Position numbers and translations under genes: made by a program | Shown here: piece by piece, positions 1-64,000 of the stretch | How positions within the stretch are numbered: position 1 is the stretch's first letter | How the letters are laid out: every line of letters starts with the position of its first letter | Assembly: GCA_046563655.1 (NCBI GenBank) | Contig: CM102288.1 | Span: forward strand, 620,001-684,000 | Origin: Yuukianura sp. NJ FZ-2021 | Taxonomy: Eukaryota | DNA length: 64,000 bases | Reading direction: 5' to 3' | Notes under the pieces: generated by a model | Databases searched by the model: none | What the model was told of the DNA's origin: nothing | The model's input: only the letters and a program-made list of their open reading frames with translations

Positions 1-715
1 ATGGTGTTTTGAAAAAACAATATTTTGGAATTTTTTAAATTTCCATAAAAAAGGAAAATGCACTGTAGTGAATTTGTTAGCCTAATCCTGACTTTTTCCA
101 AAAGTCCTTCTGTAGAAAGTTAGAAGGTGTGATGGTGTTTTAAAAAAACAATATTTTGGAATTTTTTAAATTTCCATAAAAAAGGAAAATGCACTGTAGT
201 GAATTTGTTAGCCTAATCCTGACTTTTTCCAAAAGTCCTTCTGTAGAAAGTTAGAAGGTGTGATGGTGTTTTTAAAAATCAATACTTTGGAATTTTTTAA
301 ATTTCCATAAAAAAGGAAAATGCACTGTAGTGAATTTGTTGGCCTAATCCTGACTTTTTCCAAAAGTCCTTCTGTAGAAAGTTAGAAGGTGTGATGGTGT
401 TTTGAAAAAACAATATTTTGGAATTTTTAAATTTCCATAAAAAAGGAAAATGCACTGTAGTGAATTTGTTGGCCTAATCCTGACTTTTTCCAAAAGTCCT
501 TCTGTGGAAAGTTAGAAGGTGTAATGGTGTTTTGAAAAAAACAATATTTTGGAATTTTTTAAATTTCCATAAAAAAGGAAAATGCACTTTAGTGAATTTG
601 TTAGCCTAATCCTGACTTTTTCCAAAAGTCCTTCTGTAGAAAGTTAGAAGGTGTGATGGTGTTTTAAAAAAACAGTGTTTGTTAAGTTTTTAAATTTCCA
701 TAAAGAAGGAAAATA
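1..715. repeat. Tandem satellite, ~131-bp unit, ~5.5 copies visible (probably continues left of the window)
   Basis: Unit ATGGTGTTTT...GAAAGTTAGAAGGTGTG recurs at ~1, 133, 263, 394, 523 and 656 with few substitutions or indels; the last copy is degenerate. Confidence 0.95.
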
Positions 716-851
716 CGTGTTAGACAATTAAAATTCGAGAGTATGGGAATCAAATAGTAACAATGAAATTTCCGAATTGAATCTCAACTGAAACCTCTCA
801 TTTAGTATATAATGGTGGATTAAATAAAGTATATTAAGCATTTTTAAGTAG

Positions 852-1669
852 TTACCTGTCAGAAATGACGTATTGGTGACTGAGTGTTTGCCAGTAGAAG
901 ATGATGCTGACAATACAGATCAACAGAAGTACTGGGATCATGATGAACGTTATGCACATTGCCGGTGCTGTGTTGAATTTGATCCAGCCCAACAGTACTA
1001 CGTCCACAATGAACAGGAATATTGACACTGAGTTGGCCAAAACCTTGAGAAATTACACAAACTTTTCGGCAAATACTTTAATTTTTTTTTAGAATTTGTT
1101 AAATTTTTACCCAAGCTAGGTCAATATAAAAAATGAGAAGATTGTGCGGTGACTGAGCGGCCAACTTGATAGAATTGACCTTCGCAATTGCTTCAATATG
1201 TGGAAGCAGACAAGTACAGATCATTATGGACTGAAATTCGAAAAACATAAAATTTTGAACCCGAATCTCAAAAAATTTCAAAATTTTCCAAAAATCTTAC
1301 CAACAAACAAGCACTGACGAGCAGCGATGTCGTAATTACAAAAGCCGACAGTAGGAACTCATTCGTGTCAGGTTGAATCTGCAGTTCAACCGTCGCTACG
1401 ACCGAGAATCCTGCCATTCTGAAAACCAAAATTTGAAAAAAATTCAAAAATCTGAAGAAAAAAAATTTCAAAATCTTTCTTTCAAAATATCTCCAAAAAT
1501 CTTACAGTGCCGCAATTTCCGTTACACCTTTGAGCTTTGCCTTGCTCAACTGCAGGCGTCTCCAAATCAATTGTTCAGGCTCCGTTTTGTCATCGTCTAA
1601 ATTTTCCACTTCCCGCCCCAATTCGTCCAAAATGTCCAGTCCAATGCCCCTGTCCATGTCCATTTTCAT
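852..1669 (-). CDS. Orai: Orai-family Ca2+ channel paralog A (4 exons visible; 3' end may continue beyond a last intron)
   Basis: GT-AG splicing gives WRRLQLSKAKLKGVTEIAALMAGFSVVATVELQI (TM1), FVITTSLLVSACLLSIMICTCLLPHIE (TM2), SPH..YIDLAWVLANSVSIFLFIVDVVLLGWIKF (TM3), IMIPVLLLI..FYWQTLSHQ (TM4). It ends at ISDR followed by AG|GTAACT, which is either a stop or a splice donor. Confidence 0.9.
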
Positions 1670-2446
1670 CCACTACACTGTCACTTCTACACTAATTGCG
1701 CAGATCCTGATTCTAACTTCTGCGCACCTCCACTTCCATCCTGTTGACCTCCGTGACCTCAGATTTAGATTTCCACTTTAGTAAAATTTCAAAGTCTCAA
1801 AATTCCCCTTGACCACACACTCAAACTCCGTCTTGGCTTTTCTACCAGGAAAAAACTGTAAATTGTCAAAATTGACAAAATAGAGCACGGTTGTGGTTTG
1901 TAGGTTAATTGACCATTAAATTCAAACTAAACTGCGCCTGTACTTAAGAAACAAACAAGACTCAAAATAAATGCAAAGTTTAGCTTAGAAGTTGAGTTCC
2001 GAATGATTCGTTTTAGGTTCCACTTGGACAGGGAGATTTAATTGTGCAGTTCAAGTGGAAAATAAAAGGAAGTTTTTATGTCCAAATTGTAAAAAGTTGA
2101 AGGTTCCCCGTGTGCTCACTTGTCTACACTTACTTTTAGTACTTTAACTTCCCTCAATTGCAGTATAACTTAAAAGTCTATAACCAAGGAGTAAGTCTAT
2201 AGTTATGTAAACTCATAGAATTACATAGTATATGAAAAAAAAGAACGAAAACCTAACCACAACTTAACAATAAAATGTTGTGGCAGTGCTGTTTAAACTC
2301 TCAATTTCAGCAGATCGGGACTTCAAACAGGAAAAATTGCTAAAAATTAGCAATTCAGAATTTAAAATCGTAAAAAGACAGCACTAAGTAAAGTTTAACA
2401 AAAGATTTAAATTTTTTCAAAATTTTAACATAGTGTTATGTTAAGG

Positions 2447-3349
2447 TCACGGCGGGACGTTGACAGTAGAGGCGTCGTCAGAGAGTTTCCGTTTCAGTTG
2501 ACCTTTTGACCTCACACTTCCGGATCGAAGATGCTCCAATGCAAATAAAGTGTCATCTTCAATGTCATCTTCGTTTGAATTACAATAGTCTTGGCCAAAG
2601 AGGCGTTTCTGAAGCAGTTCTCGCCAAAAGCGAATTGCAAAGTAAGCCATTAGGAGAATCGTGGGCGAGATGACGGCAGTTCCAGAAGTAGCCACAATTT
2701 TTGAAACGTTTTGAAATTTGATCCAAACGATCAGCATCATGTTGATGGTGAAGAGTACGACCGTGCCGGTACTGGCCATAAGCCAGGTGACCTCAAAAAA
2801 AAATGTTTAAAAATTTCTAAATTTCAAAATTTTCCAAAATTCTAATTCCTTACTTGTATAATGACCTGATCTAAGCGAGATAAAAAATAGAGCTGGTGGG
2901 ATTTGAACCTAGAAGTGAGTCCAGTTTCGACCAAAACGTTGTCCAGTTCCTCATTGGCTGTCATGAACGGAACAAGTGCTGCTGTGAACAAAATTACAAA
3001 TGCTGCCATAGAAGTTAGCAGAACTGTAGTCACTGAGAAGAGAGTTAGCAGCCAGGGGTCAGCCGTCTCGTGACCTTGGAGGTCAGCCACTGAAGACTAA
3101 AAAGTACAAAAGAGGCAGTTTTCTAAAAGAAGAGTTTTTAGAATAAAATTTTTAAGAATTTTGAAAAGTTACCATGCAGAAACCTCCAATGAGCGCCATG
3201 AGGCGAATGACCCCACTTAACTTTGCCTTGTACAGAGCAAAAGTTGGCTGCCGTGGGTGGACTGGAGGTGGGCCGTCAGGAACCTGAAACTCAAACTGTT
3301 CCGACCCACGTCCCACCGGAACAACGTCCATCCGAATAGAAATGCTCAT
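2447..3349 (-). CDS. Orai: Highly divergent Orai-family paralog B (3 exons: ~3173-3349, 2853-3096, 2447-2791)
   Basis: LYKAKLSGVIRLMALIGGFCM|SSVADLQ (TM1), WLLTLFSVTTVLL..LVP (TM2), W..TVVLFTINMMLIVWIKF (TM3), ISPTILL..FAIRFWRELL (TM4); four-TM spacing as in Orai and position inside the cluster. Confidence 0.8.
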
Positions 3350-3933
3350 CGTTTTCAAAATAAAACACGAAATGTCGACTGTTTTCAAATTGACACTCAC
3401 ACTAAATTCTCGGGGTTGTAACAACAAAAAAATTTGACAAAAATTGCAACTTTTTAGGAATTTTTTTTAGAATGGATTAATTTGGGAGTGTAATCAATTG
3501 ATTGCAAAGCTTTATCAGCTCAACAAAGCACAATTGATTCTGTCAAACTTTGATTTGTTCGCATTTTACAAAAAGAAAAATCGAGTCTGCTAAATATCAT
3601 TTGCAAAAAATTAAATTTTTTGAATTTAGAATTTGGAAAAGACTGCAGCTTTTTAATACAACTGTGTCGCTGTTCATGAGGGCGATTTGCGTTGGCACAA
3701 ATTGCAATTTCAATTTGTACTCTGTACTGTTTAAAAATTAAAAAAAAAAATTAAAAAAATAACCTTTAAAAAAAATATGTTTTCATGCTTCGTAAAACTA
3801 AAAGTAAAAATATAAATAATTTATTGCTCCCGCTAATATTTGTTTCTCCAACTTTAAAAAATAATTTAGTAGATTTTTAAATCTTTTGAGAGAACTAATT
3901 AAACCGTCATTTAAAAATATGGAGCTGCAGTTT

Positions 3934-4825
3934 TTATACATTATGAACAGCGTTACGTGCATACCTGACGGTTGTATTCCCTGAAGAAGCGGAAGCGATA
4001 GATGATGAAGTAGAACTAAGATGTCGGAGTGCCGCTGTCGTTTCAGCGACAGAGTCGTTGCTCATTGCTTGACCTTCACTGGCAAACTCCAGTTGTTCGT
4101 GCATCCTCTCAAGGTCATCGTACTTTTTTGAAAAGACGTTGTACTGATGAGAAACTATTTTCCGGTAAAAGACGATACCAAACACTAAAATGACAATGAG
4201 GACTGGAACCATGATGCACGTCGCAGCGTAGGCAGCGACCATTGAAAAAAATGCAAACTTGATCCAGCACATGAGGATAACGTCGAGTGTAAACAAAAAC
4301 AGCGACACCGTATTGGTCAACACCCAGCAGAGGTCAATTAGTCGAATCATGGAGTCATGGGGAGAAAGTGATACTTGAGACACAAGCGACATCTTGGACA
4401 CTGCACTAATGTGAGGCAGGATGCATGTTCTGCAAATTCAAAAATCTCAATTTTATTTTGACCTTCTGACAATTTTTTGAATTTCTACAGTTGAAATTTT
4501 TGAAAGTTGAGCTTACGAGATCATGACAGCCAGAAGAGAAACTGAAACGAGAAGCGACGTCGTAACTACAAATGCAGTCATCAGAGCGGGGTTGGCGTCT
4601 TCGTCATTGATTTGTAGCTCCACGGTCACAACCTAAAGAACAATTTTTTCAAAATTTTGAATTTTGGTGAATTTTGAATTTTAGGAAACTTACAACGGAG
4701 AATCCTGCAAAGATTTCAGCCATTTCTGCACAATTGGCCAATTTCGATTTACTGAGATGAAGTCGCCGCCATGCCAAGAATTCTGGAGTATTCATTTCAT
4801 CTTTGTTCAAACCATGAAAATCCAT
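3934..4825 (-). CDS. Orai: Orai-family paralog C (3 coding exons: ~4694-4825, 4517-4632, 3934-4429)
   Basis: AWRRLHLSKSKLANCAEMAEIFAGFSV|VVTVELQINDED, TTSLLVSVSLLAVMISTCILPHI, SPHDSMIRLIDLCW..LFTLDVILMCWIKF, IMVPVL..FYRKIVSHQ. The start codon is tentative because a splice acceptor lies just upstream. Confidence 0.92.
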
Positions 4826-5589
4826 TTCAAAACTGAAAAAAAACACTAGTTTAAAAAAAGAAGACACAATTTCACAAAATTTTATCAAAAATTGTAATTT
4901 GAGATGTTTCCAAACCCAGCTGCGTAAACACTTAAAAATTTAGGCTCCACTAATTCCCTCAGAATCCGTACTTCAATTTAGTCAATCGCAATTGAATCGG
5001 TCATTTTTTGTCGAAACTTTTCACTTTTGTGGTTTAGCACTAAATTGTCGCTTGTAAAATTCAGTCTTGAATTCGGTCAAGTTGTGTTTCTTCCGAGAAC
5101 TTGCAAAATATTTACAAAATACGGAACTTTTTTCAGTTTTATCTAATCCCTGGCCTAGAGAACGTCAGTAGCTCAAATCCACTTCTGTTTTCGTCTAACC
5201 TTTTTAGTCACCTAAACTTCAATCTGCACAAGGTTTTGTGTAAATGACTTTTAATACGCCTAATCTCAAACACATTGTTCCCTCAACTGGAGGCTCCAAG
5301 ATAAGCTACCGACGTTAACTACAACACACTTAAACATTTAAACTTAATCTAACTCAATTTCCATTGCAATCACACAAAAAGAAAAAAAACTCAAAATGTC
5401 TTTACAAACTTTAGAAAAAATGGAGGTCAAATGCACAGTTTATAAAGATTTGTAAACATGTAGCTCATCGATCATTTAAAAGTGTCGAAAACATACCAAA
5501 AGTTTGGAAATTTTGGAACTTCGAAAGCACTTTTTACCAAAAATTGCTGCTAAACTACAAACGAAATTTTAGCAAAAGCTCGGGAGATT

Positions 5590-6903
5590 TTAGACGTTGA
5601 TGATTGGCGGATCCAACTGACGCTTCATTTCTTCTAGTTCTTGGCATTTCAAGTCAGAGATCATGTACTGATGGTGCACAATTCTTCGGTAAAAAACGAC
5701 TCCGAACAGACAGACACCGAATAGCACAGATGACAGGAGAACTGAAATTGCAAATTTTACAAAATCCGTTTTTGAAACTTTTTTTTTGAAAGTTTTTTTA
5801 TGTAAGTTACTTGTAGCACACCAACTTGCTACTTCTGAAAAGTAGGTGAACTTGATCCAGCAGAGCAGAATGACATCGAGTGTGAAGAAGAAGATGGACA
5901 AAGTGTTGCCAAGGACCCATGACAGGTCAATGAGGAACATCATGGAGTCATGCGGAGACTCATGTGCTGAGGAATACGGTGCTAACTTGGCCACCGTCTC
6001 AATATGTGGCAGAATACAAGTCTACAAAAAGTTAAAAACAGAACATGTTTAGATGTTAATGATTTTCATGGTTGGCATTTGTTGTACTTTGGGTATACAA
6101 CTTACGGAAATCATCACTGCCAACATGGTCGTGCTGTGGAAAATTCAAATTGAAAACATAAGAGAAACAACATGATTTTAGAATGCCAACATTGAATTTT
6201 ACAAAATTAACTTGCGAAAATGCAAAGCCATGGAGTCCTTTTTACTTACCAAACGAGAAGTGATGTTGTGATTGTAAATGCACACAAGAGGTAAGGATCT
6301 GGATCGTCATTGATTTGCAATTCCACAGTGGCTACCTTGCAATTCCAGAAAAAAATCATAATTTTTCTCAGAAATTGCGAATTTTGAAAAATGCAAATGA
6401 AATTATGTGAGAATTTGAATTTAGTTGGCGACATACCACGGAGAAGCCGGCCATACTGTTTCACATGCACCCAAAAACAAAAAAGTATAAACATAGAACA
6501 AAATTTTGGCGAATTTGAAATTGCAAAAAAACTTACACTGCTGATATTTCAGTGATTCCTTCCAATTTGGCTTTGCTGAGATGAAGGCGTCGCCAAGCTA
6601 AAAACTCCGGCGTGTTCACATCCATTTGCTCCGTGTCTTCAAACTGGAACTTCTGGCTCTAAAAAACGCAAAGTTAATTAAAACTTAAACTAATTAAAAA
6701 CCATAAAGTGAATATTTGAATGTTCATACCGGTGCCGGGAGTTCTTCGAGCTGAAATGTCACCGAACCACAGTGGGGACTTTCGTCTGCAATACTCCATG
6801 ACACCGATCGTGGCTCCGAAGCTACCCGGGTAGCGACATTCGTCGGACTTGTCGGGGGACTCGGATTTGGCGACATTGACGGAAGACTCTGCGATGGTCG
6901 CAT
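5590..6903 (-). CDS. Orai: Orai-family paralog D, copy 1 (7 exons including 19-nt and 28-nt micro-exons)
   Basis: Pro/Ser-rich N-terminus MRPSQSLPSMSPNP; AWRRLHLSKAKLEGITEISAV|MAGFSV|VATVELQINDD; TTSLLVC|TTMLAVMIS|TCILPHIE; ESPHDSM..FTLDVILLCWIKF; FYRRIVHHQ..ELEEMKRQLD. All junctions are GT-AG and phase-compatible. Confidence 0.93.
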
Positions 6904-7355
6904 GATGTCACCCTTCCTAATAATGCTCTGACACAAACTAAGAACTGCGAAAAATTCAGATACTCTCACTCAGTCAAACTTGCAAAAAACTTTTCGCATA
7001 ATGAAGAACTCTGCGTACCTCGAAAATTAGAGTTCGAATTTAGTTAATTTATGAAAATGAAATTAGAAAACAAGATCATGTGCGAAAAAGAATGACAGAA
7101 GACGAAAGTAAACACATTCGCTTGACAGGAGATTTTGCAAGAAGCAACTATTCTGCATCACAACTTTTGTTACAACACAGAATTAATTTTAAGTCAATCT
7201 TAACTTACATTCGTTTTGTCAACATTTAATAAACAAGAGCGGACAGATTTAAAAGTAAAATTAATAAAAGACTAGAAGCATGGTTTCGAAAAATTATCAC
7301 TTTAAAATTCTTACTTCACTAAAAATTAACGTCAAATAAATTACTTCATTTAGCC

Positions 7356-8883
7356 TTATTCACTCAACGGAAAAAAATAGTTTTGTTCAAAAATTCCTTC
7401 CCCACTGACTCCACCGCTGTAAGTAACGTTGTAGTTGTAAATGAGATGCTGCGATTCATCTTCGTAGGATCCAAAAGTATGACGACTCTTCCGAGCTAAA
7501 GACAAATCAAAAACAAATCTAGTAAAGTAAATGCAAAATTTCAGTTTTATCCCATACGAATTTGTAGAAATTTACCTTGGTTGACCAAAAACTGTGCAAA
7601 ATATTGGCCGATGAGGACAGCTTCACTTGTATGCGGAATGTTTTTCTTCCAGCTCCACTCGTACATGTTCTTCTCAGGGTGGAATTGGATTCCAAAGAAT
7701 GGATACTTTTTAGATTCTATGCTGGATACAAACAGAGGCTCAAGAGAGTCATTGGACCATGACAAAACGTTGTACTGCTCTTCTATTGCACTGTGCTGTT
7801 TTAGTGTGTCCTTGGTTACACAAAAGTGATGAAAATTCGATGCTAATGGTTGGTTAGCCAGCAGCTTCAGAACGGTCGCTGGAGCGCGCTTGAACAGTTC
7901 ACTGTATTTCGCCACTAAAAGTCACATCAAAACCGGTCACTTATTAAACAAATGTTTTCCAGGTCAATCAATTACGTTTTCAGTTTTTCAAAGACATCCA
8001 CTGTAGACTTACACTGTGTAAACTGTAAAGTGGTGCTGATGTTGTAGGAGTTGCAATTGGCCAGTACTTCTGTTCCTAGAACTTCGTAGATCAAGTACTC
8101 GAAGCCAAGACATGTTCCCCAGACGGGGAAGTGATCTCCGTTGTCATTGGCTTCTCGGGCAAGAGTCATCAAGTACTTGGCAGCACTCGCATATCCAGAT
8201 TCATTGAAATAAACTCCTCCCCCGGGCAGAAGTAACCTAAACAGAGGAATCAATGTATTTTCACTATAAGTTTTCTGGTTTCACTATTTAGCACAATCAC
8301 CCATTGATTCCTTGAAATATTTGATCGTAATATTCCCGCGTCTGATTAATCCTGTAGTAATTCCAGGTTCAAAAATTAGATTCAATTAAAACTTCTTAAT
8401 TTTGTTTCAATTTTACTCACTTTACGGGCACGACTCTGCCACCACCTCCTTCCACAAATTTAACATAGGATGCTGCAATATACGAAAGTGAGGGTTCGTT
8501 GACCTTGACCTTCCCGTCATTGTGGTACTCCTGAGCCAGTATTCCTGAAAAAAAAAATCAAACGGTTATCACTATTGTGAAATTGTGATCAATTCCATCA
8601 CTTTTTAAAAGATTCAATTTTGACAAACAGCTGATTTTTCCCACACTAAAAAGAAACTTTTTTTTGCTACTAACTAACCGATAATAGGTCGGTCATTCCA
8701 AAAGCCTCCTGCTTCTGCTGAAGCAAGTTCAAGGTCAGCGTCTTGCGAAGTAACAGTGTAAATGAAGGCAATACCAATTGCCAAACTAAAAATTACTACA
8801 AATGTCAGTGCCAAAAGTGCTAAGAATCTGAAAGAACAAAGAACGTTGTCCTCGTCCTCACGCTGAATTCTGTCTACTTCCAT
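7356..8883 (-). CDS. GGH: Gamma-glutamyl hydrolase (peptidase C26), copy 1, with N-terminal hydrophobic segment
   Basis: NDRPIIGILAQE, SYIAASYVKFVEGGGGRVVP, LLLPGGG, FPVWGTCLGFE (catalytic Cys), NFHHFC, YPFFGIQFHPEK (catalytic His), LIYNY; 6 exons. Confidence 0.93.
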
Positions 8884-9544
8884 TATGTCCAACCAATTGC
8901 TCCAAGTAAATTGACCCCGAACTTTGACTTTTCTCCAAAGGTTGAAGGATTTTCATTTTCAAAAAACTTGGTTTAAAAAATCAACCAGAACGTCAAAAGG
9001 TTACAGTTTCTAAAGAAAATGTAAACCCGATGAGAATAGGAAATTAAAATCTCTACAGAGATTTTTAGAGCTAAAAATGCCTCCCCTCCCCATTCCCCAC
9101 CCACTATCAGTAGATTATACTGCCAAAATATAAAGGCGATGAATCAATAATCTCTGCAGTATGGCTTTGGATGAGCGCTTTTTGCACAGATTCGCAATTC
9201 GCACATTTGAGCGTCAAAAATGACTCAAATCCAACAGCGAATTGTCTAATCTAATCAAGACCTTTGACCTTATTTAGTAGTGAAAGCCAGATCCTGATAA
9301 GAATTTCACAAAAAAATTTAAGCAAACTGCTGTTTTCATTATTTCGGCAAACGTTTATGAATTATTAGCAAAAATATCTTCAAGAGTTGGATTGAAATTA
9401 TTGAAACTTGCTAGAGAAATTACTTATGTATTATGGAATCTATGAAATAAATCAAAAGTTAACTTACTACGACGTTTTGTTCCAGTAGGAGAAAATCTTG
9501 AAAATTGAAAGTCGATGTTTCTTCGTGATCTTTGTAAAGATATC

Positions 9545-11025
9545 ACTCGCTTTAATTTTGCCACACCCATGGTCACACATGGAAATGGTTGACGTCGTCA
9601 TCAGTGCAATCGCTTCAACAGTCAAAGTTAACAAACGTTAATTAAACGTCGTTTATACGTTATGAAACAGTCAATTAATCAATTGATTTTGTGACTTACC
9701 GAGTCCAAAGGCTTCTCCTTTGGTTGTCTTGTCACAATGACAATTTCCTGATTCAGCTCAATCCCATCCTCAAAACGCAGAATACCCGCCAGCATCACCT
9801 TCGCTCCGTAGCAAATTCCATTCACCTAAAAAATTGAAAAAAGTTAGCGTTTAGTTTAACTTTTTTTTTTATAAAAAAAAAGTTGGTCGTTTTTAGTTCT
9901 TACTGAGGTGTCCTTGACGATGATGCGCTTGCGAGAGACGAGGAGGCCTTCGAGGGGGTTGATGACCCAGCGTAAGTAACTTTCGTCCTTGTGATGATCA
10001 AAGATCTACTGAGTATCCAGAACGTCATGCATCGTCACAATGTTGTCCATTTCATTTTGAATTCCAGACCGATTCCGACGCAGTTCGAGCATAATTCCTC
10101 CAACTCCCAGCATCAGGCCCAAGTGAAAGCAGTGCGTTCGGACATAAGTACCCGCTTCACAGCTCACCCAATAAACTCCTACGAAGTCACAGAAGCCACA
10201 TTAATCAATTAATCTTTTCCTAAAATCCTTACTTTTTCGCTAAAATCCTAAGCCTAAGCTTACCCATGTTCCTCTCTTCGTCATACTCAAACAGCTTTGA
10301 TTTGTAAATGGTTCTAACACGTAAGTTGTCTTTTTACAGCGGAAATAAGCGGTGGACACTGGAAGAGAGCTCCTTTCAACTTTTCCAGAGCTTGGACGAC
10401 CTGAAACTAAGAACATCAATGTAAAAATGTACTGAACTTACGTTTTAATTTTAATCAATTACATGAGCAGTGCTTTGGACAGCCAAGTGTAACTTGAAAA
10501 CACAGACGTACTCCTTTCCAGCATTCTGCTGAGACTTGACGAGACGTGTGGCTCTCTCGACACAAACAATCAAGCATCCAGTGACCTTGGGATCCAATGT
10601 ACCCGAGTGCCCTGTCTTCTCAACCCGAAAAATCCGCTTTATCCCGGCCACAACTGCATGGGATTAGAAGGTTTATCCAAATTGATGTATCCACACCGAA
10701 CGTAGTCTTTGATTTCTCGTTTGAGTGGAGATGCTCCGAACGGAAGTGGCGTAAAATGACTCGTTTTGATGTTCAGTTTGTCAAAGTTCTTGAAAGCAGT
10801 GGCCATTCGGAGGGTTTCATTCGAGCTGGTTCTGAAGACGAAGCTAGCACAAAATGCTTCTCAACTTGGACATCCGCCAGCAGTTTTTGTCCATTGGCTG
10901 ACCCTAATCCAATGATACACGACATTTCTAAGCTTTAAATTCAGCGACCCCCGTTCAATTTGCCTCTGAAGAGAATCGTTGAACTCAGCTAAATTGACAG
11001 CATCGGATGCCACTGTTTCCTGCAT
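9545..11025 (-). pseudogene. DKC1: Unprocessed (intron-retaining) pseudogene of dyskerin / Cbf5 H/ACA pseudouridine synthase, 3' truncated
   Basis: [74 protein letters not shown] and PUA-region [31 protein letters not shown]. Frameshifts near 10795, 10660 and 10323; homology stops after ..KRVI near 9545. Confidence 0.9.
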
Positions 11026-11514
11026 ATTTCAAAAAGTGTTGATTTTTTATGCGATGCTGTTCAAAATCAGAATCAGTAAAGAATTCGATCGAAGTTCGCT
11101 GGATTTGGATCTACTATTTCAAAATTTGAAAACTCACACTTGATTGATAATTTTTGTTTCTCAAAATTCGGCTGCCAAGGCCTTGGATTCCAGGAAAGAC
11201 GGAGAAAGCAGAATTCTCCCACTAACAGTCTGGACTTCTTGTTTCGTCAATGATATTATTTTTGTCTCCATTGTTTATGGTAGAACAACACTAGAGCAGG
11301 GGGGAGTACTTACCTTACCAATTTAGGGATACAAAAATAGTGAACAAATATTCAGTAATAGAGAAGGAGTGGAATTAAACGTGAATTTAAGTAACTTGAG
11401 TATCCGTTGACAAAAAAAGCAATGACAAGAATATCATTTAAGTCAAAATTTGATCCCTGCGATTTTGGCTGAAAGATTTTAGATCTGTAGTTTTGGGGCA
11501 AAACCACAACTTAT

Positions 11515-13662
11515 TTAAGTTCTTTTCAGATTTACCCTAAACGATAAATAAACTCCTGGCTCTGTTTTTGGCATATTTGGAAAGTTGGCACTCCATTTGT
11601 ACCAGAATTTGTAAGCCCGGGGTGATGGTGGTGGTCCGTTCATACTATTTTCCGGCGGCTCGCTTCTTCTAAACGTTCGAATCTAAATACAATCATAATA
11701 CTTGACTATAACTCAACGGAATGAAATGACGATTCGGGCACGATAGAGAGAGTGAGACAGAAAACTGCGAGTTGAATTTACCGCGCTAGCTATCGCAGAA
11801 TTTCGAATTACTCGAATTGACGAGAGGAGCATTTCTGGATCTGGGTTGATGTTAACGATCATAGAAATCCGACTTGCACTGGTGAGGTAGCTTTGAATGA
11901 GTCTGGTAAGCTTGCTGTCGCGATACGGAATAATGTCTACCTTTGAGCCATTTTGTTTCTCTCTAGAGAACGTAAATTGAAAAATGAATATTAGGTTCAC
12001 TAATTGAAATTAAACCAGATGAAGCCATTAGCACTTACCTTAAAGCACGAATGCACCGGAGCAAGACAATGAGTGACTGATTGATCGTTCCAGATTCTTT
12101 GAGGCGAGCTCCTATGTTACCTGTTTGTGAAGTGCGTTCTAGTCCAGCAAGATCACAAAATGAAAACCTGGTTGATACAAACGTTTCCTTTCATACTGAT
12201 TTATGTTACCTATACCTCTTACTGCATGCTTCATGATGTAAATTCTAAGCTTGTGCGAGTAAAGTGACTTACCGACGAACTTCTTTTGGATAGATATGAG
12301 ATCCAACTTTCCCAATAACAACCATACGGATATTGAAGAACGAATGTGATCTGCTTGAGTTTGAGTTTACATTTGTTGAAGCAAACTGTAGATTCTGTTT
12401 CCCAGCTAGGAAAAACTGATAAGCCTCTTCTGCATTATTGACACAGCACTCCGTCAGATCTGTAGAAGAAGAAACGTGTGAGTGTCATTAGTAGGTTCCA
12501 TGAATTCTGGATATACAATTTGCGTTTTTTTAAATTACCTTTTATGTAAACGTGGCCATTTTTGTCTTGCAATATCTTCAGCTCCCGACGACGAGTTTTG
12601 CCTCGTGTTACAGTATCGAATAGGTCGTAGACTCTTTCATTATAAACTTCAGCAAACGAAACCCAGATGGAGTATAGCATTGACTTGTCCGGTAGCGACA
12701 TAAGGGACTCCTCCTCGGTTCCGGTGGACGAATTTGTTGAAAAGATCGGGTGACTTGCGGACCCTGATGAGCAGACCGAAGATGACGAGGAGCGCAGAAT
12801 GGAGTCGACAAATGATGACATGTCACTTGGTTTCTAAATAATAATCACCAACATTATATCTATAAACGTGAAAATATTTAACAAAAAATAATCAAAGTAC
12901 AGTGTCTTTACAATTTTAGCATCTCGCAACACTCTGTGTCTGGTCTCCGCATTAATTTTCTGCATATTTTTGTCGCATACGATGTAACTGTCGAATTGAT
13001 ACGGCTTGATATCCCCCTTTCGGTAAAGACTCTCATCTACTCGAGTGAACAGTTGCTCCAGCGTTCTTGGAATGATTCCAAAGTCCTTTCCGTATCCTGC
13101 AGGAAATAAAATGTGTACTTTTTCTGCTCGAAGCCTTCTGCATTCGTATTCAACATGCTCAGCAGCAGATTGTGCGCTCTGAATAGCATATCGGTTACCT
13201 TGCATTGTGTAGGTTTTGCCAGAGTTAGTTGTACCGTAACCAAAAATCAAACCATTGTCGCCTTCCAGAAAACCAGTGACAATGCCACGGGCACATTCAT
13301 CATAAACCTCTGCCTGGGTTGCTCCTGGACCGAAAGCTCGTGAGTAAGTAAATGTCGATTCCCTTCTATCAGGCAACATCAGCTTATTCGGTGGTCTGAC
13401 AAGAAGCGTCTTTTCGTCCAACAGGAAGAAGGCCTAAGGCAGAGATAACTAACTTTAATTACAAGTGATGAATTCGGTATATGAACAACTTAGATAATCT
13501 GGTTACCTCTTCAAACACGGTTTTCTGGTTAACTCCGCGTCCTGTTGGACGAAGTCGAAGATATGTCTTGATGTGTTCTGTGCCATTATCCCCAGCAAAC
13601 TCAGCAGATTCATCAGACAATCCATTCATAACACGTCGATCATCTTCAATTACGTCAGCCAT
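11515..13662 (-). CDS. Kinesin-6 (KIF20/MKLP2/subito-like) motor-domain protein, apparently without stalk or tail
   Basis: HIKTYLRLRP, GYGTTNSGKTYTMQG (P-loop), long loop-6 insertion typical of kinesin-6, WVSFAEVYNERVYDL, NSNSSRSH (switch I), FCDLAGLER (switch II), IPYRDSKLTRL. The 3' end is uncertain. Confidence 0.85.
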
Positions 13663-14761
13663 TGCCACTCCCTATTCCGAATTCCGGAAGCAGCCGGCGG
13701 GCACCAGTAAAACCTAAATTTAATGAAATGAGCGAGTTAAAAAAACTTTCGAGTAAAATCGTAAAAGTGAATATTGAATATGGACAACTCAATGCACTTA
13801 CTTACTGCTACTGTAGCTTCGTCGGTTCTCGTCTTGGACAACTACTAATTGAAATTCGAATGTTAATTTTCGAAACGAAACCACAACTCACTGGATAGTA
13901 TGTGCTGGAACTGGAACAGCAGGCAGTCGGTTAAAAAAGCAATTTGTTTTGCACAGCGATTTTACATTCATAAAAACAAGCGCCTATTCCCTCTGAGAGG
14001 GGCTACATTCCCTTTTTACACCCTGCCCAATCCACTGAATTGTGTAATAATTTGAGGCGGGTAGCGCCAACGCATTCGTAAAGCAATTTATTTCAATGCC
14101 GTTACTTATTCCAAAATATTCATTTAAAAAAAATAACACTGTTTACGTAAAGCCACTGATGATGAGTGATAACTAGCTGGAATAAAACAGTGAACATTGT
14201 ATGCTTCCTTCCTCGTTTTACTTAATAGGACTCTATTTATTGCTAAACTAGGTATAACTACAATTCAATCCAAACATATTAATTGGTGTCCATGCTAGTT
14301 ACTAGTACTAACTAGCAAACGTCGTATTTTCTAGTAGTAACTTACTACTCGAATAATATTAGAATTCGCAAAAGTTAATTAGTTAATTGTAGAGTTTATT
14401 AGCAAAATTAACGTGTCGAAACTAGATATGACCTAGATATAGAAACTAAAAAATGACCTAATTAAGAAGCAACTAGCGAAATATATTTGAAAGAATTAAT
14501 ATTTTTAATTTAGAACTGAATTTAAAGTTATAGGTTTAAGTTAACTAGGGTATATAGATTAGTGTTTAGGTAGTTAGTATTTATTTTAGTAATTATAAGT
14601 AAAACCACAACCAATTACAAATTAGATTTAGAATAGCGTAAAACCACTTAGGTGGGGGCTGTCTGAATACTGGATGAAATTGCAATTATAAATGAAAACA
14701 AATAAATCATCTTTGAATTCTTCAATAGATATGAAACAGATTTTGAATGGAAAAACGACGC

Positions 14762-14985
14762 TTTTTATGAATGGATCCGAAAGAGTCCATTTTTTACGCG
14801 ACGCTTCCTCCCCTAAAAACGTAAACGAAATTTATGAATGAATTTGGATGAGTCCATTTTTACTCGACCCTTCTTTCCCTCAAGAATCGTAGTAAAATTT
14901 TTAGCAATGAACGTGGAAGAGTCCAGAGTTCAATTAACGCGAGACTTCCTCTCCTCAACGCCCATTTTTTTATGAATGAAACTTA
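14762..14985. repeat. Degenerate tandem repeat, ~68-bp unit, ~3 copies
   Basis: TTTATGAATG..GAGTCCA..CGA..CTTC.TC.CCT recurs at ~14762, 14830 and 14898, with a partial copy near 14968. Confidence 0.6.
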
Positions 14986-16089
14986 AAATTAAAATGAAAA
15001 ATTTTGAAAATTTCTGATTACTGGTACTTCAAAATTTTAATAATTCCAGTTTGAATTTTAGTAATTACGATTAATGTGTTAATGATCTTTGGTAAAATGG
15101 GTTTAAAACTCACTCTTACTCTTAATTTACACAAGTAATTAGTTTAATTAATTAAAAGCAGAAGTCCTTACACAATGAAGCACATTATAAAGAACTCGAT
15201 GTTCAAAATCTTAAGTTTCTTCAACATTTGAATTTCAAATTTTGAAACTCTAAGAAAAAGGACAAATGTCTCCACGGTTTCTATTTACAATCTCATAAAA
15301 TATCAATCATTCCCAATCTCAATTCCTCAGTTTTTGTTTGTTTTATGATAATTAATTAGTTAATTAATTAAAATGACAAATTGGATGGTGATTAAAAGTG
15401 AATTAAAGTTAAAGACTAGTTTATGTGTAGCTCAACCCTAACTGTGTCCTTAGAAAGTGAAGAAGTTAGTTAAAATGGAGATAATTAGTAATTAACATTG
15501 TAATTTCAATAAGTTTAAGTGAATTTGTTGTAAAGGAAAGCTCGATTTCGAAGTTAACTTTAATTACAATTAACTTTTGTAAGATTATTCTTATTCTTAT
15601 TTGATAAAAGTTGGTGAAAATCTCAATCAAATAAATTAAACCCGTCATAAAATAAGTGAAAGGTGAATTACTCTATAAACTTTTAGTGGTACTAATTATA
15701 ATTAAACTAAAATTAAACTTATATTTAACACAAAAACTAAATGCGGAATCGAAAAACCAAAACTTTTGATAAATATCACAGAAACGTTTGAGATAAAAAC
15801 CAAAAACAAATTGTAACTTTACACATTTCTACTTAAAAACTATTTAAATTGATGCTTAATTGATATTTAATGATTCATACTAATTATTTTAATTGTGCCA
15901 AAGTTTAATTTTGTAATTAACCTTAGGGATTATGTTTTGGTATTGGTTGCAAAAACTCAGGCGATGGATAGGATACGTTTCAAACTCAAATGATATTCTC
16001 GTTCCGAGGTTCACGACGTGTGACCTTTGATATGTCCTTTGACCTTGACCTCAGGAAAAGGTCAATGACCTTGACCTTTGTCTCTTTGT

Positions 16090-19000
16090 TCAGTCGCTGT
16101 GGTTGAGTAGAGTGTTGGTCACCTCAGAGATGGACAGCAGAGGACTTCTGTCCGACTTGTCCCCGTAGGGTAGTAGGTATCGCCCACCAAAGAGCTGAAA
16201 ATTTATATAATATATTTATATTAATTATATTAAGTTAATTATTTTAATTATTTAAAAATTATAAAGAGTTTTGTTTAGTTTTAAAACAAGGGCAAAGCCG
16301 CAACGAGAGCAAAGCAGCTTGATTGGATTGAAATTGACATTTAAAATTTTAGGTTCTCTAAAATCGCTCGGAAAAGTATAAACATTTTCGGAAAATATTT
16401 TCCAAAGTCGTTTCGGAAAAGTATAAAGCGTGTCGGAAAATGCTTTTCAAAATCATTTCGAAAAACTTTTTCAAAATTTTTTATTTTTGAAAAGTGAAGG
16501 TTAGGGAGAAGGTGAAAAGAGAAAGCATTTTTGCTCGTAACAAAACACAAGAAGCGACTCACTGGTGCGTGGGGGGCGGGGGATACACCCATACCTCGCT
16601 CCCACTCCCTTGCTCAACCCCGGACCCCATCGACATCCCCACTGAGCCTGGATGGTGGTAGCTCTGGAGGTACTTGGCAGCAGCGATTGCGCTGGAAGTA
16701 TCCAGCGATTGCGCTGTAACGGTCGTCGTGGACCCCCCGTGGTGCTCAATCGTGTGATGGAGGGGGGTAGTCACGTGACCATTGGACCCCATGGGGTCTC
16801 CCAGACTACTCTTGATGATAGTCCCCACGCCCCATTTGTGATCCCCGCTAGAAGTCACTGGGGTTGCGGGGTTCATGACCTCAAGTGACCTCAAGGGGTC
16901 CCCTGAAGGGCAGTACTTCCTCTCAGGGTACATTGACTGCGGAGTGATGACTGCGGCGCTGTGACGACTCAAGGGGGCGGTACTTGGACCCCACATTAAA
17001 ACAGTCTGCCTCTGAGCAGCACTGTCACTTCCGCCGTTGGCATAGTGCATCATGTACTCTTCCCGCTTGACCTCCGTCGCAGATTTGACCTCGTGACCTC
17101 CTGGAGATGAAGAAGCTGAGGGGTCAAGGCCATTTGAACCCCCGGACCCCTTGGGGGGTTTCGAACTGGCATGAACTTCTAAGCTCTGCTGAATATTGGC
17201 GTAGGAGTGTTGAGAATTTTTGTAGTCGAGTTGACCGGTTTTGTATTCGAGCTGACCGGGCTTAAATTCGAGTTGACCGGTACACCCAGCGTCTTTACCG
17301 TACTGGTTGTCATAGTACAGCCACGCGACACGTCGAGGAAACCGTTACCGACATAGGTCGAACCGTACTCGGGATAATATGTACCGAGTGCCCGGTACTG
17401 AAACAGTGAAGTACCGTCCAAGTACCGATTGTCGAAATTTGCCGGATGGTGGTAGAAGTTTTGTTGTTGGACGTAGAGATTTGTGTCTGGAGTGGCATAG
17501 GTGGAGCCATAGACTGAACAGTTGTACGGAGTAGAATATGCTGCTTGCTGAATATGCTGGATCGTGGTGGGGCCGACGACGGTTGGTGGGGCCGTGGTGG
17601 GTTCAAGTGGGAATTCTGTTCCAGCTTGGATTTTTCTTTTGGATCGATTAGTGGCTAGGAAATCTCTGAGTTGTGTTTTGTATCTGCGTGCTTTTGGTGG
17701 GAGAGTGGGTGGGGTTTGCATGGAGGTGACAGTAGTTGAATCTTGGTCTGAGAAGTACGTCAATCCAGCATCCAAGTACGACACTTTGAAATCCATTGTT
17801 CTCTTCCCAAGCAAATCTCGACCTTCCTCCTCCCTGCAAAAAGTCAAAAGTCAAAACGGCAAAGTCAAAAAGGCAAAACGGCGAAGACAAAAGTCAAATT
17901 TGAAATTTTTGTTTGTGCTGTGATAATTGTAGGTTTTAGGGATTAAGGACGTGTGCTATGCGTCTAATTAACAACAGTTGTTAAATTTAGTAACCACGAT
18001 AACCGAACTTGTGTAGTTAGTAAAAGTTGCAGACATCGACAAAAAGAAACACTCATGTGAAAAACGATCAGTGCACAGATGGTCAAAAAAGTATGAACTT
18101 TCAAACAAACAAAATACTGACTCAAGTTCGGTTGCCGTCGTTTGGGTTTTGTAAATAAGTTTTCTGAAACTGCGACATTGAAAATGAAAAATCGTGGGGA
18201 TCAGCGTCGAAAGGTCGTACAATGACCTACAATACATCAAACTTTAGGAAAAGACTTGATCTAGTACCCTGTCGGAGAAAAATTACACAATTTTAGTTCT
18301 AACTGTGAAAAAAATTGACCCGAACATTCCACCTCCATATTTACATAGATAGAACTAAAATTTTGTAATTTGCTCCGACAGGGTACTAGATCAAGTCTTT
18401 TCCTAAAGTTTGATATATTGTGGGTCATTGTACGACCTTCCTACGCTGATCCAGACCATTTTCCATTTGATGAGTTACAGCCACATTTAGACCCCCCGTT
18501 TCCAGGGTGTTCGCACACGGAACATTAGAAATAATTTTGTCATAAATTAGAAATGGAGAAGTTGAGTCCGTAAATTTTAAAATTTTATGGAGATTTTTAA
18601 ACAAAAGCGGCGATATTTCCAGATCATTTGAATGGTTTAAGCTTTGGATGAACTTAACAATGGAAAAAGTGGTGGCTCGTCTTGTGCCTTTGGCTCTCAA
18701 ACTTTTATGTGCTCATAATTACTACTGTTATTCAAACTGCTGCGACCGCACACAAAATCTTCAATTTATCATTCTTGTTCTAACTTTTAGAAAAACATTG
18801 CTTAATTTAGAAATCAAAATGAAAACTTTCAGTTTAAAAAAAAAAGTACAGAAAAAGTTGCATGAAATCTTTTGAGTGGAGTGGAAGTTTAACGCCGTTC
18901 AGAAAAATACAAAACTAAGCACACCATTGCGGGTTGTGTTAAAATAGTTTTCTGGTTGCACAGGTTGTGTTGATTTTTGAAATTTTGAAATTCAAGATTT

Positions 19001-22000
19001 TGGAATTCGAAATTTTGAAAGATACTTGCATGAGAGGTTTGTGACAGGAGACGATGAAGTCTGGTTTGGAATTTTTGTAGATAAGTTTGGAAGTTGTTTG
19101 GAGCCATTTCCACTGGCCGTCTTTGCTCTGGAGGCGGTAGGCAATGAGACAAGACCTACCGGTTTTTAGTACTAAAATTCAAAAAACAAAATTAAATTTT
19201 GAAAATTCCTCATTTTTTGAAATTTCATGTTCCGTTTTACATTCTTGATGAGCAGAGGCCACATAAGCAAGGTCATCAAAATGGACTAGGTCATAACCAC
19301 CCATGTTGGTCAACTCTGCATCTGAGTAGCCCAGGAGCATCTTCCCTCTGTCAAATTCAAAATCTACATTTTCAAAATTTACTTTTTCAAAATTTTGACC
19401 TGTGATCCATGGAGAGAATGCCGAGATCAAGTTTGTGTTTGCTGTTGATTGTGACTTCTTTTTGCGGCGTTTCCAGCATTGTCGGTGGACCAAACGGCGT
19501 ACAAAGTGCAAATAACGCCATTGGCCCTTCGCCTGACTTCCGATTTTGGCCGTGCAGAATTCTCACCCGTCCACGAATGTCCAGTCTCTAAAAAACCAAA
19601 ATCCAATTTTCAAAATTTGTCAAAAAATAGAAATTTTCCACTTTTTTTCAAATTACAGAATTTATAAGGTTTAGGTTTAAGCGAAAGTTGGACATTGAGA
19701 TAAGAAAAATCAATGCCAGAATTGATTATTCTCCCCTAAAACTCTCTCTCTTTCTCTCGCTATGAGAAAAATTAGAAAGGAAAATAGTTACTCCCTCCAC
19801 TTCTGAGAAAATCCATGTTCAACTAATCTAAAAATCTTTAAATCTCTACCTACCTTTTGGAAAGAGAAAACATTAAAACATTTTATCCACAAATTTATAT
19901 TATTCTACTCTCTTTTTAATCTAAAATGGAAATCTATACGAAACAAAAAGGTTCTCCTTTTATTCCGAAAACTAAAAGGCTCCTTTCCGTAAACCATAAA
20001 ACAATGTAGTAAATTCTCCATTTCCTATGCAACTAAAAAGCAGTCATAAAAACTTGGAAACTTTCTCCCCAATTTGCAAAACCAAGAAAAAACACTTTTT
20101 AGTTGTTCAAAGAAAAATCGGTTTCGTTAAAAAAATCGGTTTTGTGAAAAATCGCTCACATATTTGGACTCCTTTCATCTACAAAAGAAAAGATTTTAGA
20201 TGGATTTGGTTCACTTTTTTTGTGTGTGGCACAGTGAAGTAACAATGACTTGCCGTCTAACTGTCGAGGTCAAAGGTCAAAGGTCAATTGGCTTACCAGG
20301 AACCCCGACGTATTGTCCAGGAGACATCTAAATCTGACTGTGAATGACCTCTCGAGGAAATTAGCGTGCTCTGGAGTGTGAATTGCTTCTGGCAAGGTCA
20401 TTCCGGACAATTCCGAAGGCAGAAATGCATTCCACATCAATTGCCGCTGCAACTCTTCACGATCTTCCGAGTGCACCATTTCCCAAATAGACTGATGAAC
20501 AATGTCGGACTGTAAAAATTAAAAAGCGGGAAAATTTGAAAACGCGGGCAATTTGTTTTCAATTTGTGCCAGAATTGCAGAAAACTAGAAAGTTTTGAGA
20601 AAAAATCATGTATTGTTTAAAAAAAAAGTTCTTGTGGATTTTATGCTTGTTGTGGTGAAAGTGATTAGTAAATTTGAGACAGTTGATGATTGTATTTTGG
20701 TTTGACATGCAAGAAGTGTTTGTGCGTTTGTGACCTCCCGTGACCTGCCTCAACGTAAAGTTAAACAATGAATGGAAAAAGTGAGGTTGATTTGATTTGT
20801 GCATGGAATAATGCGTGTTAACACGCCTTACGTCCTTCACAATTTACTCATGTCCACATGCAAGTTCAATAAGAAAACGATGTCTCACGTTCACTAACCA
20901 CGCATAACACGTTACGTTTTTACACAATTTTAAAACAATTTTAAAAAACTAGGCAATTTTTTAAGATTTTTCAACTCCTGGAGCAAGATTTCTCAAAAAG
21001 TTTCAGATTTTGTGTAATTTTTCGCAGAAACTGCTTAAGTTTGACCTTCACTATAAAAGTCAAGGTCAAAAGTTAAAATTTTACTTTTGAGTTTGAGTTT
21101 TTTTTTACATGTGAAGACATTTTTTGTTTTGCGTTTTGAAAACACAAAATTGAAAACTCTTTTTTGAAAAAAAAATTGAAGTTGAGAATGTGGGCGAAAA
21201 TTAGTCTCATTAATCATGTTTCTGTTTTGGGCTTGCCGTCTGTTCTGAGCATTTGAAATTCAAACGTTCCTTAAATACTTTTTGATTGTTTCACAAACTT
21301 CGCCCACTTTTTCAAAGCTTTTTTTAAATTCTAAAAAATGCTTTTTAGAACAAATCGTTAGCCCAGGAGGAGGCCTTTCATTGTTGAAAAGGAGAATTCA
21401 AAAGCGAGACTTTATTAAGACATATTTCACACAAGGGGGTCGCGATATGTGCCTGGTGTCATCATAAATTCAATTCTCATAAGTGTCAAAACAACTTTTT
21501 CAAAAAACGGACTTCAAAATTTTGAAAACCAAGTTTACGAAATTTTGGAATCATCTTTTGAAGACAGCAGTTACCTGATGCATTCCTAGGTAGCACTCGA
21601 TGTTGTGAGTGGTGAAAAAAAGTTCTCCGTCGTCGCAGCTTATCATCAGCAAAAATCCATTAAGAGCCTGCAAAGAAAAAATTACAGAAAAAAAGTTTTA
21701 GATGAAAAATTTAGCACAAAAAATGTAAAACAGGATTTTTTTTGGCGAAAACCGTTTTTTCACAAAATTTATGACTTTGGCCTATTTTTGCCCGTTTCCG
21801 TCCCATTTTCTGTGCTGTTTTTCTCTTTCCAAAACCTTTCACAAGTTATCAGATTTAGGATTTCAAAATTTAGCCTCCGTAAAAATCCGAAAAATTTTGT
21901 GTTCCAAGTCTACTTTTCAAAACCGTTTTTTCTGGAGAGTTAAGTCATAACTTTTTTGAAATTTTGGTTCATGCTGATTTGAGAATCATAACTTCGCTGT

Positions 22001-25000
22001 TATAATCTCAGTTGGAAACTCTTCCACAAAAGGAATTCAAACATAAATGAAAATGAAAACAGAAATTTCAAATTTCAATTCAAACAGTAAAAACATTCTG
22101 CAATAAATTCTAAACTACACTTTAAGTTTGTATCTAAAAAATGCTTTAAAAACTGAAGTTTTTCTCGAATCGGATTTTCATTTGAGTTCAATTTTTTCTA
22201 AATTGGTGAAATTGTGAAGCGTAACTCCCCTCCGAATCATATCGACTTTTGAAAAGTGAAAATCCTCCAACGTGAGCTTTTGAGCGTGGACTAGACTTTG
22301 GTGTACTTTTTTGGAACTGAACCGACAGAGTCAGTTGCCCCACCGTGACATCTGATTTATTGACTGAATTTGTACCTGCCACCTCCACCATTAGTCATCA
22401 ACAGAAGCAAAACACCTCAGACTATGCCTAACCTTAACTTAACTCTCGCCAGGCCAATTCCAGCTCATACAAAAACTAACTTTTAAAAAGTTCAAATGTT
22501 GTTCTAAAAGAAATTGTTAAGAACAAGTCATTAGAACACAGCCTACAACAATATCATTTTTAAAAGACAGACGAGCCATCTGAATAATTGTTCCTTCAGG
22601 GCCCCCTAGGGCTGTTACGGTTCCGGTTGCAAGAACCGCAACCGATAGCGGATCCGGGTTCGGTTCGGATCCGGTTCACATATGTGAAGAGATCCGAAAA
22701 ATCGGATACGGTTCGGTTCGGTTCCGGTTCCATGGGTGGAACCGCCGGGTTCGCCAAAGGATCCGAACCGGAACCGAAAAATCTTCGGAACACTAGAATT
22801 CGCGCCTGACCGGTGTAAGAACTTACACTAAAGTATAGGACTACGACTGGTATATAGTGTGGACGTGCAAAAAGCGCTCAGAGTTTTTTTTTACTGCTGT
22901 GTGCACTTATTTTCTCTCGGATAATCTAAAAATACGGTGGTTTTGTCTCGTTTATATTAAATTTATAATAAATTATTATAATCTTATGATATTATTATTA
23001 TTATATTATCATATTATCATAAATTAGTAATTATTATTAATAATACACAAGTATAATGCAGTCTGATACACAATCCTCGACTGTTAGTGGTGGTGGTTCA
23101 CGCGCGAGAAAAAAACAAATGCGTGAATCCATTAAGGATGTTTGGTTTGTACATTTTCAAAGAAAAATCGGATCCCGGTTCGGATCGGATCGGATCCCGG
23201 TTCGGATCGGATCGGATCCGGTTCTCTAGTCCGTAACCGGATCCGGTTCCTCGGGTACGTTTTCAGTTCCAGTATCGGTTCCGGTTCCGCGTAGATCCGA
23301 ACCGATCCGGATCCATAACAGCCCTAGGGCCCCCAGTCTCCCTTAACTTCTCGTCTCACAACAAAAGTGGTTACCAGGGCTGGTCTTTTTAGCGCTAAAA
23401 AAGAATAGCTTAGCAATTTTAGCAAAAGTGCTAAAAACCCCGCTATTTATGCTAAAAACAATGTATCCTTATGGGGATTGGGCGCGAAGTTCGCAATCAG
23501 AACGCTAAGCGACAATTCGGGGCATAGAATACCTTAGATTTCGTGAAAAGAAAACTACGCAAAGCTTCTAACATATTTAGCGAATTAATTAATAATAAAT
23601 TAACAAATAATATAGCAAAAAAGAATATAATAATTCAAAAATAATTAATAAGACTAATTTCATAAAGTAATTACTTCTTACACCACAATAACTATGATAA
23701 TTATTTCAGTCATTAGCAAAATCAATTTCATCAAAACTGCTTTCTTTTTAATGTTTTTAAAACCAAAATTATGCTTTTCAAAAAACTTTTTAAATTTCGC
23801 AATGACCTTAGCATCGCAGCCGTTTTAGCTTAGCATAAATAGCAATACTAGAGAGTTATCTGCAGCCCACGTATCTCGAAAACGTAAACGTATCACGTAT
23901 CTTTTCGAAAAAGATACGTGAAGAGCTTGAGATACGTTAACGTATCTACTTACGTTAACGTAAAAGTCAAAAAGATACGTGAGAGATACGGGAGACGTAA
24001 ACGTATCTTAAATTCCAAATCACACTCAGTTCCAAGTGTGAATCCCTTTAGAAGTGTCTTTTGTATCTGTAAGAGGTGCAATTTGAAAATCACTCTTTTC
24101 TTCCTTTTTTTTGTAAACAAAAGCAGAGAGTTTCGGTTTTTGGTTTTTTGGGCTTGCAGAAAACTGGTGAAAAAGATACGGGAAACGTATCACGTATCTC
24201 AGAAAAGATACGTTACGTTACAACGTACGTAAGATACGTGGTCTGCAGATAACTGCCTAATGTTTTTAAACTTTTCCAAAAATGTGTTTGCCGAAAGTGT
24301 TTTTTTAGCTTTCTGTTGTTGTATTTTTTTTTAAATTTTGGACTGAAATAATAATTTATTTTGTGTGAGCAAATAGGCACATGTGAGTTGATTGATGAAG
24401 ATCATTTGTTACTCACCTTGCAAATTAAATTAACTAATAACTATTTTTTACACATTCATCTTCAGTACGTTTCATTTTTTCCAAAAGTCACAAAAAAGAG
24501 TTCCATTTTCTATCTGTCAATACAACCTCCCCTCAATTTCAAACAGGGGAGGTCAATGAACACACTTTTTTGAAAATTAAATTTTAGAAAAAACTAAAAC
24601 AACTTACTAGAATTCTCTGTTTCTCCTTTCTCATGTCGAATTTGAATTGTGAATTTGTAAGTTGCGAGTTTTGGAAATTTTGAAAACGAATTTAGAATTT
24701 ATCAAAAGTAGGGTCTATTTTTTTAAATTACTGGAAGATGCTTTTTGTTTGTTAGAGTTGGAGTGGCCTGGAGGAAGTTGGATTGTGCTGTTGTAAATTT
24801 CGTTGAATTCACTTTTGTTTAAGTTGATGTTGAATTGTCATGCAATCAGAGGAATCTGATCCCTCTGTCTGCTGAACCAGTAGCGATGCCCACCAATTAC
24901 TTTTCCAAATCCACGTGCCCAACGCAAAAACAATTTCAACTTAATTCGCTAAACTTAACCTTAAGCTTCAACTTTCGCAAAAGAAAACACAAAAAAAGAG

Positions 25001-25396
25001 TTCAGGTTCGGATGAAAAGTTTGTCCTTAATCAAACTTTCCCAAAATTTCCCCAAAGAAAGGAGAAAGCAAAAGAAATGGCAAAACTTTTTTGATTAAAA
25101 AAAAAACCTTTCTTTTCCTCCCTCCGTTCTGCCTTCACACTCAATGTCAAAGTTCATGTAAAAATCAATGCCGATTCTACTACTAAACATATTTATATAT
25201 AATTATAAACATATTTAATCATATTTATAAACATATTTAATATTACATATTAAAATATATTAATATTAATGTATTATATAAAATTTACCTGCAGGAACAT
25301 TTCTCCGTCGAGGGGCGTGTGGTCATAGGCCGTGAGAGCTATGTGATCTCGATTTCTATAATCCACAACATCACCCTTGTCGCGCAGCATCGACCC
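16090..25396 (-). CDS. ss: Spineless / aryl hydrocarbon receptor bHLH-PAS gene: PAS-A, PAS-B and C-terminal exons (bHLH exons not found; two apparent 1-nt frameshifts)
   Basis: LDGEMFLQ|ALNGFL..HNIECYLGMHQ|SDIVHQSIWEMVHSEDREELQRQLMWN..ERSFTVRFRCLLDNTSGFL|RLDIRGR..LFALCTPFGPP..GYDLVHFDDLAYVASAHQE..WKWLQTTSKLIYKNSKPDF..EEEGRDLLGKRTMDFKVSYLDAGL..RRYKTQLRDFL..PLLSISEVTNTLLN. Confidence 0.93.
18180..18470. repeat. Long inverted repeat (foldback/MITE-like), arms ~105-120 bp, loop ~50 bp
   Basis: GGATCAGCGT..AAGGTCGTACAATGACC..ACTTTAGGAAAAGACTTGATCTAGTACCCTGTCGGAG..TTTTAGTTCTA is mirrored as its reverse complement at ~18350-18452. Confidence 0.9.
22607..23326. mobile_element. Non-autonomous hAT MITE (720 bp)
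   Basis: TIR TAGGGCTGTTAYGG; perfect 8-bp TSD GGGCCCCC (22599-22606 and 23327-23334); dense subterminal CCGG/TCGGA motifs. Confidence 0.92.
23851..24257. mobile_element. MITE with ~24-bp TIRs, abutting a probable truncated hAT-like MITE that starts at 23375
   Basis: TIR AGTTATCTGCAGMCCACGTATCT at both ends, flanked by TA, with many internal GATACGT motifs. The left neighbour starts CAGGGCTGG with TAGC/GCTA repeats but has no right TIR. Confidence 0.75.
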
Positions 25397-28193
25397 TGCA
25401 AAAAAAAAAATTCAAAAATTTTAAAATTTAAAAAATTTTTGAACTAGGTGTGCGTGGCTAACCATACGCTTTTATTTCAAAAACGAACCAAAAATTTTGA
25501 TACTAATTCTTTATGTTTTTTTTTTTGTTTGAGAGAATTCTGATGGCGGAGGCATGAATTCCCTTTGGATTGGTTGTTATTTTGTTTTTGTTGAAGACAA
25601 AAGAAAATTGGTATAAAAATTACATATGTTGGGATGAACAAAAGGAAAAAATGGAAGAAGTAAACTCGTTTCGCTTGGAGAGAATGGGAGGAAATTATAC
25701 GTTCAGTTCCCTTGTTCCTATCGACAGTTTCTTAACAATTTCTGAAACTCTTTCACAAAAAACACAAACCATCATTATCTTCCTCCATCACTTTTTTTTT
25801 GTTCTAAAAATCAAGGCTACAATCAAAGTTTTAGTCTCTCAAACTCTAATCCAAAATTACTTCCATAGTCTCACAACTAAAAAAACCAAAAGAGTGTTCT
25901 GATTTTTCAAAATTTTGGGGAAAAAAAACATCAGAAGAAGTTAAAAATCATTTTTTTGGAAGAAAATTTCAAAATTTTCTGAGTAGTTTTTGAACAATTG
26001 AGTTGGAATTTGGGATGTGAAAATAAGAGTGAAATGTGAAAAGAGAGCCGCACCCTGTGTGCCATGATCCTTAATCTAGAATCGATGAGAAATAAATTGA
26101 GTCCATAAGGTAAAAGCATACGTTAGGCTAGCGTCGTTAGGTTGTGCCAGTAGGCACGTGTAGCCTTTAAGGTTTTCGTTAGGTTAGTTGGGTTAGTGTT
26201 TTTGTATCTCGCTTTCTCCCCTCCGAACATTAAGGAGTAATTAAGAATAGAAAGAGAGGATTGACAAAGGGCCCAGCGACGCCTTCATGTTATTCCAACT
26301 CCCCCATAGTGCTTTCTCCACAAGACGCCTAGCCTAACCAACCTAACTGTTAGCCTAACCAAACCTATTTTCAGCCTGACATGAGTTTCAACCCAGGTAG
26401 ATTTCCGATTTCCCTGGGAAAAGACCCGGGAGAAGGCCAAAACTCCCGGGACACACGCCGCTTATCAACTCATTCCACATAAACGATCTACCCTTTCTCT
26501 CTCAACATGTCGTAGTTAGGTTGTTAGCCTAACAAAATCCAATAACCTAACAAATCCTAACATTTCCAACCTAAATTCTACGACATAAGGGTAGTTTTCT
26601 ACCTGTGAGTTTCGTGGACTTGTCAATCCCTTGATCCCCCTTCAACTCCTGCTATGTAGAATATTAACTCTTTGAGTCCAAATGAACCGAAAAAAGTAAG
26701 AGTAAAACCGAATTCGGGGAAAAGCGGACTTAGTCACTTCCAGTTTTAGTTTTTGTGAACGTGGTTCGCCTACGGGGGTGAATAAATCAAGGGAGTTATG
26801 TTGATTTGTGTTATTTGACAAGTAAGGGAGGAGGGTTAATCTTTTGACTCTGTTAAATTCTGCTTTTACTTATTTTGGACTCAGCTTAAGCTCTAAACTT
26901 GAGTCAATAAATTTCAAAACACTTGACAGGTCAGGTCACTTCCATCCAGGAGCTGCAAATAGGCTTAACAACTTACAACCAATCAGCTTCCACAAAAAAA
27001 CTCAATTTTCAAAACATAAACATAAAATAAAAAGCAGATTTTCAAAAAAAAAAAGCCTCAAGAAATTTAATCACGAAAATACCGTATTTCACGGCGTATA
27101 ACGCGCGCTGAAATACTATGATTCCTGGAAAATATAAATTAAAAAAAAATTTTTTTGCAGAGAGTTTGAATAGTTCCTCCAGCTTCAACTTTGGTGCTAA
27201 CTGCTTAGTGTATGTTGTTAGCGCTAGCGGTAGCTTCATTTTTTGAAACTAAAGTTCGTGATAGCGTGATGTTGAGTATTTGGTTGCCGAAGGTGTTGAC
27301 GGCGTGTCTTTCAAATATTTCCCAGCACGACTTCAGCCAAATACGAAACTCAATTCATTCCCGTTTTAGTACCAAAAGTAGAGAGCTTCTTAATTCAACT
27401 TTGACCTCATGAACTTACGCATGCAAACTCCATCTCAAAACCTGTTGAAATTCAGTCAATACTTTTCAAAATTTGGAATTTCCCGTTTTTCTATTCCAAT
27501 TTTTCGGCGCAGACTGTTCCTTCTCGGTGGTACAATTTATCGGAGCAGCCTGTTGTCAAATTAAATCGTCCAATTGAAAAAGTAAAGAGATAGGTCATGC
27601 TGTGCTGTCAATTGTTTAGTTTTATTAAAGTAAAAACTGAGTTCCTGTCTTAAAACTGGAGAAATTTGTAGACTGAAGTAAAAAGTTGATTTAAAGCGGG
27701 AGTAATTTTCGCATGTCTTTTTCTCTTTTAAAGCTGAGTGCGGAATCGTTTTGTAATTGTGAATAAAATATAGTTTTGTGTTGGTAGTGTGTAAATCGAC
27801 GAGTTGTCTTTCGTTGTTGCTTAATTACAGGTTACACACCTCTCATTATACTTCACTCTTCTTCCACTTTGTGAACCACAATCAATTCGTCTTCAAGCAA
27901 AAGTAGGAGAGAGCGACCAAGATACCATGAACACCAACGTATTTTTACAAAAATTGAATTTTTTTAAACTCATTTTGGAACTAATTTCTCATGATCTTCT
28001 TTAGAACTCAAGTGGAACAACGAGGAACTGAAAATCCAAGGTGTTTAAACGGATTTTCTAAAATGGAATTTGAAAAGTTGATCCAGAATGACTCAAGGTC
28101 TGTCATTTTAAAAGCTTGAGATTTAGATTGAGTTTTTGTTTTAAAAAGTTAAGCTTAAGTTGTCACTGTAAGTTACAAAAATGGGGAGCTGTT

Positions 28194-29542
28194 TTAGACG
28201 TTGATGATTGGCGGATCCAACTGACGCTTCATTTCTTCCAGTTCTTGACATTTCAAGTCAGAGATCATGTACTGATGATGGACAATTCTTCGGTAAAAAA
28301 CGACTCCAAAGAGACACACACCGAATAGCACCGAGGATAAAAGAACTGAAATTGCAATTTTAAAAAATCCGTTTTTGAAACTTTTTTTTGAAAGTTTTTT
28401 TTTATGGAAGTTACTTGTAGCGCACAAACTTGCTACTTCTGAAAAGTACGTAAACTTGATCCAGCAGAGCAGAATGACATCGAGTGTGAAGAAGAAGATG
28501 GACAAAGTGTTACCGAGGACCCATGACAGGTCAATGAGGAACATCATGGAGTCATGCGGAGACTCATGTGCTGAGGAATACGGTGCTAACTTGGCCACCG
28601 TCTCAATATGTGGCAGAATACAAGTCTACCAAAAGTTAAAAACAGAACATGTTTAGATGTTAATGATTTTCATGGTGGCATTTGTTGTAGTTTGGGTATA
28701 AAACTTACGGAAATCATCACTGCCAACATGGTCGTGCTGTGGAAAATTCAAATTAAAAAAAAGGAGAAACAACATGATTGTAGAATACCAACATTTACAA
28801 AATTAACTTGCGAAAATGCAAAGCCATGGATTACTTTTTACTTACCAAACGAGGAGTGAAGTTGTGATTGTAAATGCACACAAGAGGTAAGGATCTGGAT
28901 CGTCATTGATTTGCAATTCCACAGTGGCTACCTTGCAATTCCAGAAAGAAATCATAATTTTTTAGAAAAATTGTGAATTTTGAAAAACGCAAATGAAATT
29001 ATCTGAGAATTTGAATTTAGTTGACGACATACCACGGAGAAGCCGGCCATACTGTTACACATGCACCAAAAAAAGAGTATAAACATCAATTTTGCATGAA
29101 CAAAATTTTGGCGAATTTGAAATTGCAAAAAAAACTTACACTGCTGATATTTCAGTGATTCCTTCCAATTTGGCTTTGCTGAGATGAAGGCGTCGCCAAG
29201 CTAAAAACTCCGGCGTATTCACATCCATTTGCTCCGTGTCTTCAAACTGACATTTTTGGCTCTAAAACACACACAGCTAGTTAAAAGTTAAACTAGTTAA
29301 ATTGAAATTAGTTAAAAAAAGTTTAATTTGTTAAAAACTATACAGTTCACACATTGGAATGTTAATACCGGTTCCGGGAGTTCTTCGAGCTGAAATGTCA
29401 CTGAACCGCAGTGGGGACTTTGGTCTGCAATACTCCATGACACCGATCGTGGGTCCGAAGCTACCCGGGTAGCGACATTCGTCGGACTTGTCGGGGGACT
29501 CGGATTTGGCGACATTGACGGAAGACTTTGCGATGGTCGCAT
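28194..29542 (-). CDS. Orai: Orai-family paralog D, copy 2 (intact, same exon structure)
   Basis: Same splice sites and micro-exons as copy 1. The protein is nearly identical (e.g. W>L in ASWCAT, F>C in SQKFQ) despite many synonymous differences. Confidence 0.92.
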
Positions 29543-29986
29543 GCTGTCACCCTTCCTAATAATGCTGACACAAACTGAGAACTGCAAAAAATTCAGATAC
29601 TCTCATTCAGTCAAACTTGCAAAAAAGTTTTCGCACAATGAATGTAACAGAACTCTGCGTATCTCGAAATAGTTAATTTATGAAAATGAAATTAGAAAAC
29701 AAGATCATGTGCGAAAAGAATATGACAGAAGATGATACCAAACGCTTTTGCTTGACACTGACACATTTAGGAAGGAAGCATTCTGTATCACAACTTTTGT
29801 TACAACACAGAATTAATTTTAAGTCAATCTTAACTTACATTCGTTTTGTCAACATTTAATAAACAAGAGCGGACAGATTTAAAAGTAAAATTAACAAAAG
29901 ACTAGAAACATGGTTTCGAAGAATTAGCACTTTAAAATTCTTACTACACTAAAAATTAACGTCCAATAAATTAAGTTAGCTCAGCG

Positions 29987-32833
29987 TTATTCACTCAACG
30001 GAAAAAAATAGTTTTGTTCAAAAATTCCTCCCCCACTGACTCCACCGCTGTAAGTAACGTTGTAGTTGTAAATGAGATGCTGCGATTCATCTTCGTAGGA
30101 TCCAAAAGTATGACGACTCTTCCGAGCTACAAATCAAAAACATATCTAGTAAAGTAAATGCAAAATTTCAGTTTTTATGTAAATCTAATTAGAATTTGTA
30201 GAAATTTACCTTGATTGACCAAAAACTGTGCAAAATATTGACCAATCAGGACAGCTTCACTTGTATGTGGAATGTTTTTCTTCCAGCTCCACTCGTACAT
30301 GTTCTTCTCAGGGTGGAATTGGATTCCAAAGAATGGATACTTTTTAGATTCTATGCTGGATACAAAGAGAGGCTCAAGAGAGTCATTGGACCATGACAAA
30401 ACGTTGTACTGCTCTTCTATTGCACTGTGCTGTTTTAGTGTGTCCTTGGTTACACAAAAGTGATGGAAATTCGATGCTAATGGTTGGCTAGCCAGCAGCT
30501 TCAGAACGGTCGCTGGAGCGCGTTTGAACAGTTCACTGTATTTTGCCACTAAAAATAACATCAAAACCGGTCACTTGTTATTAAGAAAAATATTTTCCAG
30601 GTCAATCAATTTGGTTTTAGTTCCAATGCTCCCATCTGAGATATTCAAATTAACTTACACTGTGTAAACTGTAAAGTGGTGCTGATGTTGTAGGAGTTGC
30701 AACTGGCAAGCACTTCTGATCCAACAACTTCGTAGATCAAGTACTCGAAGCCAAGACATGTTCCCCAAACGGGGAAGTGATCTCCGTTGTCATTGGCTTC
30801 TCGGGCAAGAGTCATCAAGTACTTGGCTGCAGTCGCATACCGTATTTTCCCAAATAGTACACCTGGTGTACTAATTTTGTTTTCGACTTCTGGGGGTGGT
30901 GTACTATTAGGGACCTGGTGTATTATTAGAGACGGTGTACTAATTAATTTTTTAAGAATGAGGATTTTATTCTTAACTAAAACGTTCAGGAATCAGGAGA
31001 AAATAATTTCTAAATTACTAAAAACTACTCCACTTCGATTTCAGAATCCGTATCCACAGTGTCCAACAATGAATCCCAGGCAATCTTCACCCATTTAGTC
31101 ATCAATTTCTTGGATGGAGCCTTAAAAATTAAGAATTTATATAAATTCTATTTAAAAAGAAACCTACGAAATTATTAGTTATGATTTACCTTCAAATACC
31201 TTACGCTGGCGTACGACTTTACTTATAAATGTAGCCAAATCAGCAACTTTCGAAAACAATTGATCCGGTTCCTTTTGTCCTACTGTAGTCCTCCGTCTTA
31301 ATGATAATGAGTGTCTTTTGAGAAAACGATTCAGCCAGCCCAAACATGCGACGAACTTCGTTCTGTTTCCGTTATCCAATGTTGGGAAAATTCTCTTCGC
31401 CTGCTCTTGAATCGAACGCCGTGAGACCCTTAACGATTTGTTTCGTTGTTCCATAATCCAGTAAAAGAGTGAATCATCCAACTCAGGTATCAATCGTTTC
31501 CGTCCACCGCCGATCAACCTTTTGTGTTTGATCTTGGACGATTTCACGTTTGACACTGTAAACAAAATACTGTTTCAGTATGAATGTAATAATGAGGAAA
31601 AATTTTTTTATTCACAATAATTACTCACCTAAAGCATTTTCCTTTCTAATCCATGTCCGAATACTCTGTCGATCAATGTTGCATTCTTTAGCTGCTGCAG
31701 AACTTGATTTATCCTTGGCCAATTTCAATACTTTCAATTTGAACTCCAGGTCAAATGATCTTTTTTTGTTGGGAGACATTTTAAGTAAGAATACGAATGT
31801 TAAGTAAAACAATTTGGAGAGAAGTAACGTGGAGATAAACACAACAAATGAAGAGCTATAATATTACTAGCTCAACTACCTTCTCCGGGTGTTATACTCC
31901 TAATGCTACATTACCAAATACCCTGGTGTACTATTAGAGACCTGGTGTACTATTTGGGACGGTGTACTAATTAATTTTTCGGCCCCTGGACCTGGTGTAC
32001 TATTAGGGACCTGGTGTACTATTTAGGTATGGTGTACTATTAGGGAAAATACGGTATCCAGATTCGTTGAAATAAACTCCTCCCCCGGGCAAAAGTAACC
32101 TAAAAAGGGGAATCGATGTTTTTTATTAGATTCACTAAAAAATTTCAAGTTTCACTATTTAGCGCAATTACCCATTGATTCCTTGAAATATTTGATCGTA
32201 GTATTCCAGCGTCTGATTAATCCTGTAGTAATTCCAGGTTCAAAAATTAGATTCAATTAAAACTTCTTAATTTTATTGCAATTTTACTCACTTTATAGGC
32301 ACGACTCTTCCACCACCTCCCTCCACAAATTTAACATAGGATGCCGCAATATACGAAAGTGGTGGTTCGTTGGCCTTGACCTTCCCGTCATTGTGGTACT
32401 CCTGAGCCAGTATTCCTGAAAAAAAAAATGAAACGGTTATCACTATTGTGAAATTGTGATCAATTCAATCACTTTTTAAAAGATTCAATTTTGACAAACA
32501 GCTGATTCTTCTCACACTGTAAAGAAAAAGAAACTTTTTTTTTGCTACTAACTTACCGATAATAGGTCGGTCATTCCAAAACCCTCCTGCTTCTGCTGAC
32601 ACAAGTTCAAGGTCAGCGTCTTGCGAAGTAACAGTGTAAATGAAGGCAATACCAATTGCCAAACTAAAAATGACTACAAATGTCAGTGCCAAAAGTGCTA
32701 AGAATCTGAAGGAACAAAGAACATTGTCCTCCTCCCGATGAATTCTCTGTCTACTTCCATTATGTCCAACCAATTGCTCCAAGTAAATTGACCCTGAACT
32801 TTGATTTTTCTCCAAAGGTTGAAGGATTTTCAT
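29987..32833 (-). pseudogene. GGH: GGH copy 2, interrupted in a coding exon by a 1.2-kb pogo-type element
   Basis: Same exons as copy 1; the exon encoding LPGGGVYFNESGY/ATAAKYL is split at the Tyr codon by the element at 30840-32054. Confidence 0.88.
30840..32054 (-). mobile_element. Internally deleted pogo-family DNA transposon (Brinker-like HTH + CENP-B HTH retained, DDE core missing)
   Basis: 24-bp TIR CCGTATTTTCCCWAATAGTACACC; TA TSD (30838-39 and 32055-56); the empty site is visible in duplication copy 1 near 8192. Subterminal GGTGTACTA repeats; ORF MSPNKKRSFDLEFKLKVL..IRTW / GGGRKR..LDDSLFYWIMEQRNK..FVACLGWLNRFLKRHSLSLRRRTT. Confidence 0.95.
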
Positions 32834-33406
32834 TTTCAAAAAACTTGGTTTAAAAAATCAACCAGAACGTCAAAAGGTTACAGTTCCTAAAGAAAAATGT
32901 AAACCCGATGAGAAAAGGAAATTAAAATCTCTAGAGAGATTTTTAGAGCTAAAAACGCCTCCCCTCCCCATTCCCCACCCACTATCAGTAGATTGTACTG
33001 CCAAAATATAAAGGCGATGAATCAATAATCTCTGCAGTATGGCTTTGGATGAGCACTTTTTGCACAGATTCGCAATTTGCACATTTGAGCGTCAAAAATG
33101 ACTCAAATCCAACAGCGAATTGTCTAATCTAATCATGACCTTTGGCCTTATTTAGTAGTGAAAGCCAGATCCTGATAAGAATTTCACAAAAAAAATTTAA
33201 GCAAACTGCTGTTTTCATTATTTCGGCAAAAGTTTATGAATTATTAGCAAAAATATCTTCAAGAGTTGGATTGAAATTATAGAAACTTGCTAGAGAAATT
33301 ACTTAAATTAGATACGAATTAATTAATGCACAAAAACGAAAAATATAGCTTACTGTTTTTCCGGGGAACATGAGCATAACTTTGTTAAGATTTCATTACG
33401 ATGTGA

Positions 33407-35221
33407 TTATTCCTCCAAGTGACACTGGTTAGCTTGTTGTTTCTTGAGATTAATGAACGGGGTGAGGTCAGTAATGATTCCACGTTCGTAGCTCTCAACG
33501 ATATGCTTGTCAACGTCGGCCGCAGTTCCTTTGATTTTCCAAGTACATTTGCCAAGGGAAGATGTAAAACAAATCGTTTCAGTTAAAGGTTTCTTCTTCT
33601 TTGAGGTTTCAGCAGCGTCAAGATTCTGGTTCCTCGTGCCAAGGAATGTTGCAATTTGGTAACGTTGATTCAGTTCGGCCTTGGGACATCCATAGAATAT
33701 TCCTTTGGCAGCCAATTCCGATTCCTCAGTGCGAAACTGTTCTTCCACGTCGTCGAGCGAAGCGGCAGCATGTCTATTTTTAAAAAGAGAAACATCATTC
33801 AGGTAAACGCGTTCATTAATTGATAAAGACATCAAGCAGGAATGTTGAATATTTTACTCACTCTTCCTTGCATGTCTGAACGAGCTGAGCGAGATCGTTT
33901 CCTTCTAGATTCTGCTTTTTGTATCGTTTGTATCCGAGAGCTTCGACTAAAGCCTGACAAATATGACAGAAGATAAATCAAAGTTGAGTAGGTATCGGTA
34001 CCAAGTATTGTGGTAATAGTTTTCGCTTCGGCCTTGGCCTTACCTTTAACACAGTGTCATTCGCAGAGATTGAACCGGAAGTAAAGAAATGTGACAAGTT
34101 TTGCGTGAACATTATGGTAAGAGTCTCGGCTGTTTCTTTGATGATTTTTCTTCTGTTCTCCTTATTCTTCCTAGATGACTTAAGATTTTCTGGAACCGGA
34201 GAAACTTGTTTACGAACACCAATGAAAATGTAGTCCTCGACTAGCTTTCGATGCACGTACTTCAAGGAATGAACCATATTAAAACTGACATGGAGTCATT
34301 AGTACAAACGTAAAAGTGATCATTGTTGACCTTACATACAAATCCTGTACATCCGTCCACTTCCCTCCACTCTCGTTCTCGAGAACTTGAAGAGTACTTG
34401 CTATTTTACTTTTCACAGCTGTTCCAAGCGTACGAAGTGAATGTTTATCACCGCTCGCGCTGGAGTCAGTTGAAGCGTTGCCATCCAAAAGCCGATATGT
34501 AGTCCAGTGATGTTTGTTTGGATTCTTCGCAGCGTCTTGTTTACAAAAACAGAACAACATTTTACTCATTGGAAACTTGAGTTGAACAGTTCTTACTCTG
34601 AAATCGTGGTTTGCGTAACTGGGTACTTACAGACGATATTTAGAGAACCAGCCAAAGAGTAAAGCATGGGGCGATTTTCTGAATTCTGGGACTGAAAAAG
34701 ATGACATAAAGATTCCAGCTTTCAATTTACAATTGACAATTACAGTACAGTACAACCAATTAGATGATACCTCAACATATCGCAGCACTCTCTGCACTTT
34801 GTGTTTGAAATCCCATGACTTCAGTTTTTCAAACTCCGGTTTGGGTTTCAGAAAGTTTTCATATCGTTCATCCGTGATATCTAGCAGCATTCTGTAGTTC
34901 GATGGGTAGATTTGAAACAGTCTCTTGATCCCAGTATAAAGCTCACTACGCAAAAGATCTACAGGAACACAGAAGAAAGGCATGATAAAACGGTATGCTA
35001 GGGAAATATTCAATTTAATTAAAACTGTCAAAGTTTAGGTTACCTTTCCTGCTGCGATAGTGCCTATCCAACTCAGTAATTTCATTTTTGGCTTTCTGTA
35101 GCGAGCTGTTCCTGTTCTCAATATCATTGAACACGTTCTTCAAATGTAGTGGCGACATCGATCGTCGCTCGTATACGCTGTCATTGACCAATGCCCGTCC
35201 TATCAAATTTGCCTTTCCCAT
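33407..35221 (-). CDS. Multi-exon gene of unrecognised function (possibly damaged)
   Basis: Chain of minus-strand ORFs of 90-140 aa separated by short GT-AG-bounded gaps; no motif recognised; the exon around 34627 contains a stop in the frames I tried. Confidence 0.5.
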
Positions 35222-36961
35222 CCTTCCGTTGAATTCAGTGCTGCAATTTGAGTAGCAGTTGAGTTGTGTTCTTTCCAGGCGAAATCTGTAAATCAATCAA
35301 ATTGCAATTAATTAAAAGCAGTTCTGTCTTTATCTTTTGCTTTCTTTCTGCCTTACTTCTTATCTTCACAATGGTTTTACAAGAGACAAATACAAATTGA
35401 CGAATGACCTGATACTTTTGACTTGCGGGACGTTGGACTTACCTGGGCTGAGGTTGACAAACTGGCTACCGAATCTCACGATCTTGTCTATGCCACCGTG
35501 TAACTCCAATCAAAATGGCAACCAAACCACCAAAAAACGATAACCTTCGAGTCACAGTACTTTCTAATAAACCAGGGTTCGAAAATTACGGTATTTTTGC
35601 CGAAAACCACGTAACTTACGTAATTATCGTAACTTACGTAATCTACGTAAGATTGTAATTTTCAAAACAAGCCGCCTGCACCCCACTCCCATCCCCAAAC
35701 CATAAACTATTAATATCTACTGTCTAATTGCGTTAAAAATCAAACCAAGGCCTGATAGAAATATAGTGATAGTTTTATGTTCTGTTCATGCAAATGAGCC
35801 TAATCTAAGCCACTCCTCCATCTCTCCAACCTACTGTCCCTCAATCTTTTTTCCCCGCCGAAAGTTTGTTTTGGTTAAGAATTTTGCGCGGCAAATAAAA
35901 TTCAACCGACACTTTTTCTCTGCTTCTTGGCTATCAGTTTGTTCTGCTCTGTTCTAGTAAAATTTCACTAGTTAAACTACTAACTACTTTAACTTACTTG
36001 CTACCAGTGTTGGCGGACGCTTAAACGTCCAGTGGTTTAATTTCCCCTGCCACTGGATATCCAGTGGAAGAACTGTACCCAAAATGGACAAAACTATTAG
36101 TCGACAGAAGAAATCAAAAAGTTAGCGCGAAATTCAAAAAAAAATCACAAAGCTATTCTTTCGTCGTTAAAGTTAATTAATTATTTAAAATTTATTTAAA
36201 AACGATATTTACTTTGTTGTTGTACGGTATTTTCATTTGTTTAAGCTTTTTGTATTCAATTAATTCTAATCCCGAGGGCAAAGCTCCGCCCCTTTGGATT
36301 CATCCATTTTGTACATTTCTTCCACTGGATATCCAGCCGTGGACGAAATGCCGAATAATAGTAGATCCACCAACACTGCTGCTACACCTCCATATTCTGT
36401 ATATTTTTTTTTCATTTCCATGCGCCTCTTGCTCAAATGTAGAGCCTTGTAAAGCCAATTACTAATTAACATACTCACTTTGTTATATTAAGGCAATAAA
36501 TTCACCTTTACACTACCCGTAAAGCTTAATTACTAATTAATATTTCAAAACTAATTTTTTAATGCAACTCTGGTAGGCGCAACACTCCACTAAATCAAAC
36601 TTTCCGACAGAATGAACGAGTATTTGGGTTGGGGTAAGCTATAGTGGCCGTAATTGTATCCGCACGTTGTAAGCATCCGTGATTTTTAGTGGCTACAACG
36701 GGTGGTGGCTACTCGACGCCAGCTTACGTTGCCACTTTATGTTAGGTAAAAGTCGTAAAATTTCAGTTGCCACTCAGGTGTAGCCCTTATTGTATGTAGT
36801 GACTAAAATAGCGGGATGTCTACACTGTGGGGCTACAATGACGGTCGTTAATCCTTACGGCGACCGTATTTCGGAACCGAGAGGGGAAGCTACTTGGAGA
36901 GATGGAGGAGTGGCTTAGAATTGGCTCATTTGCATGAACAGAACATAAAACTATCACTGTA

Positions 36962-38573
36962 CAGGAGAAGCTGTAAAATACAAACTCGCTGTGATTGGTT
37001 GTTTCACGAAATGAAAGGACGCCGATACCGTAAATTTTCAAAAAGCAACAAGGCGAGCACAAATTTATTGATTTGATTTGTAATTTAGACGCTTAACCAG
37101 TTTTCTCGCTTTTTCTGAAACAATTAACAATTGTTTCTTTCTTGACCTCATTCCACGATTGACACAGCATTTCTATCCCATCGGAAAGTTTCACCTCACT
37201 CAAAACTTTACCAGAATCCAAAATTTTAACAATTTGGGAGGAATAATTTTGTTTCAGGGACTGAATAATTCCGGAATCCAGTGGTTGACTCTTTGAGGTC
37301 GTATTGGGTGGCAGAAATAAAAGTTGTAAATTTGGGAAAAATTCCTCCTCAACCTCATGTCCGCTAAAATTGTCCAGTATGAGCAGTATCTTCCTTTTCT
37401 GGTCTGCCATGTTTGAATTTAACTTTGCCAGCCACTCCGAAAACAATTCCCGTGTCATCCAGGCTTTTTTTGACGAACGATACGTAAATTCTGAGGTGAA
37501 TTTAGTGTTTTTGAAACACCTCGGATTTTTTGACTTCCCGATAATTAGCAGTGGCTGTTTCTGGTCGCCAGTTTTGTTACAACAGATTAAGAAAGTCACT
37601 CTTTCCTTTGAAGCTTTCAGGCCAAAGCACTTTTTTCCTATGCAAAAAAAAAAACAAACATTAACTTAATTCCACGAATTAGCTTAAACGTAACTCAGAA
37701 CTTAAAGAATAACAGTTTAAAGTGACCTTCCCACCTTTCACGTCAAACGTCGTGCCGGGTAGTTTTTTGAAAAAAAGCGCTGACTCGTCGGCGTTGAAAA
37801 CATCCGAATCATTGTAGTTTTGAGTTGTGGGTACTAAAACGTTCCGTTTCCAGTTGTCCAGGTTTTCGAGGTCAACGCTCAGTTCCTCACCGCAAATTCG
37901 CTTATGGGATAGGTTGTTCCTTTTCTGAAAACTATCGAACCAACCGTCAGAAAATTTCTTGTTCCCATTTGGATCCAGCATTCTAGCCTTTTCTTTAATC
38001 AGTGGACAGGAAAGCGGAATTCCTTTTGCTCGTTGTTCGGTAATCCAGGTCATAAGTAATTCATCCAGTGCTTTTACCTTCGCATGAACAACAGCCTTCC
38101 TCTTCTAATAAAAAACAAGAGGAACATTGCTCAAAAATCAAAAAAAAAATCGGCAATACTAATTATCGTAGATTATGTAAAACTACGTATATTTAAAAAA
38201 TTTACTAACTTTTGGATTCCCCTTGAAGTTTTCCAGTTCATCTTTCTTCTTAATCAGTAGGCTCAATGTCGACTTAGCGATAGAATATTTGGTACAGATG
38301 TCTTTTCGCGGGATATTGCCAACTTCTGCCAGTATTTTTCTCTTTGTAAACACAGTGGGACTTTTAACTTTCGGCATTTTTAATTAAGTAAATGTATTTA
38401 AACAAAATACCAGACAACTAAAACTTAAAGGGTAAGGTCAGAACGAGAACATACGTTCGTTCTGGAAAGAGAAAAAAACCAACGGAAACTGTTCCCTCCA
38501 AAATTTTGAATTTTACGGTATCCCGCCACGGAGGGAAAGTAGAAAAAAAGTTTGTATCTTACAGCTTCTCCTG
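36962..38573 (-). mobile_element. Full-length Tigger/pogo transposon (1612 bp)
   Basis: TIR CAGGAGAAGCTGTAARATACAAACT with TA TSD on both sides. Confidence 0.95.
37093..38377 (-). CDS. Tigger-type transposase, 3 exons (38210-38377, ~37735-38104, 37093-37637), open frame
   Basis: N-terminal HTH (YSIAKSTLS), CENP-B HTH (WITEQRAKGIPLS..FSDGWFDSFQKR) and catalytic DDD triad: NADES, LILDNFSGH, LPPNTTSKSQPLD (31 residues between D2 and D3). Confidence 0.92.
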
Positions 38574-38886
38574 TACTGCGGTAGACAATATTTACTACTA
38601 TTTTATTTTTAAGACTTATTTTTAAGACTTAGCGAGCCGCTCGCTCTCAACAATTAGACTCTGAAAATATTAAAGTGAACATGACGTAATTGGCCCAATT
38701 GATTCGGAGTCTTTGTCAACGTTTTGATGTTTCTGTAAGTGTGATTTCATCCTGTCCGGGATTCCTGCATGTCTCCAATCACACAACTTCGAATTTGCCC
38801 AGTTCAAGGTCAAAATCGTTCCAAATCGGATCTCTGACTCGTGGCATTTCAATAACAGCCAGTTAAAACAACAGAAAGAAAAGCTA

Positions 38887-39837
38887 CGAAGAATATCCTG
38901 GTATTTCTCGAGCAGACTGCTCGAAGAATATCCTGGTATTTCTCGAGCAGACTGCTCGAGAATTATCCTGGTATTTCTCGAGCAGACTGCTCGAAGAATA
39001 TCCTGGTATTTCTCGAGCAGACTGCTCGAGAATTCTCCTGGTATTTCTCGAGCAGACTGCTCGAAGAATATCCTGGTATTTCTCGAGCAGACTGCTCGAA
39101 GAATATCCTGGTATTTCTCGAGCAGACTGCTCGAAGAATATCCTGGTATTTCTCGAGCAGACTGCTCGAGAATTATACTGGTATTTCTTGAGCAGACTGC
39201 TCGAGAATTATCCTGGTATTTTTCGAGCAGACTGCTCGAGAATTATCCTGGTATTTCTCGAGCAGACTGCTCGAGAATTATCCTGGTATTTCTCGAGCAG
39301 ACTGCTCGAGAATTATCCTGGTATTTCTCGAGCAGACTGCTCGAGAATTATCCTGGTATTTCTCGAGCAGACTGCTCGAGAATTATCCTGGTATTTCTCG
39401 AGCAGACTGCTCGAGAATTATCCTGGTATTTCTCGAGCAGACTGCTCGAAGAATATCCTGGTATTTCTCGAGCAGACTGCTCGAGAATTATCCTGGTATT
39501 TATCGAGCAGACTGCTCGAAGAATATCCTGGTATTTCTCGAGCAGACTGCTCGAGAATTATCCTGGTATTTATCGAGCAGACTGCTCGAAGAATATCCTG
39601 GTATTTCTCGAGCAGACTGCTCGAGAATTATCCGGGTATTTCTCGAGCAGACTGCTCGAGAATTATCCTGGTATTTCTCGAGCAGACTGCTCGAAGAATA
39701 TCCTGGTATTTCTCGAGCAGACTGCTCGAGAATTATCCTGGTATTTCTCGAGCAGACTGCTCGAGAATTATCCTGGTATTTCTCGAGCAGACTGCTCGAA
39801 GAATATCCTGGTATTTCTCGAGCAGTCTGCTCGAGAA
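38887..39837. repeat. 35-bp minisatellite, ~27 copies, with internal palindrome
   Basis: Unit ATCCTGGTATTTCTCGAGCAGACTGCTCGA plus AGAAT or GAATT; head-to-tail with no unique spacers. Confidence 0.97.
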
Positions 39838-40265
39838 AAAACCGAAAAAATAATCATCTAAATCACTGCTCTTTTGTTATTTTGGACTTCTCCCGCTCCC
39901 CTGACTCCTACGCTGTCTCCCTCCCGCGTAAAATTCAAAAGAATGAAAATTTCGAAAATTACAACCCCTCTGAAAATTACGTAACTTACGTACGTAAGTT
40001 ACGTAAGTTACAGGACGTAAGTTACAGCCTTCGAACCCTGTAATAAACCGAAACCGGCTTTTCAAAACTAAACTGCTGTCGGTTACTGTCGCGGTGGAAA
40101 ACTTCCTCCACTTATGTAATTCCAAAATCTTTACAACAATAATAAGACTGCTCAAAACTCTTGAAACATTAGTCATACTTAAACTCCCAAATTAAATCTT
40201 TGTTCTATTTATTTTACCAATTGGATTTGCAAATTGGAAATGCAATTTCAAGTAAGCTATGACGT

Positions 40266-40625
40266 TTATAATGGGAATCTCGGGCCAAGCCCCAGAACCT
40301 CTTCTAATTTCGTGATAGAATCTTCCATCTTTTCAACTTGGTTCTGAATAGACTTCTTCCTGTGCGGGTCTCGTTCGTTTCTATTCTTCATGTTTAACCG
40401 CCCCGTCGCTTCCCAAGCATTTGCAATGATGGCCTTCAGATAAGAAGTCTCTTCCGTATTTTGCCCAAACCGAAGCTGCACAATAAAAAAAAAAACAACG
40501 ACATTAACTCTCTTAACACGCCCGCGCCCTTCAAATTTAGAATGTTTGTAAATTCGTTTGTAATTGATTGCTACAAACATTCGGGCTATTTCATGGTCAG
40601 ACTCCTGGACCTTCGCTTTCCGCAT
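40266..40625 (-). CDS. Possible small spliced gene of unknown function
   Basis: 119-aa ORF containing an intron-like T-tract/TGCAG near 40480 and a short amphipathic C-terminus; no recognised motif. Confidence 0.3.
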   Translation of the reverse strand: MRKAKVQESDHEIARMFVAINYKRIYKHSKFEGRGRVKRVNVVVFFFIVQLRFGQNTEETSYLKAIIANAWEATGRLNMKNRNERDPHRKKSIQNQVEKMEDSITKLEEVLGLGPRFPL

Positions 40626-41240
40626 GAATTTTCATACCAAAGAGCCAATAGACATCGCTTGCATGTAATTCTTCAGAACATTGCATTTCATATATGTAAC
40701 ATAGACTACTGCAGTACTATCTCGAAAACCTGTACAATCTACCTTACCTTAATCAATTTCATTCCAGACATCAAGGAGAGTCGTAAAGTAACTGTAGTTT
40801 ACTAAATTGAAAATGTAAATTGTAAAGTTCTAGTACAGTTTCACTTTCAGATGTATTCTAGATGACGAAGGGTGAGGGATGAACGAACATTTCTGCTGTT
40901 CAATCTGTTCAATTCATCCCCTTCCACCCTCAACAGAGTCCAAACACTACAGATTTCGAAGGAACAGGAATTATTGCAGTCCTTATACAAGTTTTATACT
41001 GTAAATAAGTCTAAGTACCTCACATTATTTTTATAATAATAATACATAATATTAGTTCATTTATAAATTCTGAATAATCTCAAGGTACGTTTCTCCATTC
41101 ATAAACTATTATAAACTCTGGCTGCATCCAAAATAATTCATCTTCCTAATTAAATTAGAAACTTTAACTATAATTACACACATTCCGTTAGATTATTCTC
41201 CTCCTTGAGACCATGTTGGAATAACGCTCAACTCTAACAT

Positions 41241-44200
41241 CTAACTAGCGAGGAGTTGTTGACGGAGGACCTTGATTTTTTGTGCAAAAAATCCTTCCAG
41301 AATGTTAGCTGACTTGAAGAACTGAGACTCGGGTTGATTAAAGTAACGACAGTTTTCAAAGATCAAGGACATGTCGCGTATGAACTCTGGCAGGCGAGTG
41401 TACCGACGTTGTTCCACCCGTCGCTCAACTTCACACAAATCTAAACACAAAACGACATTTCCTCACTCCATCAACATTTGCATGTGTAAAATGTAAAATT
41501 CAAATGTAATTTCCTACCCATTGGATCTTTGATGACACGAAAGTAGTTGGGTGCTACACTTGCATCCACCGGTTTCCTGAACGGAGTTGCAGACTTGTGT
41601 GACTTGATTTGCTTCACAAGTTTTTCCAAATGATCAAAATCGTCTGGTCTGAGAGACTGGGCGTTGAGACGATTCAAGGCCGTCATTGGATCACAAGTTT
41701 TACACACAAATTGATCCATTTTGTCACCTTCAATAGGCAGAATTCCTACACATCGTCCATGGAGCCAGTCATCGCACTTGTCACAAGCAATGTAAAACCT
41801 GAACATTTTCAAACAACTTTTTAAAAACCCAATCCCATCTCACTGTTTCAGTTTTAAAAAGTTGAATCTTACTGTGATTCGTCGTAGGGTTGTTTACAAA
41901 TACAGTAAAGTTGAACAGGAACTGGATTCTGACATTCCAGGCAGATATACTCCGGAAGGATGCGTGACATTTCTTCCGTGATCCCCACGCATTCTCCATG
42001 GTACCACTTATCACATTTGTCACAGCCAACGTAAAACTTGTTCCGATCATAAGGTTTCTGGCAAGTACAAAACAATTCTGCTTCTTTCTTTCTGGATTTC
42101 GCCTTTCTAGCTTTCCCCGCTTTTCCGGATACTGGCAAAGATGCTCTTCCTTTGGACGTTTTCATCACTGGTCTTTTCTCACTCGAATTCGGCTTCTAAA
42201 AATTCACAACAAAAATTAAAAAATCACACTTCTGAACACAACTTTTTCAGTTCTTAAAAATAATTTACCGGTGCTTTTTTATCTGCCTCTGGACTCTCCT
42301 CTGACAAATCTTCCTGGCTCTTCAATTCTTCCATGATTTCAGCCTACATTCAAAAAGTTTTTAAAAAATCCACAACAACTTGAACTTTTAGTTCACAAAG
42401 ACAAGTCTTACTCGAATTTCAATCAGAAGTTCCTTGTCCAGCAAATCTCTCTTCTTGGCCAAATCCTTCTTGAGCAATTCCTTGTGTTTGTAGAGACTCT
42501 GTAGAGATTTTTGAAACGCCGCCGTTGCCGATTTCCCTGCCTGTCCAGCTCCATCGCTCTTCCTTCTCGTAGTTTTGGGTGCAGGAGTTGAAATTGCTGG
42601 AACTGGAAGTGGTGCTGACGCTTGCTGAGTTTCAATCGGTGGATTTCCAGCGATGATATCCGGACTCAGCCTCAAACTGTTGTGAGTTGACGTGGGAGGG
42701 GCCGTTGGACTTGAGGATTCGGAGGCTGAAGATGGTGATGCCATGATATTCAAAGGAGGACCAGCAGACTCATCTCCTGGAGCCACAGAAGTAAGCACTT
42801 CTTCGCCAGCCATCTCCGGAACTCCTATTGGCTCTGGTTCCGCTATTCAAAATCACAAAAAATCATACTTGTAAAACAATCACAAAATGAATTCTAACAA
42901 TTCTTAATCAACTTTCAAAATTTAGTATACTTTTTTCCAGTACAAGCGAAACAGAATGCACCAGCACCAATTAGTATAAAATACATCATAACACGAGTAG
43001 CCAAATAACAAAACATAGCCAAAAGTCCAACTTTCTACATAAAAAGCACATCCAAATCCAAAGCATTTATTAATATTTATAAGACTATTATATATTTTTC
43101 ATTTTGAAATTGACTTAAAGTATAAAAAGTTTTTGAGACTATCAACTATTATAGTCTTTCCTTAATTCATTAAATTTTAACAACAAATATTGTCTCATGA
43201 CCTTAAATATAAAATTTCAACTTTAACTATAAAAACCACTCCCAGAATTTCTAGGAACTTCAAAATCTAAAAAATCAGACTCAAATTCGAGGAACATCTC
43301 TCTGTTTTTAACTTTCTAAAAAAGGCCTTCTTAAATATTTGTAAAAAGTGTTGTTTTTGTTCAAAATTTCGTTAAATAGTGTTGAGAAGGATGTCCGTTA
43401 CTCTGTTTCTCTGTCTCTCCGTTTAAACCCTCTGCACGCCCTCCCTTTCGGTTCAGAATCATCATGCGGCCGGATTGAGCTAGAAAGAGATCAATCCGTT
43501 TGTTAACTAACTCATTAAATCCACAAATTCAAAATTCTATCTAACAAATTTACTGTTTTTGATTGAATTTTAAATTTTTTGAAAAAGTTCTGAACCGAGA
43601 TTTCTCTAAACTGTAAGCGTCTTTTAGCCTCAGCGATAAGCGAAAGCAAAACGACACATATTCGCATATTTCTAAGAAGCAGCCTACTACTTGACCCCTA
43701 GCGTCACTTCCCCTAAACTATTTCTATATTTTAAATAAATATAAATATATTATAAATATATTTTAATTAAAAAACTTACATTCAACCAAATCCTGAGTCA
43801 GGACGAACCGGGCCTCGGCTTCGGATTCTTCATACTCATGGGGTGGTGTTGCCAAGATCTTTTCTGGCGCAGACGCTGAAACTGCTGGCAATTGTGAAAA
43901 TGACGTCACTGGAATGTCGTTCACTTTTCGTTTCTTTGGTGACGGACTTCTCGTTCGCAGTTCACCGCTCACAGTTCTTGGTCTCTTAGCAACAGCATTG
44001 TTTCCAGTTGACGAAATAGTCACTTCCTCAGCCACTCCCATCGTCTCAACTGTTCCAAAATCCTCCATCATAGTACTTCCAATCACCCCTCCGTCCACAG
44101 TATTCTGCTGGATACTTCCAATTTCTGCAGTATTTTGCTGGATACTTCCAATTTCTGCAGTATTTTGCTGGATACTTCCAATTTCTGCAGTATTGTGCTG

Positions 44201-47200
44201 TTCCGAAACTGGAGCAGCAGCAATTGGTCGTGGAGCTCTTGGACTCTTGACCAGATTCTTCTTTGCAGGGATCAAAAGTCTTGGCCGAATAGTCGGAGTC
44301 ATGGCAACAGTCGGAGGAGTAGCAGCAGTTGACAAGGAAATTCCTCCTCCCGTGGACGGTGTCACTTGAATTCCTGCTGCAGCCAAAATGGATCCCAGTC
44401 CATCTTTGCGCAGAATCCCTGGAACTTGTTTTGACAGTTGAGCATCCAAATGGGCCAGCATTTGCGGAGAAATGTTGGCCGGAATTCCTTGAACTTTTAG
44501 ACACGGCCCTTCTGGTGTTTGGACTACTTGAGCAATGACTTTTGGTTTAGTAGGACTTGCGACTGGAGTCACCGGTCTTAGAATCGTCGGAAGTCGTGAT
44601 GCTGATCCAACATTTTGATTCATCGTACTAGTTTGGAGCTGAACAAACTGCGTTTTGGTAGGAGAAGATGCTGGAGCAGTTGGAATCCTCACAGATGCGA
44701 GTGGCGCTGGAGTTGAAATGGCTGTTACTTGTCGCTGCTGTAAAAGTCCCGTTAGTTGTTGCGATGTCATGATGCCCGGATGTCCAGCGGAGACTGGCGA
44801 CGTTGTCGTCGTAGTAGCAGCTGAAGTAGCAGTATTTAATGTAACTTGATTTGGCGGAGTGATACGAATTGGCGACGTCGTTTGCTGAGTTAACCTCGGT
44901 TTGGATGGTGACACAATTGAAATTGGCAACGGTGTTCGTGTTACTGCTGTAGGAGTGGATGGCGTAATCTGTCGCTGTTGTGTTGCAGTAGCCGTAGCAC
45001 GGTAATTCACTTGCGTAACCGGCGGTGTAACGCTGATTATCGTCTTTGGACTGCTGAAAGTCATTCCCACGGAGCTAGCTGGAACAACAACTCTTTGAAA
45101 TACTTGCGGATGGCCTCCTACCGGTGTAATTGTCCTTTGCTGTGTAACTGTTTGTGTTGGAGCTCGAGTCAGAAATACTTTCTGACCACCAGCAAATGTA
45201 ACCATTCTTTGCGTCAGCTGAGTTCCGGTGGCAACGTTGGTGGCAACAGTATTTTGTGGTGCCTGGACAAAAACTTGTTGTTGTTGCGGCTGTTGCTGGA
45301 GCAGAACTTGTCCTTGTAGTAATCCTTGCGGCAAAATAATTTGTTGTTGCTGTTGAACTTGCTGTTGCAGACTTGCAGTTTCTGTTCCTTTGATCACAAT
45401 TTTTCTCTCTTGCAACTGCTGTACTAAAGCTTGAACTTGTGCTTCGGTATATCCAGTAGTATTCAGCACAAATGAGCGATTCCCTTCATTATACATAATT
45501 TTACTTCCAGCAGCCATAATGGTTGGACTTTGTGTTGCTGCAACTTGTGCGACATTTTGACTTTGAATTGCTGGTGCTGGTACTCCTCCTACTGGTGTAA
45601 CCGAAATTTGCTCCTGTTGGTGTACTGGTGCTGTCGGTTGAACATGTTGCAATGGTGGTGGTTCAGCATAAGTTGATTCCAGCATTTGACTTTGTTCAGC
45701 AGTATTTTCTGGTTGAGGTGCTGGCAGCAGTTGAATAATCGGTAGTCCTGGACCCAAATGAATTTGATCTTCTCCAGCAGCATTCTTGACAATATCTTGA
45801 TGTTTCACTTCAATCGTATTTCTGCCAATTTGCAGATGAAGTGGACTCGTTTTTAGATCTTCAGCCGTTCGATTGACTCGGATCACAGTCGGAGTAACTC
45901 CTTGTTTGATAATCGCTGGTTTTCTGGGTTCAGCTGGTCTAACAAGCGCTCTTGGCGACTGATTCTGCGCAGTTGATGTCGCCGTCGCAATTGCAGTTCG
46001 AATTCCAGTATTGCTATTCATTCTCACTTGTCCTCCAGTAGCAGCTTGTCGCACGATCGGAACGGAAGTATTCGCAGACGGTATCGGCGTTAAGCCTTTC
46101 TTTTCCATAATACTTGATGCTGCCGCAGAATTCATTACATGTACATTCCCATCTGCCGTTTGATAAGCCATCTGACCAGGTAGAAGTCCACTGACCTGGA
46201 GAGCTCCATCTTCAGTCCGAATAATCTGCAGTTTCTGATTCGTCGTAGTATTAGACACTGAGACTTGTTGAGGAGTCTGCGCAGGACGAATAATTGTACT
46301 GGCCAGAGGTGTCGCCGTGGAATTGAGAAGTGAAGTATTCGAAATGTTATGACTGGATCCAACTGCCAATGGAGAAGAGATGAGAGGCTTCTTCAAAATA
46401 CCCGTTTTCGGTAACTCTTTAGCCGCCAGCACAGATGATCCTCGAATACTGCCAATTCCTGGTTTGGTAGTAAAGAACTTTCTGCCAGTCGGGGTAATCG
46501 CCTGAGTTAAAGAAATTACTTTAGTTGTTGGTGAATTTCCAGCATTTAGAGTTTGGTTTGCAGCAGCAGCAGCTTGTTGTTGAAGTAACAACTGTTGTGA
46601 GGCAGTTGGAGTTGGCGTTTTGTTTACAGTCGTGATCTTAGCATGGTTGTCCCGTTTTGAAGGATGAGCGATTCGGAGTTCTGGCTCTTCGGATTTCGGT
46701 GGTTGACTGGAAGTGATGGTGACAGGAACAAATTTTGTGATAGGCGTTGTTGCCACTGGAGTGGAGACGGGAGTCACTGTAGCTGTAACTTCTTTTTCTT
46801 TGGGTGATGGATCCCATTTCTCTGGAACTTTGAGTGCCACACCAGTTTTGGTTCGCGTTGAGCTTGACGGTGGTTCCGGCTTCTTTTCATTCTTCCTTTC
46901 CAGTTTTTCACCATAAAGTCGTATTTCCCATACTTCAAACTTCTCTTCCTCAACCCACTCTTCTTTTACTTCCGGATGAGACTGGTCAGGTGACTCGGCT
47001 CGTTTTCTCTTTCGAAGTCCAATTCTCGATGGAGTTACTTCTGCAAAACCAAAAATACAAAACGTAAATACTCAACATCAATAAAATTCTACAAAAATAT
47101 TTGCCCCAAAGTAATTAAACTAAGAAATTAAACCAAAACCAGCAATGATAGAAGAAAAAAGAATATGAAAAGTACAGAAATTAAAACCAAAATTTAAAAA

Positions 47201-50200
47201 GAAAAAAGCTGTACGAGTACGACACGACAAAGCTTAGATCCACAAACTAATCAACACTGACCAAATAAATCACAAATATTAATTAAAATGTATTAAATAT
47301 TGTTAATCACAGGTATTAATTAAAATCTTAACCTGAGTTATTAACGCTATCTCGTTTTCCTGTACAGTAGAAAAGTCAATCGGGATAAAAACAAAAACTG
47401 GATTAGTACTTCAGACAGACACGATAGCTTGGAAATGTGTTGAATTCAAAAATCAATATTTCTCATAAAACGTTTAGTTTTTCCTAAAAATCATTCTTTA
47501 CAAAAGAAATTCTTACCTCTGATAGTTTTCGGAGCATCAATTGGAACAATGTGACGACGACGGAGATACTGAAACGCTTCTTGAAATCGACCAACAATTC
47601 GGTGATTCAAAATTTCACTCGTAATTACTTCCATGTCCGTCGTAATTTGACTTTTTCCTTCTGGATTCAGCGGCTTCATCTATCATTCATCAAACAAAAA
47701 TCAAAAATTCATTACAAAATCACTTCAATTTCCTAACTCTTTTTTTTCAAAACGTATTTTTTTTAGAATTCTCTCACCTGAATATCATCCCATCGTACAC
47801 ATGCATACAAAATCCGCAACTGGAGTGCTGCCGCGTGCAGACTTGTCGCTTGCACAGCCGTTCTGTACTGCCAAGTAGTTCTGAACAACGGTTTTCCTGA
47901 TGGATAAGGCCATAACCAAGCATTCGGTTTAGGATTTGCCGTAAATCCTAACGGAATCAACTTCCTCGCTCCTGATCTTGCCAATTGATTGAGGTCATGC
48001 TGCGGCAGCACAAGGATACTTGGCTTCTTGCTTCTATGATAAACAAACTTCGGTGAAGGCGGATACTTGACTATCAGCTGATTATCGTTCTTCATCTCTT
48101 CCGGAAGTTTCTTCAGTTTCACTTTCTCACTCGTAGAGGCTTGATTGTAGCATCTTCTATCCAGAATTTCCTTCCTCGCTCTCTTTCTCTTTTCAAACTC
48201 AATTTGTCTCTCCCTCTCAACTTTTCTTCTTCTGGAATTCATGATGACTGCTTTGAGACGACACATCGGTGAGTAGCAAATACTTTCATAGTTCATTTTT
48301 CCTTCTTTAGCAGCTTTTTGGCACTCGTAGGAAAAGCAACTGAGAGAATATCCTCCTCCAAGTGGAAATCCCGCATCAACTTTAATTACAATCGGAGACT
48401 TGTCTAGTTCAGGCGGTGGTCCATTTGCAGCTTCCACCGCTGCAGCACCAAAGTCTTTCAGAAGTTCCTTCTCTTCTAACTCTTGAAGCAGAACACGTCG
48501 AGCCAATAGTGAATCCAGCACTGGAATCTCCCGAGCAATCTTCGGATACAAAATTCGATTAGCCGAAACGATTCCAAGCGAAACGTTGATCAGTTCGGTT
48601 CGGAACTTTTTAGGCGACGAAGCATCTTGTTTTTCGGTTTTAGTTTCAGCAGATTCTTGGTGCTGTTTAGCTCCTGGCGTCTTTGGTGCAGATTGGACCG
48701 TTTCAGCGATTTCAGTATTCGACGACTGTGTTGGTTCTTCTCTTCCAGCAACGACATCGTCTAACAAGTTGTTCATGACCGCCTTTACATCTTCTTCTGT
48801 ACTGTCAGCATTCTTGGACTCAACTTTTGGAGTCGCCTCGACCTTCTTCTGCTCCAGCGAATCAGCGCGTTTAGCCATCAGTTTCGTGTAAACTTCTGGT
48901 AAGATCAGCATCGTCTTGACTTTTCCAGCAGTTCCTTTGAACTGAATGACATGCTTGTAAGGTCCAGCCATTAAACCCATTTTACTAGAATCTTTGGGTT
49001 TTGCTGGACGATGATTTGACAACCAAATCCAACCGTAGTGTCCATGAAGTCTAAATTCTTCTCCCTTTTGCTTCCATACCTAAGAAAAGTTTCAATTTAG
49101 TTAAAATGAACAAATTACAAAACAAAAATTAACAAACTACTACAGAAAAATTAATTAATCTTAAGAAAAATTAATTAAACTTACCATATGCTTAGGAGGG
49201 ATCGTATATTTCACAAATTGTGGAAAATTTTTAAGCCTTTCTTCCTCATCATCTCGAAACTTTTTGTCTCTTTTCTCATTCTTTTTTCTGATTTCCTTGT
49301 CCAGTAACGTCGTTCTGAGCAGCGTCACATGTCCAACACCTTCAGCCCAAACAGGATTGAAAATTGACGGTCTCAGCCCAGCAGTAAATGTTGCCAATGC
49401 CTTTGAAAATTCTTTAGCATCAGAAGATCCAGTGACAGCCGAAATCCAGCTTTTTCTTAGCAAATTCCAATTACAATGCATGAGAGTGACTGGAATTGCA
49501 ACTTCCATGTTCAGCAGCGTCTGTCGAATAGTGGACAAAATACTGGTGCGAAGTCCTTGCGTCACACCGGACCATTTGCATTCTGATGCTGGCGTAAGTG
49601 AGAACTTGTGGCTCATGACACGGCGCTTATCACGCTCATCTGCATGTTGGACTTTACTCAACGCAAGGACATCCGTTGTGTAACTGTTGACATAAGTTCG
49701 GAAACTTCCTTCTTGACCCAGTTTGTAAAATCCAGTTGAGCGGAGACGGGTCATTCTCTCTTCAGAATCAACTTCAAGATTTAGCGATTTGGACTTGGCA
49801 GCGATTTTCGGAAGAATGGAAGTCTTCACCAAAGGTTCAAGATCTTTCGGTTCCAATTTTACTTCCTCTGCATTGATTTTTACATCCTCCGTTTTGACTT
49901 CCTCTACTTTGACGTCTGTATTCATATCAACTTCTTCTGACTTCACTTCAATTTCTTGATCCACTTCCATTTTTTGTTCTGTTTCATCTCCTTCTGGTTC
50001 CAGTTGAGGTGGAGGTTCATCTATTCTTTGTGTTTCTGCTTCATTGAAGTTGTACTCTTCTTCTTTCACTTCCGCATCACCGTTCTCCAATATTGGCGAA
50101 TTTGTTTCCAAATCCTCAGGTTTGGAATCCTCCGAGTTTTCATCTTTTGTCCCAACGTCATCGGGTTCCTATAATCCAAAAAAATCGTTCTAAATAGTAA

Positions 50201-52716
50201 AAAGTGTTTTCATTCTATAGTTCATAAAAAATACAATGAAAAATTGTCACTCACCGTAAAACTGTCTTTGCTCTCGTCATTCAATAGAAATTGCTCAAGA
50301 GATTCATCCATGTCCACAATTTTGCCCAATCTTTGCTTCAATTTGACTTGGTTTCTTTTGGCTAATCGCTGCTCCCTGATTTTCTTCTTCTCTTCTTCTT
50401 TCTTCAATCGCACTTCTTCCTCTGCACGCTGTTTCTCCTCCAGTTCCTTCTTGATCGCTAATCTCGCTTCCTCTTCTATCCGAGTTTTCTCAGCAAGTTC
50501 CTGAGCTCTTATTAGTTCTCTCTCTTCATGTATTTTTGTCAGAAACGCTAAACAAACAATAAAAACCGGTTATAACCATGAAGCTAAAGCACAAAAATCA
50601 AAGTCATCTTGAGATTTGAAGTCATGTTAATTACCATTTTCAGCGTCCAAGTATGTTTTCCTATGATTTGTGTTCATTTTAGCAGTTATAGACTCTGTAA
50701 CTCCCATTTGCCGAAATATTTCTTCCTTATGAAATAAAATATTTTCTACGAGTGTCTTCTCATAATTTTCACCATCTAATCGAAATAGGAGTTCTTCCAC
50801 TTGAAGTCGGGTGGAGTAGTACCAAACTTCAGACTTATCTTCACTTTCACTAAAATATTAAACAATTCAATAACAATTTTACATTTCTCATTTGAAAAGT
50901 GAAAATTTTGAACACTTACACAATAATCCGACGTACTAGGAACCAATACTTTCGACCATGTCGGTCACATCCTAAAGTTTCGTGACGAAGAAGAAGACCA
51001 GCCTTCTCAATTTCCGAAACGCAATCGGTCACACCAAGCAGCTAAAATTCAAAAATTCAACCCCAATTTAAGTAAATTCAAAAATTGAAACACAATTTTA
51101 GTAAACTCGAAATCACATATGACATTATGACATGACATCGATCTTGTTTTATCTTTAGGTAAATTCCTAATCTAACCTCATGGCGTTCACAAACTGGACA
51201 TTTCCAATCATCCGGTGGATCTTCATCATTTGATTTGAGTGCAATACAAGCCAAATGATAGACAGCAGGGCATGTTTCACAGCAAATGAGTTCTCCCAGC
51301 CGATTACAAGCACGACAGTGATCTTCATGGACAATTTCTCCTTCTTTCGTCAAAAGTGCTCTGACGCTGCTACCCACCATGAAAGCATCAATGAGCCAAC
51401 CCAGCACTTGGACACGGACTTCTGGTCCACAAAATGGATACTCCACGGAAGTCAATACTTTGTAAATATCCACCCATGTTGGATCACTCTCCATAAAAAC
51501 ACGAAGAGATTCAGCCCATGTCATGCTGTCAGCGAAAAACAGAACTGATTGGATTGAGTCTTTGCATTCATTCGGACCATAACACGTTCCTACGGCTTCA
51601 TCTTCTCTGATCAATGCCTGAAAAAAAAACACTTTTACTTTCGATACACAAAGGAATGAATTAAAATTTAGGTAGGTTGTGATTAAATCTTACCTTGAGA
51701 AGTTGAATGTGAATCTCAGCCAGTAGACTGCTTTGCTCTTCCGAAACCAAAGCAGCACAAAAATCTTCAAACCGAAAAGGAGTGAGTCTGATTAGATTGG
51801 AGAATCGACGAATAGGCTCGTAAATAGCAATGGCATCAACAAGTAAACTTCGAGTCAACAGTAAATCATCTGATGACCGTGGAATCTCCAATTCTTCAAC
51901 AGTTGTATCCGAATCTAACCAAATCGGTACAGGTATAGGTAGGCCAAGGGATCCTGTAGGTCCAATTGAAACTTCAGAAGAATCACTGTCCATCGGTTCT
52001 TCGTCTGTACAAAAATAGAGCATGTTGATTAGTACTTTTGTTTCGAATCTCAAATCGAACTATTTAGTCCGATTTGAAATGTGGAAAATGAATAATTTAC
52101 TTTGCATTTCATCTTCTGCAGCCTCCTCGTAATCCGATTCAGAAGCAACAGCTTCATCCAATTCAGATTCGGCTTGATCCGATTCGAAATCCGAACCGTA
52201 GTGATAATCATTCGTACCGTAGCCCCTTCTTTTCTTCCTGCCCCTAACATTTGAGGTGCTTCTACGATCATTACGATGTGCTACACATTCAGGACGTCCC
52301 TTCATCGCAGTCCATGTACTACTAGAAGAGTTGCCAGAAGTTGAAGTTCGTTTTCTCAACGTCAGAGTCGGAATGGCATTAGGAGTGTCTGAATTCCGAC
52401 TGCTTCCACTACTTCCCCCACGACCTCTGCCGCCTCGTCCTCGGCCATTGCCACGACCCCTTGGAGTTCCTGGAGTAGATCTGTTTTTGGTGACACTTCC
52501 AAAGGGCCTTCCAGGTTTTCTGCGTGGAGGTGGAGTACTTGTACTTGGAGTGTCATTGGAAGCATCGTCGGCAGAGTCATCGGGAGTGGCATTATTGCTT
52601 CGGCCGACAGAGTAAGTTGGTTTTCTATAAGGATTTGAAGTCGACGGAGTAGCAGTACTGTATACGGATGATCTTGTTCGCCGTGGACGTCCACTGTTAT
52701 AAAGCTCCTCGCTCAT
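41241..52716 (-). CDS. BPTF: Nucleosome-remodelling factor subunit NURF301 / BPTF
   Basis: AT-hook-like KPGRP/RGRG, DDT (IYEPIRRFSNLIRLTPFRFEDFCAAL), PHD1 (HCRACNRLGELICCETCPAVYHLAC), FKLGQEG..YVNSY, long Q/T/P-rich exon, two C-terminal PHD fingers and a bromodomain (IFENCRYFN). Confidence 0.96.
44100..44198. repeat. 30-bp coding tandem repeat x3 in NURF301 (NTAEIGSIQQ)
   Basis: GTATTTTGCTGGATACTTCCAATTTCTGCA repeated almost perfectly three times. Confidence 0.9.
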
Positions 52717-54785
52717 ATTTCTGAAATAAGAAAATACGAAATTCAGTTGTCTTGAATCACAATTTCTCTACGGTTGACGCAACTTTGTAAACATAGATTA
52801 CGTAAGCCGAACCTGTCCATGTCTAGTCCATTACCTTGTAAACAAACGAGCTTTCCATGTGCTTTTTACCCCTCGCCCCCAATAACATTGTACATTTACT
52901 TACGTTTATACGTCCATTCTCCCCACCCAAATTCAAATTTAACTTAGCGGGAATACCGACAACTAACATTTAATTTCCAAATGACAACTAAAACAACTGA
53001 CAGACTATAGACTTGACTTGACTCTGAGAATACCGAATAATCTAGAACTAGATAGTTATAAAGTAACGTTAACGTATAAGTTCATGTCATCAGTAATAAC
53101 ATCAACATAGCTTTAGTTTTCACATTAGTTGATAGACTTATGACTTGGTTCAATTAAAACCGGACCTGACCTGGGCCTCAGTAATCATAACTGGTAAGTA
53201 AAAGAGAGTTGGATTACCGATTGTGATGATATGACGGTGTTTATGGCGGGTATTCGGTGTTAGACGGTGCGGCGGCGTCCCATTGGGTTCGACGACCTTG
53301 TGTACTGCGTTGGAGGTTACTCTACTAACCAACTTTTCACTTTTTAAATCGTGTTGATGAATTTTCTTTCTTTTCCAATCGGGAGAAAAGGATGACTTGG
53401 TTCAATTTCCCTGGAGTGAAAGATTGGAGAGATACAATGATGGCAGGCAAAGGGCCGTTGTTTTTTTTCTCGTCTGTCCCTGTGTTGTGTGGTGGAAGGT
53501 GGTTGGTCGTGTGACGACGAGGAGGGAGAGGGAGGGGGAGGAAAACGAGGGGAAAACGACGCTACCATGAGGGGAGATTTGACCCGCAAAGTTTAAAAAT
53601 TCAAAAGTTTATAATTGGAATAATTTCGATTATTAATTTCTTTTTTTAAGTTATATGATAACTCTAACAATATATCTTATTGCTTTCATACTTTTGAAAC
53701 AATAGTAAAAAGTAATGTATAAAAAATTGTCAGGTACTATTTATAATTTTAATTTCAAGGAAAAATAAATACTATACTACGAATGCAATGTTGGTTTAAA
53801 TATTATAAAATGAAAACTCGTGTTTCCTAACTTCAAGTGGTTCCATTTTTGAATTTCACATGAACGCCCAAATGAAACCCACCAAAACATGATCCCACCA
53901 TTCGTGGCAACATTTGTTGTAAGCCCAAGGCGGCAGCAGCTCTTGTGAAAAAGATTTCGAGAGTTTTAGAATAGAAATGTCGGAAAAAGTAAAACAGTCG
54001 TGCATTTTAACTTCAAGTGTTATTTTGGTAGTTTGCAAGTGATGCACCCTCATAGTATGTTGAGGGTTCATGCGACGGTGACGGTACAAAGCGCCTTCAA
54101 CCAATGGCAACAACGGTAGAAAATCAGAGTCGTCGCGTCTCCCTCTCCCTTCGTCTCTTGTTTTTCCACGCCTCCCCCTCCATATCGCCAACTCCCGTTA
54201 GCACCACTTCATCAAAATGATAACACCACAACAAACTCAAAAACTTACCGTATTTTTCCAATGCTCTCTGCATGTGAATCCTATTGTAAAGAATAAGACT
54301 AGCACTAGGCGTATGTATGGTCCACACAGTATTGCATGCCAAATGGCGTGTAGTCTAGAAATTCCAAACGTTATCTAAATTAAAATTCCTCAACCACTTT
54401 CTCTGCTGGGCGTTCTAAAATTAAATTTAAAACAGGTTCCGTAGAGTTTACCGTTTTAAAAAGAGAAAGCAAAGAGAAAGGAAGTGAAAGTTTAACATGA
54501 TTCAGCGTAAAGACGGCATCCGAGGAAAAATGGGTAAACGAATGCATAAAAACGGGAATTAACTCCTTTTTGCAAACTACTATGTATAAAAACGTTATAT
54601 TTTAAAAATGTAAGTGTTTTTCTTATTACTAATTAATTATGGCGATACAATCTTTAAACTCTCTTCTAAATGTGTATCACAATTCGTTACGTGTTTGTAT
54701 ACAAGGAACTAAAAAGTGGAGTCATGTTGATTTAGTGCTGGAAATTGATCCTCTCAGTTGCATAAAAGCAACGAAACGACTATAT

Positions 54786-56220
54786 TCAGCGACTGGTTGT
54801 GGCTGCAGGGTGACGACGGAAAGCGCCCAAGCCGGAACTGGAACGTCCAACTCCGGTGTCTGGATTTGGTCCAGGAAGAGTAGAAGTGAAGCTGCTGGAA
54901 TTTACTGCAAAAACTTCAGCAAGTCGCTTTTGCTGCAAAATAGGCGCTTCTTGTTTGTTGGCTAAAAAGTAAGCCAGGAGGTAGAACGTTAATGGGACGA
55001 GAGCTATGAGGCCAATTCCAACTTGGAGTGAAACTGGAACTCCTTGACGCTTTACGCATCCTCGGTCACTCCAAGTAAATCGTGTGATGTTCATCTACAA
55101 AATACAATGGTTATATGAAACGAAGAAGAAAAATTAATTAGTTAACAAGAAATATTCCAAATGTTGAATACCGTGTCAACAATATCCATGCAAACAGCAT
55201 CACCGCAGCTTTCCTCAATTTGAATGTACGTGTCAGTTAAATTGTTGTAATCCTCCAGACATTCAACACAAGTTAGATTTTCTGTTTCCCCAGTATGATC
55301 TTGAAAGCACTTTCTAGTTTGACGAAAATACTTGTCAAAAGTGAGTGTTTGTTCTGTTGGAATGTTGGTAATTGTTCCGTTCGCGTCCCGTTTGAAACAA
55401 GCTGTTTAAAAAAAGTCGGTAGGAAGTGACATAATCGATGGAGTTGTAGATAAATATTTCTGTTACAACTTACAATTACAATTCGCCTTCCCCCAGAGGT
55501 AGTGAACATATTTGTAGGCCTCGCTTACGATTTGCAGTCGATCGAGATTAACAAAATAGTCTCCGCAAATATTTCCTTCCTCGTCAATCGTCGCTTCAAA
55601 AACGTTATGAGCTGCCCGTACATTAAGATATTCTCCGACGCATTTTTCACCTGTGGGTTTAAACAAATCAATCAACAGAGTAATACTTATGTTTAACTGC
55701 ATAGTTATTTGTTAATTTCTCTCACATAAGTGAATAGGTCGAGCATTCCTGACCGAGCAAAGCGTATAATTGCTGATGGCCCAACCCACGTCCTGAATCA
55801 TGCGAAATCCAAACCATAGAAATCGTTGTAGTCATGCCTCATGCGCCTTTACTTAATTTCTTACTATTACTTTGAAATTCTTTACCTCCACAATTGTTTG
55901 GCATGTGGGACTTGGGGTTCCAGTGGTATCTGGACTGTCTGTGTCTGGATCCACCACTTCGCTGCTGTTCGAGTGGCCATCAGGTCCCGTGGCTTCCAAT
56001 ATTGTGTTCGTTGACCCCCAGCCATCTTGGAGGGCAGTTGCTCCATACCTAATTAGTTTACAAAGCCAAATTAGAAATTAACAAAGTTCGGCCCCACCCG
56101 AAAACACAATGAAGAGAAAGTGGGTGGATAAGGATAAGTGACTCACGGTAGCAAAAATATGATCCACAGCAGTGACCTCATCTTCAACTTCAGAAAATGT
56201 AGATGTCTTAATAATTCCAT
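54786..56220 (-). CDS. OSTM1: Osteopetrosis-associated transmembrane protein 1 (ClC-7 beta subunit)
   Basis: Signal peptide MRSLLWIIFLLPYGATA; CSVRNARPIHLCEKC, LDRLQIV..WGKANC, CMDIVDTMNITRFTWS, single TM ending VPLTFYL, tail ILQQKRL. These match the OSTM1 motif pattern. Confidence 0.9.
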
Positions 56221-56649
56221 CACACCATACTATTCCTTACGAACTACAACAACAATGTTGGTTGATTTTTAAAAATTTAGAACAGCAGTTTGTTTACGGT
56301 ACTTTCTGGATTTCTGCGATAAGAAAAGATAAGAAAGCACATTTCAGATCAGCTGATTCATTGTTTTGTTGTGTTTTTATATGCAAATTTCAAATTTTCC
56401 GCCCCAATTTCTGAAAGTGAAAAGTTTGAATATAAAGGCGGGAATCCAATTGGAATTTCAATTGAATTGTGCGAGCTGGAAATCAAATCAACTGAATGAA
56501 AGCCGTCGTTGGAAGAACTTTGTCGTGTTTTGTAATTTAGTTAATTGACATATTAATTAGACAATCCAATTAAGCATAAATTAAAACATCAATTACTAGA
56601 TGCATTGAAGAAGAACTCTACCGAAAGCAGTACGCAAGTCAAGTCGAAA

Positions 56650-58716
56650 ATGGCACTTTCGTCGGTTCAAAATCAAATTCAGAAGATGTCAATTCTAGGA
56701 CAGCTGAAATTCTCCAGAAATTTTTTGGCTGGACGTATCTTATCGCCGTTTCCAGCAGGGTACTTTGTTGATGTCAATGTACCGAGAAGACATTACTTCA
56801 ATCGTAACCTTCTGACGTTGAGAAATCGTGGCCTCATATCCGACATCTTTCCGGACAACAACCAGCAATTCATTGATCTCTGTAACTCGGGGCCACAAGT
56901 GATGTATGCCGGGTTTGATCCAACAGCGGACAGTCTCCATGTTGGGAATTTAGCTATCATAATGGTGTTACTACAAGCTCAACGCGCCGGGCATTCCCCA
57001 ATAGTCTTGGTAATTGAAATTAAATCAAACATTTACGGATTTCTGTTGTATCGAATTTGGGAAAACTGATTTAGTGTTACTTTTATTTAGATTGGAGAAG
57101 CGACTGGAAGGATTGGCGATCCCAGTTTCAAATCTACTGAACGACCAGAGCTTGACCCAGCCGTAGTTGCTTCAAATACTGAAAAAATTATCAAGAACGT
57201 TAAATCGATTTTTACTAACCACGCCAATTCGTTTTGGGATGACAAGAAGGGTGCTGAGACTCTCCCTCCCGTGAGGTAAATTTCAACAATTTAAGATACT
57301 GGATAAAATTGTGTAAATTTTCACATATAAAAATTCAAGTTCACTGCGTAACTGAAATTCCAGAATCGTTAACAATTTAGAATGGTACAAGGACTTGAAT
57401 GCGCTGGATCTCATTGGAAAAATCGGACGCCATTTCCGTCTAGGTCAAATGTTAGGAAGACAGTCCGTTGCCTCTCGTCTCGTCATCGATGCACCAATCA
57501 GTTACACAGAATTTTCATACCAAGTCTTCCAAGGATACGACTGGCTCCATCTTTTCAGAACATTCGGCTGTAAATTCCAAATCGGAGGACATGATCAAAT
57601 GGGCAACATCGTCTCTGGACATGACATCATCAGCCGAATCGAACACAAACAAGTTTTTGGTAAACTGACAGCGCATTTTAGAATTCATTCGTAGTGAGTG
57701 AAATATAATATTAACATTAAGTATTTCTCTTGTTTCTTAGGTATGACAGTTCCACTAATTACATCTGAGACTGGAAACAAGTACGGAAAAACCGCTGGAA
57801 ATGCAATATGGCTCGGTCAGTTTTAGTTAGTCACTGCTTTTGTGTTAAGTCAGTCAATTTGATAATCTATTTTGTTTCAGATCCAGCGAAAACGTCTCCG
57901 TTTGAACTGTACCAATTTTTCATCAGAAGTAAAGATTCAGAGGTGGAGAATCTTCTGAAGATTTTTACATTCTTGCAAGAAGCTGAAATCAGCGCCATCA
58001 TGAAAAAACAGCAGGTAGAGGTAACATTAACATTTACTCTAAAAAAACAAAAGCGATTTTCTAAAAACGAATCATTTGGTACCAGGCAAACCCAGAAGCG
58101 AGGACAGCTCAGAAGCACTTGGCCAGAAACGTTACTTTACTCGTCCATGGCGGTAAGTTTTCTCAGAATTTCAGTTTTACTGAACTAATTTTAACAACAC
58201 CATAAAATACACTTACGATTAGTTTTTGTGTTTTTTTTTATTTCAGAAAGTGGCCTTTCCAGTGCCGAAAAAGCTACAGCGGCCCTTTATTCTGAAAACT
58301 TAGAAGCCCTTGCTTCACTCTCCGCTGCTGAAATTGTCAACGTTTTCAAAAGTCCCGGTGGAACCATCGGCACGTCCGAAGTTACAATGGAACCCGGCAC
58401 GACCATTTTGGACATGGCAGTCAAAGCGGGCTGTTTTCAATCAAAAAGTGAGCTAACTTCTCAAACACTTTTTTTTTCAATTTCGATTTGTTTTTTGGAT
58501 TTTTCGTTCGAAATCACTATTCAACTGAACATTTTTTTGTTGCAACTCGTAGATGACGCCATGAGAATAATTTCAGCCGGTGGATTTTGGCTCAACTACC
58601 AACGTGTTTCCAATTTTGAAGAAATTATTGTACCGGGTATTCACATTCTACCAAATGAACTAACGTTAGCTCGTGTAGGTAAGAAGAACTACTACTTAAT
58701 CAAATGGAGTCGCTAG
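56650..58716 (+). CDS. YARS2: Mitochondrial tyrosyl-tRNA synthetase
   Basis: Presequence-like N-terminus; [15 protein letters not shown] (HIGH), [47 protein letters not shown] (KMSKS equivalent), C-terminal RVGKKNYY. Confidence 0.96.
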
Positions 58717-58871
58717 ATTTTTAAATTTAAAACAGCATTTTCAATAACTTTGTAAGAAATACATGACATTGTGCTTTAGCACATTTTGGAATCAAGTTTT
58801 TAGAAGTTTCTCAAAATGTTTTTTAAATTAATTTGTTTTCTTGTTTTTAGTTTTTAAAACTTTTTGAGTTT

Positions 58872-61800
58872 TCATTGTACATTTGGAAGAATACTGGCCT
58901 TGATTAGTTTAATTGGGAGTTTGTAGTCTGGGTATTCCTCCAAAAGTGCATCGCAGAGTTCTACGATAGAGTAGCAACGTTCCTCCAGTTTCTTAATTTC
59001 TTCTTCCACTTCCTTCGGATGTGCTGGAACTTCAAATCGCTTCAGATTCACTGATTCCAGCGTTTTGTACTTGATTTGACGCAGAATCACTTCAATCAAG
59101 TTCTAAAACACACAAACAAAAAAGTTCAATTTGATTCCAAACTTTTGAGTTGTAAGTTTTTTGAAATTTTAAATTTTGACTTTGTGTTTTTCGATGGCAG
59201 CTTCTGACAACTTTTCATCTGCAGCATCAATGATTTTCTTGATTTGACGCAGCGTGTCTGTGCTGCATTTGATTTTGTCTTCCATCTTAGCAATACTTTC
59301 TTCAGCATTTTTGACTTGGGCTTCAGCATCTTTCGCTTCCTGAAATTAACGAGAATAGAAACTAATTAAAAATGATAATAAACAATAACTTTTTGTGAAA
59401 TTTCAAAAAAGTTTTTCTTTGTTTTCAAAATGAAGTCAATCAGCACAAGCACAAGGTTTCTTCAATTTTCAATTTTCTAATTAAAACTTGAACAAAAGAG
59501 AACTTTTGAAACAAAACTTTTTCTAAGGAAAGATGAAAAAGAAACTTTTGTTTCCAAAAAGTCAAAGACGCTTCAGAAAGTTATGTTCGAGTGTGATAAC
59601 CAGAAATACAAAGTTTTCAAAATTTTGAAAAGTAAATCAGTTTGACCTTTGACCTTTACCTCTAGAATTTGCTTTCGTTTGTTCTTAATGTTGGCTTCTT
59701 CACGTTGAACATGGATAAGCATAGTGTTTGGATGAATATTGTTCTTCTTCATGTTGAAATCTGCCTGTTGAATGATTCTCTCTCTTTTGTCAATTGTTCC
59801 CTCCATGTCCGCCATCAATTTCTCTTGCACACGACGCAACTCGTTGTGTCGAACCTGAAAACCCGCCAATTTCAAATTTCAAAAACAAATTTCAAGGTCA
59901 TGACCTTTGACCTCTGACCTGCATATGATGAATAGCCAGTCGGAGTTGAGTCATGGAGCTTTCTTGTTCCTTCTTGATCGACTCTTTAAGTTCTTTGGCC
60001 ATTTTGACTTTTCTTTCCCAAACTAAGCACTGATCATGCGCTTCAGCCAGTTCTCGAGACAATCGCTGTTTTTCTCCTTCCAACCGACCAATTTCATCTT
60101 GCAGCTCCATCGCTTCAAATTCAGCGTCCTAGCATATTTCAAAAGTAGAAATTTTGAAGTTTTTGAATTTGAAAGAGTAAAAGGTCAAAGGTCAACCTAC
60201 TTTGAGGACATTGATGAGTTCGTTTTGAAGCAAAATGTTGTCACGTTCCATGGCTTCTTGCTCTTCTTTTCCATGAAAAAGTTTGGAATTGAGTAAATCG
60301 ATTTCCATTTGCGCTTGCTTAATAGCGCGCTCCAATTTCCGGATTTGTTCTTGTTTTTCCTCATTTTCAGCGTGGAGTCGCTGACGCTTGCGCTCCAAAA
60401 TGAATTCCTCTGGAAATTTTCAAAAAAAAACTTTCAAAAAGTTTACTTTTCTTAAAATTTTGAAATTGTTCTTTTTTTTTTTTGACTCACCTTTGCGTCT
60501 CAAATCGTTTTCGTGCAGAATTTGATCTCGCTTGATCGTAAGTGACACGAGTTCATCTTGCAGTTTGAGCCATTTTTCTTGCAATTCGATACAAATGTTG
60601 CGATTGGAGGAAACTTGACGCTCCAATTCTTGAACTTCTTCTTCCAGTCGACCAATTCCGAGATTCTGAAAAAAAAATCAAAATTTTGAAAATAAAAAAA
60701 CAAGTTTGTGAAAAAACTAGTCCCGAATTTTTTTTCCATTTTCTGTTACCTCTTGTTCTTGCATCAATTTCTGGAGTTTGGTTGTCAGAATTTGGACTTC
60801 GGAATTTTTCTTTTGCAAAGTTCGTTCTGAAAATTTAATTTGAACTGCCTGTTTTTGCAGTAAAGCTTCCTGAACTTTTAATTTTTTCTCCAATTCCGCA
60901 AGCGTTGTTTCTTTTTTGAGCAAATCTGTTCTTAGCACTTCGCATTCGTAAGTGGCTCGTGTGAGCTCGTTTTCAACTTTCACCATTTCATCTTCACTCG
61001 CCCGTGTTTTGTCCCGAGCAAGTTGAATCTAAAATTCAAAAAATGTAACAATGGTAACCATTCGGTGGTTACCCCTAAAATGGTTACACTTGAGGTTACA
61101 GCGTAACCCTTTGAACTTTGTTTTACTACCTGTCGAGCAATTCCTTGAGCCACTTGGTCCATCGCAGTTTGTTCCTGAATGATCTTCAGAATGTCATCTT
61201 CCAATGCCTTTTTTTCATTGAGAAGTTTCTGAATCCGCTGTCTCGGAGCATCCAGTAGCTTTTCAAGAGCTACGAGTTCACTGAGTCCCTTAGAATACTC
61301 GTCTTGTACTTGCTGCTTTAGTTGCTGGAGCATTGACAAGTTGGATTGCAATTCAGTCACTTGACCTTCGAACCCGGCAACACGCGACTTCAAATTTCGA
61401 TCTTCCATTTTACGACGTTTCAGCCGAACGGTCGCCGCTTCATGGTTTTCTTGCTCCTTCGTAATTGCGCGCTTCAACTGCTTGATTTCAGTCTCTTTTA
61501 GACGCAGTTCCTCTGCTGTGGCGCTACCAAAATCAATTTCAAAATCAAATTTTAATTTGTAAAAAAAAAATTAAATTTTAATTTTAAAAATGTTAATTTT
61601 CAAACTTTTAAAAATTGGATTTTCACTTGATTAGAAGATAACCTGTAGTTTTTAAAACTAGTTTTAATTTAACTTACTCAATTGTTTTTCTGGCGGCACT
61701 CAAAGCTTCATCTCTCGTCCTTACAACGGCAATCGTTTCGTTCCATGCTCTCTGCAAATGCACTTTTTCAATCTGCAGAGCTTCAATTTCCGTTCTAAAA

Positions 61801-63712
61801 AGTAAATTGAAAATCAAATTTAAATTTCCAAAAATTGAAAAATTTCAGTCCTCAACCTTCTGACTTTAGTGAAATTCAAGCTTCAAACAAAGTTTTCACG
61901 TTTTGGAGTTTAAAGGCTCAAATTTTTGTAAATTGTGGAAAGATTTTGAAAAGAAAAGCGGATTTAGAGTAATCATGCTAATTAATTCCATTTCAAAAGC
62001 TTCTTTTGTGTTTCAGCGCTGAAATTTTAGCTTTTGGCATAGAAATGGAATTTTAGGTGACAAAAGCATTAGGTTTTTAGTACTTTCTGGGAAAATTTAA
62101 ATCTAGCAATGGATTATGTTATGGTATGCTTTTAGGACTAAAGTGGCTTACGCTGCTTCAGCGATGAAAGCATTGAGTTCCTTTTGTTCCTCAGCATGAG
62201 CTTGGATTTGACGCTGGAGCGCTGCATTTGCTTGCTCCATTTGTTGAAGTCGAAGCATCAAGCGATCCAAGTACACATCTTGATCCCGCTTTTCAACTTC
62301 CGCTTGTTGTTTTAGTTTTTGAAATCGCTCATCAACACGCTGAGAAATCATCAGTTGACCTTCGTAGTCTCGAATGGCCTCTCGGATACACCATTCCATC
62401 AAATCCATTTCCTTCGTAGCTTTCATCAACCGCTTTTCTAAAAAAAACCAAAATCCATTCATTTTCTTCCAAAATTTTGAACTTTTTTTTTTAAAAAAGA
62501 AGCTCAAAATTTACCTTCTTCCATTTCGGCTTTGAGAGCCTGTTCAGCCTGTTTTCTCAGCTGAACAACTTCGGCCGTTTCGGCTTCAATTTTTGTTCGT
62601 TTTTCAGTTAATTCTTGTAATTCTTCTTCCAGTTTTTCCATATGATCAGTTTGGCGTGTCAATTCATACTGGAGATTGTACAATTGCTGACCAAGCTCCT
62701 CTCGCTCTCTACGTTTCGTTTTCAATTCACCTTCCTAAAAAAATTTCAAAAAATAAAAAATAAATTTCAAAGAAAATTTGAAAATTTCATAAATTCAAAT
62801 TCGGTTTGAAATAATTCAAACACGGAAAAAAATCAACACGTTGAAGAAAATAACCTACGAGTTCTCTCAGTTGACATTCTTCCATGTAAATCTGTTTTTG
62901 TAAATGGCGCTTGAGCGCTGCTTGAAATCGCTGCATTCTGGGGTGATCTGGACCAAGCACGACTGCTTTCGCTTCAGGTTCGGGTTCTGTCGGAAGACAT
63001 TCGGAAGAACACGCTTTAGCCGAAACTGTGACTGGAACTTTGAAAAAATCAGCGTCATCCTCATCATCATCTTTGCATTCGTCTTCTTCCTCTTCTGGAC
63101 CTTCCAGAATCCGAATCATTTCTTCCAGCGATTGAGCAGTCAAAGGCACTGGAACAACAAATAAAGCGATTTTTTAAAAATTCTATGCAAAAATCGAAAA
63201 ATATTTCCATTTTTTTAGAATTTGGATTTTTACCCCTCGGAGGAACATTTTCCTCATCAGCATCTTCGCCATACTGTTCAGTGTAAGCCATGAAAGTAGC
63301 TTCCTCCTCATAGTCTTCTCCGATGACCTCAAGGTCAAAGTCCTGATTTGGAAGGTCAAAGGTCATCTCCTCTTCTTCAGCTTCTTCTTCCTCTTCTTCG
63401 ATATCAGACAACCTTGCAATTCCGGTTTCTACCGTCAAACCTGTTTCATCGTCTTCAGCCGTTCCAAGTCCTAATACGAAAGATTTAGTTTCATTTTAAA
63501 TTTAATTTCATTTTAAACAATCGTTTTTCCAAAATTTTGAATTTCAATTCATAATCTCTGAGTTTTTTTTTTCTTCCAAAAGTGCTACCTTCATTGTCTT
63601 CCAGGTTTTGAACGTCGAACTCCCCAGATTCTGTTTCTTCAAGATTGACCTGCATCTGACCTTCGTCGTTCTCGGACGCTCCAGAATTGTTGTCATCTCC
63701 TTTGGACGTCAT
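58872..63712 (-). CDS. CCDC40: Coiled-coil domain-containing protein 40 (axonemal 96-nm ruler subunit)
   Basis: Acidic N-terminus; VLGPDHPRMQRFQAALKRHL, REELGQQLY, EKRDQDVYLDRL, WERKVKMAKE, IHHMQ, QEKLMADMEGTIDKRE; continuous coiled-coil exons. Confidence 0.88.
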
Positions 63713-63881
63713 TTTGAACTATTCAAAAATTGCGGGTAACGGTTCAAGGTTTGGTTTGATGAAAAATGTAGTTTTAGTGAAATGTTACTATTTTTGCACT
63801 TTTGTGATCGGAGAAAGTAAGAGAAAGTTGAACTGAAATCCATTTGTTGTTATGGATTAAACGAATCAAATTTTTTGTTCA

Positions 63882-63895
63882 GTTTCCTTGGCAAC
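63882..63895. promoter_or_regulatory. X-box (RFX binding site) upstream of CCDC40
   Basis: GTTTCCTTGGCAAC fits the X-box consensus GTNNCC-N(0-3)-RGYAAC and lies 170 bp upstream of the ATG of a ciliary gene. Confidence 0.8.
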
Positions 63896-64000
63896 CAAAA
63901 CAAACGCCTCAAAAATTCAACTTTTGAGCAAATTCAGCATAATCCGCATCGCATCGAGGCAAGGTAGGAGCTTTCAAAGAATTTTATTTCACTCGTTTTT

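Follow-up and report, generated by a model that had tools for sequence, protein, structure and literature searches.

Tandem Orai genes without the TM2 brake histidine belong to a springtail clade under purifying selection

The minus strand of the window (the whole 64-kb stretch of DNA analysed here) encodes, between positions 852 and 6903, four different spliced Orai genes, A, B, C and D, arranged head to tail (Table 1). The initial annotation had proposed four different Orai paralogs within these 6 kb, and both the spliced models and the Pfam matches bear this out. Six of the eight minus-strand exon ORFs in the interval match the Orai-1 family PF07856 (E 1.3e-19 to 1.2e-05), with bit scores of 71 for C, 53.3 for D, 41.5 for the last exon of B (E 1.5e-10) and 29.9 and 25.5 for two exons of A, the curated cut-off for membership being 25 bits; the exon ORFs 2842-3096 and 6246-6548 match no Pfam family. 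The splice models were built by hand, guided by GT-AG sites, by the reading frame and by collinearity with relatives. GT..AG borders are present at 13/13 introns of genes A to D, whose coding sequences are all in frame, and the gene D protein is collinear with the D-type proteins of Allacma, Folsomia and O. dallaii. An additional exon may lie upstream of the gene C model. The 3′ end of the gene A model is unsure, because its stop, which comes after 'ISDR', overlaps a possible GT donor; A-type relatives run on into a C-terminal helix, and the model stops before it. No such 3′ exon turned up in positions 1-851, either on reading all three frames or in tblastn searches with the C-terminal ends of five A-type relatives; it may be situated outside the window, or gene A may be genuinely short. 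Positions 1-851 consist mostly of a tandem repeat.

A fifth copy, reported initially at 28.2-29.5 kb, is present, but it is no further paralog. This gene, D′, is a duplicate of D: the two proteins are 98% identical (5/263 residues differ), GT..AG is found at 6/6 of its introns, and both genes lie within a segmental duplication whose copies share 90–94% DNA identity in self-blastn. The second copy of the duplication is broken at about 30.8-32.05 kb by an insertion encoding a Tc5/pogo DNA-binding domain (HTH_Tnp_Tc5, 31179-31574). When the four models were compared by tblastn with the whole 64-kb window, Orai-like sequence was found nowhere outside the A, B, C, D and D′ loci.

Table 1. Orai genes and duplicated segments in the window
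Feature	Position	Strand	Structure and product	Residue at H134-equivalent (codon)
Orai gene A (A-type)	852..1669	-	exons 1669-1506, 1418-1301, 1230-1111, 1043-852; 197 aa	Cys (1309-1307)
Orai gene B (B-type, most divergent)	2447..3349	-	exons 3349-3173, 3096-2854, 2791-2447; 254 aa	Ala (3006-3004)
Orai gene C (C-type)	3934..4825	-	exons 4825-4694, 4632-4517, 4429-3934; 247 aa; Pfam E 1.3e-19	Ser (4539-4537)
Orai gene D (D-type)	5590..6903	-	seven exons: 6903-6730, 6658-6537, 6455-6437 (19-nt microexon), 6335-6250, 6133-6106, 6021-5811, 5741-5590; 263 aa	Thr (6129-6127)
Orai gene D′ (recent duplicate of D)	28194..29542	-	same seven exons as D; 263 aa	Thr (28732-28730)
Segmental duplication, first copy	5588..9426	.	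D and neighbouring glutamine-amidotransferase/peptidase-C26-like gene (Pfam on 7547-7921)	
Segmental duplication, second copy	28192..33305	.	contains D′	

The His found at the TM2 brake of canonical CRAC-type channels (H134 in human, H206 in Drosophila) is absent from A, B, C, D and D′. The TM2 strings first read from the sequence (A FVITTSLLVSA-C, B FSVTTVLLTSM-A, C FVVTTSLLVSV-S, D FTITTSLLVCT-T) were recovered exactly from the spliced models, and the claim that every copy lacks H134 stands, since the family-profile alignment confirms the His column. HMMER places H206 of Drosophila Orai (dOrai) on the Ser of the gene C exon, on the Cys of the gene A exon and on a Thr in the Allacma D-type relative P0009. 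In gene B the column is assigned by family-profile and MAFFT alignments only, and its TM1-TM2 exon, searched alone against the PDB, gave no Orai match.

The window genes fall inside one strongly supported Orai clade, which comprises at least five groups of paralogs and whose members all lack the brake His. FastTree separates 17 clade rows from 102 others with support of 100, and a quick IQ-TREE tree of 91 of the 318 rows, chosen by hand, separates 31 from 60 (SH-aLRT 100, branch length 1.47). All nine named members are Collembola (Allacma, Orchesella, Folsomia). His occupies the brake position in 0/26 tree-placed clade members outside the window, or 0/37 with fragments included, as against 263/267 Orai rows outside the clade. 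Gene A groups in the trees with P0169, P0167 and P0166, gene B with P0110 and P0135, gene C with P0001 and P0161, and D and D′ with P0159, P0158 and P0009. Allacma is not in the order of Orchesella and Folsomia; since the C and D groups each contain both orders, the paralog split is old. The phylogeny with related genomes thus agrees with the initial annotation in setting an expanded Orai subfamily without the H134 brake apart from canonical Orai, and on the sequences compared the expansion is wider and older than was then proposed, being springtail-wide with at least five paralog groups. O. dallaii also has a canonical Orai, P0310, which carries K91, S93, S97, M101 and H134 and is sister to insects. 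With the clade constrained to group with canonical springtail Orai, lnL was 12.0 higher than in the free quick tree (p-AU 0.79), and a control constraint with four deuterostome-like rows raised it by 7.0 (p-AU 0.735); because both constraints do so, the free quick tree is not optimal and the trees single out no attachment point for the clade.

The tandem order is kept across three genomes or contigs: a D/E-type gene is followed by a C-type gene in L002, and a C-type gene by a B-type gene in L004. L012 and L013 contain no Orai match at E <= 1e-4. The D-C-B-A order is a trace of origin by duplication. The full-length uninterrupted relatives P0001, P0007, P0012 and P0167 sit on contigs of 0.9–1.3 kb and look like spliced transcripts. 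Gryllus P0163 scored highly as a candidate clade member, but was rejected, because its two domains are canonical and carry His. Public annotation gives clade members the same name as canonical Orai. The titles and abstract openings returned by literature searches on Orai in Collembola/Folsomia and on invertebrate Orai/STIM paralog phylogeny included no relevant paper.

Are these genes simply decaying duplicates? The branch leading to gene B is very long (end branch 3.92), the filter residue differs among B-type sequences (D, E, N) and gene A is possibly truncated at its 3′ end, features that would suit copies that are functionless or evolve neutrally. This reading is largely refuted and we give it very little weight, because the five reading frames are open and all have canonical splice sites, each of the paralog types recurs in other species, and the substitution patterns speak against neutral evolution. 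Between D and D′, 26 synonymous and 5 non-synonymous changes have accumulated (dS 0.159, dN 0.0083, omega 0.05). Gene C shares 194/243 aligned residues with its L004 ortholog (pN 0.137), and gene B, compared with an L004 ortholog that adjoins a C-type gene, has a pN of 0.261 and a pS of 0.82. In these tblastn-aligned codons pS is saturated at 0.75–0.82, so omega is omitted for B and is unreliable for C; both pN values nevertheless lie far below pS. The subfamily is under purifying selection.

The clade has kept the pore core, namely the E106 selectivity filter (34/35), the F99/V102 hydrophobic gate (F99 in 21/21) and F187 (39/39); K85 is found in 21/21, L276 in 29/29 and H264 in 24/33. A, C, D and D′ carry the complete set of G98, F99, V102 and E106, while gene B combines F99 with Ser at the V102-equivalent (3096-3094) and Asp at the E106-equivalent (3084-3082). 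A block of changes has rebuilt the side of TM1 that faces away from the pore, together with the ring of TM2/TM3 packing on it: S93A, L96M, S97A, M101V, M104T, H134 to S/T/C/A, L138 to I/V, V181 to T/S and F250 to I/L/V. E173D, E190D and K265Q are also near-fixed. The inner pore has R91E, position 91 being E or Q and not K or R, whereas Orai rows outside the clade have K in 135, R in 57 and E in 1 of 227; M101V is present in 16/19 clade members, and Met in 212/234 rows outside. The canonical basic R91 and Met latch are both absent from A, C, D and D′ (E91, V101) and both present in gene B. The K87-equivalent is K/S/A/E/E across the window paralogs, with Glu in gene D, and the P245-equivalent is Ser in D (5730-5728), Ser with a synonymous codon in D′ (28334-28332) and Phe in O. 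dallaii P0159. A-, C- and D-type proteins retain L81/S82/K85 at the N terminus, the nexus His and, at the C terminus, the L276 heptad. Among the window models, the C-terminal helix has Leu at the L276-equivalent and Y or C at the L273-equivalent in C, D and D′, and was not found in A or B; across the clade the L273-equivalent is seldom Leu (Y18, C4, V3, F2, L2, H1 of 30). The gene B model, judged by profile and MAFFT alignments, also lacks W76, the SPH motif and a recognisable heptad.

The explanation that we prefer, with a probability of roughly 0.5, is that of a working springtail Orai subfamily under purifying selection, most likely coupled to STIM or to another partner with a shifted set point. 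The five window genes would encode functional subunits of an old, divergent subfamily, so far known only from springtails, that was probably born by duplication and maintained beside a canonical His-bearing Orai such as that of O. dallaii. With neither H134 as steric brake nor M101 as Met latch, opening and closing would have different energetics. The A-, C- and D-type proteins most likely form Ca2+-selective hexamers, possibly mixed, with STIM or a comparable cytosolic protein as coupling partner, as suggested by the retention of L81/S82/K85, the nexus His and the L276 heptad; the shifted set point might show as readier opening or as a degree of basal activity. The B-type would more likely be a store-independent or modulatory subunit, because W76 and the C-terminal heptad are lost and the filter and gate residues vary. 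Human Orai1 H134A likewise needs K85 and the remaining N-terminal region for its constitutive activity (PMC7825772), so that the conservation of these residues does not point specifically to STIM coupling.

A less probable though substantial alternative is that the subfamily consists of Ca2+ channels that are constitutively open or store-independent in some other way, with gating that depends on expression level, trafficking, pH, lipid, ligand or heteromer composition, and that canonical Orai keeps the store-operated role. The initial annotation had stated that H134A/S/C/T open human Orai1, in agreement with the review PMC7825772, where H134A/C/S/T are gain of function, as are V181A/C/S and every P245 change; equivalent H-to-A changes open hOrai2, hOrai3 and dOrai (bioRxiv 10.1101/2021.10.26.465861). 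The clade, with H134S/T/A/C, Thr or Ser at the V181-equivalent in 37/39 members and the P245 changes, displays such states, which favour open channels. The parallel canonical Orai of O. dallaii would have freed the paralogs for a new role, and the B-type lacks W76 and the heptad. However, in human Orai1 gating is lost with M101V, and the H134S current is weakened by M101L (PMC7679135, section 8); A, C and D types have kept the L276 heptad and nexus His across a deep split; and a permanently open Ca2+-selective channel would be costly to the cell, yet the genes are strongly constrained. Because of the M101V phenotype and the conserved coupling motifs, a simple "pre-opened" reading is not safe, and because M101V and the kept coupling residues share an H134-less background, single-mutant phenotypes cannot be transferred to the clade. 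Slightly more doubtful still is the proposal that springtails made a STIM-independent, highly Ca2+-selective second channel class by discarding the CRAC brake and latch, with activity set by subunit mix, expression or trafficking; types A-E may contribute to the mix, B being the subunit with an altered filter and gate. If so, these would be the first natural constitutively active Orai channels, possibly serving standing epithelial Ca2+ uptake as vertebrate TRPV5/6 do.

It is unlikely, in our opinion, that the paralogs are mainly modulatory, tuning store-operated entry within mixed hexamers with canonical Orai or each other and forming no independent channels. The conserved tandem order would permit co-regulation, the paralogs differ in pore residues (the K87-equivalent, and E106D and V102S in B) and G98 and F99 are kept in TM1, which makes the subunit contacts around the pore. 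But tandem order is the expected remnant of tandem duplication anyway, and the A, C and D types, with a complete pore signature, could work alone.

Why might these channels matter? Orai gating is known almost wholly from human and fly point mutants, and H134 and M101 are treated as conserved checkpoints. The springtail clade has been long-lived without H134, M101 or a basic R91 and with the filter and hydrophobic gate kept, and so provides a natural test case for the generality of the steric-brake and sulfur-aromatic-latch models that could show an alternative gating of a CRAC-type pore. Insects are generally held to carry one Orai gene; the rule of one Orai per invertebrate genome fails in springtails, where several paralog types occur per genome and a single species has at least four Orai genes.

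Compared with canonical Orai/CRAC channels (Drosophila Orai, PDB 4HKR; human Orai1-3), the clade belongs to the same Pfam family and has a collinear four-helix layout, the Allacma D-type protein aligning with dOrai over 190 residues (E 3e-50). Both share E106, G98/F99/V102, F187, W176, L81/S82/K85, the nexus His and the L276 heptad; the clade differs in having no His134, E or Q at R91, the changed TM block and a long branch of its own. The engineered Orai1 H134A/C/S/T and dOrai H206A channels (PDB 6BBF, 7KR5) have the same residue classes at the brake as the clade, and the H206A mutant chain is the top PDB match of both the Allacma protein and the gene A exon. Those mutants, however, carry one change in a canonical background, whereas in the clade the M101 latch and S93 and S97, the partners in H-bonding and packing, are replaced as well, so that the mutant phenotype cannot simply be read across. 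Vertebrate Orai1/2/3 are likewise a lineage-specific paralog expansion whose members could mix in hexamers, but all three keep His134, M101, P245 and a basic R91 (bioRxiv 10.1101/2021.10.26.465861; deuterostome-like rows). The springtail expansion is independent of the vertebrate one and has altered H134, M101, P245 and R91.

Five Orai genes lie in the window, which is eukaryotic DNA of ~37% G+C with short introns of the GT-AG type. The initial annotation had described four Orai paralogs and a fifth copy; five genes are indeed present, but the fifth, D′, is a copy of D and not a fifth kind (5/263 residues differ). In the models of A–D, GT..AG borders were found in 13/13 introns, and Pfam Orai-1 (PF07856) is matched by six of the eight exon ORFs between 852 and 6903 (E 1.3e-19 to 1.2e-05), the other two matching no Pfam family. 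Searching the 64-kb window by tblastn with the models found no Orai sequence beyond these five loci. The segmental duplication that carries D and D′ also includes a neighbouring gene, and its second copy is broken by a transposon insertion. No STIM-like sequence was found among the 24 long window ORFs scanned.

Features of the window, with positions and strand
Feature	Position	Strand	Description
Orai D, C, B, A (transcription order)	852-6903	minus	arranged head to tail
Orai A		minus	197-aa open frame; hand-built model; 3′ end unsure
Orai B		minus	254-aa open frame; hand-built model
Orai C		minus	247-aa open frame; hand-built model; further upstream exon possible
Orai D		minus	263-aa open frame; hand-built model; includes a 19-nt microexon
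Orai D′	28194-29542		seven exons as in D; canonical introns 6/6
Segmental duplication	5588-9426 and 28192-33305		90-94% DNA identity
Second intron of B	2792-2853	minus	missing in a related contig
Tandem repeat	1-714		unit ~131 bp, ~5.4 copies, ~95% identity; directly downstream of A; could lie within an intron or the 3′ region of A
Glutamine-amidotransferase class-I / peptidase C26-like (gamma-glutamyl-hydrolase-like) exons	7547-7921 and 30175-30570	minus	upstream of D and D′; duplicated together with them
Insertion	30839-32055		1.2 kb; HTH_Tnp_Tc5 ORF (31179-31574); Tc5/pogo-type remains
Transposon remains	37093-38104		DDE_1 (E 1.6e-45) and HTH_Tnp_Tc5 pair; Tc5/pogo-type
Tandem array	38883-39837		repeat ~35 bp, ~95% identity; spurious long ORFs on both strands
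Long ORF	43763-47071	minus	1102 aa, uninterrupted; most G+C-rich, AT-skewed part of the window; no Pfam match
Long ORFs	47763-49079 and 49161-50168	minus	438 and 335 aa; just downstream of the 1102-aa ORF; no Pfam match
Other genes	12435-13433, 19179-19562, 51078-51689, 56557-57069		kinesin motor, PAS-domain, PHD-finger and class-I (Trp/Tyr) tRNA-synthetase exons

The claim that A–D lack the histidine equivalent to human H134 withstood alignment, and the TM2 strings on which it was based were reproduced letter for letter from the spliced models. Human H134 corresponds to Drosophila Orai H206, an equivalence stated in a passage of PMC7825772. When the crystallised Drosophila Orai was aligned by HMMER, H206 fell on Ser in the C exon, on Cys in the A exon and on Thr in the D-type protein of Allacma. 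In D itself, a 28-nt exon encodes both the equivalent residue and the portion of the conserved motif that follows it, which makes the register of this residue independent of the upstream splice site. For B the residue is Ala, as assigned by profile and MAFFT alignments only; a PDB search with the TM1-TM2 exon of B alone found no Orai, the exon being too diverged.

How far does the loss of this histidine extend? When 1.84 billion representatives were searched with a profile, 686 matched, the best 150 of which were taken, and two extra word-seeded searches contributed at least 120 matches each; 313 fetched proteins and the five window models made up a family-profile alignment of 318 rows. The nearest database proteins to the window genes, among the matches listed, are from springtails. 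In the Orai phylogeny, a check proposed in the initial annotation, the window genes fall in a separate non-His clade with support 100 in both trees: FastTree splits 17 from 102 rows, and a quick IQ-TREE search splits 31 from 60 rows (SH-aLRT 100) on a branch of 1.47 changes per column. The IQ-TREE set held 91 of the 318 rows, namely clade members in which 150 or more columns were filled and 60 canonical rows hand-picked to span the FastTree tree and the named taxa. Outside the clade, His occupies the H134 column in 263/267 rows of the matches listed, the exceptions being three Asn and one Tyr, whereas every row with Ser, Thr, Cys or Ala falls in the one group. Among tree-placed clade members other than the window genes, 0/26 have His; counting fragments, 37/37 are without it, 11 fragments having been assigned to the clade partly by that very trait. 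The nine named members among the matches listed (three from Allacma fusca, one from Orchesella cincta, three from O. dallaii and two from Folsomia candida) are all Collembola and represent two orders. Public annotation labels the clade proteins "calcium release-activated calcium channel protein 1", as it does canonical ones, and the titles and abstract openings returned by a literature search included no relevant paper on springtail Orai or on invertebrate Orai/STIM paralog phylogeny.

Some rows outside the clade also depart from the usual pattern. The proteins with Asn (P0031, P0133, P0155) or Tyr (P0141) at position 134 lie on long branches outside the springtail clade. A group of canonical His-bearing rows (P0027, P0029-P0030, P0032, P0034-P0041, P0043, P0044, P0124 and others) combines Thr at R91 with Tyr at C143, Thr91 occurring in 17/227 canonical rows. 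In a 475-aa protein of Gryllus bimaculatus (P0163), two canonical Orai domains, one partial and the other complete, follow one another; the protein is a genuine fusion, or else tandem duplicates were joined during annotation.

The window genes nest inside springtail paralog groups, with a best identity of ~70% among the matches listed, and the window thus very probably comes from a springtail that has no entry among the annotated proteins. In the quick IQ-TREE tree, where several groupings have support below 95, window A joins Allacma P0166 and unnamed rows (95); B joins P0110 and P0135 on long branches (98); C joins Folsomia P0161 and O. dallaii P0162; D and D′ join O. dallaii P0159, Folsomia P0158 and Allacma P0009; and a fifth group, of O. 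cincta P0008 and O. dallaii P0160, has no window member. Symphypleona and Entomobryomorpha are both present in the C group and in the D group, and the duplications are therefore older than the split between them. Constraining the clade to join canonical springtail Orai gave lnL +12.0 relative to the free quick tree (p-AU 0.79), but a control constraint placing it with four deuterostome-like rows likewise beat the free tree (lnL +7.0, p-AU 0.735). A canonical Orai of O. dallaii, P0310, has K at R91 along with S93, S97, M101, V102, E106 and H134, and groups with P0300 as sister to insect Orai proteins. At least in that springtail, a canonical Orai thus exists beside three clade members, which makes the non-His genes a supplementary subfamily and not the sole Orai of the lineage. 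That they encode modulatory subunits of heteromers is an unlikely explanation, which we rank after store-independent channels.

Against neutral evolution, which the initial annotation had named as a possible refutation, stand the substitution patterns of three paralogs. D and D′ are separated by 26 synonymous and 5 non-synonymous changes (dS 0.159, dN 0.0083, omega 0.05), and even the unusual Ser equivalent to P245 was preserved between them by way of a synonymous change. L004, a metagenome contig of a related organism, has a C-type gene and, 0.18 kb after it in the same orientation, a B-type gene. In both comparisons with these orthologs pN is well below a saturated pS (C: 194/243 aligned residues identical, pN 0.137, pS 0.745; B: 153/241, pN 0.261, pS 0.818), so that the rate of B is about double that of C yet far from neutral. 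That these are dead genes is accordingly the last-ranked explanation and highly improbable. Since another contig, L002, carries a D/E-type and then a C-type gene, the D-C-B order of the window recurs. T, S or A occupies the H134 position in 13/13 genes at 11 loci with Orai-like genes, which overlap the protein set and so do not count as independent evidence. In the B-type ortholog (L004:2287-2847) the frame runs straight through the site of the second intron of B, a case of intron gain or loss between relatives.

The clade proteins clearly belong to the Orai family; judged by sequence, they lack three canonical CRAC-type features, His134, basic R91 and Met101.

Residues changed in non-window clade members, compared with other Orai rows (human Orai1 numbering)
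Position	Clade	Other rows
K87	S 12, K 5 of 21	K 222/227
R91	E 18, Q 3 of 21	E 1/227
S93	A 20/21	S 226/227
L96	M 17/21	
S97	A 19/21	
M101	V 16/19	M 212/234
M104	T 25/29	
V107	L 34/35	
L138	I or V 32/38	
E173	D 33/39	
V181	T or S 37/39	
E190	D 36/38	
F250	I, L or V 35/36	
K265	Q 29/33	

Kept in the same members are W76 (18/21), L81 (16/21), S82 (18/21), K85 (21/21), G98 (19/21), F99 (21/21), V102 (23/29), E106 (34/35), L130 (36/36), W176 (38/39), F187 (39/39), P245 (33/36), H264 (24/33) and L276 (29/29). The P245 equivalent is Ser in D and D′ and Phe in O. dallaii P0159. B retains R91 and M101 and has V102S and E106D instead; it is without W76, its TM2-TM3 loop is longer and lacks the SPH motif, and its C-terminal heptad is not recognisable. 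In the L004 ortholog of B, position E106 is occupied by Glu and position H134 by Thr.

What would such channels do at rest? Passages of PMC7825772 list H134A/C/S/T, V102A/C/G/S/T, V181A/C/S and any change of P245 as making human Orai1 constitutively active, and the equivalent H-to-A change opens hOrai2, hOrai3 and dOrai too, as stated in part of bioRxiv 10.1101/2021.10.26.465861. From the missing brake, the initial annotation had proposed store-independent channels, a reading that we rank second and consider possible but doubtful. Replacement of M101 by G, A, S, T, C, V, L or I abolishes STIM1 gating, and M101L attenuates the H134S current (both from passages of PMC7679135). H134 itself is described in PMC7825772 as a steric brake or as the hydrogen-bond partner of S93 and S97. 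The safest reading of the substitutions would be that the whole TM1-TM2/3 interface is re-engineered in the springtail clade, in which case the resting state could not be deduced from single mutants.

We favour, with a probability of about 0.5, a reading in which the clade proteins would assemble into Ca2+-selective hexamers and would remain responsive, at a shifted set point, to STIM or a similar partner. Two observations suggest this reading: A, C and D have the full pore signature, and L81/S82/K85 near the N-terminus, the nexus His and the heptad Leu of the C-terminus are retained across the deep split. K85 is also required for constitutive H134A activity (PMC7825772, same passages), and its conservation is therefore no proof of STIM coupling. 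Compared with human Orai1 single mutants, the clade joins states that open that channel alone with one that shuts it alone and, in contrast to canonical Orai, it has swapped the TM1 partners of the histidine as well.

Follow-up and report, generated by a model that had tools for sequence, protein, structure and literature searches.

The 64,000-nucleotide stretch of Yuukianura sp. NJ FZ-2021 DNA analysed here (the window) holds a five-gene family of springtail-type Orai genes, which encode the pore of the CRAC channel. Four intact genes, A, B, C and D, stand in tandem on the minus strand at 728-6903, and a fifth, D', lies on the same strand at 28194-29542. In the spliced models, all five have open reading frames and canonical splice sites (GT..AG introns). 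Gene A (728-1669) has exons at 1669-1506, 1418-1301, 1230-1111 and 1043-856, and for its 3' end there are two candidates: either exon 4 is directly followed by a stop, or the gene ends in an alternative exon at 794-728. Gene B (2447-3349; exons 3349-3173, 3096-2854 and 2791-2447) is highly divergent and falls outside the charge reversal described below. Gene C (3934-4825; exons 4825-4694, 4632-4517 and 4429-3934) encodes 247 residues, and gene D (5590-6903) encodes 263 residues in seven exons (6903-6730, 6658-6537, 6455-6437, 6335-6250, 6133-6106, 6021-5811 and 5741-5590), a structure that its duplicate D' reproduces exactly. The interval first assigned to this feature, 1507-6600, was therefore too narrow, as it leaves out both the 3' portion of gene A, which extends to 856 or 728, and the point where gene D starts (6903). 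Scanned as single open reading frames against Pfam Orai-1 (PF07856; cut-off 25 bits), B scored 41.5 bits (exon 3), C 71 bits and D 53.3 bits, while gene A, whose exons are too short for such a scan, was assigned to Orai by tblastn, hmmalign and its place in the tree.

The main feature of these genes lies in the first transmembrane helix (TM1), for which the spliced models give LSKAKLKGVTEIAALMAGF in A, LSKSKLANCAEMAEIFAGF in C and LSKAKLEGITEISAVMAGF in D, exactly the strings reported in the initial annotation. At the position of human R91 and fly K163, a Glu is found in A (GAA, 1519-1517), C (4726-4724), D (6550-6548) and D' (29153-29151). The heading of the initial annotation, unlike its text, had both K87 and R91 turned to Glu in A, C and D; the change at 91 holds for all three, and the one at 87 only for D (6562-6560) and its copy D' (29165-29163), since A keeps K87 and C has Ala there (4738-4736) together with a Glu at A94 (4717-4715). 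Positions 83, 87 and 91 thus read K/K/E in A, K/A/E in C and K/E/E in D and D', and the triple basic inner-pore ring (R83, K87, R91) is absent from all four proteins. As had also been reported, A, C and D have Asp in place of E190 and retain G98, F99, V102 and the filter residue E106; these last four are kept in D' too. Gene B has R91 (3205-3203) and lacks both V102 and E106, with S102 (3096-3094), D106 (3084-3082) and N190 instead.

Fly R155/K159/K163 correspond to human R83/K87/R91 (PMC4727942), and exon 1 of gene C aligns with Drosophila Orai chains (4hkr/6aki) over 35 residues with no gaps (E 0.0022), its Glu standing under K163, so that by homology the acidic residues line the pore. From the TM1 alignment and the published pore-lining positions, the Glu side chains are predicted to be exposed to the pore. 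It is most improbable that the charge reversal is artefactual, whether through the gene models or through the register of the alignment. The TM1 string of A and of D does cross an intron and hence depends on the choice of splice sites; however, the Glu91 codon of both genes is in the first TM1 exon, upstream of that intron, and in gene C the segment from L81 to V101 lies within one exon and is gapless against Drosophila Orai. Moreover, the identical string is present in independent database proteins of other springtails, and TM1 is free of indels in every sequence aligned with hmmalign. The human TM1 string taken as reference is that of the initial annotation, and the same string occurs in unnamed representatives such as P0110.

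The overall architecture is that of an Orai channel. In an AF2 model of P0159, an orthologue from another springtail that is 65% identical to D, four long helices adopt the Orai layout and TM1 forms one continuous helix (residues 70-105, mean pLDDT 77.4). This model matched 11 Drosophila Orai chains with a Foldseek probability of 1.00 and a TMt of up to 0.89. In fold and four-helix layout (as judged from the P0159 model), the window proteins thus agree with Drosophila Orai (olf186-F; PDB 4HKR, 6BBF, 7KR5, 6AKI) and the insect Lys91-type proteins. The selectivity-filter Glu, the V102/F99 gate and K85 are shared as well, and C and D also have a comparable helix at the C-terminus. The corresponding residues of fly Orai are R155/K159/K163 and His206. 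In the window genes, by contrast, position 83 is Lys, position 87 is Lys, Ala or Glu and position 91 is Glu; the His is replaced by Cys, Ser or Thr, and M101V, M104T and E190D are further differences. Their identity to a Lys-type protein of a cricket is 38-43%.

Glu at 91 extends well beyond this genome. It was found in seven of the seven named springtail Orai proteins with TM1 (Allacma fusca P0003, P0009 and P0161, Orchesella cincta P0008, Orchesella dallaii P0159 and P0160, and Folsomia candida P0158); of the springtail-type relatives with TM1, three have Gln, gene B has Arg and all others share the Glu, which is hence not due to chance. In the sampled springtail-type proteins of the D group, there is no basic residue at 87 or 91 (Ser87/Glu91). 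The nearest named homologues of the window genes are all from springtails, for which reason a nematode origin, at first suggested by the style of the introns, was rejected. C is 71% identical to P0001 and D 74% identical to P0007. In a tree of 57 rows, 21 springtail-type sequences separate from 36 others (SH-aLRT 99), and each of window genes A, C and D falls among springtail-type relatives; Allacma is found in the A and D groups and adjoins C, and gene B forms a long branch beside P0100. The search proposed earlier with the pattern KL.{4}E.{6}GF retrieved 14 of 278 proteins, all of them springtail-type. In the family at large, position 91 is more variable than the initial description of a conserved basic segment at R83/K87/R91 implied: among 96 representative Orai proteins with TM1, it is R in 34, T in 17, K in 15, E in 12, Q in 7, S in 5, G in 3 and C, N and H in one each, and within one insect Orai type, Thr occupies it in 119 of the 120 relatives that were listed. 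As the triple basic ring is not universal in the Orai family, its absence does not decide Orai membership.

Gene D' arose by segmental duplication, the unit comprising D and a gamma-glutamyl-hydrolase-like gene (5588-9426, with a GATase match at 7550-7921) and having its copy at 28192-33305. By self-BLAST, the two copies are 90-94% identical in nucleotides. D and D' differ at 5 of 263 residues, with a dN/dS of 0.052, and diverge by 3.9% in exons versus 7.7% in introns. Transposon fragments lie near the Orai cluster. A tandem family of this kind, with recent duplication, transposon fragments nearby and a gene A with two candidate 3' ends, might evoke decaying duplicates in which the Glu residues are the product of neutral drift. 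We consider this very unlikely: the five frames are open with canonical splice sites, the exons of D and D' are half as diverged as their introns with the low dN/dS just given, and the Glu is conserved in A. fusca, O. cincta, O. dallaii and F. candida. As judged from these sequences, E91 is a conserved trait of the springtail Orai clade, apparently old and selected, and no quirk or sign of decay.

The acidic residue is accompanied by other substitutions at gating positions. His134 is absent from all the window genes, which have Cys in A (1309-1307), Ser in C (4539-4537), Thr in D (6129-6127) and D' (28732-28730) and Ala in B (3006-3004). Across the springtail clade with acidic 91, this "brake" His is replaced by Thr, Ser, Cys or Ala, and M101V, M104T and E190D are also present (for instance V101, T104 and D190 in gene A). 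The TM4 proline P245 is lost in D, D' and one orthologue, with Ser in D and D'. Beyond the initial annotation, the trait is thus clade-wide in springtails and accompanied by the loss of His134. In the database, His134 is present in 195 of 218 proteins in which positions 91 and 134 are both covered, and all 23 proteins without it also have no basic residue at 91, an association that rests on few independent lineages, namely one large clade and some long-branch sequences, and that gene B breaks by combining R91 with A134. Conversely, the large insect Thr91 group retains His134, so residue 91 can be non-basic while the brake is in place. This insect Thr91/Glu94 type (Schistocerca, Zootermopsis, Bombus, Tribolium, Bombyx) resembles the window genes as a natural hexapod type with a non-basic 91 and shares Glu94 with gene C; in contrast to them, it keeps K87, His134, M101 and E190, forms a separate clade, and has a residue at 91 that is neutral, not acidic.

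Engineered human Orai1 mutants, which have Glu at the identical pore-lining positions, provide the only experimental data on such pores. R91E and R91D are gated by STIM1, and their currents resemble those of wild type in amplitude, I-V relation and reversal potential (PMC7034092); the pore should hence not be radically altered by a single acidic ring, whereas the double ring of D was not to be expected. R83E, K87E and R91E are store-operated and Ca-selective and lose fast Ca-dependent inactivation (PMC4727942). The human data thus give a partial answer on the changed gating first expected from the acidic rings. The role of the basic inner pore is itself debated, as an electrostatic gate, an anion plug or a promoter of pore hydration (PMC7034092). 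The human mutants keep His134, M101 and E190, while the natural proteins add residues of a gain-of-function type at 134 and, in D, at 245. M101 is reported to be an essential gate latch of human Orai1 (PMC7679135), and because it is Val in the window genes, gating may differ beyond what the human data predict.

Extra Glu in the basic rings of human Orai1 progressively abolishes the current (PMC7034092), so D and D' might conduct poorly unless this is compensated, a compensation that we infer. Some paralogs, chiefly D and D' with their two acidic rings, could even be poorly or non-conducting subunits acting as modulators or dominant negatives in heteromers; adjacent paralogs do differ in inner-pore charge, and mutated human Orai proteins assemble together with wild type (PMC2995155). 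Such a role appears improbable, given that the sampled D-group proteins of springtail type all lack a basic residue at 87 and 91, that no canonical Orai partner is known from springtails in the sample, and that neither the selectivity filter nor the hydrophobic gate shows any change. The dN/dS of about 0.05 is compatible with any function and does not discriminate here.

The residues at 134 and 245 raise a different alternative. In human Orai1, H134A/C/S/T give constitutively active channels whose properties are CRAC-like, and every substitution of P245 is gain-of-function (PMC7825772). The same residues are natural in A (Cys), C (Ser) and D (Thr, with Ser245); the human variants are artificial or disease-related and stand in a basic-pore background, whereas those of springtails are wild type in an acidic-pore background. 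The channels may hence not be classically store-operated, being constitutively open or otherwise gated, with regulation exerted mainly at the acidic rings, where intracellular Ca, Mg, polyamines or protons, for instance, might block the pore. In gene A, the C-terminal coiled-coil exon was not found in positions 1-855, and it may lie beyond the window edge. On the other hand, K85, critical for STIM1 gating of human Orai1 (PMC2995155), is retained in all five genes, and the C-terminus of C and of D still has an ...ELE.M..L type segment that resembles the STIM-binding helix region of fly Orai. Moreover, in the human H134S background, removal of basic residues attenuates constitutive activity (PMC7034092), so the changes at 91 and 134 may cancel each other and not leave the pore open, and five genes that leak Ca constitutively would probably come at a high cost. 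We regard this alternative as rather unlikely.

Our preferred reading, to which we assign a probability of about 0.5, is that the springtail proteins form working, Ca-selective and most likely STIM-gated CRAC-type channels in which the energetics of gating have been rebalanced. The sequences, gene integrity, conservation, purifying selection and co-occurring substitutions are observed, and the channel behaviour is extrapolated from human mutants. In this scheme, human and fly Orai have three basic pore rings, of which the innermost (R91/K163) would have become a Glu ring in A, C, D and D', the K87 ring being acidic too in D and D'. As the basic rings of human Orai1 help the outer hydrophobic gate to open and His134 brakes that gate, the springtail clade would have given up both the help and the brake, with residues at 134 that correspond to the substitutions making human Orai1 constitutively active. 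The inner pore would then be expected to bind no anions and fast Ca-dependent inactivation to be absent. The inner-pore charge per subunit would be about +1 in A, 0 in C and -1 in D, and such a gradation could adjust the conductance, the degree to which Ca, Mg or protons block the pore, or the properties of heteromers.

A bolder version, which we put forward tentatively and hold to be doubtful, is that springtail Orai proteins are natural "brake-less" CRAC channels whose gate no longer needs help to open, so that the basic rings, which promote opening in every Orai studied, could be exchanged for acidic ones. These would act as a novel gate or sensor on the cytosolic side, through which Ca, Mg or protons block the pore, and the paralogs with their graded charges would have different set-points or mix in heteromers. 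If true, this would be a gating logic unlike that of any characterised Orai.

In agreement with the initial annotation, no characterised Orai channel with such a pore was found in a literature search, which also returned no paper on an acidic inner pore in springtail Orai, and the accessible part of PMC7016017 makes no mention of natural variation at R91. The common assumption that R91 and H134 are conserved across hexapod Orai proteins is corrected by these results. Springtails have a natural variant of a known channel, a lineage in which one or two basic rings are turned to Glu and neither the brake residue His134 nor the latch residue M101 is present. It thus offers a natural experiment on two questions: a possible energetic coupling between the basic rings and the TM2 brake, and the need for these rings in fast Ca-dependent inactivation.

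The initial annotation had proposed a charge reversal of the inner pore in three Orai paralogs, A, C and D, and the TM1 strings it gave for them are encoded exactly so by the spliced models that we built from the window sequence. These models describe four tandem Orai genes on the minus strand (728-6903), with every intron GT..AG and every frame open in A, B, C and D: Orai A (exons 1669-1506, 1418-1301, 1230-1111 and 1043-856, its 3' end ambiguous), Orai B (3349-3173, 3096-2854 and 2791-2447), Orai C (4825-4694, 4632-4517 and 4429-3934) and Orai D (seven exons, 6903 to 5590). Single open reading frames from B, C and D match the Pfam family Orai-1 (PF07856), and a fifth gene, Orai D', also on the minus strand (29542-28194), came to light when the entire window was searched by tblastn with the homologues first obtained. 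Regarding A, its orthologues have a C-terminal coiled coil, and a search of 1-855, which is mostly tandem repeat at the window edge, did not recover the exon for it. This repeat (1-714, unit of about 131 bases, copies about 95% alike) lies directly downstream of A, reaches the window edge and may fall within the last intron or the 3' region of the gene. As to gene structure, D and D' have two micro-exons of 19 and 28 bases within TM1 and TM2 (6455-6437 and 6133-6106 in D, with equivalents in D'), while an intron splitting codon 95 is common to A and D and an intron after codon 101 is common to C and D (human Orai1 numbering is used for residues).

The inner-pore triplets at positions 83/87/91 read K/K/E in A, K/A/E in C, which has an additional Glu94, and K/E/E in D and D', and the alignment of A, C and D bears out the retention of G98, F99, V102 and E106 and the presence of Asp at E190. 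In C, all residues from L81 to V101 are encoded within one exon, which aligns gaplessly to the Drosophila Orai chains 4hkr and 6aki over 35 residues (E 0.0022), its Glu falling under fly K163. In PMC4727942, fly R155/K159/K163 are equated with human R83/K87/R91, and W76, Y80, R83, K87 and R91 are described as five consecutive residues lining the pore. The AF2 model of P0159, an Orchesella dallaii orthologue 65% identical to D, has TM1 as an unbroken helix over these positions (mean pLDDT 77.4) and matched 11 fly Orai chains with a Foldseek probability of 1.00. By homology to fly and human Orai, the Glu residues would be exposed to the pore. That they are an artefact is scarcely credible, given that the C stretch aligns within a single exon and that independent orthologues carry the same Glu.

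The closest database proteins are Orai of springtails (Collembola), with 60-74% identity, and Glu91 is present in all seven named springtail proteins that include TM1 (Allacma fusca P0003, P0009 and P0161, Orchesella cincta P0008, O. dallaii P0159 and P0160, and Folsomia candida P0158), most of which have Ser at 87. The pattern KL.{4}E.{6}GF, suggested earlier for a search of other proteomes, matches 14 of the 278 fetched proteins, every one of springtail type. Among the sampled springtail-type sequences, Glu87 occurs only in D and D'; it is also found in two unrelated long-branch representatives. In a quick, unrooted maximum likelihood tree of 57 rows, with B and several other rows on long branches, 21 springtail-type rows, including the five window genes, are split from 36 other Orai (SH-aLRT 99). 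Each of A, C and D has springtail-type relatives in its own group, Allacma fusca proteins lying inside the A and D groups and adjoining C; the paralogs are therefore old.

D' itself sits in a segmental duplication, in which 5588-9426 is copied at 28192-33305 with 90-94% nucleotide identity, the second copy holding D' and a duplicate of the gamma-glutamyl-hydrolase-like gene that neighbours D. D and D' differ at 31 of 792 positions in exons (3.9%) and, in introns, at 39 of the 508 that were aligned (7.7%), the coding changes being 26 synonymous and 5 non-synonymous (dN/dS 0.052). Judged from these sequences, purifying selection is acting on the genes and Glu is a conserved character; selection and Glu conservation both contradict the reading that these are decaying genes, which is very improbable.

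The duplicated copy is broken near 30839-32055, where an ORF matches the Tc5 transposase DNA-binding domain. Further along, a satellite-like array (38883-39838, unit of about 35 bases, self-match in reverse complement of about 81%) adjoins a pogo/Tc5-type transposase identified by Pfam (DDE_1 37096-37665, HTH_Tnp_Tc5 37682-38104). Single-ORF Pfam matches also place in the window a kinesin motor (12438-13433, minus strand), a PAS-domain protein (19182-19562, minus), a BPTF-like chromatin protein with DDT, PHD and bromodomain (41474-52059, minus) and a class I Trp/Tyr tRNA synthetase (56557-57691, plus), for none of which is a link to Orai obvious.

R83/K87/R91 had been taken as the conserved basic segment of Orai, a description that overstates its conservation. 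Searching 1.84 billion representatives with a profile yielded 699 matches at E <= 0.001, and TM1 was covered in 96 of the 157 proteins then gathered. Position 91 was R in 34 of these 96, followed by T (17), K (15), E (12), Q (7), S (5), G (3) and C, N and H (1 each); 87 was K in 81 and 106 was E in 94. With one Thr-type protein as the query, 120 of 1885 matches were listed, from grasshoppers, termites, Hymenoptera, beetles, moths, thrips and lice; 119 of those listed have Thr91 and Glu94 and the remaining one Lys91. Gryllus bimaculatus carries both types (P0185, Drosophila-like with Lys91, and P0190 with Thr91). Among the matches listed, this insect Thr91/Glu94 type (P0165-P0278) is highly conserved, its TM1 being almost invariant between orders. 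Both samples are skewed to the queries used and show presence, not frequencies.

A second residue, the TM2 "brake" His134, is replaced in the same genes, by Cys in A, Ser in C and Thr in D and D'; fly His206, its counterpart, is likewise aligned to Thr in the D orthologue. A preprint (10.1101/2021.10.26.465861) describes H134 as highly conserved when mouse, Xenopus, Drosophila and the human paralogs are compared. Both positions are covered in 218 database proteins, of which 195 have His134 (50 basic and 145 non-basic at 91), and none of the remaining 23 has a basic residue at 91, an association that amounts to one large clade and a few long-branch sequences, cannot be read as a statistical test and has a counter-example in window gene B (Arg91, Ala134). 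In the springtail type, Val at M101 and Thr at M104 occur in 14 and 17, respectively, of the 23 proteins without His134, Asp or Asn stands at E190 in all 17 fully covered proteins, and the TM4 proline P245 is gone in D, D' and P0159.

These substitutions have counterparts in human Orai1. R91D/E channels need STIM1 in order to open, and their amplitude, I-V relation and reversal potential are then like those of the wild type; opening is destabilised when two or three of the basic residues are neutralised, a defect that V102A rescues, and function is progressively lost as the number of Glu substitutions rises (PMC7034092). R83E, K87E and R91E channels are store-operated and highly Ca-selective, with little or no fast Ca-dependent inactivation (PMC4727942). 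Activation is unaffected by R91E and abolished by K85E (PMC2995155); K85 is kept in the window Orai genes. Constitutive activity with nearly CRAC-like properties is reported for H134A/C/S/T, of which H134S shows no fast inactivation, and replacing P245 by any other residue is gain-of-function (PMC7825772). Whereas the human R91E/K87E/R83E mutants were engineered and those at H134 and P245 are artificial or disease variants, springtail genes carry Glu91 and a non-His134 residue naturally.

The mechanism that we favour as most likely for springtail Orai is a combined removal, in which the clade would have dropped both the positive rings, which promote opening, and the brake (His134, and in D also Pro245). 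Because filter and gate are intact, the channels are proposed still to conduct Ca selectively; their currents would be store-operated, inner-pore anion binding and fast inactivation would be lost, and inner-pore charge would vary from one paralog to another. It is unlikely that these are instead STIM-independent or otherwise gated channels, and quite unlikely that they, D above all, serve as modulatory, poorly conducting subunits.

In human Orai1, V102S and H134A are gain-of-function (PMC7825772). Gene B (2447-3349, minus strand), a highly divergent paralog whose closest relative is the database Orai protein P0100 (40% identity), keeps Arg91 and has Ser at the gate V102, Ala at H134, Asn at E190 and Asp at the filter E106. 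Since V102S and H134A are gain-of-function and E106D reduces Ca selectivity, gene B could encode a cation channel that is open by nature and less selective.

Nothing on this trait for Orai in Collembola, Folsomia or springtails, or on Orai evolution at R91, appears in the parts of the literature consulted, and we rate it as a natural variant of a familiar channel that is apparently new to that literature. Springtail Orai are of value because they offer a natural experiment on what the basic inner pore does, a matter of dispute.

Follow-up and report, generated by a model that had tools for sequence, protein, structure and literature searches.

The Orai pore determinants (E106, V102, E190, H134, R91 and the C-terminal coiled coil) are known almost wholly from engineered human and fly mutants. 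In a 64,000-nucleotide stretch of DNA from Yuukianura sp. NJ FZ-2021 (contig CM102288.1, positions 620,001 to 684,000; the window), the first-pass annotation described an Orai gene, here called B, with a remodelled filter and gate and no STIM-binding tail. If these changes are real, and if the gene has been kept by selection, B would combine several of those mutant states in nature. The question is therefore whether B is an intact Orai gene, which of its residues truly set it apart, and how its product might conduct and be controlled.

The window carries five copies of Orai, each of them on its minus strand:

856-1669, minus strand: paralog A, E91-type; four exons resolved, 3' end not located
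2447-3349, minus strand: B; three exons, 254 codons plus stop
3934-4825, minus strand: paralog C, canonical E91-type, directly upstream of B; 3 exons, 247 amino acids
5590-6903, minus strand: paralog D, E91-type; 7 exons including a 19-nt microexon
28197-29542, minus strand: paralog E, a copy of D within a segmental duplication

The E91-type paralogs are presumably of the nematode ORAI-1 type, a label of our own. An acidic ring (E91) at the inner pore of an otherwise canonical Orai, as in A, C, D and E and also in the related proteins P0006, P0003 and P0017, is itself unusual. In paralog D, the microexon at 6437-6455 (part of TM1, MAGFSV) is needed for the frame and for the length match with P0006, and paralog E has the same microexon piece near 29030-29060. 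In D (5590-5741) and E (28197-28350), serine replaces the TM4 proline equivalent to human P245, a position at which any substitution is described as gain-of-function in human Orai1 (PMC7825772). The segmental duplication (5588-9426 and 28192-33305, 90-94% identity) holds an Orai copy and a glutamine-amidotransferase-like gene, and its second copy is broken at about 30839-32055 by an insert with a Tc5-type HTH open frame. A tandem repeat at 1-714 (period of about 131 nt, 95% identity) abuts the expected site of the last exon of paralog A. Further along the window, there are pogo/Tc5-type transposase frames at 37096-38104 and 31182-31574 (DDE_1 E 1.6e-45, HTH_Tnp_Tc5), and a satellite at 38883-39838 has a period of about 35 nt, matches its own reverse complement at about 81% and carries long open frames on both strands with spurious Pfam matches. 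Pieces of a large chromatin-remodeller-like gene (DDT, PHD, bromodomain) lie on the minus strand at 41474-52767, and there is a 1102-residue open frame without a Pfam match at 43766-47071. The other genes of the window (kinesin, PAS, DDT/PHD/bromodomain, class I tRNA synthetase and pogo/Tc5-type transposase) are those of an animal-type genome.

The gene model of B is as follows:

3349-3173, minus strand: exon 1, 59 codons; encodes a short N-terminus and the beginning of TM1 up to GGFCM, followed by the donor GTAACT
3172-3097, minus strand: intron 1, 76 nt, GTAACT...TTTTTAG; phase 0, between the codons equivalent to human 101 and 102
3096-2854, minus strand: exon 2, 81 codons, beginning SSVADLQ; end of TM1, TM2 and extended loop 2, then the donor GTAAGG
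2853-2792, minus strand: intron 2, 62 nt, GTAAGG...TTTTTGAG
2791-2447, minus strand: exon 3, 114 codons plus stop; TM3, TM4 and C-terminal tail

The strings that the first-pass annotation had quoted were all recovered on the minus strand where it had placed them: GGFCM and SSVADLQ at the ends of exons 1 and 2 that flank intron 1, LFTINMM in exon 3, and WRELLQKRLFG... in the tail. Both introns run from GT to AG; they are short and A/T-rich with TTTTCAG-like acceptors, features that look nematode-like.

To ask what family B belongs to, searches for family, structure and folding used single exons or relatives. With 37.8 bits, exon 3 by itself passes the curated cut-off of 25 bits for Pfam PF07856 (Orai-1); exon 2 scores 15 bits and exon 1 has no Pfam match. 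Exon 3 also matches six distinct Drosophila Orai sequences in the PDB over TM3-TM4 (best 4hkr, E 2.4e-7), with LFTINMM aligned on fly LFLLEIA, and PDB searches with exon 1 alone or exon 2 alone returned no Orai chain. Among relatives of B, exon 2 of the ortholog described below matches 4hkr over TM2-TM4 (E 2.4e-13), the protein P0003 matches 6bbf with TM1 included (E 8.2e-18), and both P0001 and P0003 carry PF07856 in precomputed annotation. By the Kyte-Doolittle scale, B has four hydrophobic segments (residues 44-65, 73-108, 136-169 and 169-196), and TM3 and TM4 are helical in an AlphaFold2 model of exon 3. Taken together, these homologies identify B as the gene of a four-helix Orai-family pore subunit, and the match of its residues and strings to Orai is far beyond chance.

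When we searched 1.84 billion representatives with exon 3 using HMMER, we found 16 proteins at E 0.001 or better, of which, judged by their sequences, 3 are near B, 12 are other Orai proteins or fragments and 1 is an unrelated repeat (P0007). The near relatives are 59% (P0001), 47% (P0002) and 42% (P0003) identical to B, and P0017 is 70% identical to P0003. A homologue search with exon 3 for longer proteins found none, a miss by its word index, since P0001 (298 aa) belongs to the collection searched. Homologue searches with residues 96-298 of P0001 returned only P0001, those with P0003 returned P0003 and P0017, and an Atlas search with P0003 found only the Orai family again. P0003 and P0017 each lie on a contig of about 915 nt with a whole uninterrupted frame of 221-225 residues, which would fit transcripts. 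We then placed these sequences in a maximum-likelihood tree of 18 rows, omitting P0001 (the same gene as the ortholog below), P0007 (unrelated) and the short P0005, P0010 and P0013. B, its ortholog, P0002, P0003 and P0017 form a clade, here called B-type, with support of 99/98 and a stem of 1.08; within it, a second long branch (1.07) leads to B and its ortholog, which group at 100/99. Outside the clade are the E91-type rows, together with another canonical group that has 100/99 support. In the alignment, the B-type proteins share an extension of loop 2 by about 9-20 residues, with loss of SPHD, and the sequence F(W/R)(R/K).L...LF directly after TM4, followed by an acidic run; KRK(L/I)SD is found in three of the five, and B itself has no WRR motif in its N-terminal segment. 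They have neither an ELE.M-type motif nor an (H/Y)(N/T/D)V end. On this phylogeny and alignment, B belongs to a distinct, fast-evolving Orai subfamily. We found no description of a B-type-like Orai subfamily in the full-text literature that was searched, a body of work that takes in few of the subscription journals.

Scanning metagenome contigs with the B-type alignment identified one locus, L001 (3546 nt), the source of P0001. It carries a canonical C ortholog followed by the B ortholog, in the same order and orientation as in the window:

L001 952-1083, 1170-1285 and 1391-1874: exons of the C ortholog, upstream of the B ortholog
L001 2048-2221: exon 1 of the B ortholog, donor GTAAGT
L001 2287-2868: exon 2 of the B ortholog, acceptor CCCACAG

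No ortholog of A or D was found in the short flanks of L001. The stored protein model P0001 (L001 1-2286) has exon 1 in the wrong frame and retains the intron, and its first ~95 residues are not real.

The residues at 102 and 106 depend on the TM1 register, which is set by the splice across 3097-3172. The ortholog has an intron at the identical TM1 site, also in phase 0, which settles the register as far as comparison can. An intron after the codon equivalent to 101 is common to B, the ortholog and paralogs C and D, and is absent from paralog A. The second intron of B is absent from the ortholog, whose continuous exon aligns without a gap across the junction of B exons 2 and 3. The ortholog also has the start codon of B and, like it, opens with MSI.I.M. 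Reading through intron 1 in frame meets a stop after seven codons. Two other splices were considered. An acceptor 7 nt downstream (TCTTCAG) used with the GTAACT donor shifts the frame and leads to an early stop, and an in-frame combination of a donor 11 nt upstream with the TCTTCAG acceptor would remove six TM1 residues and is unsupported by the ortholog. We prefer the first acceptor: the ortholog favours it, as do the shared intron position and the finding that variation in exons 2 and 3 (below) is synonymous throughout.

To see how selection has acted on B, we compared it with its ortholog and found a pS of 0.824 (saturated), a pN of 0.273 and a dN of 0.339; the TM core has the lower pN (0.209) and the tail the higher (0.447, with a dN of 0.68). 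The same comparison for C and its ortholog gives a pS of 0.737, a pN of 0.128 and a dN of 0.141. A proper dN/dS cannot be computed for B because pS exceeds 0.75; non-synonymous change is about 2.4 times faster in B than in C (dN 0.339 and 0.141), which fits relaxed constraint as well as it fits new function. A search of sequencing runs listed five that carry this sequence, all of DNA. We compared window positions 2300-7000 with contigs of two of them (X1, organism A, and X5, organism B), which gave 40 listed differences, with 216 more and 73 indels outside the list. All 13 listed differences within the B coding sequence are synonymous (two share one codon, which stays Leu), and seven listed differences fall in the 138 nt of B introns; outside the list, the B gene has up to 5 differences in the X5 piece on 2620-2990 and one each in X5 on 2961-3110 and X1 on 2884-3214. 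With synonymous sites making up about 24% of the total (S 179 of 738), 12 codons would all be synonymous by chance with a probability of about 4e-8. The X5 contig aligns to 2620-2990 and then, after 23 other letters, to 2961-3110 (it goes back 491), which could reflect a duplication of this region in organism B or else an error of assembly. As far as these substitution patterns tell, B is under purifying selection, intact and selectively maintained.

We next mapped the pore residues of B. Direct HMMER alignments to fly Orai (with P0003, ortholog exon 2 and B exon 3) agree with the MAFFT alignments; fly K163 corresponds to human R91 and fly H206 to human H134 according to the review PMC7825772, fly position 262 corresponds to human E190 according to PMC6647248, and the other human position numbers were counted along the ungapped TM1. 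The codons of interest are:

3203..3205, minus strand: codon 49, R at human R91 / fly K163; the spacing from the AKL motif to GF is ungapped, as in fly Orai
3094..3096, minus strand: codon 60, S at human V102 (hydrophobic gate); S in the ortholog too
3082..3084, minus strand: codon 64, D (GAC) at the selectivity-filter glutamate E106; E (GAG) in the ortholog
3004..3006, minus strand: codon 90, A at human H134 / fly H206
2741..2743, minus strand: codon 157, N (AAC) at human E190 / fly E262; D (GAC) in the ortholog

We tabulated these positions over 18 rows (P0001 and P0007 were removed before alignment; P0005, P0010 and P0013, which lack TM1, were aligned and not printed):

Position 91: R in B and its ortholog and in the two canonical full-length rows, P0011 and P0014; seven rows have E (A, C, the C ortholog, D, P0006, P0003, P0017)
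Position 102: serine in B and the ortholog, against V in seven rows and I in four
Position 106: B has D and P0002 has Q; all 15 remaining rows having the column have E
Position 134: alanine in B, P0003 and P0017, and threonine in the ortholog; every E91-type row has S, T or C, and histidine is confined to the other canonical group (five rows)
Position 190: asparagine in B, P0003 and P0017; the ortholog and nine further rows, all E91-type ones among them, have D, three rows have E and two have Q

B retains the scaffold of the pore helix, with L95, G98, F99 and an acidic residue at 106, and it keeps the TM4 proline; the basic residue at 91 and the TM4 proline (P245) are both present in B and the ortholog. 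The first-pass annotation had noted that B keeps R91 unlike its neighbours, and we found E91 in all four neighbouring copies (A, C, D and E, the last read separately). The V102S and E106D substitutions also stand, by alignment to Drosophila Orai and to the relatives. At the hydrophobic gate, where V, I, L or M is expected, S is present in B and the ortholog and V or I in the other 11 rows having the column. At the selectivity filter, D replaces the canonical glutamate ring in B, whereas E106 is found in 12 of the 12 non-B-type rows having the column, and the B-type rows read E, E, E, Q and D. Two further substitutions hold against human and fly and need qualification against the neighbours. 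The alanine at 134 is not specific to B, as the neighbours already have S, T or C there, and the asparagine at 190, in place of the acidic TM3 residue (E190 or D), sets B apart only as a change from D to N, as the neighbours already have D. Set against the neighbouring paralogs, B thus stands out at 91, 102 and 106 and by the change from D to N at 190, and not at 134. Set against its ortholog, it stands out only at 106 (GAC/GAG) and 190 (AAC/GAC), each a single-base difference, and R91 and S102 are shared. D106 and N190, absent from the ortholog, are private to the species of B and may be recent and nearly neutral. Past the filter, GHETA(D/A)P in B and its ortholog takes the place of the stretches of D and E seen in the E91-type paralogs; with so few acidic residues there, the outer acidic vestibule of B is depleted as well.

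The C-terminal end of B differs from that of its neighbour C:

2450..2623, minus strand: post-TM4 tail; short helix, acidic run, weak short helix and basic KRKLSD motif (2477-2494)

In an AlphaFold2 model of B exon 3 (5-row alignment, mean pLDDT 62.8), we found helices at 2-29 and 31-66 and a weak helix at 81-88; past helix 31-66 the pLDDT is 53, 46, 50, 38, 42 and 42 per block of ten, and the post-TM4 helix stops 9 residues past the FWR motif. In the control, paralog C (5 rows, mean pLDDT 62.5), one helix spans 66-137 and continues 45 residues past FYR at 90-92; residues 91-120 have a pLDDT of 76, 71 and 74, and the value is at least 70 for about 28 of the 45 residues past FYR. Both models are of monomer fragments with shallow alignments, and the contrast between them supports a predicted TM4 extension cut to about 9 residues in B. 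The claim that B has no STIM-binding tail therefore holds in part. The canonical post-TM4 helix with an L273/L276-type coiled-coil motif is absent by alignment and by AlphaFold2 (no ELE.M-type motif, a short predicted helix), but the step from that absence to an absence of STIM binding may not transfer. In human Orai1, L273 and L276 are described as required for STIM1 binding (PMC7825772), and two reviews report that in C. elegans coupling of STIM to Orai loop 2 suffices for gating (PMC7825772, PMC6647248), so the missing tail alone is not decisive. Read from the alignment, the remodelled loop 2 and N-terminal segment of B point the same way as the missing tail, away from STIM coupling.

What would a pore with these residues do? 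Every functional step for B is an argument from human Orai1 mutations. V102A/C/G/S/T and H134A/C/S/T are described as giving constitutive, STIM1-independent activity, and V102A/C channels as non-selective unless STIM1 binds (PMC7825772); V102I/L/M are reported to remain store-operated, and E190Q/A to enlarge the pore and admit Cs+ (PMC6647248). Changing E106 or E190 is reported to lower Ca2+ selectivity and enlarge the pore (PMC2151669). The human rules are plainly not one-to-one here, since canonical-looking paralogs (A, C, D and E) already have S, T or C at H134, D at E190 and E at 91. Within these terms, the reading that we favour, with confidence about evenly divided for and against, is that B is a distinct, maintained Orai-family pore subunit with lower Ca2+ selectivity and a weakened gate, not canonically coupled to STIM. 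B would form a hexameric cation pore of the Orai type, either by itself or together with the neighbouring canonical paralog C. Relative to canonical CRAC channels, this pore would show lower Ca2+ selectivity and would hydrate or open more readily, and it would lack coupling to STIM through the coiled coil that canonical channels have at the C-terminus. The acidic run and the basic KRK(L/I)SD motif, both conserved, suggest regulation by a different route, such as phosphorylation. On this comparison with human mutants, B probably conducts or is controlled differently from a standard Orai.

A broader proposal, which we put forward tentatively and think somewhat unlikely, is that the B-type proteins are a second, so far undescribed, STIM-uncoupled Orai subfamily of this nematode-like lineage that forms a constitutively hydrated, poorly Ca2+-selective pore or supplies a subunit, cotranscribed with C, that turns some of the CRAC channels of the cell into less selective and differently regulated heteromers. 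The poorly selective pore would come from the polar S102 and the regained R91 together with, in this species, the shorter filter carboxylate and the neutral TM3 site. One point against the favoured reading is that P0002 has Q at 106, so the selected role of the B-type clade may not be conduction; Q at this position in human Orai1 is listed as loss of function (PMC6647248).

The gene order bears on a serious alternative to the favoured reading, that B is a modulatory subunit only, making no useful pore on its own but co-assembling with C (or A, D or E) and tuning the selectivity, gating or STIM stoichiometry of the hexamer, as mixed isoforms of Orai do in mammals. The first-pass annotation had suggested a leak-type channel or a modulatory subunit in which R91 might pair with E91 of paralogs A, C and D. 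The pair of C and then B is kept in two species with saturated synonymous sites, and the contrast between R91 in B and its ortholog and E91 in C and its ortholog is conserved with it. In L001, the C stop and the B start are 173 nt apart. AATAAA occupies 1946-1951 of L001, within this spacer, and a TTCCACAG acceptor precedes the ATG of the B ortholog by 14 nt, a layout that resembles a nematode operon. The spacing in the window is 584 nt, however, with about 440 nt from AATAAA to the candidate acceptor (itself about 29 nt ahead of the ATG), which is long for an operon, and the adjacency of B and C may just reflect tandem duplication. Variation of the filter residue within the B-type clade (E, D and Q) also speaks for a modulatory role, as does the lower Ca2+ selectivity reported for Orai heteromers (PMC6647248); on the other hand, the strongly conserved TM1 of B and its ortholog fits a working pore helix equally well. 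Weighing these sequence comparisons, we regard a B-C heteromer in which B only modulates as possible, though clearly less probable than a distinct pore.

Alternatively, B could be an ordinary STIM-gated, Ca2+-selective, store-operated channel whose odd residues are tolerated or compensated in the context of its lineage. The neighbouring paralogs too carry residues that in human Orai1 are gain-of-function or alter selectivity (S/T/C134, D190 and E91), D106 still gives a carboxylate at the filter, and in C. elegans, gating by STIM reportedly uses loop 2 and not the C-terminus (PMC7825772, PMC6647248). We nonetheless consider this account unlikely: the three cytosolic parts tied to STIM coupling, namely the N-terminal segment, loop 2 (about 9-20 residues longer, SPHD lost) and the TM4 extension, are all remodelled in the B-type proteins, and S102, D106, N190 and the depleted acidic vestibule together point away from high selectivity. 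B could also be a relic, a duplicate that is decaying or has lost its function and has kept an open frame by luck, as its faster evolution than C (most of all in the tail, dN 0.68), its loss of several canonical motifs and a filter residue that differs from the ortholog might suggest. This is very improbable, because pN lies far under the saturated pS and all 13 listed coding differences are synonymous, with the frame, start and splice sites intact in two species and the B-type clade old and well supported.

B, a gene kept by selection that combines several of the mutant states, belongs to a graded natural series, in which the ortholog has S102 and R91 with E106 and D190, and the sister proteins have I102, E106 and N190, with one Q106. 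With this series one can probe how selectivity and gating depend on context and whether an Orai can work without STIM, and the conserved pairing of B and C makes heteromer formation directly testable.

We compared B with known Orai systems. Like Drosophila Orai (4hkr, 6bbf) and human Orai1, B has the Pfam Orai-1 domain, four hydrophobic helices, the TM4 proline and WIKF in TM3, and its TM1 has R or K at 91, L95, G98, F99 and an acidic residue at 106. Unlike them, it has S102, D106, A134, N190 and few acidic residues past the filter, and it lacks the long TM4 extension and the coiled-coil motif; its loop 2 is about 11 residues longer than that of fly Orai, as judged from the ortholog alignment. 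With the E91-type paralogs (A, C, D and E, and P0006-like proteins), B shares D or N at 190, a residue other than His at 134 and, with C and D, the TM1 intron. In contrast to B, those paralogs have V102, E106, WRRL, the SPHD loop motif and E91, as well as a long TM4 extension with ELE.M and an (H/Y)(N/T/D)V C-terminal end. In mammalian Orai1/Orai3 heteromers, subunits with different acidic residues are reported to mix, lowering selectivity (PMC6647248); a B-C heteromer, unlike these, is suggested by conserved adjacency only. The engineered human Orai1 mutants (V102A/C/G/S/T, E106D, E190Q/A and H134A/C/S/T) are single changes, with or without STIM1, whereas B, known from its sequence, combines them in a background that is 60-70% different. 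B naturally has the same kinds of residue at the same aligned positions and, if the broader proposal holds in either form, would be a natural experiment that repeats the classic V102 and E106D engineering results.
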